From the NCBI GenBank assembly GCA_002422025.1, contig DISV01000004.1:216367-278308 (forward strand): a stretch of DNA of 61,942 nucleotides. The letters are read 5' to 3'. The position numbers and the translations under genes were made by a program. This DNA comes from Patescibacteria group bacterium UBA6201. GTDB taxonomy: Bacteria > Patescibacteriota > Minisyncoccia > Phycocordibacterales > UBA918. Positions 1 through 61,942 of this stretch are shown piece after piece. Every line of letters begins with the position of its first letter. Position 1 is the stretch's first letter. The notes beneath the pieces are model-generated. The model searched no databases and was not told where the DNA came from. It worked only from the letters and a program-made list of their open reading frames with translations.

Positions 1-14
1 GGCCGTTTTTCATT

Positions 15-36
15 TGTGCGCCTACCAGGACTCGAA
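15..36 (-). repeat. 22-nt duplicate of the 3' end (T-arm plus acceptor strand) of the neighbouring tRNA-Arg gene
   Basis: tgtgcgcctaccaggactcgaa at 15-36 is identical to 178-199. No complete cloverleaf can be built around the first copy. Confidence 0.7.
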
Positions 37-179
37 ACTTACAATTTCAGTACGGGTTGTCGATATTTTGTTTCGGCTCACGCCTTACAAAATATCAGGC
101 AACCCCTTCTCGTCCTGGTAGACACCAAAATAATAGTCTCCAAAACCTTCAAGTATTCGCTTTTGTCTCCTTTATTTTG

Positions 180-251
180 TGCGCCTACCAGGACTCGAAC
201 CCAGAATAACTGATCCGAAGTCAGTTGTGATATCCATTTCACTATAGGCGC
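180..251 (-). tRNA. tRNA-Arg (anticodon TCG), CCA not encoded
   Basis: The reverse complement folds as a 72-nt cloverleaf. Acceptor GCGCCTA/TAGGCGC, D arm GTGA/TCAC, anticodon stem ACTGA/TCAGT with loop CTTCGGA, T arm CTGGG-TTCGAGT-CCTGG, discriminator A. Confidence 0.85.
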
Positions 252-327
252 AATGTGGGTATCATACTTTAAGCAAGCCAAAACGCAACGACAAAGTATC
301 AATGTGTTGTACAATTCAAGGAATATT

Positions 328-1800
328 ATGATAACTAGGGAAGACATACCAAAGGAGGTGAGGGGGGTTGCAGATACGCTTGAGGAGGCCGGTTTTGAGG
401 CTTACTTAGTCGGTGGTTGTGTCCGTGACCTAATGTTAGGACGTGAACCAAAGGATTGGGACATCACCACTAATGCTACTCCGGACCAAATCCAAGCCCT
501 GTTTCCTGAAACATATTGCAACAATGACTTTGGTACAGTTGGCGTTGTTAATGAAAACGTAGAAGACGTACGACTCAAGGTGGTAGAAGTCACTCCATAT
601 CGTAAAGAGAGTGAATATTCAGACAAACGCCGTCCTGATAGTGTCGAATTTGGTGTATCCCTGGAAGAAGACTTGGAGCGAAGAGACTTTACCGTAAACG
701 CCATCGCATTTAGAGCCAAAAACGCTACGCTAGTGGATCTTTTTGATGGAGAGGGTGATATACGCAAGAAACGCCTAAAAACTGTTGGGGAGGCAGATAA
801 ACGCTTTGGGGAGGATGCATTACGTATGATGCGAGCAGTACGCCTTTCGGCCGAGTTAAATTTCGCTATTGAAGCGGAAACAATGGCCTCTATCACCAAA
901 AACTCTGCATTACTTGCACATATTTCTACTGAACGTATCCGAGATGAGTTCCTTCGCATTATTGATTCTTCAAATCCAATGCTTGGTGTAGCGATGCTTG
1001 AAAAACTAGGTCTAATTGACTATGTTTTGCCAGAAATTAAGGACAGTATCGGATGTGACCAAGGCGGGATTCATGCTTATGACGTCTATGAGCACCTGTT
1101 ACGTAGCCTCCAAGCTGCGGCTGACAAAGGATACTCAATTGAAATGCGTCTAGCTGCCTTACTTCACGATATCGCTAAGCCAGCTACCAGAAGGGAAGGG
1201 GGGCGGACCAAAAAATACACTTTCTTCGGGCATGAAGTAGTGGGAGCCCGCATGACAGCCAAAATAATGAAGCGGCTTAAAATGCCAAAGGAAATAGCTG
1301 AAAAAGTAGAAATGATGGTCCGATGGCATATGTTTTTTGCTGACCCTGACCTAATTACTCTCTCAGCCGTACGACGTACTATTGCGCGAGTGGGGGAGGA
1401 GAATATTGATGATTTGTTGAATTTGCGAGTTTGTGACCGTGTCGGCACTGGGCGACCAAAGGAACAACCGTTTCGATTTCGTAAATATAAGGCAATGGTG
1501 GACCAAGCCCGTCGCGACCCAGTCTCAGTCAAGATGTTAAGGACTAATGGAGAACGAATAATGGAAAAAACTGGTGAGAAGCCTGGTCGCAAACTTGGTT
1601 ATATTTTGCATGCACTATTAGAAGAGGTCTTGGAAGATCCAGCACGAAATACTGAAGAATACCTTGATGGAAGAGTCGCAGAACTAATAAAAATGGACGA
1701 AAGCTCACTTAAAAAGCTAAGCGAAGCAGGCAAAGAACGCCAGAAAGAGGAAGAAGAAGCGGCAATCAAGGAGATAGAACGAAGCCACAAAGTTGGTTAA
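328..1800 (+). CDS. cca: CCA-adding enzyme (tRNA nucleotidyltransferase) with HD domain
   Basis: GGCVRDLMLGREPKDWDITT polymerase-beta-type nucleotidyltransferase motif, RRDFTVNA, and a later HD-type region (LLHDIAKP). The ATG at 328 gives the usual N-terminus. The ORF-track start at 253 abuts the tRNA. Confidence 0.85.
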   Translation: MITREDIPKEVRGVADTLEEAGFEAYLVGGCVRDLMLGREPKDWDITTNATPDQIQALFPETYCNNDFGTVGVVNENVEDVRLKVVEVTPYRKESEYSDKRRPDSVEFGVSLEEDLERRDFTVNAIAFRAKNATLVDLFDGEGDIRKKRLKTVGEADKRFGEDALRMMRAVRLSAELNFAIEAETMASITKNSALLAHISTERIRDEFLRIIDSSNPMLGVAMLEKLGLIDYVLPEIKDSIGCDQGGIHAYDVYEHLLRSLQAAADKGYSIEMRLAALLHDIAKPATRREGGRTKKYTFFGHEVVGARMTAKIMKRLKMPKEIAEKVEMMVRWHMFFADPDLITLSAVRRTIARVGEENIDDLLNLRVCDRVGTGRPKEQPFRFRKYKAMVDQARRDPVSVKMLRTNGERIMEKTGEKPGRKLGYILHALLEEVLEDPARNTEEYLDGRVAELIKMDESSLKKLSEAGKERQKEEEEAAIKEIERSHKVG

Positions 1801-1819
1801 TGATGACTTATAGGCACAT

Positions 1820-2027
1820 AAATTACCAAAATTGAGGAAAGTTCGAGGCGCACTAGGAAAATAATACGAGGTGTATATGGACATACAGCGTGAGAAAGTC
1901 TGGGAGACTTTCGCAAGAGGTTGCCAGCGATTCTGACGCGAGGAAGAATAGCGACAACCTGAACAGCTTATGTAAGAAGTATTATTTTCCGACGTGCAAT
2001 GAAGAAATTGGCCAATTTTGGTAATTT
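1820..2027 (+). ncRNA. Candidate structured ncRNA of about 208 nt, class unresolved (RNase P-like CR-I/CR-V-like strings, but non-canonical topology)
   Basis: ORF-free. A 15-bp closing helix (1820-1834 with 2013-2027) and a nested 12-bp helix (1856-1867 with 1979-1990). Internal hairpin gaaagtct-ggg-agactttc. A 16-bp hairpin follows at 2039-2086. Confidence 0.45.
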
Positions 2028-2038
2028 GATATAAAAAA

Positions 2039-2086
2039 GGCCTGAGGGGTAAGGTGACAATTGCTTGTCCTCTTACCTCTCAGGCC
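2039..2086 (+). terminator. Long GC-rich hairpin, possible terminator of the upstream RNA or cca transcript
   Basis: ggcctgaggggtaagg pairs with tcttacctctcaggcc (16 bp including GU pairs). Only a short T run (ttt) follows. Confidence 0.4.
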
Positions 2087-2613
2087 TTTGTATGTGTCTC
2101 TCGACACATATATGGTTGGGTTTGGGTCTCTTTATTTTCGAGGCAATATACCTCAAGTGGAACCCTCTTATAGCCTAATGGCACGGGGTGCTCCTTTATT
2201 GACCGAGACTCCATACGTTGTACTCTTTGTACTCGTCTGTACCGTTTGAACATTGAGAATCCTTTAGTAGGGCTCTCGTTAGAACTCACGTAGTTTTTGT
2301 TTTGCGCCAGATGCGCAAGTCGGAAGGGCATCTAAAAGTTATGTCCTTTAGACTCTCCTTCTTTTCGACTCATGCTCCTGACAATGAGTTCTGATTGAGT
2401 ATGGCTACATACTCTAGTGTGGTGTTATGAACGTTGTTAGATTATTTGGAGGTATTCTAACTTTGTGGAACGAACTCTTTAGGGTCTTGCGACGCCCGTC
2501 CTTTCTGGACCTTCCCCTAGTGTATGTCCTTTAGTTTTTTATGTAAAGGACAATGCATGTGCATAACTGTGGATAAGTGTCTGTAGTTGTCCTTTATAAA
2601 TATAATTTGTCTT

Positions 2614-3405
2614 TTATATTGACAACTCTACTGAAACAGGGCAGTGATCACTACCTAAAACATCAGGGTGGATGTTGGCTTTTTTGATCAAAGGCTCTAA
2701 TTGTTTTGAAACCATTACATAATCAATACGCCAACCAACATTTCTATCTCTAGCCTGACCCCAGTGTGACCACCAAGTGTAGTAACCATTTCCTTCGTGA
2801 AACTTTCTAAAACTGTCAACAAAGCCTGCTTTGAACATTTCATCAATTCCAGAGCGTTCCTCATCGGTAAAGCCCTTCTTGCCCTTGTTTTCCTTTGGTC
2901 TAGCTAAGTCATGTTCCTGATGTGCCACGTTTAGGTCCCCACAGAAGATAACTGGCTTCTTTGCCTCTAACTCATTCATATAATATATGAATGCCTTGTC
3001 CCACTCAGTCCGTACCGGTAGGCGAGATAGATCATCCTTAGCGTTTGGCGTATAGACTGAAACAACATAAAAAGCCTCAAACTCTAAGGTAGTTACACGC
3101 CCTTCTGTGGTAGTGTCTCCGTACTTGTCCATCAAGGTAAACTTCTGTTTCACACTATCTGGCAGCCCATAAATGGCCTCAATTGGTGCTATTTTTGTGA
3201 AAATAGCAGTACCAGAGTAGCCTTTTTTAGTGGCCGACGACCAATATTCATCATAATCGGGCAAATCCACCTCACTTTGCCCCTGTTCTGCCTTAGTTTC
3301 CTGCAAACAAAGGATGTCTGGCTGGTGACGCTCAATCAAAGGCAGAAAAAGACCTTTTTTATGCACCGCCCGGATGCCATTAACGTTCCATGAGTAAATT
3401 TTCAT
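2614..3405 (-). CDS. xth: Exodeoxyribonuclease III (AP endonuclease, EEP fold)
   Basis: MKIYSWNVNGIRA N-terminus, LQETK, GDLNVAH, and a C-terminal SDHCPV motif typical of the ExoIII/APE1 family. Confidence 0.9.
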   Translation of the reverse strand: MKIYSWNVNGIRAVHKKGLFLPLIERHQPDILCLQETKAEQGQSEVDLPDYDEYWSSATKKGYSGTAIFTKIAPIEAIYGLPDSVKQKFTLMDKYGDTTTEGRVTTLEFEAFYVVSVYTPNAKDDLSRLPVRTEWDKAFIYYMNELEAKKPVIFCGDLNVAHQEHDLARPKENKGKKGFTDEERSGIDEMFKAGFVDSFRKFHEGNGYYTWWSHWGQARDRNVGWRIDYVMVSKQLEPLIKKANIHPDVLGSDHCPVSVELSI

Positions 3406-3518
3406 ACCACTAGTTTACCAGATTCTATAAGGTTAGAGTCTTGGTTTACCATACGATGTGCTTAAAATGAAAAAGCGTGACTTTTTAAGTTGGGTAACTT
3501 TTCTGTTCATGATATCAC

Positions 3519-3548
3519 TTGTGCTATTATACCCCATATGGGTATAAT
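3519..3548 (+). promoter_or_regulatory. Promoter with overlapping CsoR-type operator palindrome
   Basis: ttgtgc (3519-3524), then 18 nt, then tataat (3543-3548). The inverted repeat tataccccatatgggtata (3528-3546) resembles the known TACCC-N-GGGTA CsoR operators and overlaps the -10 element. Confidence 0.6.
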
Positions 3549-3557
3549 GTTTTGTGT

Positions 3558-3827
3558 ATGAAAGCAGAAATCAAAAAAAGCATCACTAATCGCCTCAGAC
3601 GTATTGAGGGGCAGGTTCGTGGTCTTCAAAAAATGGTTGCCGACGAACAATATTGCATTGATATCATCACCCAGTCATGTGCAGTGCGAAGCGCACTTTC
3701 AGCTGTTGAAGATTTAATGCTTGAAAATCATTTGTCCGAGCATGTCATACACCAAATGAAACAAGGGCAAGAAGTTAGAGCTGTTGGTGAAATTATTAGT
3801 ATTTTTAAAAAAGCTAAGAAGAAGTAA
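3558..3827 (+). CDS. csoR: CsoR/RcnR/FrmR-family metal-sensing transcriptional repressor
   Basis: RLRRIEGQVRGLQKMV and YCIDIITQSCAVRSAL are the signature of the DUF156/CsoR family. The gene sits upstream of a copper ATPase. Confidence 0.85.
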   Translation: MKAEIKKSITNRLRRIEGQVRGLQKMVADEQYCIDIITQSCAVRSALSAVEDLMLENHLSEHVIHQMKQGQEVRAVGEIISIFKKAKKK

Positions 3828-3868
3828 CGCGAACTGTGCCAGTTGAGGTTATTAACTAAATCAATCAT

Positions 3869-4291
3869 ATGGAAAATAAAAATCAAATAATCATTGTTGG
3901 TCTCCTTGCCCTGATTGTAGGTCTGCTCTTTGGGTACTTCTTCGGGACAAACACTATGTCACCACGAAATTTCTCTAACGGTGAGTTAATGTACGAAGAA
4001 ATGGCTGAACATATGTATAACGATGAAATTGTTAATAACGACGGTGCAATGCAACATGCCATGGACGAGATGATGCTTGGTTTTAGGGGCCTAGAAGGTG
4101 AAGCGTACGAAGAGATGTTTTTGCGCGGAATGATTGTTCATCATCTTGGTGCCATCAGTATGGCGGAAGATTTGCTTGAACAGACCAATCGTTCAGAACT
4201 TATTGAACTAGCCAATAACATTATCAATAGCCAAACGGGCGAAGTTGAAATGATGAAGATGTGGCTGGGGACTTGGTTTAATAAAAATTAG
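3869..4291 (+). CDS. DUF305-family membrane-anchored protein (copper-associated four-helix protein)
   Basis: N-terminal TM helix. MIVHHLGAISMAE and NIINSQTGEVEMMKMWL match the DUF305 repeat pattern. Confidence 0.7.
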   Translation: MENKNQIIIVGLLALIVGLLFGYFFGTNTMSPRNFSNGELMYEEMAEHMYNDEIVNNDGAMQHAMDEMMLGFRGLEGEAYEEMFLRGMIVHHLGAISMAEDLLEQTNRSELIELANNIINSQTGEVEMMKMWLGTWFNKN

Positions 4292-4292
4292 T

Positions 4293-4769
4293 ATGAAGAA
4301 CAATCTTTTTATTGGGTCCCTAGTTATTGCGGTATTAGGTATTGCTGGCACCATGGCGATGCAGACATTACCGCAAAATAACTCTAAAACTGAAACTACT
4401 ATGACCGCAATGCTATATAAGTCACCGAGTTGTGGATGTTGTGGACAATATACAGCGTACTTAAGAAAGGAGGACTACGGTGTTGACGTGAAGGATACGG
4501 AAGACATGTCAGCCATCAAAGAACAATACGGCGTACCTTATGAGATCGAAAGTTGCCACACTATGATAATTGAAGGATACGTGGTTGAGGGTCATATTCC
4601 TGAAGAAGCAGTTCAAAAACTACTTGCAGAAAAACCAGACATAAAAGGAATCGGTATGGCGGGTATGCCATCAGGTTCTCCCGGTATGCCCGGTCCCAAA
4701 AAATCGGACTTTGTTATCTATGAAATCACTCATGAGGGACAAAAGGGGAACGTATTTATGACAATCTAA
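4293..4769 (+). CDS. DUF411-family metal-binding protein (CopG-like)
   Basis: Signal/anchor sequence, then SPSCGCCGQY and CHTMIIEGYVVEGHIP, as in DUF411. Gly/Met/Pro-rich stretch (GMAGMPSGSPGMPGP). Confidence 0.7.
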   Translation: MKNNLFIGSLVIAVLGIAGTMAMQTLPQNNSKTETTMTAMLYKSPSCGCCGQYTAYLRKEDYGVDVKDTEDMSAIKEQYGVPYEIESCHTMIIEGYVVEGHIPEEAVQKLLAEKPDIKGIGMAGMPSGSPGMPGPKKSDFVIYEITHEGQKGNVFMTI

Positions 4770-4771
4770 CT

Positions 4772-6760
4772 ATGGAGCATAATCACCACAATCATACTAA
4801 CCATGTAGCTCACGGCATGAGTCATGGTTCAGCGGCTGAATATCTCAGGCGCTTTTGGATTGTGACCTTCTTACTCATTCCACTTGTTTTTACGAACGAA
4901 ATGGTAACCGAGTCTCTTGGTACTGGTAGGTTGCCGTATGCCCAAGTCATCGGGTTTGGTATTGCAACAATCATCTTTGGCTTTTCACTCGTGTTCTTCC
5001 AACACGCTTGGCACGAAATAAAGTCCCGCAAATACGGTATGATGACACTCGTCTCGCTCGCTGTAGGGAGTGGGTATTTATTTTCAGTTGCTTCTACATT
5101 CATACCCGCTCTTGAAGTTGAATTCTATTTAGAAATTTCCACCCTCGTATGGGTACTTTTGTTCGGGCATTATCTGGAAGCCAAATCAAGCGGAGCAGCC
5201 GGAAATGCTTTGACAGAAGTAGCAAAATTGCTTCCGAAAAAGGCACACAGACTTACGGATGGGGAGGAAGTCGATGTAGACATCGAGCATCTACGAGAAG
5301 GCGATGTAGTCGTGGTAAAACCTGGAGAAAAAATGCCAGCGGACGGAATAGTAATAAGTGGTTTTGCTAACGTTAATGAGTCACACATCAGTGGCGAGTC
5401 CAAACCAGTTGAGAAGAAAGAAGGTATGAGTGTGATCGCGGGAGCAGTTTGTCTTGACGGTTCACTCACCATCAAACTCTCTCGAGTCGGTGAACATTCA
5501 ACGGTCGGGCAAATACAAAAGCTTATCGAGCAAGCAGGAAAGACTAAGCCACGCTCACAGAAAATTGCGGACAAAGCATCTGCCGTACTCACTTTTGTTG
5601 CAGCTATTACTGCACTCGGCACGCTCCTTGTTTGGACGCTAGTTATCGGAGAACCTTTTGTGTTTGCTATTACCCTCGCTATCACAGTACTGGTCATTGC
5701 TTGCCCACATGCACTTGGACTCGCTATCCCGACGGTCACCACAATCACCACGTCACTAGCAATAAAGAATGGCTTTTTTATTAAGGACCTTTCAAAGATT
5801 GAAACGATACACAAGGTAGATTATGTGATCTTCGATAAAACTGGCACACTCACTAAAGGAGAATTTGGTGTGACTGAGATAGTCAGTGAGGAAGAGTCCG
5901 ATAAAGATAAGGTGCTTTCCATCGCCGCTTCCCTCGAACAACATTCCTCACACATTATTGGACAGTCGATATTAAAGTACGCTCGTGAGCAAAAAAGTAC
6001 TCTGTCTGAAATAAATAATTTTCAAAATATTGCAGGACAGGGGATACGGGCTGAAATTGATGGTCAGGAATATTTTGCTGGCAATGAGCGTTTACTGAAA
6101 GGGTTTAACTTAAAATTTGAAGCGCAAAAAAATATCGATGGGACTATTGTAGTTGTCGCCGATAGAGAGAAGGTGCTCGGCTATCTTGTATTATCTGATG
6201 AGATCAAACAATCTTCGTATGAAGCGGTAAAAGAGCTACACAAAATGAACATAAAGGTTGCCATGCTTACGGGCGATAATGAACAAGTTGCAAAATCAGT
6301 ATCAGATTCGCTCGGTATTGATAACTATTTTGCAAATGTATTACCCGGAGATAAGTACACCCACATCAAACAGTTACAACAACAAGGTAACACTGTAATA
6401 ATGGTTGGAGATGGTGTGAACGATGCCCCGGCCCTTACTCAAGCAGACGTAGGAATTGCTATTGGAGCAGGTACTGATGTGGCGGTCGAGTCTGGAGATG
6501 TTATTTTGACACAGAATAATCCTCAGGATATCGTACGCCTGATAAAATTATCAAAAAAGGTCTACGTAAAAATGATTCAAAATCTTGTCTGGGCACTTGG
6601 ATATAATATCATAGCTATTCCAGCAGCGGCCGGTGTATTCGCTCATACGTTTTTCTTTGGGGGATTCTTTTTGCGGCCCGAAATTGGTGCGCTGGTAATG
6701 AGTCTCTCAACTGTGATTGTGGTTGTAAACGCCATGACATTGAAACGAATTAAGTTGTAA
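4772..6760 (+). CDS. copB: Copper-translocating P1B-type ATPase, CopB-like (CPH motif, His-rich N-terminus)
   Basis: MEHNHHNHTNHVAHGMSHG His-rich head, TGES-type actuator (SGESKPV), ACPHALGLA in the TM helix, DKTGTLT phosphorylation site, GDGVNDAP hinge. Confidence 0.9.
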   Translation: MEHNHHNHTNHVAHGMSHGSAAEYLRRFWIVTFLLIPLVFTNEMVTESLGTGRLPYAQVIGFGIATIIFGFSLVFFQHAWHEIKSRKYGMMTLVSLAVGSGYLFSVASTFIPALEVEFYLEISTLVWVLLFGHYLEAKSSGAAGNALTEVAKLLPKKAHRLTDGEEVDVDIEHLREGDVVVVKPGEKMPADGIVISGFANVNESHISGESKPVEKKEGMSVIAGAVCLDGSLTIKLSRVGEHSTVGQIQKLIEQAGKTKPRSQKIADKASAVLTFVAAITALGTLLVWTLVIGEPFVFAITLAITVLVIACPHALGLAIPTVTTITTSLAIKNGFFIKDLSKIETIHKVDYVIFDKTGTLTKGEFGVTEIVSEEESDKDKVLSIAASLEQHSSHIIGQSILKYAREQKSTLSEINNFQNIAGQGIRAEIDGQEYFAGNERLLKGFNLKFEAQKNIDGTIVVVADREKVLGYLVLSDEIKQSSYEAVKELHKMNIKVAMLTGDNEQVAKSVSDSLGIDNYFANVLPGDKYTHIKQLQQQGNTVIMVGDGVNDAPALTQADVGIAIGAGTDVAVESGDVILTQNNPQDIVRLIKLSKKVYVKMIQNLVWALGYNIIAIPAAAGVFAHTFFFGGFFLRPEIGALVMSLSTVIVVVNAMTLKRIKL

Positions 6761-6825
6761 CCCACAGTACACCGGTGCAAAGGCCGATTAAGACACTACA
6801 GTGATAGAGAACTACCACTAATAAA

Positions 6826-6852
6826 AATGACTCACTCGATGAGTCATTTTTA
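6826..6852 (+). terminator. Intrinsic terminator after copB
   Basis: aatgactc-actcgat-gagtcatt hairpin followed by tttatt. Confidence 0.6.
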
Positions 6853-6937
6853 TTATCCTTTTACTTTTATAAGAGCGCCACAGTCAGCAATACCTTGTAT
6901 GTTGCTTAAGCAGACATCTATAGTATTGTAGGGCGCT

Positions 6938-8422
6938 ATGTCTAGAAGCGACGGACTCATCACTTTTAATAACGTATCTTACGAGTACGATCCAACAAAA
7001 CCAATTTTAATTGGTGCCAGTTTTTCTATTCGCCGCGGAGCAAAGCTTACCTTGATGGGACAAAACGGGGCAGGGAAGAGTACGCTCTTTAATCTCATTA
7101 CCGGTTCACTAAAACCTGACGATGGTGCGATAAATATTTTGCCACGCACAAGCATCGCCATCTCGAAACAGGTAATTCCTCGTAGTGACCTTACTCTCAC
7201 TGTGCGAGACTTTTTTCAAAAACAATTCACAGAAACTGTTTACGATATTGACCCAAAGATTGACGACGTACTCGAAGTAGTAAATTTGTCCCAACCAACA
7301 GCCGAAGCTAGTAAGGCTTTCAAAGACCGAATAATCGGTAGCTTCTCTGGTGGTCAGCAGGCGCGACTACTTTTGGCTTCGGCACTAATTCAATCACCGG
7401 ACGTACTACTACTCGACGAGCCGACCAACAATCTGGATCGAGAAGGAATTGAACACCTAACTGAATTTCTTAGAGGGTATAAAAAAACTGTAGTGGTGAT
7501 TTCTCACGATGCGGATTTCTTGAATGCTTTCACACACGGCGTCCTGTATCTCAATACGCAGACTAGAACAGTAGAACAGTATGATGGTAACTATCACGAC
7601 GTGGTGGAGGAGATTGCTGCACGGGTAGAAAAGGAGAAGCGAAAAAATGCACAACTTGAAAAAGAGATTCGTCTTAACAAAGAGAAGGCGAACTTCTTTG
7701 CTAATAAGGGTGGCAAGATGCGTATGGTTGCGAAACGTATGCGTGAAGAAGTTGAGGAGTATGAGGAAAATAAAGTGGAAGTCCGTAAGGAAGACCGTAC
7801 TATCCGCCCGTTTAGTATTCCGGCTCAAAGTGGTGTACCACTTGAAGTGCTCAAACTGACTTCATATAAAGTAATTAAAAACCACAAGCCGAAAGATGTC
7901 CCTTGCAACCTTACCCTTAAGCGTGGAGATCATATGCAGATTGTCGGACCAAACGGCATCGGTAAAACTACACTTTTGGAGTCCCTTGCATCAGGACACG
8001 CTCATGGTGAGCAAGTAGCAGCAGGTGTCACTATCGGCTACTACCGACAAGACTTCTCAAACCTCGACTTTGAGCAATCAGTACTAGACTGCCTACTATC
8101 AGTAATGGGGAAAAAGGTGGAGGAGACTGCGCGAGCGACTGCTGCCGGTTTTCTTCTAACGGGCGACCTAGTTAAGGCCAAGATTGGCACACTTTCTGAA
8201 GGACAGAAAGGACTAGTGGCTTTTGCTCGCCTCAAGCTCTTAGAGCCTGGACTCCTGATTCTGGATGAGCCTACCAACCACATCAACTTCCGACACGTGC
8301 CGGTAATTGCTAAGGCGCTGGACGAGTTTCCAGGAGCAATGATACTTGTTTCGCACGTACCTGAGTTCGTGTCACAAGTGAGAATTGACCATACTCTGGA
8401 CCTAAATAAGAAACTTAAGTAG
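6938..8422 (+). CDS. ABC-F family ATPase (two ABC domains, no TM domain)
   Basis: Two Walker A sites (GQNGAGKST, GPNGIGKTT), two signature motifs (FSGGQQ, LSEGQK), and a charged K/E linker between the domains. Confidence 0.85.
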   Translation: MSRSDGLITFNNVSYEYDPTKPILIGASFSIRRGAKLTLMGQNGAGKSTLFNLITGSLKPDDGAINILPRTSIAISKQVIPRSDLTLTVRDFFQKQFTETVYDIDPKIDDVLEVVNLSQPTAEASKAFKDRIIGSFSGGQQARLLLASALIQSPDVLLLDEPTNNLDREGIEHLTEFLRGYKKTVVVISHDADFLNAFTHGVLYLNTQTRTVEQYDGNYHDVVEEIAARVEKEKRKNAQLEKEIRLNKEKANFFANKGGKMRMVAKRMREEVEEYEENKVEVRKEDRTIRPFSIPAQSGVPLEVLKLTSYKVIKNHKPKDVPCNLTLKRGDHMQIVGPNGIGKTTLLESLASGHAHGEQVAAGVTIGYYRQDFSNLDFEQSVLDCLLSVMGKKVEETARATAAGFLLTGDLVKAKIGTLSEGQKGLVAFARLKLLEPGLLILDEPTNHINFRHVPVIAKALDEFPGAMILVSHVPEFVSQVRIDHTLDLNKKLK

Positions 8423-8709
8423 CAGCTAAAAATCAGTCTGTTATAATTTGTAGCAGTTATCACTGAATAATAATCGACCAATGAAGACAATTTAAATAAG
8501 GGAATAGGGGAGAAGAAAGAGTTTTATTCACTAAAACCAAACAGTATGGGAGAAAGAGTAGCTCACAAAAAAGAAAAGAAGAAGCCAAAGAAAGATAAGT
8601 CTGGCAGTAACTAGTTAAGAGAAAAAGGCAGGCGCACAGCGCCCGCCTTTTCTTTTGAACAAAGAACGTACAATGTTAAGGAATTTTAGAGTGTGTATAA
8701 TTGTTGACT

Positions 8710-10149
8710 ATGCCAAATAATGACAACGAGAAGAGAATTTCATCAGACACGACACCAGACGAACACCATGGACAAGACTTAACCCGAGGACCAATCGGAC
8801 GCCAACTGTGGCAACTGGCATGGCCGATCATGCTCTCAATCTTTTTCTATACGCTATACAACATTGTCGATACGTTTTGGGTGAGCAAAATATCAGCAGA
8901 AGCGATTGCAGCCGTGTCGATTTCACAGATAGCGCTTTTCATCATGGTAGCTCTTTCAATGGGCATCACTGTCGGCTCGGGAGTTGTAATGTCGATGCAC
9001 ATTGGTGCAAAAAATATTAAGGAGGCGGAACGGATTTTAGGACAGTCCTTCGTATTATCTGGAATCCTGGCACTTTTTTTCACCGTTATTTCGCTCATAT
9101 GGAGAGAACCGGTCTTAATTGCATCGGGCGCTAGTGGACTGGTTTTTGCCCCCGCGCTCGAATACTTCACCATCACGGCAGCAGGATCAATCTTGATCTT
9201 TATCATGATGACAATAGTATTTGCGTACAACGCCCAAGGAGACAACTTCACTACGACCAAGCTCTTCGCTGTCTCAACACTAGTCAACACAATACTTGAT
9301 CCGATTTTGATCTTTGGCTGGTTCGGGCTACCCGAGCTCGGTATCGCCGGAGCAGCGATTGCAACACTCATTTCACAAGCAATCTTTATTATTATCGCAA
9401 TGTATTTTCTCGCTAGTGAGAAAATGATGATTCCGTTCCGACTCAGCAACCTCACTATTAGATTGGAGTCGGTCAAAAAAGTTCTTAATATCGGTCTACC
9501 AGCCGCATTGACACAAGTCATCAATCCGATTGGAGCTGCCGCACTACTCTTCATCACCGCGCGAAGTTTTGCTGAAGCGGGAACAGTCGCATTCTCAATT
9601 GGCTTCCGCATCGAGTTCTTTGCCTACCTACCGGCGATTGGTTTTGGTTTTGGTTCAATGGCTCTAATCGGTCAGAACATGGGTGCTGGAAATTTCACAC
9701 GAGCCCGAGAAGCTTTCAACAAAGCTTTGATCTACGGCATTGGCACCGCGATTGCTATCGGGTTTTTAGCGATACTAGCAGCACCTATGATTGCACATAT
9801 CTTCACAACTGATCCAATTGTTACTCAATACGTAAACTCTTATATTCTATATATCGCTTTGTCTTACGGTTTCTTAGCCGCAATGATGGTAGTAGTAAGT
9901 GGATTTCAAGCGATTGGCAGGTCATGGCCAGGTTTCTGGCTCTACATTATCAGGTTCACACTTGTCTCTATTCCGGTCAGCTATCTGCTCACTATAGTGT
10001 ACGACCTACCTATAGAGTCATTATGGATTGCAATTGCGGCAGGTAACGTGGTGTCGGCACTGGTCGGATATTTGTGGATTATGAGGACGTTCAATAACAT
10101 GAAAGAGATTGACGTTCCGGTCCATCCAGAACAACCGGTGGTGATATAA
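8710..10149 (+). CDS. MATE-family efflux transporter
   Basis: About 12 predicted TM helices. N-terminal pattern LWQLAWPIMLSIFFYTLYNIVDTFWVSKIS is typical of MATE/NorM. The ATG at 8710 is preferred over the TTG at 8701. Confidence 0.8.
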   Translation: MPNNDNEKRISSDTTPDEHHGQDLTRGPIGRQLWQLAWPIMLSIFFYTLYNIVDTFWVSKISAEAIAAVSISQIALFIMVALSMGITVGSGVVMSMHIGAKNIKEAERILGQSFVLSGILALFFTVISLIWREPVLIASGASGLVFAPALEYFTITAAGSILIFIMMTIVFAYNAQGDNFTTTKLFAVSTLVNTILDPILIFGWFGLPELGIAGAAIATLISQAIFIIIAMYFLASEKMMIPFRLSNLTIRLESVKKVLNIGLPAALTQVINPIGAAALLFITARSFAEAGTVAFSIGFRIEFFAYLPAIGFGFGSMALIGQNMGAGNFTRAREAFNKALIYGIGTAIAIGFLAILAAPMIAHIFTTDPIVTQYVNSYILYIALSYGFLAAMMVVVSGFQAIGRSWPGFWLYIIRFTLVSIPVSYLLTIVYDLPIESLWIAIAAGNVVSALVGYLWIMRTFNNMKEIDVPVHPEQPVVI

Positions 10150-10252
10150 GGGAGCTAGCCACCGCCAGCACTATTTTAAAGGTTAATTAAAGCAAACATC
10201 GATAGTAAGAACACCACCCATGCCTGCGGGCTAGGGTGAATCGGATGTTCTT
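10150..10252. repeat. REP-like composite intergenic repeat (module M2 followed by hairpin module H1)
   Basis: M2 (10150-10208) is about 75 percent identical to 11745-11803. H1 (10207-10252, aagaacacc...ggatgttctt) recurs at 11689-11738 and 42548-42593. Confidence 0.7.
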
Positions 10253-10366
10253 GCTAGTTAAGGAATTGCCCACCGGTAATATACAATTGCCGGTCACAAG
10301 CAGATGGAGTTCAGGGACTCCATCTGCTCGTGACACTACTGGTAATAAAAGTGCTAAAGTAAAGTC

Positions 10367-10879
10367 ATGGAATCGGACCGTTCAAGTCATTCAAATGATT
10401 TAAAAAAGGCCTTTGAGTCGCTCTTTGCGGAATATTCCGATGTTATTTATCGGTTCTGCCTGTATAAAACCAGTGATAAGAATATAGCCCACGACCTGAC
10501 GCAGGATACCTTCCTACGTCTGTGGAAGGCCATGAATACCGGAGCGGAGGTGGAAAAACCAAAGCAATACATTTACCAGATTGCTCGAAATCTCGTAATC
10601 GACTACTACAAAAAATCTAAAGCAGTGTCTTTAGACGCTTTGGAGGAGGACGGTTTTGAGGCTAGAGAAACGTCTACCGGTTCCGAAATGTTGTCTGAGC
10701 TTTTACTATTGCGCGACGCCATTGAGAAGCTTGAGCAGGATTATCAGGAGGTGTTGTATATGCGTTTTATTGAAGATATGACGGTAGAGAACATTGCTGA
10801 CACATTGGGAGTATCTGCTAACTTGGTGTCGGTAAGGATTAATCGCGGCAAGAAAAAGTTACGCGAATTATTTGCATAG
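10367..10879 (+). CDS. ECF-type sigma-70 family RNA polymerase sigma factor
   Basis: Region 2 (DLTQDTFLRLW) and a region 4 helix-turn-helix (VENIADTLGVSANLVSVRINRGKKKLR). 170 aa. Confidence 0.85.
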   Translation: MESDRSSHSNDLKKAFESLFAEYSDVIYRFCLYKTSDKNIAHDLTQDTFLRLWKAMNTGAEVEKPKQYIYQIARNLVIDYYKKSKAVSLDALEEDGFEARETSTGSEMLSELLLLRDAIEKLEQDYQEVLYMRFIEDMTVENIADTLGVSANLVSVRINRGKKKLRELFA

Positions 10880-10880
10880 T

Positions 10881-11687
10881 ATGAAAATCAACGAACAAGA
10901 ATTTAATAAATCCATCAAACACCTGAAGGGAGTTCAGTTAACTGAATCTGAGAAAGCTTCGATGCTATCGAGTATTTACCAGACAGAAATAATTGCTGCT
11001 ACTTTACCAGTAGTGAGTCCTTTTATCTTTTCTTCATTTTTTACGAGAGAACGAGTGATGGTGGTAATGGCATCTTTTGTTTTAATCGTGTTTGGCGGAG
11101 GCTATGCGGCGGCGGCTGGTAGTTTGCCAGGTGACCCTTTGTATGGAATTAAGGTAAATGTGCTTGAGCCCCTCACACTCCAGCTTACTTTTGGCGAAGT
11201 AGCAAAGAACGAATACAAAGTAGAGCTCTTACAAAGACGTATAGCTGAATTAGAGGAACTTAGACTCAACACTGATGTAAATCTAGCGTCAGAGGAAGAA
11301 AGTTACCATGCGGCTGAAAGAAACGTCGCAGAACTTGAGGCAAGCGCCATCTTTAACGAAGACGGAATAAATGTTGATGTTGAAACTAGTATTGATACAT
11401 ACAACAGTTTGATTAGTGAACCATATCGCCTTGAAACTAAGATAATGAAAGGTAGAGTGATACCCACTTCAGAAGAAGACGAAACAGACGAAGGGAACAG
11501 CGAGAAAAAAGACGAAGAAACAATCTTGCAAAAGAACACCGGACAGATTGAGGGGACAGTTACTGAAGTCATAAAAACATTGGACGAAATAGATAGGGAA
11601 ATAGAGGAAGCACAAAGTGCGACCGAAGAAACTGTTGAAAACATAAAAGAAGTAACGACTCCGCTTACAGAAAGTTTGGGCTTTTAA
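10881..11687 (+). CDS. Putative anti-sigma factor / DUF5667-like single-pass membrane protein
   Basis: Immediately downstream of the ECF sigma gene (the alternative TTG start at 10872 would overlap it). One TM helix. PGDPLYGIKV motif and an acidic coiled C-terminus. The role is inferred from context. Confidence 0.5.
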   Translation: MKINEQEFNKSIKHLKGVQLTESEKASMLSSIYQTEIIAATLPVVSPFIFSSFFTRERVMVVMASFVLIVFGGGYAAAAGSLPGDPLYGIKVNVLEPLTLQLTFGEVAKNEYKVELLQRRIAELEELRLNTDVNLASEEESYHAAERNVAELEASAIFNEDGINVDVETSIDTYNSLISEPYRLETKIMKGRVIPTSEEDETDEGNSEKKDEETILQKNTGQIEGTVTEVIKTLDEIDREIEEAQSATEETVENIKEVTTPLTESLGF

Positions 11688-11688
11688 G

Positions 11689-11803
11689 TAAGAACACTAC
11701 CCACGCCTGCGGGTGTAAATGGGACCAGGTGTTCTTACTATCTAGGGAGCTGTCCTCCACCAGCGCTGTTTTAAGTGTTTACTGGCACAAACACCAATAG
11801 TAA
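11689..11803. repeat. REP-like composite intergenic repeat (H1 followed by M2)
   Basis: The H1 hairpin (11689-11738) starts right after the stop codon. M2 is at 11745-11803. The module order is the reverse of the 10150 locus. Confidence 0.7.
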
Positions 11804-11876
11804 TATTTTCGGAAATAGGCAGTCTTGTAGGTACACGCGATTAATTTGCGTTTACAAAGCCAAATAAATTTAAAGT

Positions 11877-12602
11877 ATGAAAACTATAGCCATAAACTTA
11901 AACTACTTGACCCTATATGGAGTGAGTTTAATGCTACTTTCTGCACTAGCTTTAACTCCGTTATACTCACACGCTCAAATCAATATTAATACCGACTCCA
12001 GTACTTCTGGAACAATTGAATTCACTACTGGTAATGAGTCCACAACTACCACCGACGGTGTTATTGAGTTAGAAATCGGTACAGAATCCACTAGTACTGA
12101 CAACAGTAAAACGGAAACCGGAGCTCAAAACTCTACATCACTTCGAGTGAACGCTGATGGTGACGCTATCGCCTTTGCTGCAGATGTAAAAAGTGATACT
12201 GACTTGGAAGTATTTGCTCACAATATTTCTGAAACAGAAGAAAAGGTATCTGAGGTAGAAGTAGATTCTGAAGAGAGTGGTGCTTGGCAAGCAGAAGTAT
12301 CATATGAGCATGAAGGAAAGCTCTTTGGTCTAATGCAAGTCACACTTAAATCAAAGACTATTGTTGAAGTAGACGAGGAAGGAAAACTAGAGGTTCACTC
12401 CAGTCTCCCATGGTGGAACTTCATGGTTACTAAGAAAGACCATGCTGAGGCTGAGATAGAATCACGCATTCGCAACAACGCTACTATTATGGCTGCCGCA
12501 GAAGTAGAAGCGAATGCTACAGTAAAAGCGCAAGTAGTGGAGGCGATGGTTGCTGAACTAAATGCTCATACTTACATCCACTCTGCCATAAATACAAAAT
12601 AA
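11877..12602 (+). CDS. Secreted hypothetical protein (signal peptide, Thr/Ser/Glu-rich)
   Basis: N-terminal hydrophobic signal ending in SHAQ. No recognisable domain. Confidence 0.55.
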   Translation: MKTIAINLNYLTLYGVSLMLLSALALTPLYSHAQININTDSSTSGTIEFTTGNESTTTTDGVIELEIGTESTSTDNSKTETGAQNSTSLRVNADGDAIAFAADVKSDTDLEVFAHNISETEEKVSEVEVDSEESGAWQAEVSYEHEGKLFGLMQVTLKSKTIVEVDEEGKLEVHSSLPWWNFMVTKKDHAEAEIESRIRNNATIMAAAEVEANATVKAQVVEAMVAELNAHTYIHSAINTK

Positions 12603-12627
12603 CCAATTTGTTAAATACAATTACTTC

Positions 12628-12656
12628 AAAAGAGCGCGGCATAGCCGCGCTCTTTT
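12628..12656. terminator. Bidirectional terminator between convergent genes
   Basis: aaaagagcgcggc-ata-gccgcgctctttt, a perfect 13-bp stem with A/T runs on both sides. Confidence 0.75.
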
Positions 12657-12707
12657 CTTTAGAACCAACTCTTAGTCACTGTATGTGATGAGATAGCAGA
12701 TAGGTTA

Positions 12708-13793
12708 TTAGCGCCCCTGACCATAGACACTGCGAAGTTTTGAGACATGTTCTTCATAGGTAGGGGAACAGTAGAAGTCACCATGATTGGCGTGGAAATA
12801 AAAAAGACAGTCGGTAGTCTCAGGATTAAGTGCTGCAACGATTGCCTCCAAAGAAGGATTGGCGATAGCACTAGGAGGCAAACCTTTATTTCGATAAGTA
12901 TTAAAAGGTGACTCAATGAATTTGTCTGCTGGAACTGGGATAGGCCACCAAGGCTGATCAATACGACTGCCTTTTGCATACTGCAAGGTAGCATCTAGCT
13001 GCAGTGGCATGTCGATAAAGAGCCGGTTCCATATCACACCAGAAATCTCACGCATATTGGTAAAATCGTATGCCTCTCTCTGAAGGAGTGAAGCAATCAC
13101 CAAAACATCATTGAGAGGTAGGACATCACCAGCGCCATTATCATATCTGTCCAACACTTCGCTCGCAAAACGTTCATTCACCATTAGGGCTACATTATCT
13201 GGAGAGGCGTCAACCGCAACCAAATAACGTTCTGGGTAAAACTTTCCTTCTATCAATGCAGGATCCTCAGATGTGACAAGTTCTAAAAACAGATCTCTTT
13301 CAGCTCTTTCCCAACCTAATATGTTACCGAAATTTTCTACCACTTGTTCTTTGCGTTCACCGGGAAAGATTACCAACAAGCGGCCTCCTGGTATCGCCAT
13401 CTGATACCAGGAAGAGTTACTGAGCCGCGCAATGAAACGAGCAAATTTACCAGAAGGAACTAAAGAAGGAAAATTCCACCTCGCCCTTCCTTCATTCGCC
13501 AAAAAACTCTCCAACTCAGGATTTTCAGTTATTTCTTTACGCTCTGGATTTACACCAACCGGAAATGGAGTAACTGCCATCTCAGGTTCTGTCAGCGGAA
13601 AACTTATAGTAAGTGCTGTGAAGATAGTGAGCGAGGTAAATAGAAAAAAGGCCAGCAAGAAAGTACCATAAAGAGAACGCAATACGAAAGTGATGCGAGC
13701 ATTAAAGATGGGACGTTTAAGTAGGCGATACCAGCGCTTTTGATTTAGTTTACTTATCTTCAAATTCTTAAGGCGCCAGGAACGCAGCTTCAT
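12708..13793 (-). CDS. mltG: Endolytic murein transglycosylase MltG (YceG family)
   Basis: N-terminal TM anchor. The conserved YceG core includes LASLLQREA, NTYRNKGLPPSAIANP and FYFHANHGDFYCSPTYEEH. Confidence 0.85.
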   Translation of the reverse strand: MKLRSWRLKNLKISKLNQKRWYRLLKRPIFNARITFVLRSLYGTFLLAFFLFTSLTIFTALTISFPLTEPEMAVTPFPVGVNPERKEITENPELESFLANEGRARWNFPSLVPSGKFARFIARLSNSSWYQMAIPGGRLLVIFPGERKEQVVENFGNILGWERAERDLFLELVTSEDPALIEGKFYPERYLVAVDASPDNVALMVNERFASEVLDRYDNGAGDVLPLNDVLVIASLLQREAYDFTNMREISGVIWNRLFIDMPLQLDATLQYAKGSRIDQPWWPIPVPADKFIESPFNTYRNKGLPPSAIANPSLEAIVAALNPETTDCLFYFHANHGDFYCSPTYEEHVSKLRSVYGQGR

Positions 13794-14076
13794 ATTTCAA
13801 TTATTGTAACAGTATTTTTTGTGTATTAGTCACCTTAATGCACATACCTTGAACACCATGACGTTGACCGTCAAAAGACAGGTCACGCTTATGCTCTTCT
13901 CAGAGCCTTGAATAAGGACTAGGTGTGTGCTTTAATAGGCGCACAAAGCAGTTCTCCTTGGGAGCACTTCCAATTTTGCGCCAAAAGCGCAGAGGTCGTG
14001 GAAGGAACGAACAGGATAGAGAAGGACTTTGTTCGGAGTAAGAAATTGCTCTGAATTAAAAAATAAGTAGAACGAA

Positions 14077-14274
14077 ATGACAGGAACTATTGCACGTCTT
14101 ACAGATCGTGGTTTCGGCTTTATCAAGCCAGACCAGGGTGACAAGGACGTATTCTTCCACGCTCGTTCTCTCGTTGAGATCATGTACGATGATCTCCGTG
14201 AGGGTGAAGCAGTCACTTTTGATGTTGAAGAGGGCCCTAAGGGACCTTCTGCCATCAATGTGAAGCGTGCCTAA
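14077..14274 (+). CDS. Cold-shock domain protein (CspA family)
   Basis: RGFGFI (RNP1) and VFFHARS (RNP2) motifs. 65 aa. Long upstream untranslated region. Confidence 0.9.
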   Translation: MTGTIARLTDRGFGFIKPDQGDKDVFFHARSLVEIMYDDLREGEAVTFDVEEGPKGPSAINVKRA

Positions 14275-14286
14275 GACACGAAAACG

Positions 14287-14326
14287 AAAATCACCATCGA
14301 ATCCCACTGGGGTCGATGGTGATTTT
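14287..14326 (+). terminator. Intrinsic terminator after the csp gene
   Basis: aaaatcaccatcga ... tcgatggtgatttt, a 14-bp stem followed by a T run. Confidence 0.75.
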
Positions 14327-14584
14327 CTTTTTGAAGACCAATATTTTAGACAACTCTGTTTATGATACAATTGAAAATGAGGCCTGCACTTATTGTCGGA
14401 GCTTATACCATCTCTCTATAACGCTCCAACATTAAGTAATTCAAAAATTTTGAGTGTAAATCTGTATATTTTGTAATCTTTATTAGTATAAGGTCAAACT
14501 AAATAGAACGGTTTGCACCAAAATTTTTGAATTGTTATGGGATAGTGATTGAGAGATGGTGTTACTAAATTCTTAAAAAATTCT

Positions 14585-15304
14585 ATGAACGACGCAACAA
14601 CAGAAACTAAGGCAAAAGGTAGCAACAACGCACTTTTGATGATATTTGGGATATTAGCAGTCTCGGCAATTGTGGCTGCTGGTGTTTATTTTTACATGAA
14701 CACTGATAAAAAAATGACGGAAACCAGTTCAGCAGTCGCTCGCGTAAATGGTGAGGAAATCAGCCAGAAAGAGTACGATCGTAGTATCGCCCAGATTACT
14801 GGAGTATACACATCCCAAGGTGCAGATCCAACTGACCCTAACGTGATCGCATCAGTAAAGGACCAAGCTTTAAACACTTTGATAAATCGTCGTCTGATAG
14901 CAAATGTAGCTTTGAGTTCCGGTGTGACGGTTGAGGACTCTGAGATAGAAACAGAGTATCAAACAATCGTAACCAGCCTCGGTAGCGCAGACGCCTTAGC
15001 TGCCGCGCTCAGCGAAAATGATATGGATGAAAGCAATCTCCGTTCTGAGATTCGTACTGACTTGTTAATCAACAAATATCTAGATGCCAAATTGGGAATC
15101 AACTCTATGGTAGTGACTAACGAGGAAATCGAGACCGCTTACGAAACTGCGATTAGTAGTAGCGAGAGTACAGAAGAAACACCAGCACTTGAGGATGTCC
15201 GAGACCTAATCAGCAAACAACTTCTTAGCGAGAAACAACAACTAGCTATAAATACAGAGCTGGAACGCCTACGACAAGAGGCTTCAATTGAAGTACTTAT
15301 ATAG
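14585..15304 (+). CDS. SurA N-terminal-domain chaperone-like protein (no PPIase domain visible)
   Basis: TM anchor, then the VARVNGEEISQKEYDRSI pattern typical of SurA_N/PpiD-like N-domains. The ATG at 14585 is preferred over the TTG at 14549. Confidence 0.6.
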   Translation: MNDATTETKAKGSNNALLMIFGILAVSAIVAAGVYFYMNTDKKMTETSSAVARVNGEEISQKEYDRSIAQITGVYTSQGADPTDPNVIASVKDQALNTLINRRLIANVALSSGVTVEDSEIETEYQTIVTSLGSADALAAALSENDMDESNLRSEIRTDLLINKYLDAKLGINSMVVTNEEIETAYETAISSSESTEETPALEDVRDLISKQLLSEKQQLAINTELERLRQEASIEVLI

Positions 15305-15330
15305 GTGTAAACATCAACACTATGAAGTTA

Positions 15331-15357
15331 GAAAACCGGCCCCTTAGGCCGGTTTTC
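15331..15357 (+). terminator. Intrinsic terminator
   Basis: gaaaaccggcc-cctta-ggccggttttc. Confidence 0.75.
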
Positions 15358-15377
15358 TAATAGAGAAGGATGAGCAC

Positions 15378-15406
15378 TTGAAATTTATCCTTAATTATGC
15401 TATAGT
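15378..15406 (+). promoter_or_regulatory. Sigma-70-type promoter upstream of rpsO
   Basis: TTGAAA (15378-15383), 17 nt, then TATAGT (15401-15406) preceded by a TGc extended -10. Confidence 0.55.
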
Positions 15407-15479
15407 TCTTGCACCTTCGCAGGTTTAAAAAAGGGACTCAAGGGGTATCTAACCCTCGTTTTCCACAAATTTCACTATA

Positions 15480-15746
15480 ATGCTAAGTAAGAATCAGAAA
15501 CAGCGCGCACTTAAAGATGTTCGCCGACACGATGGAGACACTGGTTCTCCACAGGCACAAATTGGTATTTTGACCAAACAAATAAGCGCCCTTGCTACCC
15601 ACCTGCGCAAGAATGCTAAGGATTTTCATTCCCGACGCGGACTCTTGCAGATGGTAGCTGACCGCCGCAAACATTTACGCTATCTAGAGCGTAAGGACAA
15701 GAAAGAGTACGACACTCTTATCAAGAAGCTCGGCCTGAAGAAATAA
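15480..15746 (+). CDS. rpsO: 30S ribosomal protein S15
   Basis: 88 aa. GDTGSPQAQIGILT and DFHSRRGLLQMVADRRKHLRYL are classic S15 motifs. Confidence 0.95.
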   Translation: MLSKNQKQRALKDVRRHDGDTGSPQAQIGILTKQISALATHLRKNAKDFHSRRGLLQMVADRRKHLRYLERKDKKEYDTLIKKLGLKK

Positions 15747-15803
15747 AAACGAGCAAATTCAAATTTGCTTTGATTAAATAACTTCATCTTGTTTCTATCC
15801 AGT

Positions 15804-15842
15804 AACAGTTGCGGCGTGGCCCAAGGCCACGCCGCAACTGTT
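15804..15842 (+). terminator. Long perfect hairpin after rpsO
   Basis: aacagttgcggcgtggcc-caa-ggccacgccgcaactgtt (18-bp stem). Confidence 0.65.
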
Positions 15843-15914
15843 ATAATCGGCAAAGACATTCTCAATATGTCAAAAAACTTTTTAATAAAACGAACTTAGA
15901 CTTTAAATTTTAAT

Positions 15915-16505
15915 ATGTCAGTAATAAGACATCCAGAACAAAGAGTGGCTATTCTAATAGACACTCAAAACCTTTATCACAGTGCTAAAAACCTTTATCG
16001 TTCCAAAGTAAACTTTGGAGCAGTAGTGAAAGCAGCACTAGGTAAGCGTAAACTTATTCGCGCTTTATCATACGTAGTTAACACTGAGAGTGGGGAAGAG
16101 AATGCCTTCTTTGAAGCTTTGGAGAAGCTTGGAATTGAAATCAAAACAAAGGACCTACAAATTTTCTATGGTGGTGCCAAGAAAGCCGACTGGGATGTTG
16201 GTCTAGCTATCGACGCCATCAAACTCGCTCACAAGGTGGACGCGATTGTTATAGCAAGTGGCGACGGAGACTTTGTGCCTTTAGTTGAGTACATCAAATC
16301 ACAGGGTTGTCAGGTAGAGGTGGTGAGTTTTGGCCGTTCCTCATCCCAGCGACTCCGTGAAAGTGTTGACGACTTTATCGATATGGACAATGATCCTTCA
16401 GAATACTTAATTGGTTATCGACCAAATAAAAATAAGCCTCGAAAGGAAGAACTGTCAGATGACGATGAGGTAAAAACCGTTGGTAGCGATACCGACAATA
16501 TATAG
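15915..16505 (+). CDS. NYN-domain (LabA/DUF88-like) protein
   Basis: VAILIDTQNLYHSAKN, DVGLAIDAI and IASGDGDFVPLV match the NYN/LabA catalytic acidic pattern. Basic/acidic tail. Confidence 0.75.
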   Translation: MSVIRHPEQRVAILIDTQNLYHSAKNLYRSKVNFGAVVKAALGKRKLIRALSYVVNTESGEENAFFEALEKLGIEIKTKDLQIFYGGAKKADWDVGLAIDAIKLAHKVDAIVIASGDGDFVPLVEYIKSQGCQVEVVSFGRSSSQRLRESVDDFIDMDNDPSEYLIGYRPNKNKPRKEELSDDDEVKTVGSDTDNI

Positions 16506-16522
16506 ACGCATCTCAGATATGT

Positions 16523-16553
16523 AAAAGCGCGGGCCTTCGGGCCCGCGCTTTTT
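16523..16553 (+). terminator. Intrinsic terminator
   Basis: aaaagcgcgggcc-ttcg-ggcccgcgcttttt. Confidence 0.8.
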
Positions 16554-16608
16554 GTACAACCTACCAACAATGCCTGTTTATGTCATGCGATAATAGATAG
16601 GAATATTT

Positions 16609-18336
16609 ATGACGGCGAACACTGATACACTAAAAAAGATTCGGACGTTTCGTTCTGATATGGAACGTCTAAAACCTGGTCCAAAATCAGAAACACCGAC
16701 TGTCGAACCGGTGCCCGCTCACCCTACAACACCTTTACCTTCAGTACTCAATGTCAAGAAACCAACCCCAGAAATTGTTGCTCCATCTTCTACCCCCTTT
16801 ACTGATAAGCCATTAGAAGCAGAGTTACCCACCACTACACCTAAAGTAATAGAATCTAAACCTGTTGTGCCAGAAGAGCCTATAAATAAGCCGTCTGCAC
16901 CCGTCTTGCTTTCTGTACCAAAAAACTCGGCCCTCTCCAAGGAAATGACCGCTAACCTCGGTACTCTATCCGAAACTACAACCTATAACCCAAGTGACAA
17001 ATTAAACGTGATGGATACCGACAGTGAAATAACTGAAGGTACAATCATCACCAATAAAAAACGAGAGCGCTTCAAATTACTACCAGCGATGGCGGAGGCG
17101 GTAAAGTCCTGGTTCTCTGAGGGTCGTGAAAACATTGAAAGACGGGTCGAGGAAAAACGATTAGCAACACCAACAGTCACTACCATTGAGGAGCGCAAGG
17201 ATGTAGTAAAGATGGCAGCACGTCAGAGTGCCCAGGCACCAAAAGATGACTATAAAAAGCTCACGGACCAGCTACCAAAAAGTTTAGGGGAAAAATCAGT
17301 GCCCGCTAAACCTTCGTTAGTTATCACCAAAAAAGCCCCCGAGGCAAAACCGAGTTGGAGTCACTACGAAGGAAAGGAAATAAAAACCGTAGCGCCAAAC
17401 GAAATGGTTGCTCCAAGTGAAAAGGGGCCAGAGAAACCACTAGTACCACCAGTTATCCCGTCACTAATTGTTAAGGAAGAACCGACCACAAAAGCCGAGG
17501 TTAGTACCACTGTGCCCAATGTGAGAGTTGAGCCAGTCGAGTTAACGATTAAAGATAAGCCAGTTCCACCTACACCACGTAAGTGGAAAGAAACACCACA
17601 ACCGAAAAGATTTGTGAAACTTTCGCGTTTCTCGTTTTACGCAGCCGCGGCAGTGGTAGCACTAGTTGCGGTAGTGGGTGGAGTGATGTTAACGATGTGG
17701 CTACTCGGATCGGGCAACGGATTGACGCCAACCACCCCAACTACTTCAACTGGACCAGTTGGAGTGCCGGAGCAGATGCCATTAATAAGTGCGGACCGAG
17801 AGACAGAAATCTTACTCCCTCGTTCTCGTACGTCATTTTACGAAGACATCCTAAAAAGCAGCCAAAACTCAGGTGGTATCAATGTAATAATTCCGAAGAT
17901 TGATAGCCTGGCTGATGGGACACCAGCCAGTATCAGCGACATTCTAGAGACCCTCGCTTGGCAAGCAAGTCCTGCACTCTTACGCTCTATCAGTGAGATG
18001 GATTTTGGAACACTGGGAATAACACCATTTATCGTGATGAGAGTTACTTCTTTTGACACTGCACTCGGCGGCCTCTTGTATGCAGAAGATAATCTGAGTA
18101 AAGATTTATCACCACTATTTGGTGAACCAGTGACTAGTTCATTCAATGTTTCAAAAACAAGTAGCGAGATACTCCCGGCTTACTTTGAAGATGACGTAGT
18201 GCGAAACCATGATGTTCGAGTACTCCGTGATGAGTTGGAGAAGGAAAGAATAGTCTATGGTTTCGTTAACCAAAACACCGTAATAATAACCACCGACAGA
18301 GGAACCTTTGCCACTCTAGCTGAAGCAATCCGTTAA
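16609..18336 (+). CDS. Hypothetical single-pass membrane protein with a Pro/Thr/Lys-rich N-terminal half
   Basis: 575 aa. About 330 aa of low-complexity Pro-rich region, a TM helix (FYAAAAVVALVAVVGGVMLTMWLLG), and a globular C-terminal domain of about 210 aa. No recognised family. Confidence 0.6.
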   Translation: MTANTDTLKKIRTFRSDMERLKPGPKSETPTVEPVPAHPTTPLPSVLNVKKPTPEIVAPSSTPFTDKPLEAELPTTTPKVIESKPVVPEEPINKPSAPVLLSVPKNSALSKEMTANLGTLSETTTYNPSDKLNVMDTDSEITEGTIITNKKRERFKLLPAMAEAVKSWFSEGRENIERRVEEKRLATPTVTTIEERKDVVKMAARQSAQAPKDDYKKLTDQLPKSLGEKSVPAKPSLVITKKAPEAKPSWSHYEGKEIKTVAPNEMVAPSEKGPEKPLVPPVIPSLIVKEEPTTKAEVSTTVPNVRVEPVELTIKDKPVPPTPRKWKETPQPKRFVKLSRFSFYAAAAVVALVAVVGGVMLTMWLLGSGNGLTPTTPTTSTGPVGVPEQMPLISADRETEILLPRSRTSFYEDILKSSQNSGGINVIIPKIDSLADGTPASISDILETLAWQASPALLRSISEMDFGTLGITPFIVMRVTSFDTALGGLLYAEDNLSKDLSPLFGEPVTSSFNVSKTSSEILPAYFEDDVVRNHDVRVLRDELEKERIVYGFVNQNTVIITTDRGTFATLAEAIR

Positions 18337-18517
18337 TCGGGAATGGAATACCCTCCCCAATTAACCATTCCACACTCATTCTAAAATTGTGGTTGCAAAA
18401 CTTCGCTTCGTCCTCACCATATACCAATATGGTTCGTACTCCAGCTTGTTTTTCACACAAAATTTGAAAATGAGATTAGTGTAGAAGCGTTAATTGGGAA
18501 TGGTATATAATATTTTT

Positions 18518-18877
18518 ATGGAAACAGAAAAATATAAGCTTGCACTTCAGACCGAGCTAAACCAGTTAAATAGCGAGATGAAAGAGTTGGGAGTAAAAAA
18601 TCCGGAGGTGAAGGGCGACTGGGTGGAACGAGCGAATGATTTAGACACCGTTAGTGCGGACCTGAATGACGTTGCCGATCGTACTGAAGAGTACGATGAA
18701 AGACGTGCTACTCTCGCCACACTCGAAGGTCGATACAACAACATCATGCACGCACTTAAAAAAATTGATGACGGAAGTTACGGAATTTGTGAAGTGTCTG
18801 GTGAGACAATTGAGGAGGACAGACTAGAAGCTAACCCGGCAGCACGCACTTGCAAGCTTCATATGAACGAAGGGTGA
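18518..18877 (+). CDS. DksA/TraR-family protein (C-terminal zinc-finger region partly degenerate)
   Basis: Coiled-coil N-terminus. C-terminal KKIDDGSYGICEVSGETIEEDRLEANPAARTC resembles the DksA C4 finger, but only two Cys are retained. Confidence 0.65.
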   Translation: METEKYKLALQTELNQLNSEMKELGVKNPEVKGDWVERANDLDTVSADLNDVADRTEEYDERRATLATLEGRYNNIMHALKKIDDGSYGICEVSGETIEEDRLEANPAARTCKLHMNEG

Positions 18878-18894
18878 TAAATTATATTTAAGTT

Positions 18895-20412
18895 ATGAGT
18901 CTCTCGCGAGTTTATACAGCCCAACCGGGAGTACTGCGCGGAGACATTATTACAATTGAAACTGACCTCTCGCGAGGTCTTTATTCGTTTGCAATTGTTG
19001 GCTTAGCGGGGAAAGCAGTTGAAGAATCTAAAGACCGAGTCAGTGCAGCTATTAAAAATTCTGGATTCATTTCACCAAAAAGTGACAACCAGAAAGTGGT
19101 GGTGTCGTTGGCTCCTGCAGATTTAAAAAAGGACGGGCCACTATTTGACCTACCGATTGCAATTGCCTACCTTCTCGCCGCCGGCATAATGAAGACTGAT
19201 ATAGAAAAAACTTTATTGATTGGCGAACTTTCACTAGACGGTAGCTTGCGTGAAGTTCGCGGCATATTGCCCGCGGTCACTGCCGGCAAGAAAGCTGGTT
19301 TCACGGAAATAATCGTACCCTACAATAACCAGGAAGAGGCAGCTCTAATAGACGGAATAAATATTTACGGAGCTAAGTCCTTAATCGAAGTGGTAAATCA
19401 TTTGGATACAAAACGCACTAGTCATGCATTACTGCAAGTCACTGAACCAACAGAAATAAAAGAACACTGGACCGACACCCACATAAGACTGGAGGACATC
19501 AAAGGCCAAGAGAGTGCCAAGCGCGGATTATTAATTGCTGCCGCCGGGCTCCATAACACCATAATGGCCGGACCACCTGGTACCGGGAAGACGATGCTAG
19601 CCAGAGCTTTCCAAGGATTACTACCACCGCTCTCCAAAGAAGAGGCACTCGAAGTAATGGCCATCCATTCCCTCGTCGGAAACCTAGAGGAGAGTATCTC
19701 GTCGGCCCCACCGTTTCGCACCCCGCATCACACCGCTAGTCACACAAGTCTAGTCGGTGGCGGAACCACTCCACGACCAGGCGAAGTGACTCTCTCGCAT
19801 CGGGGTGTTTTATTTATGGATGAGTTCCCTGAATTTGATAGACAATCTCTCGATGCCCTTCGCCAACCACTAGAGGACCGCTACGTCACTATATCGAGAG
19901 TAAAAGGGAGCGAAAAATTCCCGGCCGACTTTGTATTAATTGCTGCACTTAACCCTTACCGAGGGGTGGAGAACGGCAGTACCGATTATGCTGCCTCGAT
20001 GATTGATACTTATAAGAACAAAATATCCGGGCCAATACTAGATCGTATCGATTTGTGGCTCAACGTTCCACACGTGGATTACGACACATTAACAAAGAAG
20101 AGTGGAAATAGTGACGAAACCAAGTGGGCAAGAGAACGAGTGACAAAGTCACGCGAACGTCAGAAAGAGCGTCTCAAGGGGCGGGGAGTACCAGTGAATT
20201 CCCGTATGTCGAGCCGAGAACTCGAAGAGTTAGTTCCGCTATCAGGGGAAGTGAAAGACCTACTCCGCCAATCCTCTGTAAAACTAAACTTCTCACCCCG
20301 CTCTCTTCATCGTCTCATCAAAGTTGCTCGCACTATCGCGGACCTCGAAGATCAACCTGACCTAACTACCCATCACATCCTCGAAGCCTTGCAGTATCGA
20401 GTAAAATTTTGA
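18895..20412 (+). CDS. comM: YifB/ComM-family Mg-chelatase-like AAA+ ATPase
   Basis: Lon-protease-like N-domain. Walker A GPPGTGKTM and Walker B VLFMDEFPEF. C-terminal ChlI-like helical domain. Confidence 0.85.
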   Translation: MSLSRVYTAQPGVLRGDIITIETDLSRGLYSFAIVGLAGKAVEESKDRVSAAIKNSGFISPKSDNQKVVVSLAPADLKKDGPLFDLPIAIAYLLAAGIMKTDIEKTLLIGELSLDGSLREVRGILPAVTAGKKAGFTEIIVPYNNQEEAALIDGINIYGAKSLIEVVNHLDTKRTSHALLQVTEPTEIKEHWTDTHIRLEDIKGQESAKRGLLIAAAGLHNTIMAGPPGTGKTMLARAFQGLLPPLSKEEALEVMAIHSLVGNLEESISSAPPFRTPHHTASHTSLVGGGTTPRPGEVTLSHRGVLFMDEFPEFDRQSLDALRQPLEDRYVTISRVKGSEKFPADFVLIAALNPYRGVENGSTDYAASMIDTYKNKISGPILDRIDLWLNVPHVDYDTLTKKSGNSDETKWARERVTKSRERQKERLKGRGVPVNSRMSSRELEELVPLSGEVKDLLRQSSVKLNFSPRSLHRLIKVARTIADLEDQPDLTTHHILEALQYRVKF

Positions 20413-20542
20413 AATCATCACAGAAGTACTACCTAAACCTATTTAAAAATAGATGTAAATACGCAGGTTGCAAGCTATGAAAGAATAGGACGTTTTCAAA
20501 AGACCTTTTGAAAGAAATCTAATGGGCTATAATTAAAACACT

Positions 20543-21673
20543 ATGATAAATGTACAACAACGGCTCTGGAATAAGGAAGAAGGCTGGCGTAAACCAATTG
20601 GTGATTTGCCAGGAGAGCCTCAGTTAGTATTTGTTTTTGGTAGTCGGCTACTCGTAGCGGAACCATCTTTATACGAACAACTGCGGCAATTTTACAAAGA
20701 CGCTTATATTCTCATCGGCTCAACCGCCGGCAATATCTTTGGTGGTGAAGTTAGTGACGATTCAATTACCGTGTCCGCTCTTCATTTCGAAAAAACAAAA
20801 ATTTGGTACGCAGAGACTACTGTTGAAAATGCATTTGATAGTCAAAACGTAGGCAAAAAATTAGCAGAGTTTCTACCACAAGAAGATTTGGTGCATTCGT
20901 TTGTACTAAGTGACGGACTATTAGTAAATGGCACTGAGCTGGCAGCGAGCATCAATCAATATCTACCAAAAAATGTCACAGTAACCGGCGGTCTGTCCGG
21001 TGATGGTAATGATTTTAATGAAACTTTAGTCGGAGTTAACAAAGCGCCCGAAGTGCAACATGTCGCCTTGATTGGGTTTTACGGTAAGGATCTACGAATT
21101 GGTTACGCCGCACACGGAGGCTGGCACCCAACAAAAAATACCTACACCATCACAAAGGCTAAAGGTAATGTGCTGTATGAACTGAATGGTGAACGAGCGC
21201 TTGACGTATACAAGAGACTACTTGGAGACAAGGTGAAAGAGCTCCCGGGTTCTGCCTTACTTTTTCCACTACAACTTGAACTACCAGATGAGGGTACGGT
21301 AACCCGCACAATCTTGGGAGTAGATGAGAGCGAGGGCTCAATGACTTTCGCTGGAGACATACCGGAGGGCCTTGTTACACAGATAATGAATTCCACTGAA
21401 GCAGACCTAATCGAAAGCGCTGGACAAGCAGGTAGGGAAGCTGCCATAGCTTCTGGTACACAGTTTGCATTATTAGTTAGCTGTGTCGGTCGCCGACTAC
21501 TACTTAAGGACCGTTCACGAGAAGAAGTAGCTAAGGTACGTGAAGCACTCGGAGAAAAAGTGCCGACTCACGGCTTCTATTCGTACGGAGAACTTTGTCC
21601 TGGTAAAGATTCGGGAAAACGTTGCTTACTCCATAACCAAACAATGACAGTAACCACCTTTGCAGAAATTTAA
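20543..21673 (+). CDS. FIST-domain (FIST_N plus FIST_C) sensory protein
   Basis: Length and pattern fit. FALLVSCVGRR and THGFYSYGEL near the C-terminus are characteristic of FIST_C. Confidence 0.65.
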   Translation: MINVQQRLWNKEEGWRKPIGDLPGEPQLVFVFGSRLLVAEPSLYEQLRQFYKDAYILIGSTAGNIFGGEVSDDSITVSALHFEKTKIWYAETTVENAFDSQNVGKKLAEFLPQEDLVHSFVLSDGLLVNGTELAASINQYLPKNVTVTGGLSGDGNDFNETLVGVNKAPEVQHVALIGFYGKDLRIGYAAHGGWHPTKNTYTITKAKGNVLYELNGERALDVYKRLLGDKVKELPGSALLFPLQLELPDEGTVTRTILGVDESEGSMTFAGDIPEGLVTQIMNSTEADLIESAGQAGREAAIASGTQFALLVSCVGRRLLLKDRSREEVAKVREALGEKVPTHGFYSYGELCPGKDSGKRCLLHNQTMTVTTFAEI

Positions 21674-21682
21674 GATTTTAAA

Positions 21683-21722
21683 AAACAAAACTGACTCGTC
21701 ATCTGACGAGTCAGTTTTGTTT
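21683..21722 (+). terminator. Intrinsic terminator
   Basis: aaaacaaaactgactcgtc-atc-tgacgagtcagttttgttt. Confidence 0.8.
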
Positions 21723-21876
21723 AACAGTCAGGAGATATGTAATCGTGCAACTTAGGATTTTTGGATGCAGTTGCGTTTGTTGGAGGAAGGGCCACGCAAA
21801 AGACGTAAATCATACTACGGCGACCAAGCGGACCGACTGAAGCGAATGTAAATGCGCCAAAAAGACAAGTCGACGC

Positions 21877-22944
21877 CTAAAATGGGTTTGAGGCTCCACG
21901 CACTTCAAAGTGTAGGTGAGCTCCAGTGGACTTCCCAGTAGTCCCGACATACCCAATCGTCTCTCCTGACTCAACTGACGCTCCGACACTAACCGCGTTA
22001 CTAGAAGTATGTGCATAGAGAGTCTGCGCGCCACTCGCATGCTTGATAACCATATAGTTTCCATAACCGCCATTCCAACCACCACTCTTTGAAACAATAA
22101 CTTCACCAGCGGCGGCGGCCCGAATAACAGTACCGGCAGCAGCGGCAAGGTCAACGGCGTTGTAACCGTGTATACCTTGTGTTCGGACTGCCCCAGGAAC
22201 TGGGTGAACGAAACCACCACCACCTGATGCACCGCCAGTAACCCGGGTTGGGGACGATCCACTTGAGCCGCTTGTTTTCTTAGGAGTAGCCTGGTGCATA
22301 ATGCCACCCGGAACTACTACAGTGTCTCCAGTTGCAATGTCAGTAGCTGACGCAAGACGGTTATATGAAATAATATCGCTAATCATCGCATCTACCTCTT
22401 CAGAACTTTCCGCACCATACTTCTTAGTAATGGACGCAAGGGTTTCACCATTTTTTACAACGTGTCGCACACCAGTAATCGGCAAGATAATTAAAGTATC
22501 CCCTGGTTGAACTGACTTAGGATCACTGATGTCATTGGCCCACAAAATAGTGTTAACGGAAACTCCATACATTTCAGCAATATGGGAGAGTGTCTCACAT
22601 CGCTCGGCCGTACATGGGCGCACAACATGAACACCAATTTCGCCACCGAGATTTGTTGCATCAGTATTTTCAGAAAAAGGACCACTAGATTGTAGTGCCC
22701 CTTCTTCGACGATAATGTCGCCTCCACCTTGATTTGACTTCAAATCAGGACCAGTCGCTGAAGACAATAACTTCACTTCTCCTGCTCCAGATGTGGATTG
22801 TGGTTTTTCATAAACCAAAGTATCACCATTTAAAAGGCCGGCTACACTAGATAGCCAACCAGCCTGTACGGAGAGGGGAACAATAATGAGTAAAACCACT
22901 ACCGCCGCTTCTAGAAAGCGAGTTTGTTTATGGTTTAAATTCAA
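21877..22944 (-). CDS. LysM-domain M23-family peptidoglycan metalloendopeptidase
   Basis: Signal peptide. Two LysM-like repeats (HVVRPCTAERCETLSHIAEMYGVSVNTILWAN and HVVKNGETLASITKKYG). M23 core with HGYNAVDLAA and GAHLHFEV. The start is a TTG. Confidence 0.85.
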   Translation of the reverse strand: MNLNHKQTRFLEAAVVVLLIIVPLSVQAGWLSSVAGLLNGDTLVYEKPQSTSGAGEVKLLSSATGPDLKSNQGGGDIIVEEGALQSSGPFSENTDATNLGGEIGVHVVRPCTAERCETLSHIAEMYGVSVNTILWANDISDPKSVQPGDTLIILPITGVRHVVKNGETLASITKKYGAESSEEVDAMISDIISYNRLASATDIATGDTVVVPGGIMHQATPKKTSGSSGSSPTRVTGGASGGGGFVHPVPGAVRTQGIHGYNAVDLAAAAGTVIRAAAAGEVIVSKSGGWNGGYGNYMVIKHASGAQTLYAHTSSNAVSVGASVESGETIGYVGTTGKSTGAHLHFEVRGASNPF

Positions 22945-23276
22945 CCTTGTATATATGGTCCGAAGTATACGGGGGGCTATGGAACCCTCTTCGGAGTCTG
23001 GATTTGCAGGTTTTATAAGTTCTAGTTTTAAGGACTCACCGCCGTACTTCCACTACAGTCATTTAGTCAAACAAAAAGAGCGCAACCGCTCGTAACCAAT
23101 ATGATACTAGAGCTAGAGGATGACACAATTGACTAAAGTGTAGTTTTCCACTCTTTTAAAAAACACTATTTCTATAAGGCCTGTTAAGGGTTTTCTAACT
23201 ATTGACATTACATTGTAAATATTTTTTGATTTAAAAGTTGGGGTAACCGAGTCGATACGGCTATAATGTGCCAGCG

Positions 23277-25256
23277 ATGAGATATTTAGAAAGTCTAAAC
23301 GAAAGACAAAAAGAAGCGGTCCTGACCACAGAAGGACCATTGTTGGTATTGGCGGGTGCAGGTAGCGGTAAAACCAAGACCATTACTCACCGTATCGTAC
23401 ACCTGATTCACAAAGGTGTAGCGCCTCACAATATCTTGGCAGTCACCTTCACCAACAAGGCAGCGAAGGAGATGCGCGAACGGGCCCTTACACTTATTAA
23501 GGAATACCCTCCATCAGAACGCGCTTTGCTCGACTCTATCCCTGTCATTACCACCTTTCACTCTTTTGGAGTCAGACTACTTAGAGAGTTCCATGAAGCA
23601 GCTGGACTGCGACGACACTTCACTATCTTTGACCGAGCAGATAGCGTTCGTGCTATAAAGGCTGCTATTGAAAAGGCCGGCTACAACCCAAAAGAATTTG
23701 AACCTCGTCGTGTCTTATCTATAATTTCACGAGCCAAGGGGGATGCGCTATCAAGGGGAGATTTTGCAGATGAAGCACGTACTTACCCGGAGAAAGTAGC
23801 AGTCACGGTTTGGGCGCATTATGAAGAAAAATTGCGTGAGGACCACGCTTTGGATTTTGACGATTTGTTATTAAAGACATTGAGACTATTAGAATCCAAC
23901 CAGACTGTAAGGGACGTACTCCAAAATCGTTTCCGTTATATTCATATTGACGAGTATCAAGATACCAACAAAGTGCAATACGCGTTAGCACGTATATTGT
24001 CTGGAAAATATCAAAATCTTTGCGTAGTGGGTGATATCGATCAATCAATTTATTCGTGGCGCGGAGCAGACATCAAGAATGTCTTGCAGTTTGAAAAACA
24101 TTTTCCGAAAACTAAAGTAATCCTACTCGAAGAAAACTATCGCAGTACCAAAACGATTGTGGAAGCTTCAAATAAAGTAATAGCCAAGAACCAAAATCGT
24201 GTAGAAAAAACAGTATTCACCAACAACCAGGAGGGGGAAAAAATCACAGTGTTTGGTGCATTCTCTGGTGGAGATGAAGCTGATTACATAGCAAGAGAAG
24301 CCGCTAAAATAATAGAGAACGGTGCCTCTCCATCGGAGGTGGCGGTCTTATTTAGAACCAACTTCCAATCACGCGCCTTAGAGGAAGCTTTTCTCAATCA
24401 GGACATTCCTTATCAAGTACTAGGAGTAAAATTCTTTGAGCGTAAGGAGGTGAAGGACGTGTTGTCGTACCTACGACTTTCCCTTAATCCTGGTTCAAGT
24501 GCGGATTTAGCACGCGTCATTAACTCACCAGTCAGAGGAATTGGCAAAGTAACTGTGCTTAAAATCCTATCTGGGCAGAGAGATGAACTAAAAGGAACAA
24601 CTTTAGGTAAGGTAGAAGCCTTCGATCAGATGATTATGGATATAGCCGACGAAGCCAGGACAAAAAAACTTTCTGAAACCCTGCGTTTTATCATTACTCG
24701 AACCGGACTCGAAATGACCCTAAAAAAGGGTGGGACTGACGAGGATTTGGAGCGACTTGAGAACTTACGCGAGTTGGTTTCACTATCGACTCGTTACGAC
24801 GAAATGGGTCCAGAGGAAGGGGTAGAGGCGCTACTAGAAGACGCTGCCCTGCAAAGTGACCAGGACGAGATTAAAGAAAAAGAGGAAAAGAATGCAGTGT
24901 TACTAATGACTGTGCACGCGGCCAAAGGTTTGGAGTTTCCTTATGTTTTTGTCAGTGGACTTGAGGAAGGATTGTTTCCGCATGAGCGACTCGATGATGG
25001 TGGTATTGACCAAGAGGAAGAAAGGCGATTATTTTACGTAGCTCTAACCCGCGCCGGAAGAAAGCTCTGGCTCACCTACGCTAATTCACGGATGATATTT
25101 GGTTCAACAAGAGTTAACCTACCATCTTCTTTTCTATCTGATATTGATGCGGAGTTAGTGGAACACGAAGGTTCAGGACGGGCTGGTGGAAAAGCGGCTC
25201 GTCCGGCAGGACTACTCGATGATTGGGACGATTTTGAAAACATCATTGAGATTTAA
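23277..25256 (+). CDS. pcrA: ATP-dependent DNA helicase PcrA/UvrD (SF1)
   Basis: LNERQKEAV, AGAGSGKT (motif I), DEYQDTN (motif II), LEENYRST, VHAAKGLEF, and YVALTRA. Confidence 0.9.
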   Translation: MRYLESLNERQKEAVLTTEGPLLVLAGAGSGKTKTITHRIVHLIHKGVAPHNILAVTFTNKAAKEMRERALTLIKEYPPSERALLDSIPVITTFHSFGVRLLREFHEAAGLRRHFTIFDRADSVRAIKAAIEKAGYNPKEFEPRRVLSIISRAKGDALSRGDFADEARTYPEKVAVTVWAHYEEKLREDHALDFDDLLLKTLRLLESNQTVRDVLQNRFRYIHIDEYQDTNKVQYALARILSGKYQNLCVVGDIDQSIYSWRGADIKNVLQFEKHFPKTKVILLEENYRSTKTIVEASNKVIAKNQNRVEKTVFTNNQEGEKITVFGAFSGGDEADYIAREAAKIIENGASPSEVAVLFRTNFQSRALEEAFLNQDIPYQVLGVKFFERKEVKDVLSYLRLSLNPGSSADLARVINSPVRGIGKVTVLKILSGQRDELKGTTLGKVEAFDQMIMDIADEARTKKLSETLRFIITRTGLEMTLKKGGTDEDLERLENLRELVSLSTRYDEMGPEEGVEALLEDAALQSDQDEIKEKEEKNAVLLMTVHAAKGLEFPYVFVSGLEEGLFPHERLDDGGIDQEEERRLFYVALTRAGRKLWLTYANSRMIFGSTRVNLPSSFLSDIDAELVEHEGSGRAGGKAARPAGLLDDWDDFENIIEI

Positions 25257-25264
25257 CTTTGGGC

Positions 25265-25296
25265 CCTTCTGTATATCATTAATGATATACAGAAGG
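25265..25296. terminator. Perfect 32-nt palindrome between pcrA and rsmA
   Basis: ccttctgtatatcatt / aatgatatacagaagg. No clear T run, so it may be a terminator or a protein-binding site. Confidence 0.4.
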
Positions 25297-25342
25297 CATG
25301 TAAGCATAGCTGGCTTCTTTTGTATTTAGTGGGTAATCACGT

Positions 25343-26167
25343 ATGCTGATTAGAATGGATAAGTTTGAAACTAAGAAATCGTTAGGGCAAAATTTTCTAA
25401 ACAGTAAGGTGGTACCGGAGTGGCTTTGTGATGCCGGGGAAGTGGTGAGTGGAGATTTGGTTTTAGAGATTGGACCTGGTACTGGCGCCTTGACGCAGGT
25501 GCTAATAGAGCATGGTGCACACGTGCTCGCTCTTGAAGCAGATCTACGCGCTATCGAGGTCCTCGAAGATAAATTCAAAGATGAAATAAAAAGTGGACAA
25601 CTAACCCTCGAGCACGCTGATGTTCGAGAATTGGATTTATCTAAGCTCCAACTCAAAGACCATAGTTTCAAGGTAGTCGCTAATATTCCATACTACCTAA
25701 CAGGATTCCTGTTCCGAGTTCTACTATCACGCGACATTCAACCTTCAACACTAGTCTTCTTGGTGCAAAAAGAGGTAGGGAAGAGAGCATCATCAAACAT
25801 ACAGAAGGGAGACAAGGAGTCGTTACTGTCTCTATCTCTTCAAGCTTTTGGCGAAGTAAAGTATGTGAAGAGTGTTGGAAGGGGTCATTTCACACCATCA
25901 CCTAAGGTGGATTCCGCTATCGTTGCGGTTTATAACATTAATCGTGATAAGTTCGCTGAGCATTCGGCCGACTTCTTTTTTGAGATACTCCATTTAGGCT
26001 TTGGTTCAAAAAGGAAACAATTGCTGGGTAATTTGGCTAAAAAATATACCCGAGCGAGGCTTCTACAGTTATTTAATGAGGCAGATATAGCGCCTGATGC
26101 TCGTGCTGAGGATGTCCCGATTTGGAAATGGCTTACCTTAACTAGAGCTCTAGAAGAGAAACAGTAG
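25343..26167 (+). CDS. rsmA: 16S rRNA (adenine1518/1519-N6)-dimethyltransferase
   Basis: KKSLGQNFL, the SAM-binding LEIGPGTGALT, and NIPYY motifs. An alternative ATG lies at 25355. Confidence 0.9.
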   Translation: MLIRMDKFETKKSLGQNFLNSKVVPEWLCDAGEVVSGDLVLEIGPGTGALTQVLIEHGAHVLALEADLRAIEVLEDKFKDEIKSGQLTLEHADVRELDLSKLQLKDHSFKVVANIPYYLTGFLFRVLLSRDIQPSTLVFLVQKEVGKRASSNIQKGDKESLLSLSLQAFGEVKYVKSVGRGHFTPSPKVDSAIVAVYNINRDKFAEHSADFFFEILHLGFGSKRKQLLGNLAKKYTRARLLQLFNEADIAPDARAEDVPIWKWLTLTRALEEKQ

Positions 26168-26236
26168 CTGTCACATCCATTACACTGGATAACAGTCACC
26201 CTAGACATACTGTCGACTGCTATAATATGAACACTA

Positions 26237-27070
26237 ATGAGAATAAACCCTCGCATTGCGGTAGCATTCGTGGTCGGCCTCACTATGGTGGGCGGTTCCT
26301 ATTTGTTGTCCCAAAATTCTGAACCAACAACTATCAACAATCAAATGTTAATAGCCATAGAGAATCCAGCGCGAAAATTCATCGACGTCACTGATAATGA
26401 CCAAGATGGTTTACCAGATTGGCAAAATTCTCTTTCACTCAATACCATAAACCTCAATGAAGAAGACGAGGGAACAAGGACCAGCGCCCTAGCTATCAAA
26501 CTGGCTACCTTAACCACCGCCTCCGAGGCTAATTCGGACACCATTCTTGCGTCCGTAGGAAGCGACTTGGCCCGTGAGGGGTTAGACACAGAGTTTACTC
26601 GGGAAGATATAACTATAGTTGAGGATAACACCCCCGACTCACTACACTCTTATGGTAACAAGGTAGCAGCAATCGCTCTTGATAACGCTCCACCAGCTGG
26701 TACGGAAGATGAATTAACTATTCTTAATCGAGCCTTAGTTCGCAATGATATCAATGTTCTTGAAAATCTCTCTCCGACTATCGTTTCTTATGAGAGAATG
26801 ATAGAGGCAATGCTAGCGACCAAAGTACCATCATCGATGGTACGGGAACATTTGTCTTTACTTAATGTCTACCAAGCTATCTTAAATGACATCAAAGGTT
26901 TCCAAGGAGTTTTCACCGATGCTTTGCCAGCCATGATTCGCTTCCGCCGCTATCAGGCTGATGTTGAGGCTCTGTATGTTGCCCTTAATCTCTTATACCT
27001 ACAATTAGATGACCGAGGTATAGAGTGGGGGGCAAGTGATCGAGCTTCACAATTCATCGTTATAGAATGA
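26237..27070 (+). CDS. Hypothetical membrane-anchored protein, first gene of the T4SS-like locus
   Basis: N-terminal TM anchor. DNDQDGLPDWQN calcium-binding-like (thrombospondin type 3-like) motif. Otherwise unknown. Confidence 0.6.
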   Translation: MRINPRIAVAFVVGLTMVGGSYLLSQNSEPTTINNQMLIAIENPARKFIDVTDNDQDGLPDWQNSLSLNTINLNEEDEGTRTSALAIKLATLTTASEANSDTILASVGSDLAREGLDTEFTREDITIVEDNTPDSLHSYGNKVAAIALDNAPPAGTEDELTILNRALVRNDINVLENLSPTIVSYERMIEAMLATKVPSSMVREHLSLLNVYQAILNDIKGFQGVFTDALPAMIRFRRYQADVEALYVALNLLYLQLDDRGIEWGASDRASQFIVIE

Positions 27071-28638
27071 GTATGAGATTTTTATCTTTTAAAACAAAAA
27101 TCCTGTTAGTCGCCTTAGCGATGATAATTCTGCCTATCGGGTATTACAATACAGAGAAAGCCGAAGCACAAAGTATCGCCAGCTTAGCTGGTTCGCTCCT
27201 TGGAGGACTTGGTGGTGGTGGGGATACGGTACGCATAGTAAGTGACACCTCCGAGTCTTCAATCACTACTGCCCTACAAAATACTCTAACCAGAGTATTT
27301 GGTGGAATTGCTTCTGGGGAACTCCAATCAATCAATCTAAAAGAGACAGTCCTTGACCCAATTGCTTGGAATATGGCCAAACAACTCCAGCAACAGATGA
27401 CTGGAGAACTTCTACAGTGGTTAGGTGGCGAACTGCCAGGACAGAATGGAGAAGTTCCTTTTGTACAAAATTATTCGGAATTCTATGGTGACTTGCTGGA
27501 TGACGTAGCTGGAGAGGTAATATTCGGTTCGGACCTCAAAGGTCTTTGTTCTGAAGAGCAGGAATTCAAAGCGCGTCAAAAAGCTTACAATGCTTATATT
27601 AAAAGCCGTAGCAATCAAGAGATCTTTTCTTGTAACGACAATGCCTTGGCTAGTTCTAACAACGAAAACTTATTAACGAAGATATTTAAAAGTACAGTTA
27701 ATTGTGACGGTACTTCCATTTGTGCAGGATACAAAGCAGAAAATCACCTAGCTCTCCGCCAAGCCAACGCAGTAGCTAACGAAAATCGTATACTAGACTA
27801 CAGCCGTGGAATGAAACCACAAAGAGTGTGTAAGGTGATTAACGAGCCTGATGGAAGTCCCCGACAACTTTGTGAAATCGTTAACCCACCATACTTAGCC
27901 GCAGACAATGTATCTTTCCAAATCAACCAAGTGCCTAGTCTCCAATTGTTACAGATGGACGAATTCAATGAAATCGTATCTAGTTTTATGACTCAACTGA
28001 CAAATGAAGCAGTAACTGGTATCAGTTCACTAGCAAACAATGTAGACTTCACTGGCGTACTTGGTCTTAGTGGTAACCCTGACTATACCAACCTACTTTT
28101 TGGAAGTGATGGCGGTTTAGCTTACATAGACAGCTTGGTACAAGATGATGTATCACAGTATCAAAGCTTTGGAACCAATCCAATACAACAATCTTTAACC
28201 ATAGAACAAAAAAACCTTTCCCTACAAACTCTCATTGTCAACGAAGTTAGTGCTCTAGAAGCAAAGACCGCTTCCAATCAAATTACTTATGGTAGCTGTT
28301 ACAGTCTACCCCTAACCTCTGAACTTAAGGACACTCTGGACACTGCAAAAATTAGTATGGAAATTGCTTCTACTGCAGTAAGTATTTTGACTGTTTTGAA
28401 TCAGCAATATACTAGTGCTACAGACGCTAGCAGTAAAAACTCCACAATGTCTACCTATGCCAGTTATAGAAATCAAGGTTTGTTCAGTACAGAACAAAAA
28501 AATCAGGAGTTGCAACTAACTTTTATTGACTACACATTTGCAATAATGGTCGACCAGTTCAAGTACGACATGGCAGCTAAACAACAAAGTTGTGGTGGAC
28601 CATTCGACTATCAAGGGCTAATAAGCGGTAGTAACTAG
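27067..28638 (+). CDS. Hypothetical secreted or anchored protein (523 aa, several Cys pairs)
   Basis: Overlaps the previous stop by 4 nt. N-terminal TM/signal, a Gly-rich stretch LLGGLGGGGD, and no recognised domain. Confidence 0.6.
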   Translation: MSMRFLSFKTKILLVALAMIILPIGYYNTEKAEAQSIASLAGSLLGGLGGGGDTVRIVSDTSESSITTALQNTLTRVFGGIASGELQSINLKETVLDPIAWNMAKQLQQQMTGELLQWLGGELPGQNGEVPFVQNYSEFYGDLLDDVAGEVIFGSDLKGLCSEEQEFKARQKAYNAYIKSRSNQEIFSCNDNALASSNNENLLTKIFKSTVNCDGTSICAGYKAENHLALRQANAVANENRILDYSRGMKPQRVCKVINEPDGSPRQLCEIVNPPYLAADNVSFQINQVPSLQLLQMDEFNEIVSSFMTQLTNEAVTGISSLANNVDFTGVLGLSGNPDYTNLLFGSDGGLAYIDSLVQDDVSQYQSFGTNPIQQSLTIEQKNLSLQTLIVNEVSALEAKTASNQITYGSCYSLPLTSELKDTLDTAKISMEIASTAVSILTVLNQQYTSATDASSKNSTMSTYASYRNQGLFSTEQKNQELQLTFIDYTFAIMVDQFKYDMAAKQQSCGGPFDYQGLISGSN

Positions 28639-28643
28639 ATTTA

Positions 28644-30668
28644 ATGATTATGAGTCTTCTTAGTAGAAACATTGGAATCATCTTGATAACGTGTTTCGTT
28701 CTGGCTTTTTTTGCTCTGCAAAACCCCTTTATTGCTGAGGCCCAGACTGGTGCGGGACTTAGCGAGACCAATGGAGGTACCTCCAACGTACCCTCAACTT
28801 TAGTTGACGAAACCAATAATGACTCTGGAGAGGACGGTCCCCCTGGCATTGGTGAGAGACTAAAGTTTACCGGCTACCGCCTTGATCTCTTTAATGTACT
28901 TTCTTCATTGGGAGCCCTGGTTGCCTGGCTCGGTGGTTCACTTCTTGACGCTACCATTGGTGTTTTTACTGTTGGTATGTACGAGACATCGGAATATTTT
29001 CAGCTCGATGAAACGATTAGAACGATGTGGGGGATTATCCGAGATATATTCAATCTACTCTTTATCTTTGGCCTGATTTTTGCCGGGTTTAAATTAATTC
29101 TTGGTAAAGATGACTCGGGCTCAAAACAAATGATTGGTTCGATTATTGTGGCGGCGTTACTCATCAATTTCAGTCTCTACGCCGCGCAAATGGTAGTGGA
29201 TTTCAGTAATGTTATGGCCTACCAAATTAATAATTTGATCCAAGCGCCCGAAACCACTGTTGTTTTAGGAGGATGGAGTGTGCCAAATATCTCCACCAGC
29301 TTCACTCAACTTACTAATCTAGATCAGCTTGGAAACCAATCAGAAGAAATGGCGGAAGTGGCAGGACTTGGTGTGGACACATTAGGTGCTGCAGTAGTAT
29401 TAGGTCTTTTATTTACAGTTTTTTACTCAATTTTAGGCTTTGTTTTTGCGGCTGGGGCATTTGTTTTATTTTCACGTTTCATTGCCCTAATCTTCTTAAT
29501 GATTTTTTCACCAGTCATATTCTTGGGCTTTATATTCCCAAATTTTAAGAGCTACAGTAGCCAGTGGGGGAAACTCCTTATGAGCCAGGCTCTTGTTGGT
29601 CCAGCTTTTCTCTTTATGCTGTATCTCTCTTTGCAGGCACTATCAGGACTGGCTAGCATACCACCTTCACAGTTTACAATAACCAATCTGACCATTTACT
29701 TATTAATCGTAACGGCCTTTTTGTGGGGATCATTGATGGTTGCCAGGAGCATGAGTACCTGGGGAGCACTGCAGGCTTACAATGCCGGTGACGCAATGGA
29801 ACGTAGGGCAAGACGAGTTGCCGGTGGTGCTACGGTTGGACTAGCCGGCAGAGGCCTGAGATCGAGCATTGGTAAGTGGTCCCAAGGCTATGCGGACAGT
29901 GACAAGGCTAAAGACCGTGCTGTTAACAGCTGGGTAGGTAGACGAGCTCTCAATCTAACCACTAAACTTGGCGACAGCAGTTTTGATGCCCGCAAAATTG
30001 GTGGAGTAGGGACAAAGTTGGGTCTTGGAGAAGGTACTAAGGGAGGATACGCGACAAAAACTAAAGATGTAATAGAAAGAGAAAAGAAACGTGCTGAAAG
30101 TCTAGGTACAGTAAGTGACGAGGATGAGCGCGTATCTAGCTTACAAATAGACATAGAAGCTAGCGAACAGACGATAAAGGACAAGAAAGAGGAAATCAAA
30201 AAGGCACAAAAAGATAAAACGGCTGCTAAGACTGATAAAGAGAGGAACCAAATACAAGCAGATATTGACCTAAAGCGTTCTGAAATTGAAACTGCTGAGG
30301 AGAACTTACAAAAAAGGAAGGAGGCCTTACAGGCAGAAAAATACCGCAGACAACTCGGCACTATTCCCACAACTATTGTAGATAGTTTGAAGGTTAAGAG
30401 GGATGAAATAAAAACTAAATTGGTGGCCTATGAGCAAGCACTACCAGCAGATAAGGAACCGCTACGCGAAGAGATAGCAAAACTTAAGAAAGAGTTGGCT
30501 AAGGAAGAGAAAGAAGCTAATAAAGAAAGTGGCGGATACGCCACAACTGTTGAAAGCTATGGGGCTGTTAAGAATTGGTTTCTTGGTAGAAATAAGGCTC
30601 AAAATAACGAGGCTGGTAGCGAGATTCGTAAGGAATATAAAAGTAAAGTAAAAAGTAAAGACAGGTAA
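28644..30668 (+). CDS. VirB6/TrbL-like polytopic membrane protein with a K/E-rich coiled-coil tail
   Basis: Signal/anchor, then about 7 hydrophobic helices across about 330 aa, then a charged C-terminal region of about 290 aa. The assignment rests on topology and context, not on a diagnostic motif. Confidence 0.5.
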   Translation: MIMSLLSRNIGIILITCFVLAFFALQNPFIAEAQTGAGLSETNGGTSNVPSTLVDETNNDSGEDGPPGIGERLKFTGYRLDLFNVLSSLGALVAWLGGSLLDATIGVFTVGMYETSEYFQLDETIRTMWGIIRDIFNLLFIFGLIFAGFKLILGKDDSGSKQMIGSIIVAALLINFSLYAAQMVVDFSNVMAYQINNLIQAPETTVVLGGWSVPNISTSFTQLTNLDQLGNQSEEMAEVAGLGVDTLGAAVVLGLLFTVFYSILGFVFAAGAFVLFSRFIALIFLMIFSPVIFLGFIFPNFKSYSSQWGKLLMSQALVGPAFLFMLYLSLQALSGLASIPPSQFTITNLTIYLLIVTAFLWGSLMVARSMSTWGALQAYNAGDAMERRARRVAGGATVGLAGRGLRSSIGKWSQGYADSDKAKDRAVNSWVGRRALNLTTKLGDSSFDARKIGGVGTKLGLGEGTKGGYATKTKDVIEREKKRAESLGTVSDEDERVSSLQIDIEASEQTIKDKKEEIKKAQKDKTAAKTDKERNQIQADIDLKRSEIETAEENLQKRKEALQAEKYRRQLGTIPTTIVDSLKVKRDEIKTKLVAYEQALPADKEPLREEIAKLKKELAKEEKEANKESGGYATTVESYGAVKNWFLGRNKAQNNEAGSEIRKEYKSKVKSKDR

Positions 30669-30671
30669 CCT

Positions 30672-31262
30672 ATGTACGATACATCACAACAGCCAAAAAA
30701 AATGCGCGACCGTTATGCGGAACTACCAGATGAGGTAAGGGAGCTTTTTGAGTACGGTACAGTTGAACAAACTTTACAGAAAATTAGCCAGGAATTCGGT
30801 TTAAAAAACGAGGATATATCGCTACTCCAAATGGAGGTAGACCTTATCTTATACGGCTTCTTGACCAGAGTCGATCTGGCTCTGAGACTACAAGAATCAC
30901 TTAGTATTGAGGAATTACGAGCAAAACAAATAGCCAAAAGGCTCGAAGAAGATTTGTTTGTAATAGTTGAGCAATTCCTTACATATATAGAAGGTTTACT
31001 GAATGAAAATGAAGACTTCGGAAGACCTCTTATTACCACACAAATCAAAGAGAGTTCATCTCAAACACCGGAGTCTTCTGTTTCCACAGGAGACCAGCCA
31101 GAAGACGTTACTACATCCATCAAACCCCTTCGCACTTTTGCAGAAGATGTTGAGCTTAGTCGTGTTCACGGCTATGGTTCGTTTCAAAGTGGGGAAGTCG
31201 GAGATGAAACAGATGACACTCCGGTACATCACTCAAGCCAAGATGATGTACTCAAAAAATAG
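30672..31262 (+). CDS. Hypothetical acidic cytoplasmic protein
   Basis: 196 aa, no TM helix, acidic C-terminus. Lies within the T4SS-like operon. Confidence 0.55.
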   Translation: MYDTSQQPKKMRDRYAELPDEVRELFEYGTVEQTLQKISQEFGLKNEDISLLQMEVDLILYGFLTRVDLALRLQESLSIEELRAKQIAKRLEEDLFVIVEQFLTYIEGLLNENEDFGRPLITTQIKESSSQTPESSVSTGDQPEDVTTSIKPLRTFAEDVELSRVHGYGSFQSGEVGDETDDTPVHHSSQDDVLKK

Positions 31263-31342
31263 CACTTGATTTCAATGTTATTATTGAGACACACCAAACC
31301 AAGTTCCAAGTACTAAGCGCGCTGTGTACAGTTAACTAATCT

Positions 31343-31750
31343 ATGCGTTTCGAAGTCCCACAATTCATTGAAATAGAAGATAAGATATTTGGTCCACTAA
31401 CCTGGCGGCAATTCGTATACGTAGCTGGTGGGGGAGGATTGGCAGCCGTATTCTTCTTCTTCACTCCATTTATTATATTTGTATTGATTGGTATACCAAT
31501 CGCCGCTCTAACTTTTCTTTTAAGCTTTTATCCAGTCAACAATCGCCCGTTCGCACTATTTCTTGAGTCTGCAGTGAATTATTTTAAAGGTTCAAAATTA
31601 TATCTATGGCGAAAGAGTGGCAGCGGCGTATACAAAGGAGCCGAAACCGAAGGCAATGGCAGTCCTTCATACCTACCTCCAACCAATACTGATAATATCG
31701 CTTCTTTGTCGCGACGATTAGAGATGAAGGCGATTCAAAAACCTAATTAG
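31343..31750 (+). CDS. PrgI-family (VirB3-like) small membrane protein
   Basis: VPQFIEIEDKIFGPLTWRQFVY followed by two TM helices. This is the hallmark arrangement of PrgI-family proteins that precede VirB4 in Gram-positive T4SS loci. Confidence 0.7.
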   Translation: MRFEVPQFIEIEDKIFGPLTWRQFVYVAGGGGLAAVFFFFTPFIIFVLIGIPIAALTFLLSFYPVNNRPFALFLESAVNYFKGSKLYLWRKSGSGVYKGAETEGNGSPSYLPPTNTDNIASLSRRLEMKAIQKPN

Positions 31751-31775
31751 TGACTTCTTCCAAAGAAGTGGCACG

Positions 31776-31854
31776 CTGCGACCTAATTTTTAAGGAAGCG
31801 TTAGCTGACTATAAAAATTAAAGTGCCCTTGTGGTGTATCCACTCTTGAAAGAA
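31776..31854 (+). repeat. 79-nt repeated intergenic element, copy A (92 percent identical to 42123-42201)
   Basis: 73 of 79 positions are identical to copy B. It contains an internal hairpin, taattttta ... taaaaatta, around agc-gtta-gct. Confidence 0.8.
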
Positions 31855-31936
31855 GCCTGATGTAGGCACCATAAGTTATATAGTGTGAGTTAGCCGTCAA
31901 TGTTTTAGCACTTGGATGTTAGAATAATAGTCAATA

Positions 31937-32572
31937 ATGGCAAACCAAAACACTAGCCAAAAATTTGTACCCCTCAGGGACATTAAAGATAATGTGGTAG
32001 TTCTTAAGAATGGCCAGATGAATATGGTGCTTTTAGCATCCTCGATTAACTTTGCGTTGAAGTCTATAGACGAACAGGAGGCAATCTTGCGTCAGTTCCA
32101 AACCTTCCTCAACACAATAGATTTTTCTGTGCAATTCTATATTCAGTCTCGTCGCCTTAACATTCAACCCTATCTTGATATGTTAAGTGGACGCGAAGAG
32201 AAACAAGACAATGACCTAATGAAGATTCAATTGCGTGAATATATGCAATTCATCAAAACTTTTACTAGCGAAGTAGAGGTAATGAGTAAGAGCTTTTTTA
32301 TTGTCGTACCGTACACACCCGTTGCAGCCAATCTTCAGAACAACCTTGAAGGCTTCAAAGATCTGATTGGCGGTAAAAAGGACGTATACTTTGATGACAA
32401 GAACTTTATTGAACACAAACTCCAACTTGAACAACGTGTCTCATTAGTTGAGCAAGGATTGTCGGGAATCGGTGTGCGTACCATTTTGCTACAGAGCGAG
32501 GAGTTGGTTGAATTGTATTATCATATCTTTAATCCTGGTGAGGTTGGAGGAACCGCACCCGGCGGAAAGTAG
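31937..32572 (+). CDS. VirB4 N-terminal-domain-like protein (stand-alone, 211 aa)
   Basis: VPLRDIKDNVVVLKNGQMNMVLLASSINFALKSIDEQEAILRQFQTFLNTIDFSVQFYIQS follows the pattern of the N-terminal region of Gram-positive VirB4/TcpF/Orf16-type ATPases. It ends 2 nt before the VirB4 gene. Confidence 0.5.
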   Translation: MANQNTSQKFVPLRDIKDNVVVLKNGQMNMVLLASSINFALKSIDEQEAILRQFQTFLNTIDFSVQFYIQSRRLNIQPYLDMLSGREEKQDNDLMKIQLREYMQFIKTFTSEVEVMSKSFFIVVPYTPVAANLQNNLEGFKDLIGGKKDVYFDDKNFIEHKLQLEQRVSLVEQGLSGIGVRTILLQSEELVELYYHIFNPGEVGGTAPGGK

Positions 32573-32574
32573 TT

Positions 32575-34377
32575 ATGGGAATTTTCGATTTCATTAAAAA
32601 AGTAAATAAAGAGGGTAGCAATAAGTCGACACTGGACATCGACAGCGCTTTAATGACGCTAGAAGATGTTGTAGCTCCCTCAGCTGTGTCGGTCAGTCCT
32701 CGTAGCATAAACATAAGTGGACAAAACGCTCGTGTATTTTTTGCTGTTTCCTACCCACGTTATCTAAATGACGGTTGGTTAGAGCCAATATTAAACCTGG
32801 AAAAAGAACTAGATATCTCAATAGTCATCCACCCAATAGATACTGCCGAGACCTTAAAAAAATTCCAAAAGAAAGTGGCGGAGGTACAGAGCCAGATTAG
32901 TATCAACGAGGAAAAGGGGATGGTACGTGACCCACAACTTGAAGCTGCCTACCGAAACCTAGAAGAATTACGCGACAAACTTCAACAAGCTGAAGAAAAA
33001 CTCTTTGATGTTGGACTCTACATTGCCATCTACGGAAAGGACGATGAGGCCTTGAATAAAACCGAGTCAGAAGTGAAAGGTATTTTGGACTCAAGGTTAG
33101 TCTATATAAAGCCCGCTCTTTTCCAACAGGAACAAGGCCTGCGTAGTATTCTACCCACAATGACGGATGAGCTATTAGTTCATAGTAAATTTAATTCCTC
33201 TCCATTATCCAGCTTCTTTCCTTTCACTTCGTTTGATCTCACGAGCGACAACGGTATTCTTTATGGCATCAATCGCCACAACTCCTCCTTGGTTCTTTTT
33301 GATCGCTTTTCTCTCACCAACTATAATTCCGTCACCTTCGCTACCTCCGGTGCCGGCAAGTCATATGCAATCAAGCTGGAGATATTGCGCTCCTTAATGT
33401 TTGGCACCGAGGTTATCGTAATCGACCCGGAGCGGGAATATGAATATTTGGCCGAAGCTACCGGTGGCCGCTTTTTTAACATTGCCCTTTCTTCCACTCA
33501 TCATATCAATCCATTTGACCTACCTGACCCAGGGGAAGATGAGGAGCCTGCAGATATTTTGCGTTCACACATCATTGAACTGACTGGGCTTTTTCGCCTA
33601 ATGCTTGGCGGCCTTACACCCGAAGAGGAGACCGTTATCGACCAAGCTCTACACGAAGTCTATGCCCTAAAAGACATCACTGGCGATGTGAGCTGGTCTG
33701 GTCAAGAACCACCACTATTAACTGACTTCGAAATGGTATTGGCTGGGATGGATGGTAGTGATTCTTTGATAGCAAGACTTCAGAAGTACACCAGTGGTAC
33801 TTGGTCAGGTTTTATGAATCAACCGACTAATGTCGATATCAATCAAAAATTCATCGTTTTTTCACTTCGCGATATGGAGGACGAACTAAAGTCCGTCGCA
33901 ATGTACATCATTACTAACCATATTTGGAATATGGTACGCAGACGCTTACAGAAACGTCTTTTGGTTATTGACGAGGCCTGGTGGATGATGAAATCAGAAG
34001 ACACAGCCTCGTTCCTTTTTTCACTCGCAAAACGTGGTCGTAAATACTATCTTGGTATCGCTACCATCACGCAAGATGTGGACGACTTCTTACGATCACC
34101 TTATGGAGTACCGATGATCACCAACTCGTCTTTGCAGTTTTTAATGAAGCAATCGCCCACTTCGATTGACCTTCTCCAGCGTACCTTTAATCTAACCGAC
34201 GAAGAAAAGCTATTATTACTTGAGAGTAACGTGGGGGAAGGCATCTTCTTCGTAGGACTAAAACACGTGGCCATTAAAGTTATAGCTAGCTATACTGAGG
34301 ACCAGATTATTACATCTGACCCACATCAAATCCTCCAAATAAAACAAGCTCGTGCAGAGTTAAAAAACGCCTCCTAA
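32575..34377 (+). CDS. virB4: VirB4-family T4SS ATPase (PrgJ/TraE-like, AAA_10/DUF87 type)
   Basis: YPRYLNDGWLEPILN N-domain pattern, Walker A TSGAGKS, Walker B LLVIDEAWWMM, and ATITQDVDDF. Confidence 0.8.
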   Translation: MGIFDFIKKVNKEGSNKSTLDIDSALMTLEDVVAPSAVSVSPRSINISGQNARVFFAVSYPRYLNDGWLEPILNLEKELDISIVIHPIDTAETLKKFQKKVAEVQSQISINEEKGMVRDPQLEAAYRNLEELRDKLQQAEEKLFDVGLYIAIYGKDDEALNKTESEVKGILDSRLVYIKPALFQQEQGLRSILPTMTDELLVHSKFNSSPLSSFFPFTSFDLTSDNGILYGINRHNSSLVLFDRFSLTNYNSVTFATSGAGKSYAIKLEILRSLMFGTEVIVIDPEREYEYLAEATGGRFFNIALSSTHHINPFDLPDPGEDEEPADILRSHIIELTGLFRLMLGGLTPEEETVIDQALHEVYALKDITGDVSWSGQEPPLLTDFEMVLAGMDGSDSLIARLQKYTSGTWSGFMNQPTNVDINQKFIVFSLRDMEDELKSVAMYIITNHIWNMVRRRLQKRLLVIDEAWWMMKSEDTASFLFSLAKRGRKYYLGIATITQDVDDFLRSPYGVPMITNSSLQFLMKQSPTSIDLLQRTFNLTDEEKLLLLESNVGEGIFFVGLKHVAIKVIASYTEDQIITSDPHQILQIKQARAELKNAS

Positions 34378-34383
34378 CACATT

Positions 34384-35052
34384 ATGATACGTAACGCTGT
34401 TGTTAAAAAAGCCACTCCAAAAAATACGGGCTTGTCAGCGTCTAATACCAAAGCGTTTCATGCCACCACTGGTGAATTATTGCTAAACAACTCAAATGTA
34501 AGTAACGTCCAAAGACTATATCGACCAGTCAATAACAATGCACAAAGACTACCGACAAACTCTTCTCAAAGGTCAATACGAGCCTCAAATGACCACAGAC
34601 TCAAGCCGGCTAATATGTCGCGAGTCAAAGAAGTTGCAAGTAAAGCGGTAGACATAACCAATGCTGCGAGTGCAGCCTGGTTTATTATCGGTGTTACTTG
34701 GATTTTATATATGATCCAATTCGTGTTCGCTTTAATGTCATTAATAGGTATTTCAGCGATGATTGCTGTAGGGGAAAGCTGGGTGGGCTACATTGACTTT
34801 ATGGACTTATTTTCAGGTACTGCTCAAAGTATGGCCTTCGTGGGAATGGGAATGACGGCTGTTATGGGTATATTTACTTTGATTGCGTCTATAGCAATCT
34901 TTATGTTCCGAGGAGTAGATATTAACAAGTCTTATAGTGTTCCCATTATGGCTCTATGCTTCGCACTAAACACCGTACCGGCAGCTAGTCTAGTGCCATG
35001 GATTTGGGTATGGTGCCTCTATGTGGTCAAAAGTCAGGTTAACAAACAGTAA
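34384..35052 (+). CDS. Hypothetical polytopic membrane protein (polar N-terminal region of about 95 aa plus about 4 TM helices)
   Basis: Hydrophobicity pattern only. Lies within the T4SS-like operon. Confidence 0.55.
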   Translation: MIRNAVVKKATPKNTGLSASNTKAFHATTGELLLNNSNVSNVQRLYRPVNNNAQRLPTNSSQRSIRASNDHRLKPANMSRVKEVASKAVDITNAASAAWFIIGVTWILYMIQFVFALMSLIGISAMIAVGESWVGYIDFMDLFSGTAQSMAFVGMGMTAVMGIFTLIASIAIFMFRGVDINKSYSVPIMALCFALNTVPAASLVPWIWVWCLYVVKSQVNKQ

Positions 35053-35069
35053 TACGCTATAATGTTTGT

Positions 35070-35777
35070 GTGTCTAGCAGATTTTTCATTATCTTAATAC
35101 TGTGCTTACTTTCTATCGGTCAAAATACCGAGGCACAATTTTCTGTTAACAAAACTGAAAAAACTCGAATAACGGCTGGCGAAGTGGAAGTTATCGTGGA
35201 AGCTGATACTTACGTCCCTTCTTTTTATAGAGGTCGAGCCGAACCGACTAGCGGAAATTTAATGAGGGCCATTGCCATACCTCTCGATATTAATTCGGGT
35301 AATTTCACCTACCGATGGAGCTTGAACGGACAATCATTATCTAGTAGTGACCAAGCGGTGACTTTCCCAGCTCCGATTGGAGATAATTTTACGCTTGAGG
35401 TCACGGTACTCAACAATGGGGTTTTCTGGTCAGAGAAAGGTGAAACAATATCACTCTCAAACCCCGAGGTAATATTTTATGAAGAGAACACTTTGCGGGG
35501 TATTGGGACAATAGCTATCAAAAATGACTTTTCATTAATCGGCGCTGAGGCAAGCATAACTGCTGAGCCGTTTTTTGTTGGGAAACAAAATCAAAATAAT
35601 CTACAAGGAAGCTGGAAGATAGACGACGGAGCGGTAACCACTACTGATTGGAGAAAGTTGACCTTTATTAGACCAGAAGAACCAAATGCGAAATATTTAG
35701 TCGAATTAAACATTTTCAATCGTGTTAATTTGAACGAGCAAGCTCGCAATAATTTTAACTTGCATCTGGAAATATGA
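35070..35777 (+). CDS. Hypothetical secreted protein
   Basis: GTG start. Clear signal peptide (FFIILILCLLSIGQNTEAQ). Beta-rich composition. Confidence 0.55.
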   Translation: MSSRFFIILILCLLSIGQNTEAQFSVNKTEKTRITAGEVEVIVEADTYVPSFYRGRAEPTSGNLMRAIAIPLDINSGNFTYRWSLNGQSLSSSDQAVTFPAPIGDNFTLEVTVLNNGVFWSEKGETISLSNPEVIFYEENTLRGIGTIAIKNDFSLIGAEASITAEPFFVGKQNQNNLQGSWKIDDGAVTTTDWRKLTFIRPEEPNAKYLVELNIFNRVNLNEQARNNFNLHLEI

Positions 35778-36316
35778 AGAACCTATTTTACATAACACTA
35801 ACACTGTCAGCAGCGCCACTATTGGCTTTAGCGCAAGAGGGGAGAATTACTTTTATTGAAAACATGCCCTTCATAGGAAATGCAGTGAACTCAACTGAGG
35901 ATTATGTTAGTGCTCTATATATGATTGCCATTAGTGTAGCGGCCATACTGGTGGTAATTAGACTTATGATGGCTGGGGCAAAATATATGTTATCTGAAAT
36001 TGTGACCGAGAAAGGAAAGGCAAAGGATGACATCAAAGGCGCCCTACTTGGTCTATTAATTATATTGGGGGCAGTTACGATCTTAAACACTATTAACCCC
36101 CAATTGACTCGCACTGACATTTTCCGCAATGCTGATAAGTTCGTACCTACCGCAGCCAAAAGTGGAAACAACTCAACACCAGTACAACAAAATACTGGAA
36201 ACTGTACACAAGGTACAAAATGGATGGAGTGTGAGGCTAACGGTGAATTCAGTGCTAGGTGTTCTGCGCCCAGTGACACGAGTTGGTGTGCGGGCACTGT
36301 TAATGTAATACCATAG
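35774..36316 (+). CDS. T4SS pilin-like protein (TrbC/VirB2-like) with a Cys-rich C-terminal extension
   Basis: Signal peptide ending in ALAQEG. Two hydrophobic helices flank MMAGAKYMLSEIVTEKGKAKDDIKGALLGLLIILGA, which is the T4SS_pilin pattern seen in CPR and Gram-positive bacteria. An extra tail of about 60 aa carries 5 Cys. Confidence 0.6.
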   Translation: MKNLFYITLTLSAAPLLALAQEGRITFIENMPFIGNAVNSTEDYVSALYMIAISVAAILVVIRLMMAGAKYMLSEIVTEKGKAKDDIKGALLGLLIILGAVTILNTINPQLTRTDIFRNADKFVPTAAKSGNNSTPVQQNTGNCTQGTKWMECEANGEFSARCSAPSDTSWCAGTVNVIP

Positions 36317-36317
36317 T

Positions 36318-37496
36318 ATGAAACGTACGATTTTTATTATATCGGGGTCAATAGTCTTGCTATTAATATTTTCAACATGGGTTTTTTTATTACTCTTTGG
36401 TACTCCAAAAAACATTGACGAGGCCTTCACTAATCTGGGGCTCGGTGGTGACTCGACACCAATTGATCCTAATGCCAACTTTTCACCTGAACAGATTGCC
36501 CAACTCAATATCAACGCCGGTACTTTAGTACAACTCACCACAAAGCCAGTAGCGGGACATAGCTTCCTTAGCATAGCCAGCAGCACAACTAACAAGTTAC
36601 TCTACGCTGAAAAGGGGGTGGGTCACATTTACGAAGTAGACATCTCCTCTGGTGTGGAAAATCGAATCTCGGCCAAGACATTCTTGGCAGTTACTGATGC
36701 AGAATTTTCTCCTAATGGTAAGTTTGTGGTTTTAGTGAGTGAGGCTCAAAATGATACAACTGCAACTTTAGAAAACCTAGAAAACGGAATTGATTATGAC
36801 CTCCCTAGTAACGCTACTGATTTGAAATTTGTTAGTGACACTGAGTTACGCTATACCGTAACAAGCACATCCGGTACTATTGGTTATTCTTTTGACTTAA
36901 TCGATGTTACTACTAACCAGATTTTTTCTGTTCCATTAACAGACATAAACACCATCTGGGGTGCCAATGAAACTTTTATTATGAGCAAGTCTGCTCCAAG
37001 ACTCCGTGGTGCATTATTTAGAGTTAATGGTAGCAAAATCTCAAAGATTGGAGAGAGCAGTTATGCATTGAGTGCAATCGCGCCATACATAAATAACAAC
37101 ATATACATCTTAACAAGCACAAACCTTGATAAGGGTGGAGTTCTTGAATCTAGAGTATTCAATGAATTGTCTGGTGAATTAAAGCCTTTACCTATTTTGG
37201 CCTGGCCTGAAAAATGTGTTTTTGATATCTTAACTCAAAATACACTATGGTGCGCAAGCTCGGCATCAGAACTTAGTCGCGACAGTCAAACTGACTGGTA
37301 CAAGGGTCTAGTAAATTTCTCAGATTTATTGTGGAAGATTGATACTGTTTCAGGCAAAGCAACCTTAATAGAGAATTTGACAGAAAGTTCTGGTCGTAAT
37401 GTTGATGTTATCGATATTTTAATAGATCCGAACAGTAAATTTTTACTTTTCAAAAACAAACTCGACGATAGTTTGTGGCTTAAGAAGATTAATTAG
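36318..37496 (+). CDS. Hypothetical membrane-anchored protein, possibly a beta-propeller
   Basis: N-terminal TM anchor, then repetitive beta-strand-like segments. No diagnostic motif. Confidence 0.5.
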   Translation: MKRTIFIISGSIVLLLIFSTWVFLLLFGTPKNIDEAFTNLGLGGDSTPIDPNANFSPEQIAQLNINAGTLVQLTTKPVAGHSFLSIASSTTNKLLYAEKGVGHIYEVDISSGVENRISAKTFLAVTDAEFSPNGKFVVLVSEAQNDTTATLENLENGIDYDLPSNATDLKFVSDTELRYTVTSTSGTIGYSFDLIDVTTNQIFSVPLTDINTIWGANETFIMSKSAPRLRGALFRVNGSKISKIGESSYALSAIAPYINNNIYILTSTNLDKGGVLESRVFNELSGELKPLPILAWPEKCVFDILTQNTLWCASSASELSRDSQTDWYKGLVNFSDLLWKIDTVSGKATLIENLTESSGRNVDVIDILIDPNSKFLLFKNKLDDSLWLKKIN

Positions 37497-38232
37497 AAAG
37501 AGGTTCAGAGTCGCGATGACGGCGTAAAAGGAACTCTTGTCCAATCGCAAACAGGTTACTGACCACGAAGTATAGTGCCACTGATGCAGAGAGGGTATAG
37601 GCAACCATACCAATAATAACTGGTAGAACGTAGCGCATATTCATATTCATACTGCGAGCAAAATCTGCTTTCATATCTACCACACCCTCTTTTCTAGGCT
37701 CTGATTTAGGTAGAGAAAAATGAGCATGAATGAACTGAGTAAAACCTGCCAAAATCGCCAACGGAAGACTCTTTTGTGCAATATCTACAAAACCAAGGAA
37801 TATCATATCGGCCATTTCGGGAGTCGGAACAAAACTGTAAAGTATCTCGGTATTAAAACCTGGCAAAGGAACACCTCCCCCTTTAGAAACCGCAAAATAA
37901 AGTGCAATTACGATTGGTATCTGTAGGAACATCAAGAAAATTCCAGAAAAGGGATTTATGCCAGCGTCTTTATATGCAGACATGGTAGCGCGAGCTAATT
38001 CTTCACGATTGTCTTTATGCTTCTCTTTTAGCTCTTTCATCTGCGGTTCAAGTTCACGCACTACCTTTTGCATCTTGGCCGCCTTAATTGAAAGCGGTAA
38101 GAGAATAAACTTAACCACCAAGGTAATAGCAATAATAGATAGTCCGACGTCACCACCAGGAATAACATCCACAAAAAAGACCAAGCCGTTATATATTGGA
38201 TCAAAGAAGAAAGTGTGCCAGACGTAGGACAT
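37489..38232 (-). CDS. yidC: YidC/Oxa1-family membrane protein insertase (short form)
   Basis: 247 aa, 5 TM pattern. The conserved synteny rpmH-rnpA-yidC is present, along with motifs PLSIKAAKMQ and NPFSGIFLMFLQIPI. Confidence 0.85.
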   Translation of the reverse strand: MSYVWHTFFFDPIYNGLVFFVDVIPGGDVGLSIIAITLVVKFILLPLSIKAAKMQKVVRELEPQMKELKEKHKDNREELARATMSAYKDAGINPFSGIFLMFLQIPIVIALYFAVSKGGGVPLPGFNTEILYSFVPTPEMADMIFLGFVDIAQKSLPLAILAGFTQFIHAHFSLPKSEPRKEGVVDMKADFARSMNMNMRYVLPVIIGMVAYTLSASVALYFVVSNLFAIGQEFLLRRHRDSEPLSN

Positions 38233-38247
38233 AGTTTATTTTTAAAT

Positions 38248-38571
38248 TTATTTAATGTTATTCAGCAAATTTTCCAGAGTCGCCTTCAGTTCAGAAAAAC
38301 CAACATTAGCAGCTGGCGCCTTGGTTAAAACAATATACACGCCTTTAAGATTTTTTTCTCGCGACGCACGGTAAATAATGTTGTAGAGCCTGCGGCGCAG
38401 ATAATTGCGGTCAACGGCTTTTTTATAAATCTTTTTACCAACCACTACAGCACCATGGAACTCTGGGGTAGGGGAGTAAATCAGACTAAAAGCTGGACTA
38501 TGATAACGTCGCCCTAAAGAAAAAAAGCGATCAAACTCTTTTTTAGTTAATCGCTCCTTTTTCTTCAACAT
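38248..38571 (-). CDS. rnpA: Ribonuclease P protein component
   Basis: 107 aa, basic. KKAVDRNYLRRRL (RNR-like motif). Located directly downstream of rpmH. Confidence 0.85.
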   Translation of the reverse strand: MLKKKERLTKKEFDRFFSLGRRYHSPAFSLIYSPTPEFHGAVVVGKKIYKKAVDRNYLRRRLYNIIYRASREKNLKGVYIVLTKAPAANVGFSELKATLENLLNNIK

Positions 38572-38647
38572 ATTTATGTAGTTTTAGTTTAAACCAATGG
38601 CTTTACCATTTGGTGTCGACCGAGGGGCAGCTACACACAGCTAACAA

Positions 38648-38797
38648 CTATTTGCTAGGCTTAACAGCCAAACGCACACGACCTTTCTGACGTCGGGCTT
38701 TTAGAACACCGCTTCCTTTAGGGCTATTTTTGCGCGCCAAAAAACCGTGGGTGGTCATTCGCTTCTTTTTGCTTGGTTGATAGGTTCGTTTAGGCAT
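38648..38797 (-). CDS. rpmH: 50S ribosomal protein L34
   Basis: [23 protein letters not shown] is the canonical L34 N-terminus. The longer ORF-track start at 38884 is rejected. Confidence 0.9.
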
Positions 38798-38938
38798 AAG
38801 TGACACAAATATATAGGAAAGTGGGCAAAAGTCAACGATGATTCTGATTGACTCGTTACCTGATGCGCCAGTGGTTTGAATCACGTTTATGACAGTTCTC
38901 TAAACAGCCAAATAACCACCTACCCAGACAACTAAAAC

Positions 38939-38958
38939 TTATCCCCACCTTATCCACA
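38939..38958 (+). promoter_or_regulatory. DnaA boxes upstream of dnaA
   Basis: ttatcccca (38939-38947, 1 mismatch) and a perfect ttatccaca (38950-38958). Confidence 0.7.
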
Positions 38959-39084
38959 TTGACGCACTTTCAAGTTCTCGGCGGTTTGGTTTTTGGAAGA
39001 ATTTGACCCAAAAGTTTACACCCCAAGTGAGGAGAGTATAATGCTCTGCATCGAGTTGTTAATCGCCAACGTCAATCATCGGTT

Positions 39085-40464
39085 ATGAATCAAGTCTCTC
39101 CATCAATCTCTAACAACTTCATGCAGACCGAGCAGGTAGATATAAAGAAGCTCTGGGACGACACCTTGGTCAACATAGAGCTAGCGATCACTCCAGCCAA
39201 CTTCAAGACCTGGTTTAGGGACACTCGCATCGTGTCCCTTGAGGACGGAACGATAGTACTCGGCGTACCAAGTGTATTTGTACGAGATTGGTTGAAAGAT
39301 AAGTTTCAGCCAATGATTTTGCGTGTCCTGCGCGAAAACGCCCCTTTTGTTCGTAATATCGATTACAGCGTAGTGGCTCGCAGTGAAAAAAAACAAGATA
39401 CCCGCGCTCAAAACATCAACGCAGCGTTACCTCTTGAAGAGTATTACATCAACAAGAGTGACAATCTCAACCCACGCTATTCCTTCGACACTTTCATAAT
39501 CGGACCCTTTAATGCACTAGCCCATGCAGCTGCCAAAACCGTGAGCGAGCGACCAGGCATCACCTACAACCCACTCTTTATTTACGGCAAGACGGGGCAC
39601 GGTAAGACCCACCTCATTCAAGCAGTTGGTAATCAACTCAAAAAAAGTGGCAAGAAAGTCTTCTATGTTACGGCGGAGCGCTTTACTGTTGATTACTTCA
39701 ACTCACTACAAAGTGGTACAGCTAACAGCTTTAAGGACAAATACCGACAGTATGATGTACTTGTGATGGATGATGTACAATTCTTAAATAGTAAGGAGAA
39801 AACTCAAGAAGAGTTGTTCCATTTGTTTAACACCCTGCACGATAACAATAAACAAATAGTGTTCTCTAGCGATATCCATCCAGCCCTACTTTCCGGTATG
39901 GAGGAGCGTCTCCAGTCACGTTTCGCAGCAGGAATGATTGTAGATATTCCAGCTCCCGACCTAGAGTCTCGTGCGGCTATTTTAAAGGCTAAGGCGGCAC
40001 AAAATAGCATCACTTTGGCCGACGATGTAATCGAATACCTAGCCGAATCTATAAACGGTAACATCCGTGAATTAGAAGGTGCGCTCAACTCCATAATGTG
40101 TCAATCACAACTACTGGGGCGCATCCTATCGGTAGATGAGGTCCGCCTAATTATTAAAAACAGTACCCGTCCCCGCCGCAACATGGCTGTGGATGATGTG
40201 GTGGAGAAAGTAGCCCAGTTTTTCAAGATTGAGCCAGCAAGTATCTATGAAAAGACTCGCCGTAAAGAGGTTGTGAAACCACGGCAACTGATTATGTATA
40301 TTCTGCGTGAAGATTTTGCAGTATCATATCCCACCATTGGTCAGAAGATGGGTGGTCGTGACCACACCACAGTTATTCACTCGTGTGAAAAAATAAAAAA
40401 CGAGCTGAAGCACAGCCCTGAACTCGAAGAAGAGGTTTCTCAAATCAGAATGCTGTTAAAGTAA
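39085..40464 (+). CDS. dnaA: Chromosomal replication initiator protein DnaA
   Basis: NPLFIYGKTGHGKTHL Walker A, VLVMDDVQFL Walker B, and the C-terminal DNA-binding signature GGRDHTTVIHSCEKI. Confidence 0.95.
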   Translation: MNQVSPSISNNFMQTEQVDIKKLWDDTLVNIELAITPANFKTWFRDTRIVSLEDGTIVLGVPSVFVRDWLKDKFQPMILRVLRENAPFVRNIDYSVVARSEKKQDTRAQNINAALPLEEYYINKSDNLNPRYSFDTFIIGPFNALAHAAAKTVSERPGITYNPLFIYGKTGHGKTHLIQAVGNQLKKSGKKVFYVTAERFTVDYFNSLQSGTANSFKDKYRQYDVLVMDDVQFLNSKEKTQEELFHLFNTLHDNNKQIVFSSDIHPALLSGMEERLQSRFAAGMIVDIPAPDLESRAAILKAKAAQNSITLADDVIEYLAESINGNIRELEGALNSIMCQSQLLGRILSVDEVRLIIKNSTRPRRNMAVDDVVEKVAQFFKIEPASIYEKTRRKEVVKPRQLIMYILREDFAVSYPTIGQKMGGRDHTTVIHSCEKIKNELKHSPELEEEVSQIRMLLK

Positions 40465-40924
40465 TCAAAGCGCCCACTTGTGTGGGCGCTTTGATTACTT
40501 ATTTGAAAACAGTATGGATAACTTGTGGGTAACTACTAAATAAGTCTGGGGAAAATCATTAGAACAATCCAGCACAAGGTGGGGAACACAGGGTTCAAAA
40601 CAGTAACAAAAAATATAACTAATACCCCAACCTCAATTACCCCCACACTGGTCCCTATGTTATAGGTAACGTCCTGTGGAAAACAATTCCCAAAAAACCT
40701 ATACTTAGAGCCTTAAAATGTAGTTTTCCCCTAATCCACAGAGCTAATAGTAATAGGGGTTGGTTTAAAAAATAAAAATTAACCATCACTATCCACAGAC
40801 CAATATCACTGACAGTCGGATACATTTAGGTCAGAGACGACAAACTACTAGGTTGAGTTATAATGGAGGTAATACGGAAAAGGGCCAATCTAACACATTA
40901 TAAATTCATCATAACTTCACCAGA
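40465..40924. other. Probable replication origin (oriC) in the dnaA-dnaN spacer
   Basis: Five one-mismatch DnaA boxes: 40514-40522, 40524-40532, 40675-40683, 40732-40740 and 40789-40797. An AT-rich tract lies at 40764-40783. The dnaA terminator hairpin is at 40464-40497. Confidence 0.7.
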
Positions 40925-42019
40925 ATGAAAATCACACTCGATCAGAAAGACTTCTATGGAAAGTTGGAGATGGTAGGTAGGGTAAGTGCTAAACATGTTA
41001 CTTTACCAGTTTTGCAGTGTGTGTACCTTGAGGCAAAAGACGATCACCTTGTTATGCGGGCAACAAACCTTGAGATTGCTATTGAAGCGAAAGTTGGAGC
41101 TAGTGTGGTTGAGAATGGGATTGTTGCTGTGCCAGCTTCGGTTTTGTTGCAGACAGTAAGTTTAAATAACGAGAAAACAGTCACTCTCCGGGCCGAGGAT
41201 GGAGGTTTGGTGGTTGAGGCTAGTGGTTCGGAGACTTTGATTAAATCAATCCCCCATGAAGAGTTTCCTTCCATACCAAGGGTGGAGGGTGGGGGACAAA
41301 CAATAAATAATCACTTGTTTAGTCTTGGTATCAAATCCTCCGCCTTTGCTGCCTCGGTCTCTTCCATTAAACCGGAGCTCGGTAGTGTGTATATCTTTCA
41401 AAAGAAAGAACATAGTCTCACTTTTGTGGCTACTGACTCTTTTCGTTTGATGGAAAAGTCTGTTCCTCAAAAAGGAGTGATTTTTGATTCATCTGTCTTG
41501 TTGCCACAAAAGAACGCATTGGAGATTTCTCGAGTTTTGGATTCTGTTCCGTCTGACCCGGTTTGTCGTTTTAATGATAATCAATTTTCTTTGGAATTCG
41601 ATGAGGGTGTTTATATAACTTCGCGACTTATTTCTGGGTCTTTTCCAGATTATGAACAAATTATGCCAAAAGAGTTTGCTGCTAAGGTCACCTTGCTTAA
41701 AGAGGACCTAGTGCGTGCATTTAAGAAGACTAGTATATTTTTGAATAAGTTTGCTCAAGTAGGTCTTTATATAACTAAAGGTTCATTGACAGTGTCGGCA
41801 GTGGGAGGGGAGCTGGGTACGACCACTGAATCATTAAAGGCTGAGACGGAAGGTGAAGAACTGACGTTGAATTTTAATCAACGGTATCTTTCAGAGGTGT
41901 TGTCACATATGGTGGATGATAGTGTTATTTTGCAGTTTTCGGGGGTTGGTAGGCCGGTTGTGGTAAAAGGTGTCTCAGATGCTTCGGTTCGTTACCTAGT
42001 TATGCCAATGAATAAGTAG
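40925..42019 (+). CDS. dnaN: DNA polymerase III beta sliding clamp
   Basis: 364 aa with three-domain length. Position after dnaA. Motifs ATDSFRL and the C-terminal YLVMPMN. Confidence 0.9.
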   Translation: MKITLDQKDFYGKLEMVGRVSAKHVTLPVLQCVYLEAKDDHLVMRATNLEIAIEAKVGASVVENGIVAVPASVLLQTVSLNNEKTVTLRAEDGGLVVEASGSETLIKSIPHEEFPSIPRVEGGGQTINNHLFSLGIKSSAFAASVSSIKPELGSVYIFQKKEHSLTFVATDSFRLMEKSVPQKGVIFDSSVLLPQKNALEISRVLDSVPSDPVCRFNDNQFSLEFDEGVYITSRLISGSFPDYEQIMPKEFAAKVTLLKEDLVRAFKKTSIFLNKFAQVGLYITKGSLTVSAVGGELGTTTESLKAETEGEELTLNFNQRYLSEVLSHMVDDSVILQFSGVGRPVVVKGVSDASVRYLVMPMNK

Positions 42020-42122
42020 ATGAATTCTTTTAAAAGTGGCGCATCTGCACTGGTTTCGGATTTTTATTCAGTCATCGTAGGTCGTCTACGTCTCCCTCAT
42101 AAAAATCCTTGCAACCAGCACA

Positions 42123-42201
42123 CTGCGACCTAATTTTTAAGGAGGCGTGAGCCGACTATAAAAATGGAAGTGCCCTTGTGGTGTATCCACTTTTGAAAGA
42201 A
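42123..42201 (+). repeat. 79-nt repeated intergenic element, copy B
   Basis: Six mismatches against 31776-31854. Preceded by an extra long hairpin at 42053-42120 that is absent from copy A. Confidence 0.8.
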
Positions 42202-42264
42202 TTCTGTAAAGCGCAATCATCCGTAGATGTCCAAGTCATTCGCTCCATCAATATATTAAAAAAT

Positions 42265-42549
42265 ATGTCACGAGGTGAATTAACAAAAGTTTCTTCCTTA
42301 TTTGATAAATACAAAAAGACCCTGATTGCACCTGAGGCGTCAGTGATTAATGCTTTTTTGGAGGTGATGGAAGATTTATTGTCTGTAAAGTTAAGTAAGG
42401 AAAAGGTGAGATATAATCCTACTTCTCGCACCTTATCACTCCGTGGTTTAGGTGCTCTTCGAAGTGAAGTGAAAATAAGGGAAGATGAGATATTGAATCA
42501 TTTAAGGGGACGTTTGGGGGAGAAGAGTTCACCAAGACGAGTGATGTAA
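42265..42549 (+). CDS. Small protein downstream of dnaN, possibly DUF721/DciA-like
   Basis: 94 aa from the ATG at 42265. Basic and alpha/beta-like. The position after dnaN is typical for DUF721. The family assignment comes from context and a loose pattern (VRYNPTSRTLSLRGLGALRSEVKIREDEIL). Confidence 0.35.
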   Translation: MSRGELTKVSSLFDKYKKTLIAPEASVINAFLEVMEDLLSVKLSKEKVRYNPTSRTLSLRGLGALRSEVKIREDEILNHLRGRLGEKSSPRRVM

Positions 42550-42593
42550 GAACACCACCCTAGCCTGCGGGCTCGGGTGGACCGGGTGTTCTT
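42548..42593. repeat. REP-like hairpin H1, third copy
   Basis: aagaacaccaccctagcctgcgggctcgggtggaccgggtgttctt. It overlaps the stop codon of the preceding ORF. Confidence 0.7.
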
Positions 42594-42739
42594 TCTAGCT
42601 AGAGTATTGCCGCCGGCAATACTTGTTATAAAGGTCGCACTCATTCCTCGCGGCGGAGTCGGCGGGGAATCGTGCGACGTTGCTAGTGACAACAAAAGAA
42701 ACCGCGACTGGGGTCGCGGTTTCTTTTGTTTTTTAGTCC

Positions 42740-44995
42740 CTAGTTCTGCAGGTCTCCGATTTCGACACCTTCTCCATCACCTGTATTGTTTTCTGGTCCT
42801 ACACCTTGATTAAGGATTGTAAAAAATTGGTTGTTCTTCCAAGCTGTCACCCCATATTCCCATAGGTAATACTGGCCGTCACTAGCTGGGTTTTGAGGAT
42901 ATGGTCCTCGCGGGTCGTCTTTGTTTACAAAGTGGAGTATAGAGTGGGTGTTTGAGTATAGTGCCTCTAGGATGTTTCCTGTGTTTGGATTGTTGCCAAG
43001 GTCTCCAACTAGGCTGCTAGCGTCCACAAAATAGCCATTAGAGCGTAGTACTGGCTTGATGTCGTCAGGTATAGCTGCTGGGTCTTTGAACGATTCTTTA
43101 GCTATATTTTCGCTTTCCAAAGCTACATTCATAAATGCACGCCAAAGTGGAGAAATAATGAGTCCAGATATCTCGTTCATTGATTCGTTGTTGTTGTTTC
43201 CGGCCCATGCCCCGACAACTATGTTTGGTGTGTATCCGAATATCCAAGCATCACGCTTGTCGTTGGTAGTACCGGTCTTGGCGGCTACGTCCACTCCTTC
43301 TCCGAAATAAAGTTGGGAATTAGATCCATAAAGTGGTGTTCTAGCCACGTTGTCAGAAAGGATATCGGATATTTGGAGGGCAGCCTCTCGGTCGACCACT
43401 CTTTCTGTTTCGATATCTTCGTCTGCCTTGTCAATAATATTTCCTGCTGAATCTTCGATACGTAAAATGCTTCGGGTTTGTGCCTTTTCACCTTCGTTGG
43501 CTAGCACACTGTACGCCGTTGTCATATTAAGTAGGGTGACCTCACCACCACCGAGTACTAACGTGAGTCCGTAACGACGCCAGTCGGTCAAGGTGGAAAG
43601 TCCAGCGTCTCTAGCTAGTTTGATTGAGTCTTGCATTCCAGCTAGGTATAAGGTCTTAACAGCAGGAATGTTTAGGGACTGTGCCAGAGCGTTTCGCATT
43701 GAGACTGGTCCGCGAAAAGCGTTGTCGTAGTTTTGTGGAGAATAACAACCATCTTCAGAGGTAAAATTGTCAGGTGAACAGGTGGTAGAGAACTGGGTCC
43801 GTACGTCGAAGAGGGTGGTGGCTGGGGTATATCCCTTTTCAAAGGCTTTAGCGTATATGAAAGGTTTAATGGAGGAACCTGGCTGACGTTCGGCTAGTGC
43901 AATATTATAGTTTCCGTCGATAGCCTCATCAAAATAGCCACGAGAGCCGACCATTGTGAGAATGTCTCCAGTGTTAGGGTCAATGGCCACTAGTGCGGCA
44001 TTTGACGCGTTGTATTGTGTCTCATTTTTGAGAGCGTATTCGTTCACTATTTTTTCAGCCTCTGCTTGGAGTTCGTAGTCGAGAGTGGTTACGACCTTGA
44101 GTCCACGGGTGGCGAGTTCTTCTTCGCCGTAACGTTCGGCCAATTGCTCCCAGATATACATCACGAAGTGTGGAGCCTTGATGCCGGTGTTAGAATCAGC
44201 GACGAATTCTACTGTCTCTGCCTTGGCTGCGTTGTACTCTTCTTCCGAAATGAACTCTAGTTTGAACATTTGATCCAATACACGATTCTTACGCACTTCA
44301 AGGGCGTCGCGGTTGTTGCCGTGTGGTGAGAAATAGGTTGGAGCTTGTGGTATGGCTGCCAGATAGGCTGCCTCTGCTAATGTGACATCGGAAGCAGATT
44401 TGGCGAAGAATGCCCGACTCGCTTCCTCTACTCCGTAGATAGTGCCGCCGTATGGAGATTCGTTGAGGTAATGCCAAAGGATCTCCTCTTTGGTGAGGAG
44501 CTGTTCTAGGCGAAGGGCTAAGATAGCTTCCTTAATCTTCCTTATATAAGATTTTTCACGACTAAGGAGTGCGTTCTTAATCACTTGTTGGGTAATGGTT
44601 GAACCTCCTTGGCCTCTTATGTCACCACCTTGGAGGTTGCTGGCAAATGCCCGCACGATAGCCAACGGCCTCACTCCCCAGTGTTCAAAGAAGGTATCGT
44701 CTTCAATAGCGACTGTGGCGTTCTTTATGTGGTGGGATATTTTATCGTAAGGTATGACAGTGCGCCGTACGTCCTGATTGAGGTCGTATAGAACAATCTC
44801 GCCCGTGCGGTCATAGATTTTGGTAGATTGAAGTACACGACGTTGCTCGAAGGCGGACAAGTCTGGAATATTGAGTGTTGATATAAAGACCAAAAGGGCA
44901 CCGGCACCTATAAATCCAAGGACAATCGTGATGATTAGTCCGTCAATTGCCCATTCTCGCCACTTTAGTGCTAGGTTTTTCTTAGAGCGTCTCAT
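42740..44995 (-). CDS. Class A penicillin-binding protein (glycosyltransferase GT51 plus transpeptidase)
   Basis: TM anchor. GT51 motifs (EDDTFFEHWG, GGSTITQQ, RKIKE). Transpeptidase motifs SSIKP, SLN and KTGTT. The start at 44995 (MRRSKK) is preferred. Confidence 0.9.
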   Translation of the reverse strand: MRRSKKNLALKWREWAIDGLIITIVLGFIGAGALLVFISTLNIPDLSAFEQRRVLQSTKIYDRTGEIVLYDLNQDVRRTVIPYDKISHHIKNATVAIEDDTFFEHWGVRPLAIVRAFASNLQGGDIRGQGGSTITQQVIKNALLSREKSYIRKIKEAILALRLEQLLTKEEILWHYLNESPYGGTIYGVEEASRAFFAKSASDVTLAEAAYLAAIPQAPTYFSPHGNNRDALEVRKNRVLDQMFKLEFISEEEYNAAKAETVEFVADSNTGIKAPHFVMYIWEQLAERYGEEELATRGLKVVTTLDYELQAEAEKIVNEYALKNETQYNASNAALVAIDPNTGDILTMVGSRGYFDEAIDGNYNIALAERQPGSSIKPFIYAKAFEKGYTPATTLFDVRTQFSTTCSPDNFTSEDGCYSPQNYDNAFRGPVSMRNALAQSLNIPAVKTLYLAGMQDSIKLARDAGLSTLTDWRRYGLTLVLGGGEVTLLNMTTAYSVLANEGEKAQTRSILRIEDSAGNIIDKADEDIETERVVDREAALQISDILSDNVARTPLYGSNSQLYFGEGVDVAAKTGTTNDKRDAWIFGYTPNIVVGAWAGNNNNESMNEISGLIISPLWRAFMNVALESENIAKESFKDPAAIPDDIKPVLRSNGYFVDASSLVGDLGNNPNTGNILEALYSNTHSILHFVNKDDPRGPYPQNPASDGQYYLWEYGVTAWKNNQFFTILNQGVGPENNTGDGEGVEIGDLQN

Positions 44996-45057
44996 AGTAA
45001 GGGTGCAATACTGCCAATAATAACAGTATTTGTCCAATTATGATAAACTCGATGGGT

Positions 45058-46281
45058 ATGGAACTTAGTACAGAACTTAAAAACCGTGGCTTAGTACAAG
45101 ATACTTCGGCTGATATCGAGAAAATCTTGGGTGGAAAACGCACAGTTTACATTGGAACAGACCCGACTGCTGATTCGTTGCATGTCGGGCACTTGGCCTG
45201 GGTGGTTTTATTGAAGCGTTTGGGGGATGCAGGACATAAACTCATACTTCTGGTTGGAGGTGGCACTGGAATGATTGGTGACCCAAAGGAGAAGGGTGAA
45301 CGCTCACTCAAAACCATGGACGAAATTGACTACAATGCACGCGCTTTCGAAGTGCAACTGCGAAATTTGTTGGGAGACAGAGTCGATTTCGAGATGGTGA
45401 ACAATGCTGAGTGGTTACGTGAAGTTAAGTTGTTAGATTTTTTGCGCGACACTGGTAAGCATTTTACTGTCAATGACCTGGTCAAACGTGATTTGATTCG
45501 TCGTCGGCTTGAGACACCCGATGAAAGCATTTCATATACAGAATTTACATATTCATTACTCCAGGCCTATGATTACCGCGAACTTAATGAACGATATGGT
45601 TGCGACCTGCAAATTGGAGGGAGCGATCAATGGACTAATATTCTTTCAGGAGTTGACCTCATCCGAAAGACTACTGGGAAAGAAGTGTTTGCCTTTTCGT
45701 TCCCTTTAACTACTGACGCCAGTGGCCGCAAGTTTGGCAAGAGTGAAGGTAATGCTGTGTGGTTAAGTGGAGAGAAGACTAGTCCATATCAGTTTTATCA
45801 GTTTTGGCTTAATGTCGAGGATGAGAAGGTTATTGATTACTTAAAAATCTACACGTTTTTGTCCCTTGATGAGATTGCCGGAATTACAAAGGAACACAAC
45901 ATAGATCCGAGCACTCGTATCGCACAGATTCGTCTGGCCGAAGAGATGACAAATTTCACTCATGGTGAGGAAGCAACAAAGTCCGCTGCCCGTGTTTCTG
46001 GAATTTTGTTTGAAGGCTCACCCCTTGATGACTTATCAGGAGCAGATAAAGAGATGCTTATTAAGAATGCGCCAGTATTTGAGGGCGCAGAGGGGCGACC
46101 CTTAGTCGAGGTGTTGGTTGAAAGTAGATTAGCTAGCAGTAAAAGAGAAGCACGCGAATTCATAGAAAGCGGAGCGGTCACGCTGGGGGGAGAGAAATTG
46201 ACTGACCCGGAAGCTAAAGTGGAATTTGCGGAACTGGCAATACTGAAAAGAGGAAAGAAGAATTTGGTGGTTTTGACTTAG
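45058..46281 (+). CDS. tyrS: Tyrosine-tRNA ligase
   Basis: HIGH-type SLHVGH, KMSKS-type KFGKS, and a C-terminal S4-like domain. An alternative upstream ATG lies at 45040. Confidence 0.9.
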   Translation: MELSTELKNRGLVQDTSADIEKILGGKRTVYIGTDPTADSLHVGHLAWVVLLKRLGDAGHKLILLVGGGTGMIGDPKEKGERSLKTMDEIDYNARAFEVQLRNLLGDRVDFEMVNNAEWLREVKLLDFLRDTGKHFTVNDLVKRDLIRRRLETPDESISYTEFTYSLLQAYDYRELNERYGCDLQIGGSDQWTNILSGVDLIRKTTGKEVFAFSFPLTTDASGRKFGKSEGNAVWLSGEKTSPYQFYQFWLNVEDEKVIDYLKIYTFLSLDEIAGITKEHNIDPSTRIAQIRLAEEMTNFTHGEEATKSAARVSGILFEGSPLDDLSGADKEMLIKNAPVFEGAEGRPLVEVLVESRLASSKREAREFIESGAVTLGGEKLTDPEAKVEFAELAILKRGKKNLVVLT

Positions 46282-46297
46282 CTCTTTAACTCAGGTT

Positions 46298-46341
46298 AAA
46301 ACAAACCGCGGTGGGTCCAAAGGCCCACCGCGGTTTGTTTT
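46298..46341. terminator. Bidirectional terminator
   Basis: aaaacaaaccgcggtggg ... cccaccgcggtttgtttt. Confidence 0.8.
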
Positions 46342-46366
46342 ATGAACCTTTTACGTTATTAGAAAG

Positions 46367-46636
46367 CTACAGATGGTCTTCATCGTCGAATGAATCGTAG
46401 TCAACATCTTCGGCATCTTCTTCCAAAGTCTCAGTGTCCTCGGTTTCCTCGTCCTTCTTCTCTTCCTCTTCGTCATCGGTCGCATCTTCTTTTATATGCC
46501 CAAAACCTTCCGGTTCATCTGGAGCAACAATTTCTTCGCTAATCTCATCTAGCATTGAATCATCAATACCGGATTCGGTGTCCTCAATTTCCTCCTCCGT
46601 GTCGTCATCATTTTTTATAGTATGCAAAAAGTTCAT
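46367..46636 (-). CDS. Extremely acidic small protein (Asp/Glu-rich, 89 aa)
   Basis: The ORF has an ATG start and sits between a terminator and ruvC. Its composition is dominated by D, E and T. No family recognised. Confidence 0.45.
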   Translation of the reverse strand: MNFLHTIKNDDDTEEEIEDTESGIDDSMLDEISEEIVAPDEPEGFGHIKEDATDDEEEEKKDEETEDTETLEEDAEDVDYDSFDDEDHL

Positions 46637-46738
46637 ATGTGGTTTGCTGCTGGTAATTAATTCGCCATTAAACTTCTTTCAAAACTAGTGCAGATGCGCT
46701 CTTTTGGAAGAAATCTATTGAAAAAAGATTTTAGCGCA

Positions 46739-47209
46739 TTAGCGATGATGTGCAAGTGCCGTGACCGCAACGGCAATCGCATCGTACTCGTCGTCAAGGG
46801 CGCGGAGAGGTAAATTTGGTACTAAACGTTTCAACATATCCATAACTGCACGCTTGTCGCTCTTCCCGTATCCGGTCACGGCCACTTTAATTTCTTGTGG
46901 TCCAAACTCATGCACCTCGGCCTTATACTTACGGGCTAAATAGATAACCACACCTCGAGCCTCGGCTACGGCGACTGCTGTTTTTAGATTCTTGTTAAAG
47001 AAGAGAGTCTCAATCGCTACTAAGTCGGGTTTAAATTTTTTAATTAATACTTCTAGGGCCGACCCTAATTCACCAATACGTTCAGGCACAGTGTCTATTT
47101 TGTTAGTCAGGATGCAGCAGGAATGGATTAAGTGTTCTTTACCACTTGTCTTTTCCATCACCGCCACGCCGAGCCGGTCATATCCTGGATCTACCGCTAA
47201 GACTCTCAT
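46739..47209 (-). CDS. ruvC: Crossover junction endodeoxyribonuclease RuvC
   Basis: MRVLAVDPGYDRLG (catalytic Asp) and the later AIETLFF and DEYDAIAVAV. The longer start at 47293 adds an atypical 28-aa extension. Confidence 0.85.
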   Translation of the reverse strand: MRVLAVDPGYDRLGVAVMEKTSGKEHLIHSCCILTNKIDTVPERIGELGSALEVLIKKFKPDLVAIETLFFNKNLKTAVAVAEARGVVIYLARKYKAEVHEFGPQEIKVAVTGYGKSDKRAVMDMLKRLVPNLPLRALDDEYDAIAVAVTALAHHR

Positions 47210-47334
47210 CCCGTTAGAAATAGGGCGCAGGTCCGACAGTGTGTCGTTCTTCTTTACATTTTTAGTGGCTGGGATGTGATTTTTGAGGGGCATATTTAAA
47301 TACGGCGCACGCGATTTCTAACAGGACTCATATA

Positions 47335-47883
47335 TTATTCGCTTGGCTCCTCACTATCTGCTGTCGTGTATATATCCTGCACGTCATCTTGTTCCTCAAG
47401 TTGTTCTATGAGTTGACCTAATTTCTCTCCGTCAGCATCATTTAGATCCAAAGGAGTGTTCGGTGTGTATCCTTCCGCTGTTTTAGTAAAAGCCCAAGCT
47501 GCTGTTCCAGGTACGCCGAGTTGATATCCAGCTTTAGTGAAAATACTACGTACTTCTTGGGAGGTACGATTATTATTATCGGTCACGGCCGTAATCATTA
47601 AAGCCACGCCACCTGGACCAAACCCTTCGAACAATACTTCCTCAAAAGCTGCTCCGCCGCTACCTGCACCTTTCGCAATTGCTCTATCAATATTATCCTT
47701 CGGCATTGACTCTTTTTTTGCACGCACGATAGCGGCAGCTAGGCCTGGAGAATTAATATCACCACCGGCTTTACGCGACTCCATGGCAATCAGTGCTGAG
47801 TGTTTAGAAAATACCTTACTCTTCACAGCGTCAGTCGCCGCTTTTTTATGTTTAATTTTTGACCATTTATTATGTCCGCTCAT
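47335..47883 (-). CDS. yebC: YebC/PmpR-family protein, short form (182 aa)
   Basis: MSGHNKWSKIKHKK and the EGFGPGGVALMI core. About 60 aa of the usual third subdomain are absent. Confidence 0.8.
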   Translation of the reverse strand: MSGHNKWSKIKHKKAATDAVKSKVFSKHSALIAMESRKAGGDINSPGLAAAIVRAKKESMPKDNIDRAIAKGAGSGGAAFEEVLFEGFGPGGVALMITAVTDNNNRTSQEVRSIFTKAGYQLGVPGTAAWAFTKTAEGYTPNTPLDLNDADGEKLGQLIEQLEEQDDVQDIYTTADSEEPSE

Positions 47884-47904
47884 ATAAGTAATTTAAAACA
47901 GTAA

Positions 47905-48888
47905 TCAATTTTGTAAATGAGATATAGCTGCGGCACTAGCAACGCGGCCGCGCGGTGTGCGTTCCAAAAGTCCTAGACGGATGAGGTAAGGCTCGATAAC
48001 ATCTTCAATGGTAGATGCTTCTTCACCAGTGGCCGCAGCAATAGTGTTTAGTCCAACCGGACCGCCACCGAATTTAATGATAATAGCGTTAAGTACGGCA
48101 CGATCAGGTTTACTTAAGCCCAACTCATCAATTTCAAGTAAGGAGAAGGTACGATCAACAATGTCTTTAGAAATTGGTGCGCCGTCTAGCTGAGCTAAAT
48201 CGCGACAACGCTTTAAAAGGTAGTTGGCCATGCGAGGTGTAGCGCGACAACGGTTAGCTATGCTCTCGATGACAGAATTGTCAGTGGGTACACCCAGTAA
48301 GTTAGCGGAGCGTGTAAGAATTTGTCCGATTTCATTTTCAGAATAAAAATCAAGTCGGAAAGTTCCACCGGAAAAGCGAGAACGAAGTGGGGAAGAGAGC
48401 AGAGATATGCGGGTAGTGGCAGCAACCAGTGTAAATGGTGGTAGTTCTAGTTGGACAGTACGAGCTGAGGGTCCTTTACCAATAATGATATCAAGTACTC
48501 CGGATTCCATTGCTGGATACAGCACTTCTTCGATTGATTTGGAAAGGCGGTGGATTTCGTCAATGAACAATACATCTCCGGGAGAGAGATTGGTGAGAAT
48601 GGCAGCCAGATCTCCAACACGCTCTATGGCTGGGCCGGAGGTGATGCGCATATTGGTACCCAAGGTCTTTGATATCAAGTGCGCCAGAGTGGTCTTACCA
48701 AGACCGGGTGGACCGTAAAGTAGGATGTGTTCAGCACTGTGGCCACGTTCGCGGGCGGCAGTGAGCAAGATGCGCAAGTTTTCCTTAATCTTCGCTTGGC
48801 CAATATACTCCTCCCATGTACCAGGGCGTAGTGTTTGGTCTAGGTTACCGGCGTTATCTTTAGTGAAAGTATTAGTGTCTTTGGACAT
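47905..48888 (-). CDS. ruvB: Holliday junction branch migration helicase RuvB
   Basis: GPPGLGKTT Walker [10 protein letters not shown] Walker B, and the RTPRGR winged-helix tail. Confidence 0.95.
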
Positions 48889-49042
48889 AAGGTCATTATA
48901 CCGAAATAGTGCCGGTTTGACCCGTGGAGTATATAGCGCTTGACAAATTTCTCAAATGTGCTAAGATATAAATGTTCTTGATAGTTTGAAAAGAAAAGGC
49001 GCCACAACTTTAGTTGCTGGGGGCTATTTTTTTCTGTTCAAA

Positions 49043-49208
49043 ATGGAGATGTCTAGTTCGAGGTGACAGCTCTCTAAGCAATTGGGTGGTGTGGCGAGGA
49101 CTTTCTGGTCCTTACCTTGAGTGAGAACGCTGGGAAAACCCTTAGCGCATCACTCACTTTCATACTAGAAAGCTTGCTTAGAGAACTTTCCTCTCGAAAC
49201 ATCTCCAT
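49043..49208. ncRNA. Candidate structured ncRNA (long closing rod plus three apical hairpins), strand unresolved
   Basis: ORF-free. Helices: 49043-49052 with 49199-49208, 49057-49063 with 49090-49098, and 49072-49081 with 49174-49183. Hairpins at 49097-49112, 49120-49156 and 49157-49172. Terminator-like hairpins flank both sides and promoter-like elements occur on both strands. Confidence 0.5.
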
Positions 49209-49302
49209 AAGAACCTTCAAACCGACTATAACATAGTCGGTTTTGTTGTTAATCTTGCGGAGGCCAGTGTGACGTGTCGTGGAATCATGCGCTCTTTTTC
49301 TT

Positions 49303-50982
49303 TTAAGAACTTGGGCGCAGTTGTGTTATGTCCACCACTCTCTCAAGTTCTGCAAGCGATGTGATTCCGGATAGTACCTTTTCTATTCCATCCTCGGTCA
49401 TGGTAGGAATACCTTGGCTTTTAGCAGCAGCCAATATGATATGGTCACGTGGGTCACTAATAACAGCTTCTTCTACAGCTTCATCAACCCTAATCGCTTC
49501 GAAGACACCTTGGCGGCCTTTGAAGCCAGTATTCGCGCACTGAGGGCAACCAGGTGCGTCATAAATTGTCACTTCGTCAGTTAAGTTTGGTGGAGTGGGG
49601 TGACCACGGAGCACACGGACGATTTTTTCTTTTTCTTCAGGCGTCGCTAAGCGTGCCTTCTTACAGCTTTCGCACAACTTTCGCACCAAGCGTTGCCCTA
49701 ACACTATGTTGGTACTACTGCCAATTAGTCGCGAGTCAACACCGAGGTCAATTAGTCGTGCAAAGCTTCCAGCTGCGCTGTTGGTGTGCAAGGTGGTGAA
49801 TACCAAGTGACCGGTTTCAGCAGCATGCACTGCCGTTTCCGCCACGTCACGGTCGCGAATTTCACCAACCATGATAATGTCTGGGTCTTGGCGCAAAATG
49901 GAGCGCAGACCTGAAGCGAAAGTGTAGTCTTCTTCCACTTGAGTCTGGACTATTCCTTCCACCTTATATTCGACTGGGTCTTCGATAGTAATCACTTTAA
50001 CTTCTGGATTGTGTACTGCCCGCAAAAAAGCATAGAGGGCAGTGGTCTTTCCACTTCCGGTCGGGCCTGTTGTGATTATCATTCCATTAGGACGCTTTAA
50101 CTCCTCCGACATAACGCGGTGCATAATGGAATTGAGTCCGAGTTGCTCCATATCGAAACTTGCGACGGTGGGGTCTAGAAGTCGCATTACCGCGCTTTCG
50201 CCTGAGGAACCGGGGATGATTGAGGTACGAACTTCCACGCTACGCTCGCTGTTATTAAAAGTGAAACGACCATCTTGGGCCTCGTTCTTTTTATTGAGAA
50301 TTAGTCCAGCTAAAAGCTTAATGCGTGACATTAGTCTTTCATAAACTCCGCGTTCGAGGTCTACGATGTCATGTAGTACTCCGTCCATGCGGTAACGCAC
50401 GCGTACTTTGACTGGTTCTGGCTCGATATGAATATCGGACGCACCTAACGACAGTGCTCCTGCGAATAGTGTCTCTAAAGTTGCACTGACTCTACGAGCA
50501 GAATTGAGAGTTTTTATTTCCTCTATTTTTATCTTTACCAACTCAGGAGAGAGGACAGTCTTGGAAAGACGTTCAATTTCGTCTGGGTCGATGTCGAGTA
50601 CGCCCTTTTTAACTGCAGTGGTGTTCTGTTGGTCTTTGTATCTGGTCCATGCGTGTTCGAGGCTAGCTGTCGAGCACATAAAGATAGATAGCGTCCAAAT
50701 ACTTTCCAATTTTTTGATCAGTTCTTTAGTTTTTGGATTATTAGGATTCGCAATGGCAATGGAGAGTTTACGATTTTGTTTTTCAAAAATAACAACATCA
50801 GTTGCTCTGGCCTCTTCTTCCGACAATAAAACCAGCGCCGCGGGGTTGATGCTTATCCCGTGTAGGTCGACGTAGGTGTAGCCATTTTGTTTAGCTAGAG
50901 CGCGAATTAGGTTCTCCTCCTCACCTTGGCGGAATTCCTGATAGCGTTTACTCTCTAAGATATGGTCATCAAATTTTTGCAC
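49303..50982 (-). CDS. GspE/PilB-family secretion or type IV pilus assembly ATPase
   Basis: GPTGSGKTT Walker A, the Asp box, Walker B, the His box (TGHLVFTTLHTN), and a tetracysteine motif (CESC ... CPQC). GTG start. Confidence 0.85.
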   Translation of the reverse strand: MQKFDDHILESKRYQEFRQGEEENLIRALAKQNGYTYVDLHGISINPAALVLLSEEEARATDVVIFEKQNRKLSIAIANPNNPKTKELIKKLESIWTLSIFMCSTASLEHAWTRYKDQQNTTAVKKGVLDIDPDEIERLSKTVLSPELVKIKIEEIKTLNSARRVSATLETLFAGALSLGASDIHIEPEPVKVRVRYRMDGVLHDIVDLERGVYERLMSRIKLLAGLILNKKNEAQDGRFTFNNSERSVEVRTSIIPGSSGESAVMRLLDPTVASFDMEQLGLNSIMHRVMSEELKRPNGMIITTGPTGSGKTTALYAFLRAVHNPEVKVITIEDPVEYKVEGIVQTQVEEDYTFASGLRSILRQDPDIIMVGEIRDRDVAETAVHAAETGHLVFTTLHTNSAAGSFARLIDLGVDSRLIGSSTNIVLGQRLVRKLCESCKKARLATPEEKEKIVRVLRGHPTPPNLTDEVTIYDAPGCPQCANTGFKGRQGVFEAIRVDEAVEEAVISDPRDHIILAAAKSQGIPTMTEDGIEKVLSGITSLAELERVVDITQLRPSS

Positions 50983-51062
50983 ACTAGAATAGAAAAGTTA
51001 AAAACAGTTGCAAGCTGGTAGGCAAAATGTCTTAAGTCTATTTTAAGTGATAGAATGCCAAT

Positions 51063-51515
51063 ATGAAAGGTAAGATTTGGGATATAAGCTCCCTGGAAGA
51101 ATTAAACCTAGCGGTAAAAGAAGTGTTGGAAGGCATACGGCAAGGTACCTCCCCTGGTCATGCTGCCGTCTTAGCTTTAAGTGGTGATTTAGGTGCTGGG
51201 AAAACTACTTTTACTCAATATCTTGCCAAGGAACTAGGAGTGAGTGAAGCTATTACCAGTCCAACTTTTGTTATTTTGAAGAAATACCCACTTCCAAATG
51301 ATCATCAGTTCAAGCACTTAGTGCATATAGATGCCTATCGTTTAGAGACACCGGAAGAATTACTTGTACTAAACCTTAAGACAGAATTTTTGGACGAAGG
51401 TAATTTGGTGGTCGTGGAATGGGCAGAGAAAGTTGCTACTATTTTGCCCGCTCATACCACCACACTTCAATTCACGTTAGATGGTGCACGAAGAACTCTC
51501 TCGTCACAACGGTAA
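51063..51515 (+). CDS. tsaE: tRNA t6A37 biosynthesis protein TsaE
   Basis: GDLGAGKTTFTQ P-loop, SPTF and HIDAYR motifs. 150 aa. Confidence 0.85.
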   Translation: MKGKIWDISSLEELNLAVKEVLEGIRQGTSPGHAAVLALSGDLGAGKTTFTQYLAKELGVSEAITSPTFVILKKYPLPNDHQFKHLVHIDAYRLETPEELLVLNLKTEFLDEGNLVVVEWAEKVATILPAHTTTLQFTLDGARRTLSSQR

Positions 51516-51517
51516 AT

Positions 51518-53908
51518 ATGGCAAAAGCATCAGACAAAAAAAAGACATTAGTTCTCCTCGACGCACACGCTATTTTGCATCGTGCTTACCATGCATTGCC
51601 TGACTTCACATCAGCGAAAGGAGAGCCGACCGGGGCTTTGTTTGGTGTGGTTTCGATGCTCTTAAAGATAGTGGAAGATTTAAAACCTGATTATTTGGTA
51701 GCTTGTTACGATCTGCCGGAACCAACACACCGCCACCAAGCTTTTGATGGTTATAAGGCAAAGAGACTGAAGACCGAGGATTCACTTGTAGCCCAAATAG
51801 AACGTTCGCGTGATATACTCGCCGCGCTTAATATTCCTATTTACGAATACCCTGGCTTCGAGGCCGACGACATGTTAGGTACCATAGTGGAGCAGACGAA
51901 AAACGATAAGGACCTCAATATTATCATCGCCTCGGGTGATATGGACACTTTGCAGTTGGTTTCTGGTAAGAAGGTACAAGTGTTTACTCAACGTAAAGGG
52001 TCAGAGGTGGCAATGTTTGATGAGGAGGCGGTTAAGGAAAAGTTTGGTTTTGGTCCTAAATTGACCATTGATTACAAAGGATTGCGCGGGGACCCTTCAG
52101 ACAATATTCCTGGTGTGCCGGGTGTGGGAGAAGGAAGTGCTTTGAAGTTAGTGGGAACCTACGGATCAGTGGAAAAGATTATCGCGGCGATTAAGAAGAA
52201 AGGTGTTGAGTTAGTTTCAAAAGAAAGTGGTGTACAAAAACGTTTCGTGGAGTTGGTTCTGAATCATGAAGAAGAAGCACAGTTTTCTAAAATGTTAGCC
52301 ACCATTCGATTGGATTCACCAATTACTTTCGTGTTACCAAAAAGACATTGGTTGGAGGATGTTAAGAAAGATGAGACTCTAGCACTTTTTAATGAACTGG
52401 GCTTCCGTACTTTGACCGTACGATTTAAGACTCTTCTTAACATTGAAGCCACGGATCAATTTGAGGGAGGGGAGTTTTCGGAACAAGACTTAAAGGTTGC
52501 AGCGGTGATGTTGTGGCTTATTGAGTCTGATCGAACTAACCCGACCTTGGACGATATACTAGACTATAGTCGTTCGGTATATGGCCTCACCGACATTTCT
52601 GCTATTTTGAAAAAATTTGAGGATGAACTACGTCGGCAGGAACTGTGGGACATTTACGAAAAAATCGAGAAGCCACTCATTCCGGTCCTTGATAAGGTAA
52701 ACCAAACTGGCATTAAACTCGATACCGAGTATCTTGCCAAACTTTCCAAAACCTTCCGCAAGGAGTTGGCTACTCTAGAAGGGGAGATACATGCTCATGC
52801 CGGGCAGGACTTCAATATTAATTCGCCTAAACAACTTGGTGACATCATTTACGACAAGCTCGGACTCAAACCTAAGCGTCAAAAGAAGACGGCAGGAGGC
52901 GCACGCTCCACGCGTGAGAGTGAGCTGGCACAGATGAAGGATGATCATCCAATTATTAATGCCATACTGCGCTATCGAGAACTTTCGAAATTAGTTTCCA
53001 CTTATGTGGACAACTTGCCTCTTTTGGTAAAAGAGGACGGAAGACTTCGTACCACATTTCTGCAGACCGGTACTGTGACTGGCCGTATTGGGTCTCGTGA
53101 TCCTAATCTGCAGAATATTCCTGTTCGGACCAAGGAGGGGAGGGCGGTACGTCAGGCTTTTGTAGCTCCGTCAGGGTACAAACTATTATCAATAGACTAT
53201 TCACAAATCGAACTGCGAATAGCCGCTTTTTTGTCAGGGGACAAAAAAATGATTGAGATTTTTCAGGGCGGGCAAGATGTGCATAGCGCTGTAGCTTCCA
53301 GGGTTTTTGGAGTTAACGAAAGTGAAGTGACACCTGATATGCGTCGCCGCGCTAAAGTTATTAACTTCGGTATTCTTTATGGAATGGGTGTGAACGCACT
53401 TCGGGCTAACTTAGGAGAGGATACTAGTCGCGAGGAAGCTCAAGAATTTTTAAACGCCTACTTCAATACTTTCACTCGCCTCGCCGAATATCTTGAGGAG
53501 ACAAAGGCTTATGCTCGTGAGCACGGATTCACCAAAACTTTATTCGGTCGTCGTCGTTATTTTCCGGGTATTCAATCAAGCGCACCATTTCTTCGAGCAA
53601 GTGCTGAACGAATGGCGATTAACGCACCGATTCAAGGTACTGAGGGAGATATTCTGAGGATTGCTATGGTAAAAATTGATGATTATCTAAACTCTAATAA
53701 TCTCAATGATGTGGCACGAACCTTACTTCAAGTACATGACGAATTAGTTTTTGAAATAAAAGAGGAAAACCTCGAAGAGCTTACTCCTCGTTTAGCGCAA
53801 ATAATGCGAGAGGTTTTTGCTGGATACGACATCAAGAGTGTGCCAATCGAGGTAGAGGCTAAAGTAGGCGATAATTGGTCACAGATGACTAAGTTTAAGC
53901 TAAATTAA
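51518..53908 (+). CDS. polA: DNA polymerase I
   Basis: 5' nuclease domain (LLDAHAILHRAYHA, GDMDTLQL, GVPGVGEGSA). Family A polymerase motifs A (LLSIDYSQIELR), B (RRRAKVINFGILYG) and C (QVHDE). The start is the ATG at 51518, right after the tsaE stop. Confidence 0.9.
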   Translation: MAKASDKKKTLVLLDAHAILHRAYHALPDFTSAKGEPTGALFGVVSMLLKIVEDLKPDYLVACYDLPEPTHRHQAFDGYKAKRLKTEDSLVAQIERSRDILAALNIPIYEYPGFEADDMLGTIVEQTKNDKDLNIIIASGDMDTLQLVSGKKVQVFTQRKGSEVAMFDEEAVKEKFGFGPKLTIDYKGLRGDPSDNIPGVPGVGEGSALKLVGTYGSVEKIIAAIKKKGVELVSKESGVQKRFVELVLNHEEEAQFSKMLATIRLDSPITFVLPKRHWLEDVKKDETLALFNELGFRTLTVRFKTLLNIEATDQFEGGEFSEQDLKVAAVMLWLIESDRTNPTLDDILDYSRSVYGLTDISAILKKFEDELRRQELWDIYEKIEKPLIPVLDKVNQTGIKLDTEYLAKLSKTFRKELATLEGEIHAHAGQDFNINSPKQLGDIIYDKLGLKPKRQKKTAGGARSTRESELAQMKDDHPIINAILRYRELSKLVSTYVDNLPLLVKEDGRLRTTFLQTGTVTGRIGSRDPNLQNIPVRTKEGRAVRQAFVAPSGYKLLSIDYSQIELRIAAFLSGDKKMIEIFQGGQDVHSAVASRVFGVNESEVTPDMRRRAKVINFGILYGMGVNALRANLGEDTSREEAQEFLNAYFNTFTRLAEYLEETKAYAREHGFTKTLFGRRRYFPGIQSSAPFLRASAERMAINAPIQGTEGDILRIAMVKIDDYLNSNNLNDVARTLLQVHDELVFEIKEENLEELTPRLAQIMREVFAGYDIKSVPIEVEAKVGDNWSQMTKFKLN

Positions 53909-53915
53909 GATAGGT

Positions 53916-54614
53916 ATGCTGAATGTTTATTTTGGAAACGATACGGTCAAAGTGCGTCAAAAGGCTTTTGATTATGTAGATAAGGAAAAAGATGAGGCTA
54001 GCTTAGTGTTAATTGATGCCGATAATTATGAAGCGGGTATCTTGGAAGTAGCCGCTGGAGGGGTTTCATTGTTCGGCAGTAAGTATTTTTATGTTTTGGA
54101 TAATTGGTCAGTTAATCCTTCGGCCTATGAAGAATTAATTAAGCACCTAGGACAGTTGAGTGAGTCAGAACATACTTTTGTAGTCGTGGAAGGGTCAATG
54201 TTGGCGCCTGAAAAAAAGAAGTTCGAAAAGCATGCGAATAAACTTGAAGAGTACAAAAGTGAGGCTACTAATAGTTTCAATAGTTTCTCACTGGCTGACG
54301 CCTTCACTAAAAGGGACAGGAAGTTACTCTGGCTTTTGTGGAATGAAGCCCTACTCTCAGGGAATAGTGGTGAAGAGTTGGCAGGAATACTGTGGTGGCA
54401 AATAAAGACACTACGTTTGGCTCAGGTTGGAGATAGCGCTGCCTCTGTTGGACTTAAAGATTTTCCTTTCACCAAGGCCAAGCGCGCACTCGGGAACTTT
54501 AAGAGTGGGGAACTTGAAAAACTTTCCCGCGACCTACTTACACTGATACACGAAAGTCGACTAGGTAAGTTCGAGCTTCCGCTTGCACTCGAGCGTTGGA
54601 TATTAAAGATTTGA
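53916..54614 (+). CDS. holA: Possible DNA polymerase III delta subunit (HolA-like, short)
   Basis: 232 aa, helical C-terminus, position after polA. Only weak resemblance to HolA N-domain patterns. Confidence 0.35.
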   Translation: MLNVYFGNDTVKVRQKAFDYVDKEKDEASLVLIDADNYEAGILEVAAGGVSLFGSKYFYVLDNWSVNPSAYEELIKHLGQLSESEHTFVVVEGSMLAPEKKKFEKHANKLEEYKSEATNSFNSFSLADAFTKRDRKLLWLLWNEALLSGNSGEELAGILWWQIKTLRLAQVGDSAASVGLKDFPFTKAKRALGNFKSGELEKLSRDLLTLIHESRLGKFELPLALERWILKI

Positions 54615-54655
54615 TTGAAAAAAATAAGCTACAGGGTTATAGTGTGGTCCGTTAT

Positions 54656-54728
54656 CCGCCCATAGCTCAGCTGGTAGAGCAGATCCCTTTTAAGGATAAG
54701 GTCCCTGGTTCGAGCCCAGGTGGGCGGA
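54656..54728 (+). tRNA. tRNA-Lys (anticodon TTT), CCA not encoded
   Basis: Acceptor CCGCCCA/TGGGCGG, D arm GCTC-AGCTGGTA-GAGC, anticodon loop CTTTTAA, T arm CCTGG-TTCGAGC-CCAGG, discriminator A. Confidence 0.85.
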
Positions 54729-54736
54729 CACGAGAG

Positions 54737-54763
54737 AAAAACAGTGCCTGCGCACTGTTTTTT
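54737..54763 (+). terminator. Intrinsic terminator after tRNA-Lys
   Basis: aaaaacagtgc-ctgc-gcactgtttttt. Confidence 0.75.
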
Positions 54764-55107
54764 CAATACGTGTCCGAGCCGCAGCGATGTATTTTCCTCC
54801 TCTAAAGAGGGAAATACTGCGAGGCGGGCTCGCGAGTACTTAGTAGAATTTGTGCGGAGCACCAATTATACTTAGTAACTCGTGAGGACATCCAGCGTTA
54901 GTCACGGCGCTTGTCCGAACCGGAGCGATACCTTTCACTCAAACGAAGAATGAAAGATGAGTGAGGCGGGGTCGCGCGCCGTTAGAAAATTAATGAAAGA
55001 AGTGAATATAATTTTCAACGGACTTGTGACGACACGTAACAGTGTCGATTATACTTAGATTAAATCACCTGGGAGGTGATTTAATCGTGACGACAAGCCA
55101 AACAATT

Positions 55108-55578
55108 ATGAAAAAGACTATTATAATCCTCGACAACATCCGCTCTGCACACAATGTTGGCTCAGTCTTTCGTACGTCCGATGGTGCTGGGGTGGAAAAA
55201 ATATATCTTCTCGGTACCACCCCATCTCCACGGGACCGGTTTGGTAGGGAAGTACCAGAGATTAAGAAGACTTCACTCGGTGCATCAGCAATGGTGAATT
55301 GGGAACATATAGATAATGAAGATACTGAGGCACTACTTCTACGTCTTAAGAGTGAGGGTTTTGAACTCGTGGCAGTTGAACAAACTCCAACCGGTACCTC
55401 TCTTTACGATTTTATTCCGTCAGACAAAACTTGTTACATATTTGGTAATGAAATAGACGGAGTGGGGTCGAGGCTTTTAGATACTGCAAGCAAAGCAATA
55501 GAAATTCCAATGAAGGGAAAGAAGGAATCCCTAAACGTGTCTGTGACAGTCGGAGTCGTACTCTTTAGAAACGGCTAA
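55108..55578 (+). CDS. TrmH/SpoU-family RNA 2'-O-methyltransferase
   Basis: NIRSAHNVGSVFRTSDGAGV, FGNEIDGV and IPMKGKKESLNVSVTVGVVLF are the three SpoU motifs. The ATG at 55108 is preferred. Confidence 0.85.
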   Translation: MKKTIIILDNIRSAHNVGSVFRTSDGAGVEKIYLLGTTPSPRDRFGREVPEIKKTSLGASAMVNWEHIDNEDTEALLLRLKSEGFELVAVEQTPTGTSLYDFIPSDKTCYIFGNEIDGVGSRLLDTASKAIEIPMKGKKESLNVSVTVGVVLFRNG

Positions 55579-55704
55579 TTAGAGCCAGATTTAAGACTTT
55601 TCAACACCTTATCCCTAGGGTTGCTTTTAAGTCAAATCTGTGATATACTATAAAAAGTAAAACCAGGGCATGAGCCCTGACAGCAAATTGAAAGGAGAGG
55701 TGCA

Positions 55705-56214
55705 ATGCGCATGTCCATTAAGATGTTCTTGTTTATGACGATTGCCGCCTTGGCAGTCGGAAATTTTGACAAGATAAAGACCTGGTGGTCGACAGACCAC
55801 CAGGTCAACGAAACTGTGTCGGACAAGTTCATCACTTTGCCAAACAGTGAGGTCAATGCAAAACTCATCGCAGTGCGCAACTACTGCGGTGATATGAAGT
55901 TGGCAGTTCTCGAACTAGAGAGTCGGATTGGAGATGACGATGGTGAAGCTGCTGCCATCTCCTATTCGGAACTTGTTGGAGATGTCGTTGACGCACTCAC
56001 GTACGAGGGCATAATCCCGACCGGATGTGCTGTAGTAAGTGAAGAAGGATGGTTGGTCATGTTTTCAACCGAAGGCGATATGGTTGTAGGTCTGAATGGT
56101 CACTCTATTACCACTTATTCCGAAGTTCTTCGCCAGTCACAACAAGACGAAGTCACTGAATGGAGGTCTGTCTGGGACCGGATGCGTGATTTCGCCAAAG
56201 AGAAACGCGGCTAA
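55705..56214 (+). CDS. Hypothetical exported or anchored protein
   Basis: N-terminal hydrophobic segment. This is the only gene in the window with a strong AGGAGA Shine-Dalgarno (55693-55698). Confidence 0.55.
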   Translation: MRMSIKMFLFMTIAALAVGNFDKIKTWWSTDHQVNETVSDKFITLPNSEVNAKLIAVRNYCGDMKLAVLELESRIGDDDGEAAAISYSELVGDVVDALTYEGIIPTGCAVVSEEGWLVMFSTEGDMVVGLNGHSITTYSEVLRQSQQDEVTEWRSVWDRMRDFAKEKRG

Positions 56215-56241
56215 TCTCAATATCTGCGCCTCTCAAAACTT

Positions 56242-56280
56242 AGGACCTCACACAAGCTTACTTGTGATTGAGGTCCTTTT
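56242..56280. terminator. Bidirectional terminator between convergent genes
   Basis: aggacctca ... tgaggtcct stem with an inner cacaag/cttgtg stem, followed by tttt. Confidence 0.7.
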
Positions 56281-56295
56281 TATTATTGAAGTTGC

Positions 56296-59200
56296 TTACT
56301 TAATTATCACTTCAATACTCCTATCGTCCACTCCAAACTCATTGTTTCTTTGTCCGCCACATTCAATACTGTATACAGCACTACGTTCAGAAATATTATA
56401 TCCCTCACTCTCAGTGTCGCCGGTCGTCATGGCGCGGTTACGCACTGTCAGAGAATAGTTACCATTGTCATTAAGGAAGGGAAGGCATTGTTGGTAGGAC
56501 GAACCATTCCATCGGAAGTAGAGTTCTGAGTCGTTACTCACATTGACTGACGGAGCGCTAGTCCAATTGAGGATAGTTTGACCTTGGCTATCAACAGCTT
56601 TAACTTCAAAAGTGATTTCGTTGGTGACATTAGGCTTGAAACTCTCTTCCTCAGTAGTGGTAGTTTCAGGAACCGTTGCTACTGTTGAGGTGGAGACAAT
56701 TTTCTCACTCGTTTCTGTAATCAGGCTACTCATGTCTAGATCCTGGAAAGCGGAGAAACGAATCATTTCGGATAGTTGTTGGCGGTCAAGTGTTCCGACT
56801 CCGTCGAAGGTTTCAAAGTGGGTAGCTATTTGATCGACAAAGTCTTGCTTTTCACCTCCGCCACAACGCACTGCTCGGAAAGCTTGGTCAGAAGTTGCTC
56901 CCGATATCGCACCTCGCGCTATCACTACTTCATAAAGATAAGGGCGAGTGAGGCCAGGGACGAATGGGCAGTCTGCTTCGACATCGAGCAGAACTAGTAC
57001 TGATTGGATATCGCCCATAGTTATTTCTCCATCGTCTGAAGGCACGATATTTCCAAAGTCAGTCACTATCGGATTATTGTCGCTGTCATTATTGCGGAAT
57101 AGGTCCAAAGCTGAAAGACCAACATTTTTCAGGGTCTCTACTATTTTTGATATAACCGGGCTGGTTGATGGGGGAGGGATTTCTACTGACTCTGCAATAA
57201 GCTCCAGGACATTCCCAACGAAGCCGGTCTCGACGAAGCGTTCATTCATATAGCGATAGGAAGTATATTTGGGCACAGTAGTTCCGCGGACCTCTCCATT
57301 AACTAGATATACGCGATAAATGTAGTATTCGTCGGCTGGGATTTTACTATCAGGATCGATAAGCGCACGTGTGACTGTACTGATGTCACTTAATTGATAC
57401 GAGCTGGTGTCGGTGAACAGGGAATTAAGTAGGTTGGACAGAGGATTTCCTTGAGGTAAGATACCGGCGTTTTCTGATACCTCGACCAGCTCTCCGTCTT
57501 GGTAGTACTCGACGGTGTAGACGTATCTAGGGTCATTGACTGATTCATACCAAACCCCATTTACGATTACTGGTGCATAAGTACCGTCAGAGTAGATTAC
57601 ATTCTGATGCTGATCATCGAGAATGATGCTTGGTTCGACAAAGTCTGAGTAAGCATCGACTTCGTTTTCTGGCTCAATCTCTGCATATGACGCGTAATCA
57701 ACAGCAAGTTGACCTTCTGAGTCGTATAGTCCATCGATAGCAAAGTAAGTATCTCCAGTGTTACCGTCTACTTGGATAAGTACCTTAACTATAGGTTTTG
57801 AGGAGGTTGCTGTATATTCACCACTATTGTCAAAAAGGTAATCATTTTGGTTTGTGTTTGTCCCTTGTGTCAGGCTGGTTGGTGTATTAGTGGTAGGATT
57901 TTCTGACCCAGATGATGGATTGGTAGGTATCGCCTCTGCTTGGGTAGGGGATGATTCTTGATCTGTAATCTGGCTACCTTCCTCAGTTTCTGATTCAGGG
58001 TCGTCATCACCCAGAACGCTTGCCATAACAGCGATGACTGCAGCGACAGCACCATAAACTGTTAGGCCAGCGCGCTCCACGACGTTAAGGGAGTTTGGTG
58101 TCCCGGTATTGCCAGGACCGACGTTACCTAAATTATTAGGAGGAGTACCAGTCCTGCCTCCAGGAATAGATGGTGCAGTACCTCCTCCGGCTCCTACTGG
58201 AGCCTGAGGATTAGCAGAAATTGATCCGTTTGGTGATGTTAGTTCTGTGACCTGTGAAGGAGTGTTTAGTCCAGTTGTGGGTGTTGAAGCTGAAGGAATA
58301 TTAGGTACACCTATCATTGGTGATGAGGGGGGTTGACTGATTGCTGGTGGAGTAGTGGGTGTGGATGCGGGTACTCCAGAAACTGGAGTAACGACTGCCG
58401 TTTGTGCGGGTACTGATTGTTGATCTGCTCTATATGCAGCTAGATCAAAATTCTGTGCAGCATTTAATCCGTGTTTATGAGCCGTTATCAGCCAAGCTGG
58501 AGCATTCGCGACTTTACCCTTAGCTCCCCAAGCCAGAGGGGATCCTCCGCCGATGTGTATTGTACTGCCACCCATATAATTCACACCTGCTCCAACTCCA
58601 GTAGCTCCTGCTTTTACTACATCTTCAATAAATTTTTCAAAAACAGGCAGATCATTTGGGTTGGTGAAGTCTAGTACCCGACCAGTGATAGGGTCTTGCA
58701 GGTATCCATCCGCTGCGTTGCCGTGGTCATGTCTGCTGCTTCCAGTACGATCAGTTGATTTAGCTAGGCCACTATTTACTTCTGCTTTTGTGGCCTGACC
58801 TCCAGAAGTGACCACAAAAGTTACTCCGTTTTTCTCGGCAGCGTAGTCGAGTTGATCTTGTAAAGTGATAGCTATAGGTTGTTTTCTGTGTGTGGCATTT
58901 TGATTTTTTAATACCACGCGTTCGACTGTTGCTGGGGTCGTAGGTTGATTGGTAGTGGTCAGATTCGCTGGAGGCGTCGCTACATCGGTATTAACTTGTG
59001 TTGTAGGGTTTGGTTGTTGTGCCTGTGGCTTTAGTAATTGATCCAACAAACTAGCAGCTGTTTTAACAGCAATAATGGTGGGGGAGAGTTCGGTCGTTGC
59101 GGCCACAATTTGCACCACGTCTTGTACTATTTGTGGAGCCGATACAGCAGTAGGTTGATTTGCAGTAACTTTTGTTGAGGTAAGGCTTTGACTGCCAGAG

Positions 59201-61923
59201 CGAGCAAGTTCAAAACCGGTTTCGATCTGCTCGCGAGAGAATTGGTTCGTACCAACTTCTTCAACAGTCACAGCCTCCATATATGCTACTGCTTTGTTTT
59301 TATCCATTATGTCGAATGGAGTATCAGGATCTATGCCCATATGGTTGGCTACGTTACTTATGTAGTCTGACTGGTTGGGATTTTCAAAAGCGGGAGTGGC
59401 TCTTTCTATGCGTTCACGCACGGTCGTTACACCAATTTCTTGGTAGCTTTGTTGGATTAAGTAAGCAGCACGAAAACCATGTTCAGGGTCAATAAAAGTC
59501 TCAAAAGACCTCACGCCATCTTTCACTTCTCCTACCCAGTCGTTATTGGAACCGCGCTCCCTAATGTTTGTTGGGTTGTTCTGAGTTACTCCGAGGGGGT
59601 CTGATGCAGCTGGTTTAATACCAAAAAGTTCATTGATTCCAGTTGTAAAACCATCGCTTACTGTCGTTAAAGCTCGTCTGACTGGATTTTTACTTGTTGT
59701 AGGTGCAGATTGTTCAATATTTGCATAACTAGCAGGACCAGCTTGGACAGGTGTATTTGGATTGGCCGTTACTTGAGTGGAAGGAGTTTGAGTTTGTATT
59801 GCTGGTGTTTGGTCTACTGGGGTGCTCGGAGGGGGAGAGGTTACTTCTGACACAGCAGTCTCTGTTGGGGCGTCGGAAGTAGTAGCTCCAGGAACTGCAG
59901 TGGCCGGCATTACTGACGCAGACTTTGTACCTACTGCCTGGGTATTAGCTACTGGTGCTTGTGTTGCTGGCGTTATATCGTTAGCTGATCGGACCGAAAC
60001 AGTAGTTGGTGTTGTAGGGCTAATATCATTAGCGGTGCGGGAAATTGCAGTATTTATCGTGTCGACAACACCAGAAAACGATCGACTGATGGCAGCTGGG
60101 TTTGGCGATAGTGTAGAGGATAGCATTTCCGCTACAGCCATAGCTGTAGCGGTGACATTTCTTGGTGTGACAGATGGTGTCATGGCTTGAGCTGTTCCAG
60201 AAAAAGAGTCGTTGTATCTCGTCACTCCGGGAATTGCTGAATTATCCATTGTCGAAACAGGGGTTGGTACATTGTCTGTCAATGAGGCAGGTGCTGGAGT
60301 TGTTGCGGCTGGTGAAGCGGGAGAAGTCATCGCATTATTGTTGGCGACCGCCGGGCTGGTAGGATTTTGTGTTGCACTTTTATATCCTACAAAAGTAGTG
60401 TTTGTAGGATTAGTGGCAATATTCGGAGTCGTTGGTACGTTGTCGTTGACTGCGGTTTGTCCAGTCGTACTGAACCGACCTTCTACAACACTGGCAGTAG
60501 TTGTGTGAGGTGATGAAATAGTCACCGTATTGGTGGTGTAGTCATAAGACATGGTGACATTGCTAGTTGGCGTTGTATTGTCGATGGCACTGATAGGAGC
60601 TACAGAATGGCTAGTAGGCGTAGGAGTGTCTGCGAATCGTCCGCCCACTACCGCAACATTGTCTACTGTCGATAAGCCCCTTAATCCAGGTGAAAAGGCA
60701 GAAAATCCCATAAAGTCCATCATGGCCACACCTATGGCGCGGCGACCTAACACTGCAGCTTGAGCATCAAGAGTAGAAGCGTTTGAGATTTGGTTCTTTT
60801 CTCGCTGAGTCAATTGATTATATGGATCGGCTACGCCAGCTGCAGTTAGTGTGTCAATTACGGCTTGGGCCGGCATATCTATCTCTGTGGCTAGAGTCTT
60901 AGTGTCGACGTAATCTGTAACTCCTGATAATGTTGCGAGGCCTGGAACGGAATTTACAACAACGTTAACTACCTCATCCACTTGTCTAGCAATTGTGTTG
61001 GCGGCAGTTGGACTGAGTCCAACTTTGAGTCCTAAACTTTCCATAAATGAAGGAGCAGGTGCAATTGCTGCATAAGTTGGGGCAGGAGTGATTCCAAATG
61101 CTGCGTCTACATCAAGAGTAGCTAGTTTTGAGTTATTAATTACTTCGGTTAGTGCTGCTGTTGTGGGGTTGGCCTTTGCGGTGTTGATACGGGCATCAAA
61201 GGCGTCTACACGTGTTTGTATAGATGCAAGTGTCTTCATGGATGTGTTTACTTGACCAAGTTCCTCCTGGGTGGCGACTGCGTCTGCCAATGTACTCACT
61301 TCGGCAGCTTTTTGTTCAGCTAATGCGGCTACTGCTTGGTTGGTTACGGTTTTATCAATCAAAGCATTTGTTCTAGCGTCTAGTGCTGCAATTTGTGCCT
61401 CTACAGCAGCAATTTGTGCACGTTGAGTATCTGTCATGACACTTACGTCTAGATAATTGTTTATAGGATTGAGTTGGTCAAGACGGTCTTTCAGTTGAGT
61501 TTTTATGCTAGCTAGACGTCCTATTTCCGTGCCAAGAGCTACTTGCAAGTACTGGTCTGCAAGACTCATTGAAGAATTAGGGCTCTGAGTCGATGGGGAA
61601 GTAGATGGCTCAGACACAAAACTCCCTAAAGAAAAACTGGTAGCGTCAATGGTCTGGTTGGTCGTATTAAAAGATTGGGTGGGAGTGACACCAGCGACTG
61701 GAGTGTGTGAAATATTTACATTTGTCAGATTAGTCGACAGGGTGGTCGCTTGTTGAGACAATGGTGTCGGATTCATTAGAGTACTGTGTGCTACTGGTGT
61801 AGTAGGTCTAGTATTAATTTGAGCACGGTCGGCCAAGGCAGCAGATAGAGCAGTATTAATATCAGTGGTTGGTGCGGTTACACCCCCAAACCTAGCAGTA
61901 TCAAAGGTTCCTATATTACTCAC
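56296..61923 (-). CDS. Giant multidomain protein (at least 1875 aa; the ORF is still open at the window edge) with a LAS/M15-like peptidoglycan peptidase signature and one internal TM helix
   Basis: Uninterrupted ORF. Coiled-coil-like Ala/Gln-rich region at about aa 120-260. Thr/Pro/Ala-rich tract at about aa 430-750. NNPTNIR...WVGEV domain at about aa 780-900. SRHDHGNAAD (H1065-x6-D1072) plus a later IHIGG at about aa 1123. TM helix at about aa 1286-1305. C-terminal beta-rich region of about 570 aa. Confidence 0.8.
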   Translation of the reverse strand: MSNIGTFDTARFGGVTAPTTDINTALSAALADRAQINTRPTTPVAHSTLMNPTPLSQQATTLSTNLTNVNISHTPVAGVTPTQSFNTTNQTIDATSFSLGSFVSEPSTSPSTQSPNSSMSLADQYLQVALGTEIGRLASIKTQLKDRLDQLNPINNYLDVSVMTDTQRAQIAAVEAQIAALDARTNALIDKTVTNQAVAALAEQKAAEVSTLADAVATQEELGQVNTSMKTLASIQTRVDAFDARINTAKANPTTAALTEVINNSKLATLDVDAAFGITPAPTYAAIAPAPSFMESLGLKVGLSPTAANTIARQVDEVVNVVVNSVPGLATLSGVTDYVDTKTLATEIDMPAQAVIDTLTAAGVADPYNQLTQREKNQISNASTLDAQAAVLGRRAIGVAMMDFMGFSAFSPGLRGLSTVDNVAVVGGRFADTPTPTSHSVAPISAIDNTTPTSNVTMSYDYTTNTVTISSPHTTTASVVEGRFSTTGQTAVNDNVPTTPNIATNPTNTTFVGYKSATQNPTSPAVANNNAMTSPASPAATTPAPASLTDNVPTPVSTMDNSAIPGVTRYNDSFSGTAQAMTPSVTPRNVTATAMAVAEMLSSTLSPNPAAISRSFSGVVDTINTAISRTANDISPTTPTTVSVRSANDITPATQAPVANTQAVGTKSASVMPATAVPGATTSDAPTETAVSEVTSPPPSTPVDQTPAIQTQTPSTQVTANPNTPVQAGPASYANIEQSAPTTSKNPVRRALTTVSDGFTTGINELFGIKPAASDPLGVTQNNPTNIRERGSNNDWVGEVKDGVRSFETFIDPEHGFRAAYLIQQSYQEIGVTTVRERIERATPAFENPNQSDYISNVANHMGIDPDTPFDIMDKNKAVAYMEAVTVEEVGTNQFSREQIETGFELARSGSQSLTSTKVTANQPTAVSAPQIVQDVVQIVAATTELSPTIIAVKTAASLLDQLLKPQAQQPNPTTQVNTDVATPPANLTTTNQPTTPATVERVVLKNQNATHRKQPIAITLQDQLDYAAEKNGVTFVVTSGGQATKAEVNSGLAKSTDRTGSSRHDHGNAADGYLQDPITGRVLDFTNPNDLPVFEKFIEDVVKAGATGVGAGVNYMGGSTIHIGGGSPLAWGAKGKVANAPAWLITAHKHGLNAAQNFDLAAYRADQQSVPAQTAVVTPVSGVPASTPTTPPAISQPPSSPMIGVPNIPSASTPTTGLNTPSQVTELTSPNGSISANPQAPVGAGGGTAPSIPGGRTGTPPNNLGNVGPGNTGTPNSLNVVERAGLTVYGAVAAVIAVMASVLGDDDPESETEEGSQITDQESSPTQAEAIPTNPSSGSENPTTNTPTSLTQGTNTNQNDYLFDNSGEYTATSSKPIVKVLIQVDGNTGDTYFAIDGLYDSEGQLAVDYASYAEIEPENEVDAYSDFVEPSIILDDQHQNVIYSDGTYAPVIVNGVWYESVNDPRYVYTVEYYQDGELVEVSENAGILPQGNPLSNLLNSLFTDTSSYQLSDISTVTRALIDPDSKIPADEYYIYRVYLVNGEVRGTTVPKYTSYRYMNERFVETGFVGNVLELIAESVEIPPPSTSPVISKIVETLKNVGLSALDLFRNNDSDNNPIVTDFGNIVPSDDGEITMGDIQSVLVLLDVEADCPFVPGLTRPYLYEVVIARGAISGATSDQAFRAVRCGGGEKQDFVDQIATHFETFDGVGTLDRQQLSEMIRFSAFQDLDMSSLITETSEKIVSTSTVATVPETTTTEEESFKPNVTNEITFEVKAVDSQGQTILNWTSAPSVNVSNDSELYFRWNGSSYQQCLPFLNDNGNYSLTVRNRAMTTGDTESEGYNISERSAVYSIECGGQRNNEFGVDDRSIEVIIK

Positions 61924-61942
61924 CGCACCAGCCCTCCCCGCA

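Follow-up and report, generated by a model that had tools for sequence, protein, structure and literature searches.

A conserved T4SS cassette near dnaA in Patescibacteria and its six lineage-specific partners

What does a T4SS do when its genes sit in the core chromosome, close to dnaA, and no DNA-processing parts are found beside it? The question is raised by a 61,942-nt stretch of the genome of Patescibacteria group bacterium UBA6201 (contig DISV01000004.1; hereafter the window), where 11 co-directional plus-strand genes at positions 26237-37496 in the ORF list make up a T4SS cassette. The genes start at 26237, 27067, 28644, 30672, 31343, 31937, 32575, 34384, 35070, 35774 and 36318, and an independently made ENA annotation of this contig agrees on every one of them. 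All the plus-strand ORFs named in a preliminary description of this DNA are present; its total of twelve genes is corrected here to 11, the number to which its own gene list also adds up. The tight, co-directional packing that it described holds, but its "several" 4-nt overlaps come down to two (27067/27070 and 35774/35777), and the remaining junctions measure 2-18 nt, except for one gap of 80 nt and one of 186 nt. Signal peptide or TM features are as described for the six members without a recognisable family, the single exception being the product of 30672. The locus is a real, well-conserved T4SS cassette of Patescibacteria.

The VirB4 ATPase (600 aa; 32575..34377, plus strand) is of the MPF_FATA type. 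It matches the NCBIfam model conju_CD1110 at 1.9e-109 (367 bits against a curated cut-off of 325) and P-loop_TraG at 2.7e-26, and both Walker A (TSGAGKS) and Walker B (VIDEAW) are intact. The P-loop region also gives a weak match to CedB (3.4e-11), but its 42 bits lie far under the cut-off of 700, which rules out a CedB equivalog. Identity of VirB4 across 80 species genomes is 68-97%. In another reading frame, with its stop 2 nt ahead of the virB4 start codon, lies the gene of a 211-aa TrsD-like protein (31937..32572, plus strand). It matches positions 100-250 of VirB4_plasma (1.2e-11), 8-134 of VirB4_CagE and 11-112 of CD1110, as well as TrsD (2.6e-4), all in NCBIfam, where the downstream VirB4 covers the model positions that follow; precomputed annotation assigns it to PF26593 (TraC-like). 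Because these are N-terminal segments of full-length VirB4 models, the protein behaves as a split-off, stand-alone VirB4 N-domain, and the split is kept in 79 of 81 loci. The small PrgI/VirB3-like membrane protein (135 aa; 31343..31750, plus strand) matches PrgI (PF12666) at 5.8e-10, above the gathering score, and its gene is present in 78 of 81 loci. The earlier assignments of these proteins to VirB4, VirB4-N and PrgI/VirB3 are therefore borne out by profiles.

Two further assignments, VirB6/TrbL and VirB2, are upheld by orthologues, whereas the window proteins themselves stay under the Pfam thresholds; both probably hold at the family level, by transitivity. The VirB6/TrbL-like protein (674 aa; 28644..30668, plus strand) is polytopic, with about 7 TM helices and a K/E-rich cytoplasmic tail of roughly 290 aa. 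By itself it has no Pfam match above threshold; TrbL (PF04610) is found in 5 of 31 orthologues (best 3.7e-8), and there is a weak NCBIfam match to the CD3337/EF1877 mobilome membrane protein (1.9e-3) and a weak, non-significant PDB profile match to TrwI, the VirB6 of R388 (E 0.86). The family is present in 67 of 80 loci. The putative VirB2-type pilin (180 aa; 35774..36316, plus strand), the sole pilin-family ORF in the window, consists of a signal peptide, a two-helix hydrophobic hairpin and a 73-aa Cys-rich C-terminal tail. Its own match to T4SS_pilin (1.6e-3) is under the gathering score; among 30 orthologues, 26 match T4SS_pilin (best 2.4e-10) and six match TrbC/VirB2.

The other six proteins had been described as lacking any recognisable family. 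Two of them now gain a fold, and the other four stay orphan. The 392-aa product of 36318..37496 (plus strand) is predicted to be a TolB-like beta-propeller, extracytoplasmic and held by an N-terminal TM anchor, with an invariant Cys pair (C300 and C312); its family profile matches 12 distinct PDB TolB sequences (best 1.6e-5), members give weak Pfam matches to PD40, DPPIV_N and beta-propeller, and the family occurs in 69 of 80 loci. The 235-aa protein at 35070..35777 (plus strand) has a signal peptide and is predicted to be a secreted Ig-like (PKD/BiPBP_C-like) repeat protein, with two repeats in this subclade as compared to three in most relatives. BiPBP_C is matched in 10 of 30 family members, alongside Ig_3 and PKD, a PDB profile match points to the Ig domain of phage T4 Hoc (1.1e-4), and 75 of 80 loci have the family.

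The orphans begin with a 277-aa bitopic protein (26237..27070, plus strand), which belongs to no known T4SS family. It has an N-terminal TM helix, a TSP3-like calcium-loop motif (DxDxDGxxDW) conserved across 31 orthologues, and an extracytoplasmic four-helix-bundle domain (AF2 model, pLDDT 77), for which a PDB fold search ranks generic 4HB chemoreceptor ligand-binding domains highest (E about 0.1). TSP3_bac (PF18884) is matched in the orthologue of locus L082 and in a distant homologue, P0151, and the family is present in 55 of 80 related loci. Next comes a 523-aa signal-anchored, largely helical extracytoplasmic protein (27067..28638, plus strand) with eight invariant or near-invariant cysteines (C161, C189, C213, C219, C269, C411, C509, and the near-invariant C255). 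Its AF2 model (pLDDT 62) is confident only in the C-terminal helical bundle, residues 370-510; fold and PDB profile searches return no match, and the family recurs in 63 of 80 loci. The cytoplasmic 196-aa protein at 30672..31262 (plus strand) evolves fast and has no match in Pfam, NCBIfam or PDB; its N-terminal half is helical, its acidic tail probably disordered, and no TM segment is seen. An iterated HMM places the family in 67 of 80 loci, and gene maps of 16 loci show its slot to be constant, between the VirB6-like gene and PrgI. The last orphan, a 222-aa membrane protein (34384..35052, plus strand), has an S/N/R-rich cytoplasmic N-terminus of roughly 95 aa, after which come about four hydrophobic stretches that resemble TM segments. 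In about three quarters of the 16 loci that were mapped, this slot holds a small protein with 1-3 TM segments, and the HMM finds the family itself in 26 loci; PDB search gave no meaningful match, and a pilin-like identity was rejected (hhalign probability 3.7%). The core parts are thus joined by six lineage-specific partners, of which four are extracytoplasmic, one is cytoplasmic and one is a small membrane protein; HMM searches over 80 loci and the maps of 16 loci make these unannotated neighbours conserved cassette members.

In the genomes of about 80 Paceibacteria species the cassette occupies one common site, with uvrD-rsmA on one side and yidC-rnpA-rpmH-dnaA-dnaN on the other. In the window, rsmA/ksgA (25343..26167, plus strand; PF00398, 2.6e-41) lies upstream and is syntenic in 53 loci, and yidC-rnpA-rpmH (37489..38797, minus strand; profile matches and ENA annotation) is the conserved, convergent downstream flank. 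Beyond it, dnaA is bordered on either side by DnaA-box clusters (38939-38958 and 40513-40797, within 38939..40797), so that the dnaA region is the probable oriC, about 1.5-3 kb from the cassette end. RsmA, YidC, RnpA, L34 and DnaA are all confirmed as the flanks named earlier, as is DnaN. Median identity is 71% for VirB4, 65% for UvrD, 58% for DnaA and 40% for DnaN, and VirB4 identity exceeds that of DnaA in 58 of 60 genomes, a comparison with some bias in favour of VirB4, by similarity to which the loci were picked. Within the cassette, medians fall from VirB4 through TrsD (50%) and PrgI (43%) to 25-28% for the surface parts; the cytoplasmic parts are the most conserved, which fits a conserved motor with a host-facing, fast-evolving exterior. 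The constant site, the constraint on VirB4 and a cassette GC content close to that of neighbouring DNA agree with the earlier view of a core chromosomal locus and not an island.

Could the cassette nevertheless be an ordinary integrative conjugative element, or a remnant of one, that lies near dnaA by chance? Homology of VirB4, TrsD and PrgI to conjugative MPF_FATA systems speaks for this, but profile scans of the window ORFs found no relaxase, T4CP or integrase domain, as the preliminary description had maintained; all large ORFs but one were scanned at E<=1e-5, and six ORFs, blank at that threshold or, in the case of the 1,875-aa ORF, unscanned then, at E<=0.01. No att-like repeats flank the cassette and no tRNA adjoins it. 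Between rsmA and yidC, the 16 mapped loci have no unassigned ORF of relaxase, T4CP or integrase size, with one exception, a membrane protein of roughly 540 aa and 11-12 TM segments in two of them. With an identical insertion context in about 80 species, flank-like GC and a VirB4 more constrained than DnaA, the element reading is effectively refuted, and conjugation by the cassette is unlikely. The constant site, the conservation of VirB4 and the missing relaxase, T4CP, integrase and att sites together support a domesticated, chromosomal, non-conjugative apparatus derived from a T4SS. A VirB1-type hydrolase is likewise absent inside the locus, as previously noted; a LysM + M23 peptidoglycan hydrolase is encoded 3.3 kb upstream on the opposite strand (21877..22944, minus strand; profile match), and because at least 12 related genomes keep it in synteny, it may be a VirB1 stand-in.

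The domesticated apparatus is best explained as a descendant of the monoderm (MPF_FATA) conjugation machine that lies near the origin, is passed on vertically and has lost its DNA-processing parts. VirB4 and the TrsD-like protein, docked on PrgI and VirB6, would power extraction of the pilin and its polymerisation into a tube, which the extracytoplasmic proteins would guide across the wall in the direction of the host; the apparatus would most likely serve as a conduit for uptake of host macromolecules, with nucleic acids as the leading candidate cargo. We give a probability of about 0.6 to this joint reading, a vertically inherited MPF_FATA derivative without DNA-processing parts that most likely imports host macromolecules. 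Import is our leading guess at function, since substrates for export would have no coupling protein or relaxase to pick them out. A cultured Microgenomatia parasite has tubular structures, which may be T4SS pili, and takes up host RNA (bioRxiv 10.64898/2026.06.21.733656).

The same parts could instead deliver proteins (wall hydrolases, toxins, host-manipulating factors) to the host bacterium, by injection into it or release onto it, which we regard as a distinctly less probable role that still deserves attention. Bordetella Ptl and Brucella VirB are T4SSs that export without a coupling protein (PMC12102498), so that absence of T4CP from the window, though it counts against export, is no proof of import. 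Substrates could come through Sec, as in the Ptl system, and most of the partners bear Sec signals or anchors, or through an unlinked T4CP, homologues of which are reported to be encoded elsewhere in most Patescibacteria genomes (PMC12102498). Related pilin-family members are fused to peptidoglycan-hydrolase domains (VanY, 3.8e-14, in L081; a weak CHAP in L059), the Saccharibacteria cluster includes an essential lysozyme and peptidase, and Wang et al. put forward protein export or another role (PMC10633639). Against this, neither the cassette nor its immediate surroundings include a candidate effector gene, and 11 of 11 slots are conserved and filled by structural-looking families. It is rather improbable that VirB4 drives only a VirB2 filament that attaches to the host or senses it, with no substrate passing through. 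VirB2, B3, B4 and B6, which are retained, are exactly what Gram-negative pilus biogenesis needs, the exterior parts evolve fast, and the pilin family has a variable C-terminal tail and lengths of 122 to 614 aa; but attachment and motility are already served in Patescibacteria by type IV pili (PMC12857230; PMC11665869), a PilB-like ATPase is encoded in the window, and for a factor that assembles an adhesin, the degree to which VirB4 is conserved above DnaA seems high.

Among known systems, Helicobacter pylori ComB and archaeal Ced, cited as precedents for import (PMC11665869; PMC12102498), have a similarly reduced VirB2/B3/B4/B6-type set without VirD4 or relaxase. The cassette lacks the ComB7-10 outer-membrane core of ComB, and the likeness to both systems is one of functional analogy only and not of membership. 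With Gram-positive MPF_FATA systems (the CD1110 family of C. difficile CTn, TrsD/TrsE of pGO1, PrgH/I/J of pCF10) it shares a CD1110-grade VirB4, PrgI, a weak signal of a CD3337/EF1877-type membrane protein, and the split VirB4 N-domain that mirrors TrsD/TrsE of pGO1. It differs from them in that its locus encodes neither relaxase nor T4CP, nor a VirB1-type hydrolase, a VirB8-like protein or a PrgB-type adhesin, in being fixed in the core chromosome, and in having a VirB2 pilin, a part missing from Gram-positive systems (PMC12857230).

Closer is the T4SS of Southlakia epibionticum ML1 (SEML1_0005-0019), essential by Tn-seq (Wang et al., 2023, Cell; PMC10633639). In Saccharibacteria the T4SS is essential for epibiotic growth and comEC is dispensable (PMC10633639; PMC12857230); the locus appears to be needed for the life of the ultra-small Patescibacteria on the host cell. 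Both systems are chromosomal and origin-proximal, without a recognisable relaxase or T4CP in the cluster, and have VirB4, a TrsD-like protein, PrgI, a VirB2 pilin type, a long-tailed VirB6-like protein and an exported protein, Ig/PEGA-like there and Ig-like here. Southlakia has an array of six pilins and two VirB6-like proteins, as opposed to one of each in the present cassette. It also has, directly after virB4, a large lysozyme and a peptidase, and elsewhere an NTF2-like (VirB8-like) protein, and the present cassette has none of these three; by description, the TolB-like propeller, the 4HB protein and the Cys-rich helical protein set the present cassette apart. It is near certain that the cassette represents the Patescibacteria-clade T4SS in the form that Paceibacteria have, a locus whose parts list and neighbourhood are already published (PMC12102498; PMC10633639; review PMC12857230). 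The phylum-wide survey of Quinonero-Coronel et al. (2025, Microb Genom; PMC12102498) proposed import, and reported no relaxase and proximity to dnaA, rnpA, ksgA and rpmH. In common with that system are the MPF_FATA-related VirB4, the TrsD-like gene by virB4, PrgI/VirB3, VirB6, the VirB2-like pilin, the absence of relaxase and T4CP nearby, and the neighbourhood of dnaA, dnaN, rnpA, ksgA (rsmA) and rpmH, and we see no essential difference from its Paceibacteria arrangement (PMC12102498). To this picture the present analysis adds the six neighbours as cassette members, the predicted TolB-like propeller and Ig-repeat folds, and a quantitative account of the conservation of VirB4 over DnaA.

The T4SS-like cassette at 26237-37496 consists of eleven co-directional, tightly packed ORFs on the + strand, and an independent ENA gene call for the same contig gives the identical eleven genes. 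The preliminary description was right about the direction and the packing and miscounted the genes as twelve, its own list containing eleven. At two junctions the genes overlap by 4 nt, most of the others measure 2-18 nt, and there are two bigger gaps, of 80 nt and 186 nt; the latter, the biggest within the cassette, is the non-coding interval between prgI and the TrsD-like gene (31751-31936), which could hold an internal promoter. An Rfam scan of the whole window returned two tRNAs only, with no match in this gap, and promoter and terminator scans across the locus stayed at chance level or barely higher; one extended -10 element, TGCTATAAT, lies immediately 5' of the first cassette gene. Upstream of the cassette are UvrD/PcrA helicase and RsmA; YidC, RnpA and L34 lie downstream and convergent with it, followed farther on by DnaA and DnaN, so that domain and ENA annotation agree with the flanks first assigned (rsmA on one side, yidC-rnpA-rpmH-dnaA on the other). 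Clusters of DnaA-box matches are found immediately 5' of dnaA (38939-38958) and in the dnaA-dnaN interval (40513-40797), and because of these clusters and the nearby dnaA and dnaN, the label "origin-proximal" is reasonable.

The VirB3, VirB4, VirB6 and VirB2 assignments survived the profile searches that had been set beforehand as their refuting test, VirB6 and the pilin at the level of the orthologue family only. On sequence grounds, the identity of VirB4 (32575-34377) is unambiguous: it matches Pfam P-loop_TraG (2.7e-26) and NCBIfam conju_CD1110, the "VirB4-like conjugal transfer ATPase, CD1110 family" (1.9e-109; 367 bits vs the curated cut-off of 325), it retains intact Walker A and Walker B motifs, and its closest proteins are named Paceibacterota. 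PrgI/VirB3 (31343-31750) matches PF12666 at 5.8e-10, above the Pfam gathering score. The 211-aa protein encoded directly 5' of VirB4 (31937-32572), already described as a stand-alone VirB4-N-like protein, aligns to the N-terminal part of several full-length VirB4 models of NCBIfam (VirB4_plasma positions 100-250 at 1.2e-11, TrsD at 2.6e-4, VirB4_CagE 8-134, CD1110 11-112) and also matches PF26593; its assignment is based on these models, and hhalign of the TrsD-like family against the VirB4 family of the same clade gave no significant match. The 600-aa VirB4 aligns to the subsequent positions of the same models, and therefore the pair would act as a split VirB4; the data are consistent with a split gene whose N-terminal, TrsD-like segment is separately encoded, and the two genes are adjacent in 79 of 81 loci. 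The VirB6-like protein (28644-30668) has no significant Pfam or PDB-profile match by itself, and TrbL/VirB6 (PF04610) is matched by 5 of 31 members of its orthologue family (best 3.7e-8). The pilin (35774-36316) likewise reaches T4SS_pilin at 1.6e-3, under the gathering score; in its orthologue family this model is matched by 26 of 30 members (best 2.4e-10) and TrbC/VirB2 by 6 of 30.

A VirB4 relative is encoded in at least 535 species genomes, the best matches being Paceibacteria MAGs labelled Nomurabacteria, Kaiserbacteria or Paceibacterota, and we compared the best 80 of these (VirB4 identity at least 68%). In all 80 fetched loci the cassette is flanked by uvrD-rsmA and yidC-rnpA-dnaA-dnaN, and in the gene maps the gene order and the membrane topology per slot are unchanged. 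In L082, a more distant related locus, the farther-upstream genes (NYN, DksA, ComM, M23/LysM peptidase) are also the same; an unannotated 362-aa ORF fills the NYN-DksA slot held in the window by 16609-18336, and the FIST-domain gene of the window (20543-21673) is missing from the corresponding slot. Median identity to the window protein is 71% for VirB4, 65% for UvrD, 58% for DnaA, 50% for the TrsD-like protein, 43% for PrgI, 40% for DnaN, 39% for the pilin and 25-28% for the exterior proteins and the VirB6-like protein. VirB4 outranks DnaA (39085-40464) in 58 of 60 related genomes (loci L002-L081), and DnaN and UvrD without exception among the genomes compared, in a comparison tilted somewhat toward VirB4, as the loci were picked by VirB4 similarity. 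The constraint on VirB4 is unusually strong for a secretion ATPase, the effect being somewhat inflated by this choice of loci.

Among the scanned ORFs of the window there was no relaxase, coupling-protein (VirD4/TcpA) or integrase domain, as the preliminary description had stated. In gene maps of the rsmA-yidC interval of 16 loci there is no unassigned ORF of coupling-protein size, except for a ~540-aa membrane protein with 11-12 TM segments in two loci (L073 and L077). A coupling protein unlinked to the cassette may be encoded elsewhere in the genome, such copies being reported for Patescibacteria (PMC12102498). No att-like repeats flank the cassette, only short repeats at chance level, no tRNA adjoins it, and its GC content is near that of the neighbouring DNA. 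An integrative conjugative element (ICE) is rejected on synteny and the lack of integrase and repeats. The cassette is a vertically inherited apparatus of the core genome: its placement in core chromosome rather than an island is borne out by a site fixed across ~80 species, and its reading as a domesticated apparatus rather than a conjugative element by that fixed site together with the absence of integrase, relaxase and coupling protein from the window and of flanking att-like repeats.

Six partner proteins had been listed as belonging to no recognisable family; two of them have now gained a fold, and four are still orphans. Iterated HMM searches across the 80 related loci recovered a family for every slot, namely 26237-27070 (55 of 80 loci), 27067-28638 (63), 30672-31262 (67), 34384-35052 (26), 35070-35777 (75) and 36318-37496 (69), these counts being lowered by the many loci that end at contig ends. 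The family profile of the last protein (36318-37496) matches 12 distinct TolB sequences in PDB (best 1.6e-5), which identifies it, at sequence level, as a membrane-anchored TolB-like beta-propeller. Domain matches mark the product of 35070-35777 as a secreted protein built from repeated Ig-like domains: BiPBP_C is found in 10 of 30 family members, and the profile matches the phage Hoc Ig domain at 1.1e-4. The window protein and its counterparts in L002 and L003 have two such repeats (~235-245 aa), most other relatives three (~320-350 aa).

PDB profile searches for the other four partners gave nothing significant. The AF2 model of the first protein (26237-27070; pLDDT 77) shows a TM helix and an ectodomain folded as a four-helix bundle, and the protein carries a TSP3-like calcium-loop motif; Foldseek returns only generic four-helix bundles (E ~0.1), and a VirB5 or VirB8 analogue is unsupported, solved structures of both being absent from the top 50 matches. 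The second (27067-28638) is a helical, cysteine-rich exoprotein, whose model (25-sequence alignment, pLDDT 62) gives only noise in Foldseek against PDB. Neither the cytoplasmic protein 30672-31262 nor 34384-35052, with about four hydrophobic, TM-like segments, has a known relative in Pfam, NCBIfam or PDB. The latter is ruled out as a second pilin (hhalign against the pilin family, probability 3.7%), and its PDB-profile match to LHFPL tetraspan proteins (E ~0.006) was taken as hydrophobic-segment noise.

Members of the pilin family are 122 to 614 aa long, and that of the window ends in just a 73-aa, Cys-rich tail. C-terminal to the VirB2 hairpin, one pilin-family ORF (L081:11774-13615) matches VanY/M15B at 3.8e-14, and another (L059:15062-16360) shows a weak CHAP match (3.5e-3), indicating putative fusions of pilin and peptidoglycan hydrolase in some related Paceibacteria, as read from the source assemblies. 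A gene for a LysM + M23 peptidase, 3.3 kb upstream of the cassette (21877-22944, - strand), keeps this position in at least 12 related genomes, the 10-kb flank being too short to reach it in most loci; its product could be the source of the missing VirB1-type wall-opening activity. Elsewhere in the window, 49303-50982 (-) encodes a PilB/GspE-type T2SSE ATPase with MshEN domain (E 8.3e-110), probably the extension motor of the type IV pilus, the other host-interaction machine of Patescibacteria. CPR genomes commonly encode giant orphan proteins, many of them surface proteins; here, a 1,875-aa ORF (56296-61923, -) has no Pfam match at E<=0.01. ORFs 16609-18336, 11877-12602, 53916-54614, 55705-56214 and 42178-42549 are likewise without a Pfam family, and a copper-handling cluster (3519-6760, +) comprises a CsoR-type metal-sensing repressor, DUF305, DUF411 and a P-type ATPase.

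Much of bacterial diversity lies in the Patescibacteria, and for the interface through which they draw their needs from host cells this T4SS is the leading candidate, being essential in the one species tested and having here, among VirB4-selected loci, a VirB4 that exceeds DnaA in conservation. Read against established T4SS biology, the observed gene content, topology and conservation pattern suggest a hexameric VirB4 which, with its separate N-domain, would dock on PrgI/VirB3 and the VirB6-like protein, pull the Sec-inserted VirB2 pilin out of the membrane and power its polymerisation, while the extracytoplasmic partners would form a scaffold for the filament across the wall. To uptake of macromolecules from the host we assign a probability of about 0.4; this function leads because there is no linked coupling protein or relaxase, nucleotide biosynthesis is reported missing in Patescibacteria as a group, and comEC is dispensable in the sole species tested (PMC10633639). 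Export of effectors by the same apparatus is less likely, and a role in adhesion only is quite improbable. In a cultured Microgenomatia parasite, uptake of host RNA and tubular structures, maybe T4SS pili, are described in a 2026 preprint (bioRxiv 10.64898/2026.06.21.733656).

Beyond uptake as such, we tentatively propose, as one joint reading, that the fast-evolving membrane and extracytoplasmic partners (four-helix-bundle protein, helical Cys-rich protein, the membrane protein 34384-35052, Ig-repeat protein and TolB-like propeller) may make up a pilus-base module that spans the wall and has not been described before, with no relationship to VirB7/9/10 or to the Gram-positive PrgB/PrgC-type parts. 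Such a module would allow the T4SS of a monoderm cell to bear a VirB2 pilus. The filament would present the variable C-terminal domain of the pilin, a peptidoglycan hydrolase in some relatives, which would recognise the host wall or breach it so that macromolecules can be taken up. The practical yield includes four orphan, conserved components (26237-27070, 27067-28638, 30672-31262 and 34384-35052) as priorities for structural and genetic work.

The system has been published before. In Southlakia epibionticum, the annotated cluster SEML1_0005-0019 adjoins dnaA/dnaN and includes VirB4, TrsD-like, PrgI and VirB6-like proteins, an NTF2-like protein, lysozyme, peptidase, exported Ig/PEGA protein and six pilins; it is without coupling protein or relaxase, and epibiotic growth requires nearly all of its genes (Wang et al. 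2023, PMC10633639). A survey of 3,035 genomes found a monophyletic Patescibacteria VirB4 clade inside MPF_FATA, with TrsD, PrgI/VirB3, VirB6 and VirB2-like genes widespread, relaxases almost absent and a location near dnaA, dnaN, rnpA, ksgA and rpmH, above all in Paceibacteria and Microgenomatia, and import of DNA or other macromolecules was proposed (Quinonero-Coronel et al. 2025, PMC12102498). These T4SSs are named notable newcomers in a 2025 FEMS review (PMC12857230), and a 2024 PNAS perspective calls their function "completely unknown" (PMC11665869). Our locus agrees with this clade in the MPF_FATA affinity of VirB4 (CD1110, 367 bits vs 325; judged by family model), the TrsD-like gene beside virB4, and PrgI/VirB3, a VirB6 homologue (at family level only) and a VirB2-like pilin (window protein below gathering score, family 26/30) near virB4, as well as in its chromosomal site near dnaA/dnaN/rnpA/ksgA/rpmH with no relaxase nearby. 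It differs from conjugative MPF_FATA ICEs and plasmids, which have a relaxase with oriT, a coupling protein (VirD4/TcpA), integrase, att repeats and a presence that varies at the site: no relaxase domain occurs in any ORF scanned across the 62-kb window, the coupling protein is likewise absent within the window, and the site is fixed in ~80 species. Against the CedB model of the archaeal Ced system the window VirB4 reaches only 42 bits (cut-off 700), and neither ComB nor CedA homologues came to light; the split VirB4 of pGO1 (TrsD/TrsE) resembles the pair found here. A chromosomal, origin-proximal, relaxase-less, repurposed T4SS is thus an already published type, and novelty at that level is nil; what is new is the conserved 11-gene Paceibacteria cassette, the two fold assignments (TolB-like propeller and Ig repeats), the conservation of VirB4 above DnaA, and the occasional putative pilin-hydrolase fusions among relatives.
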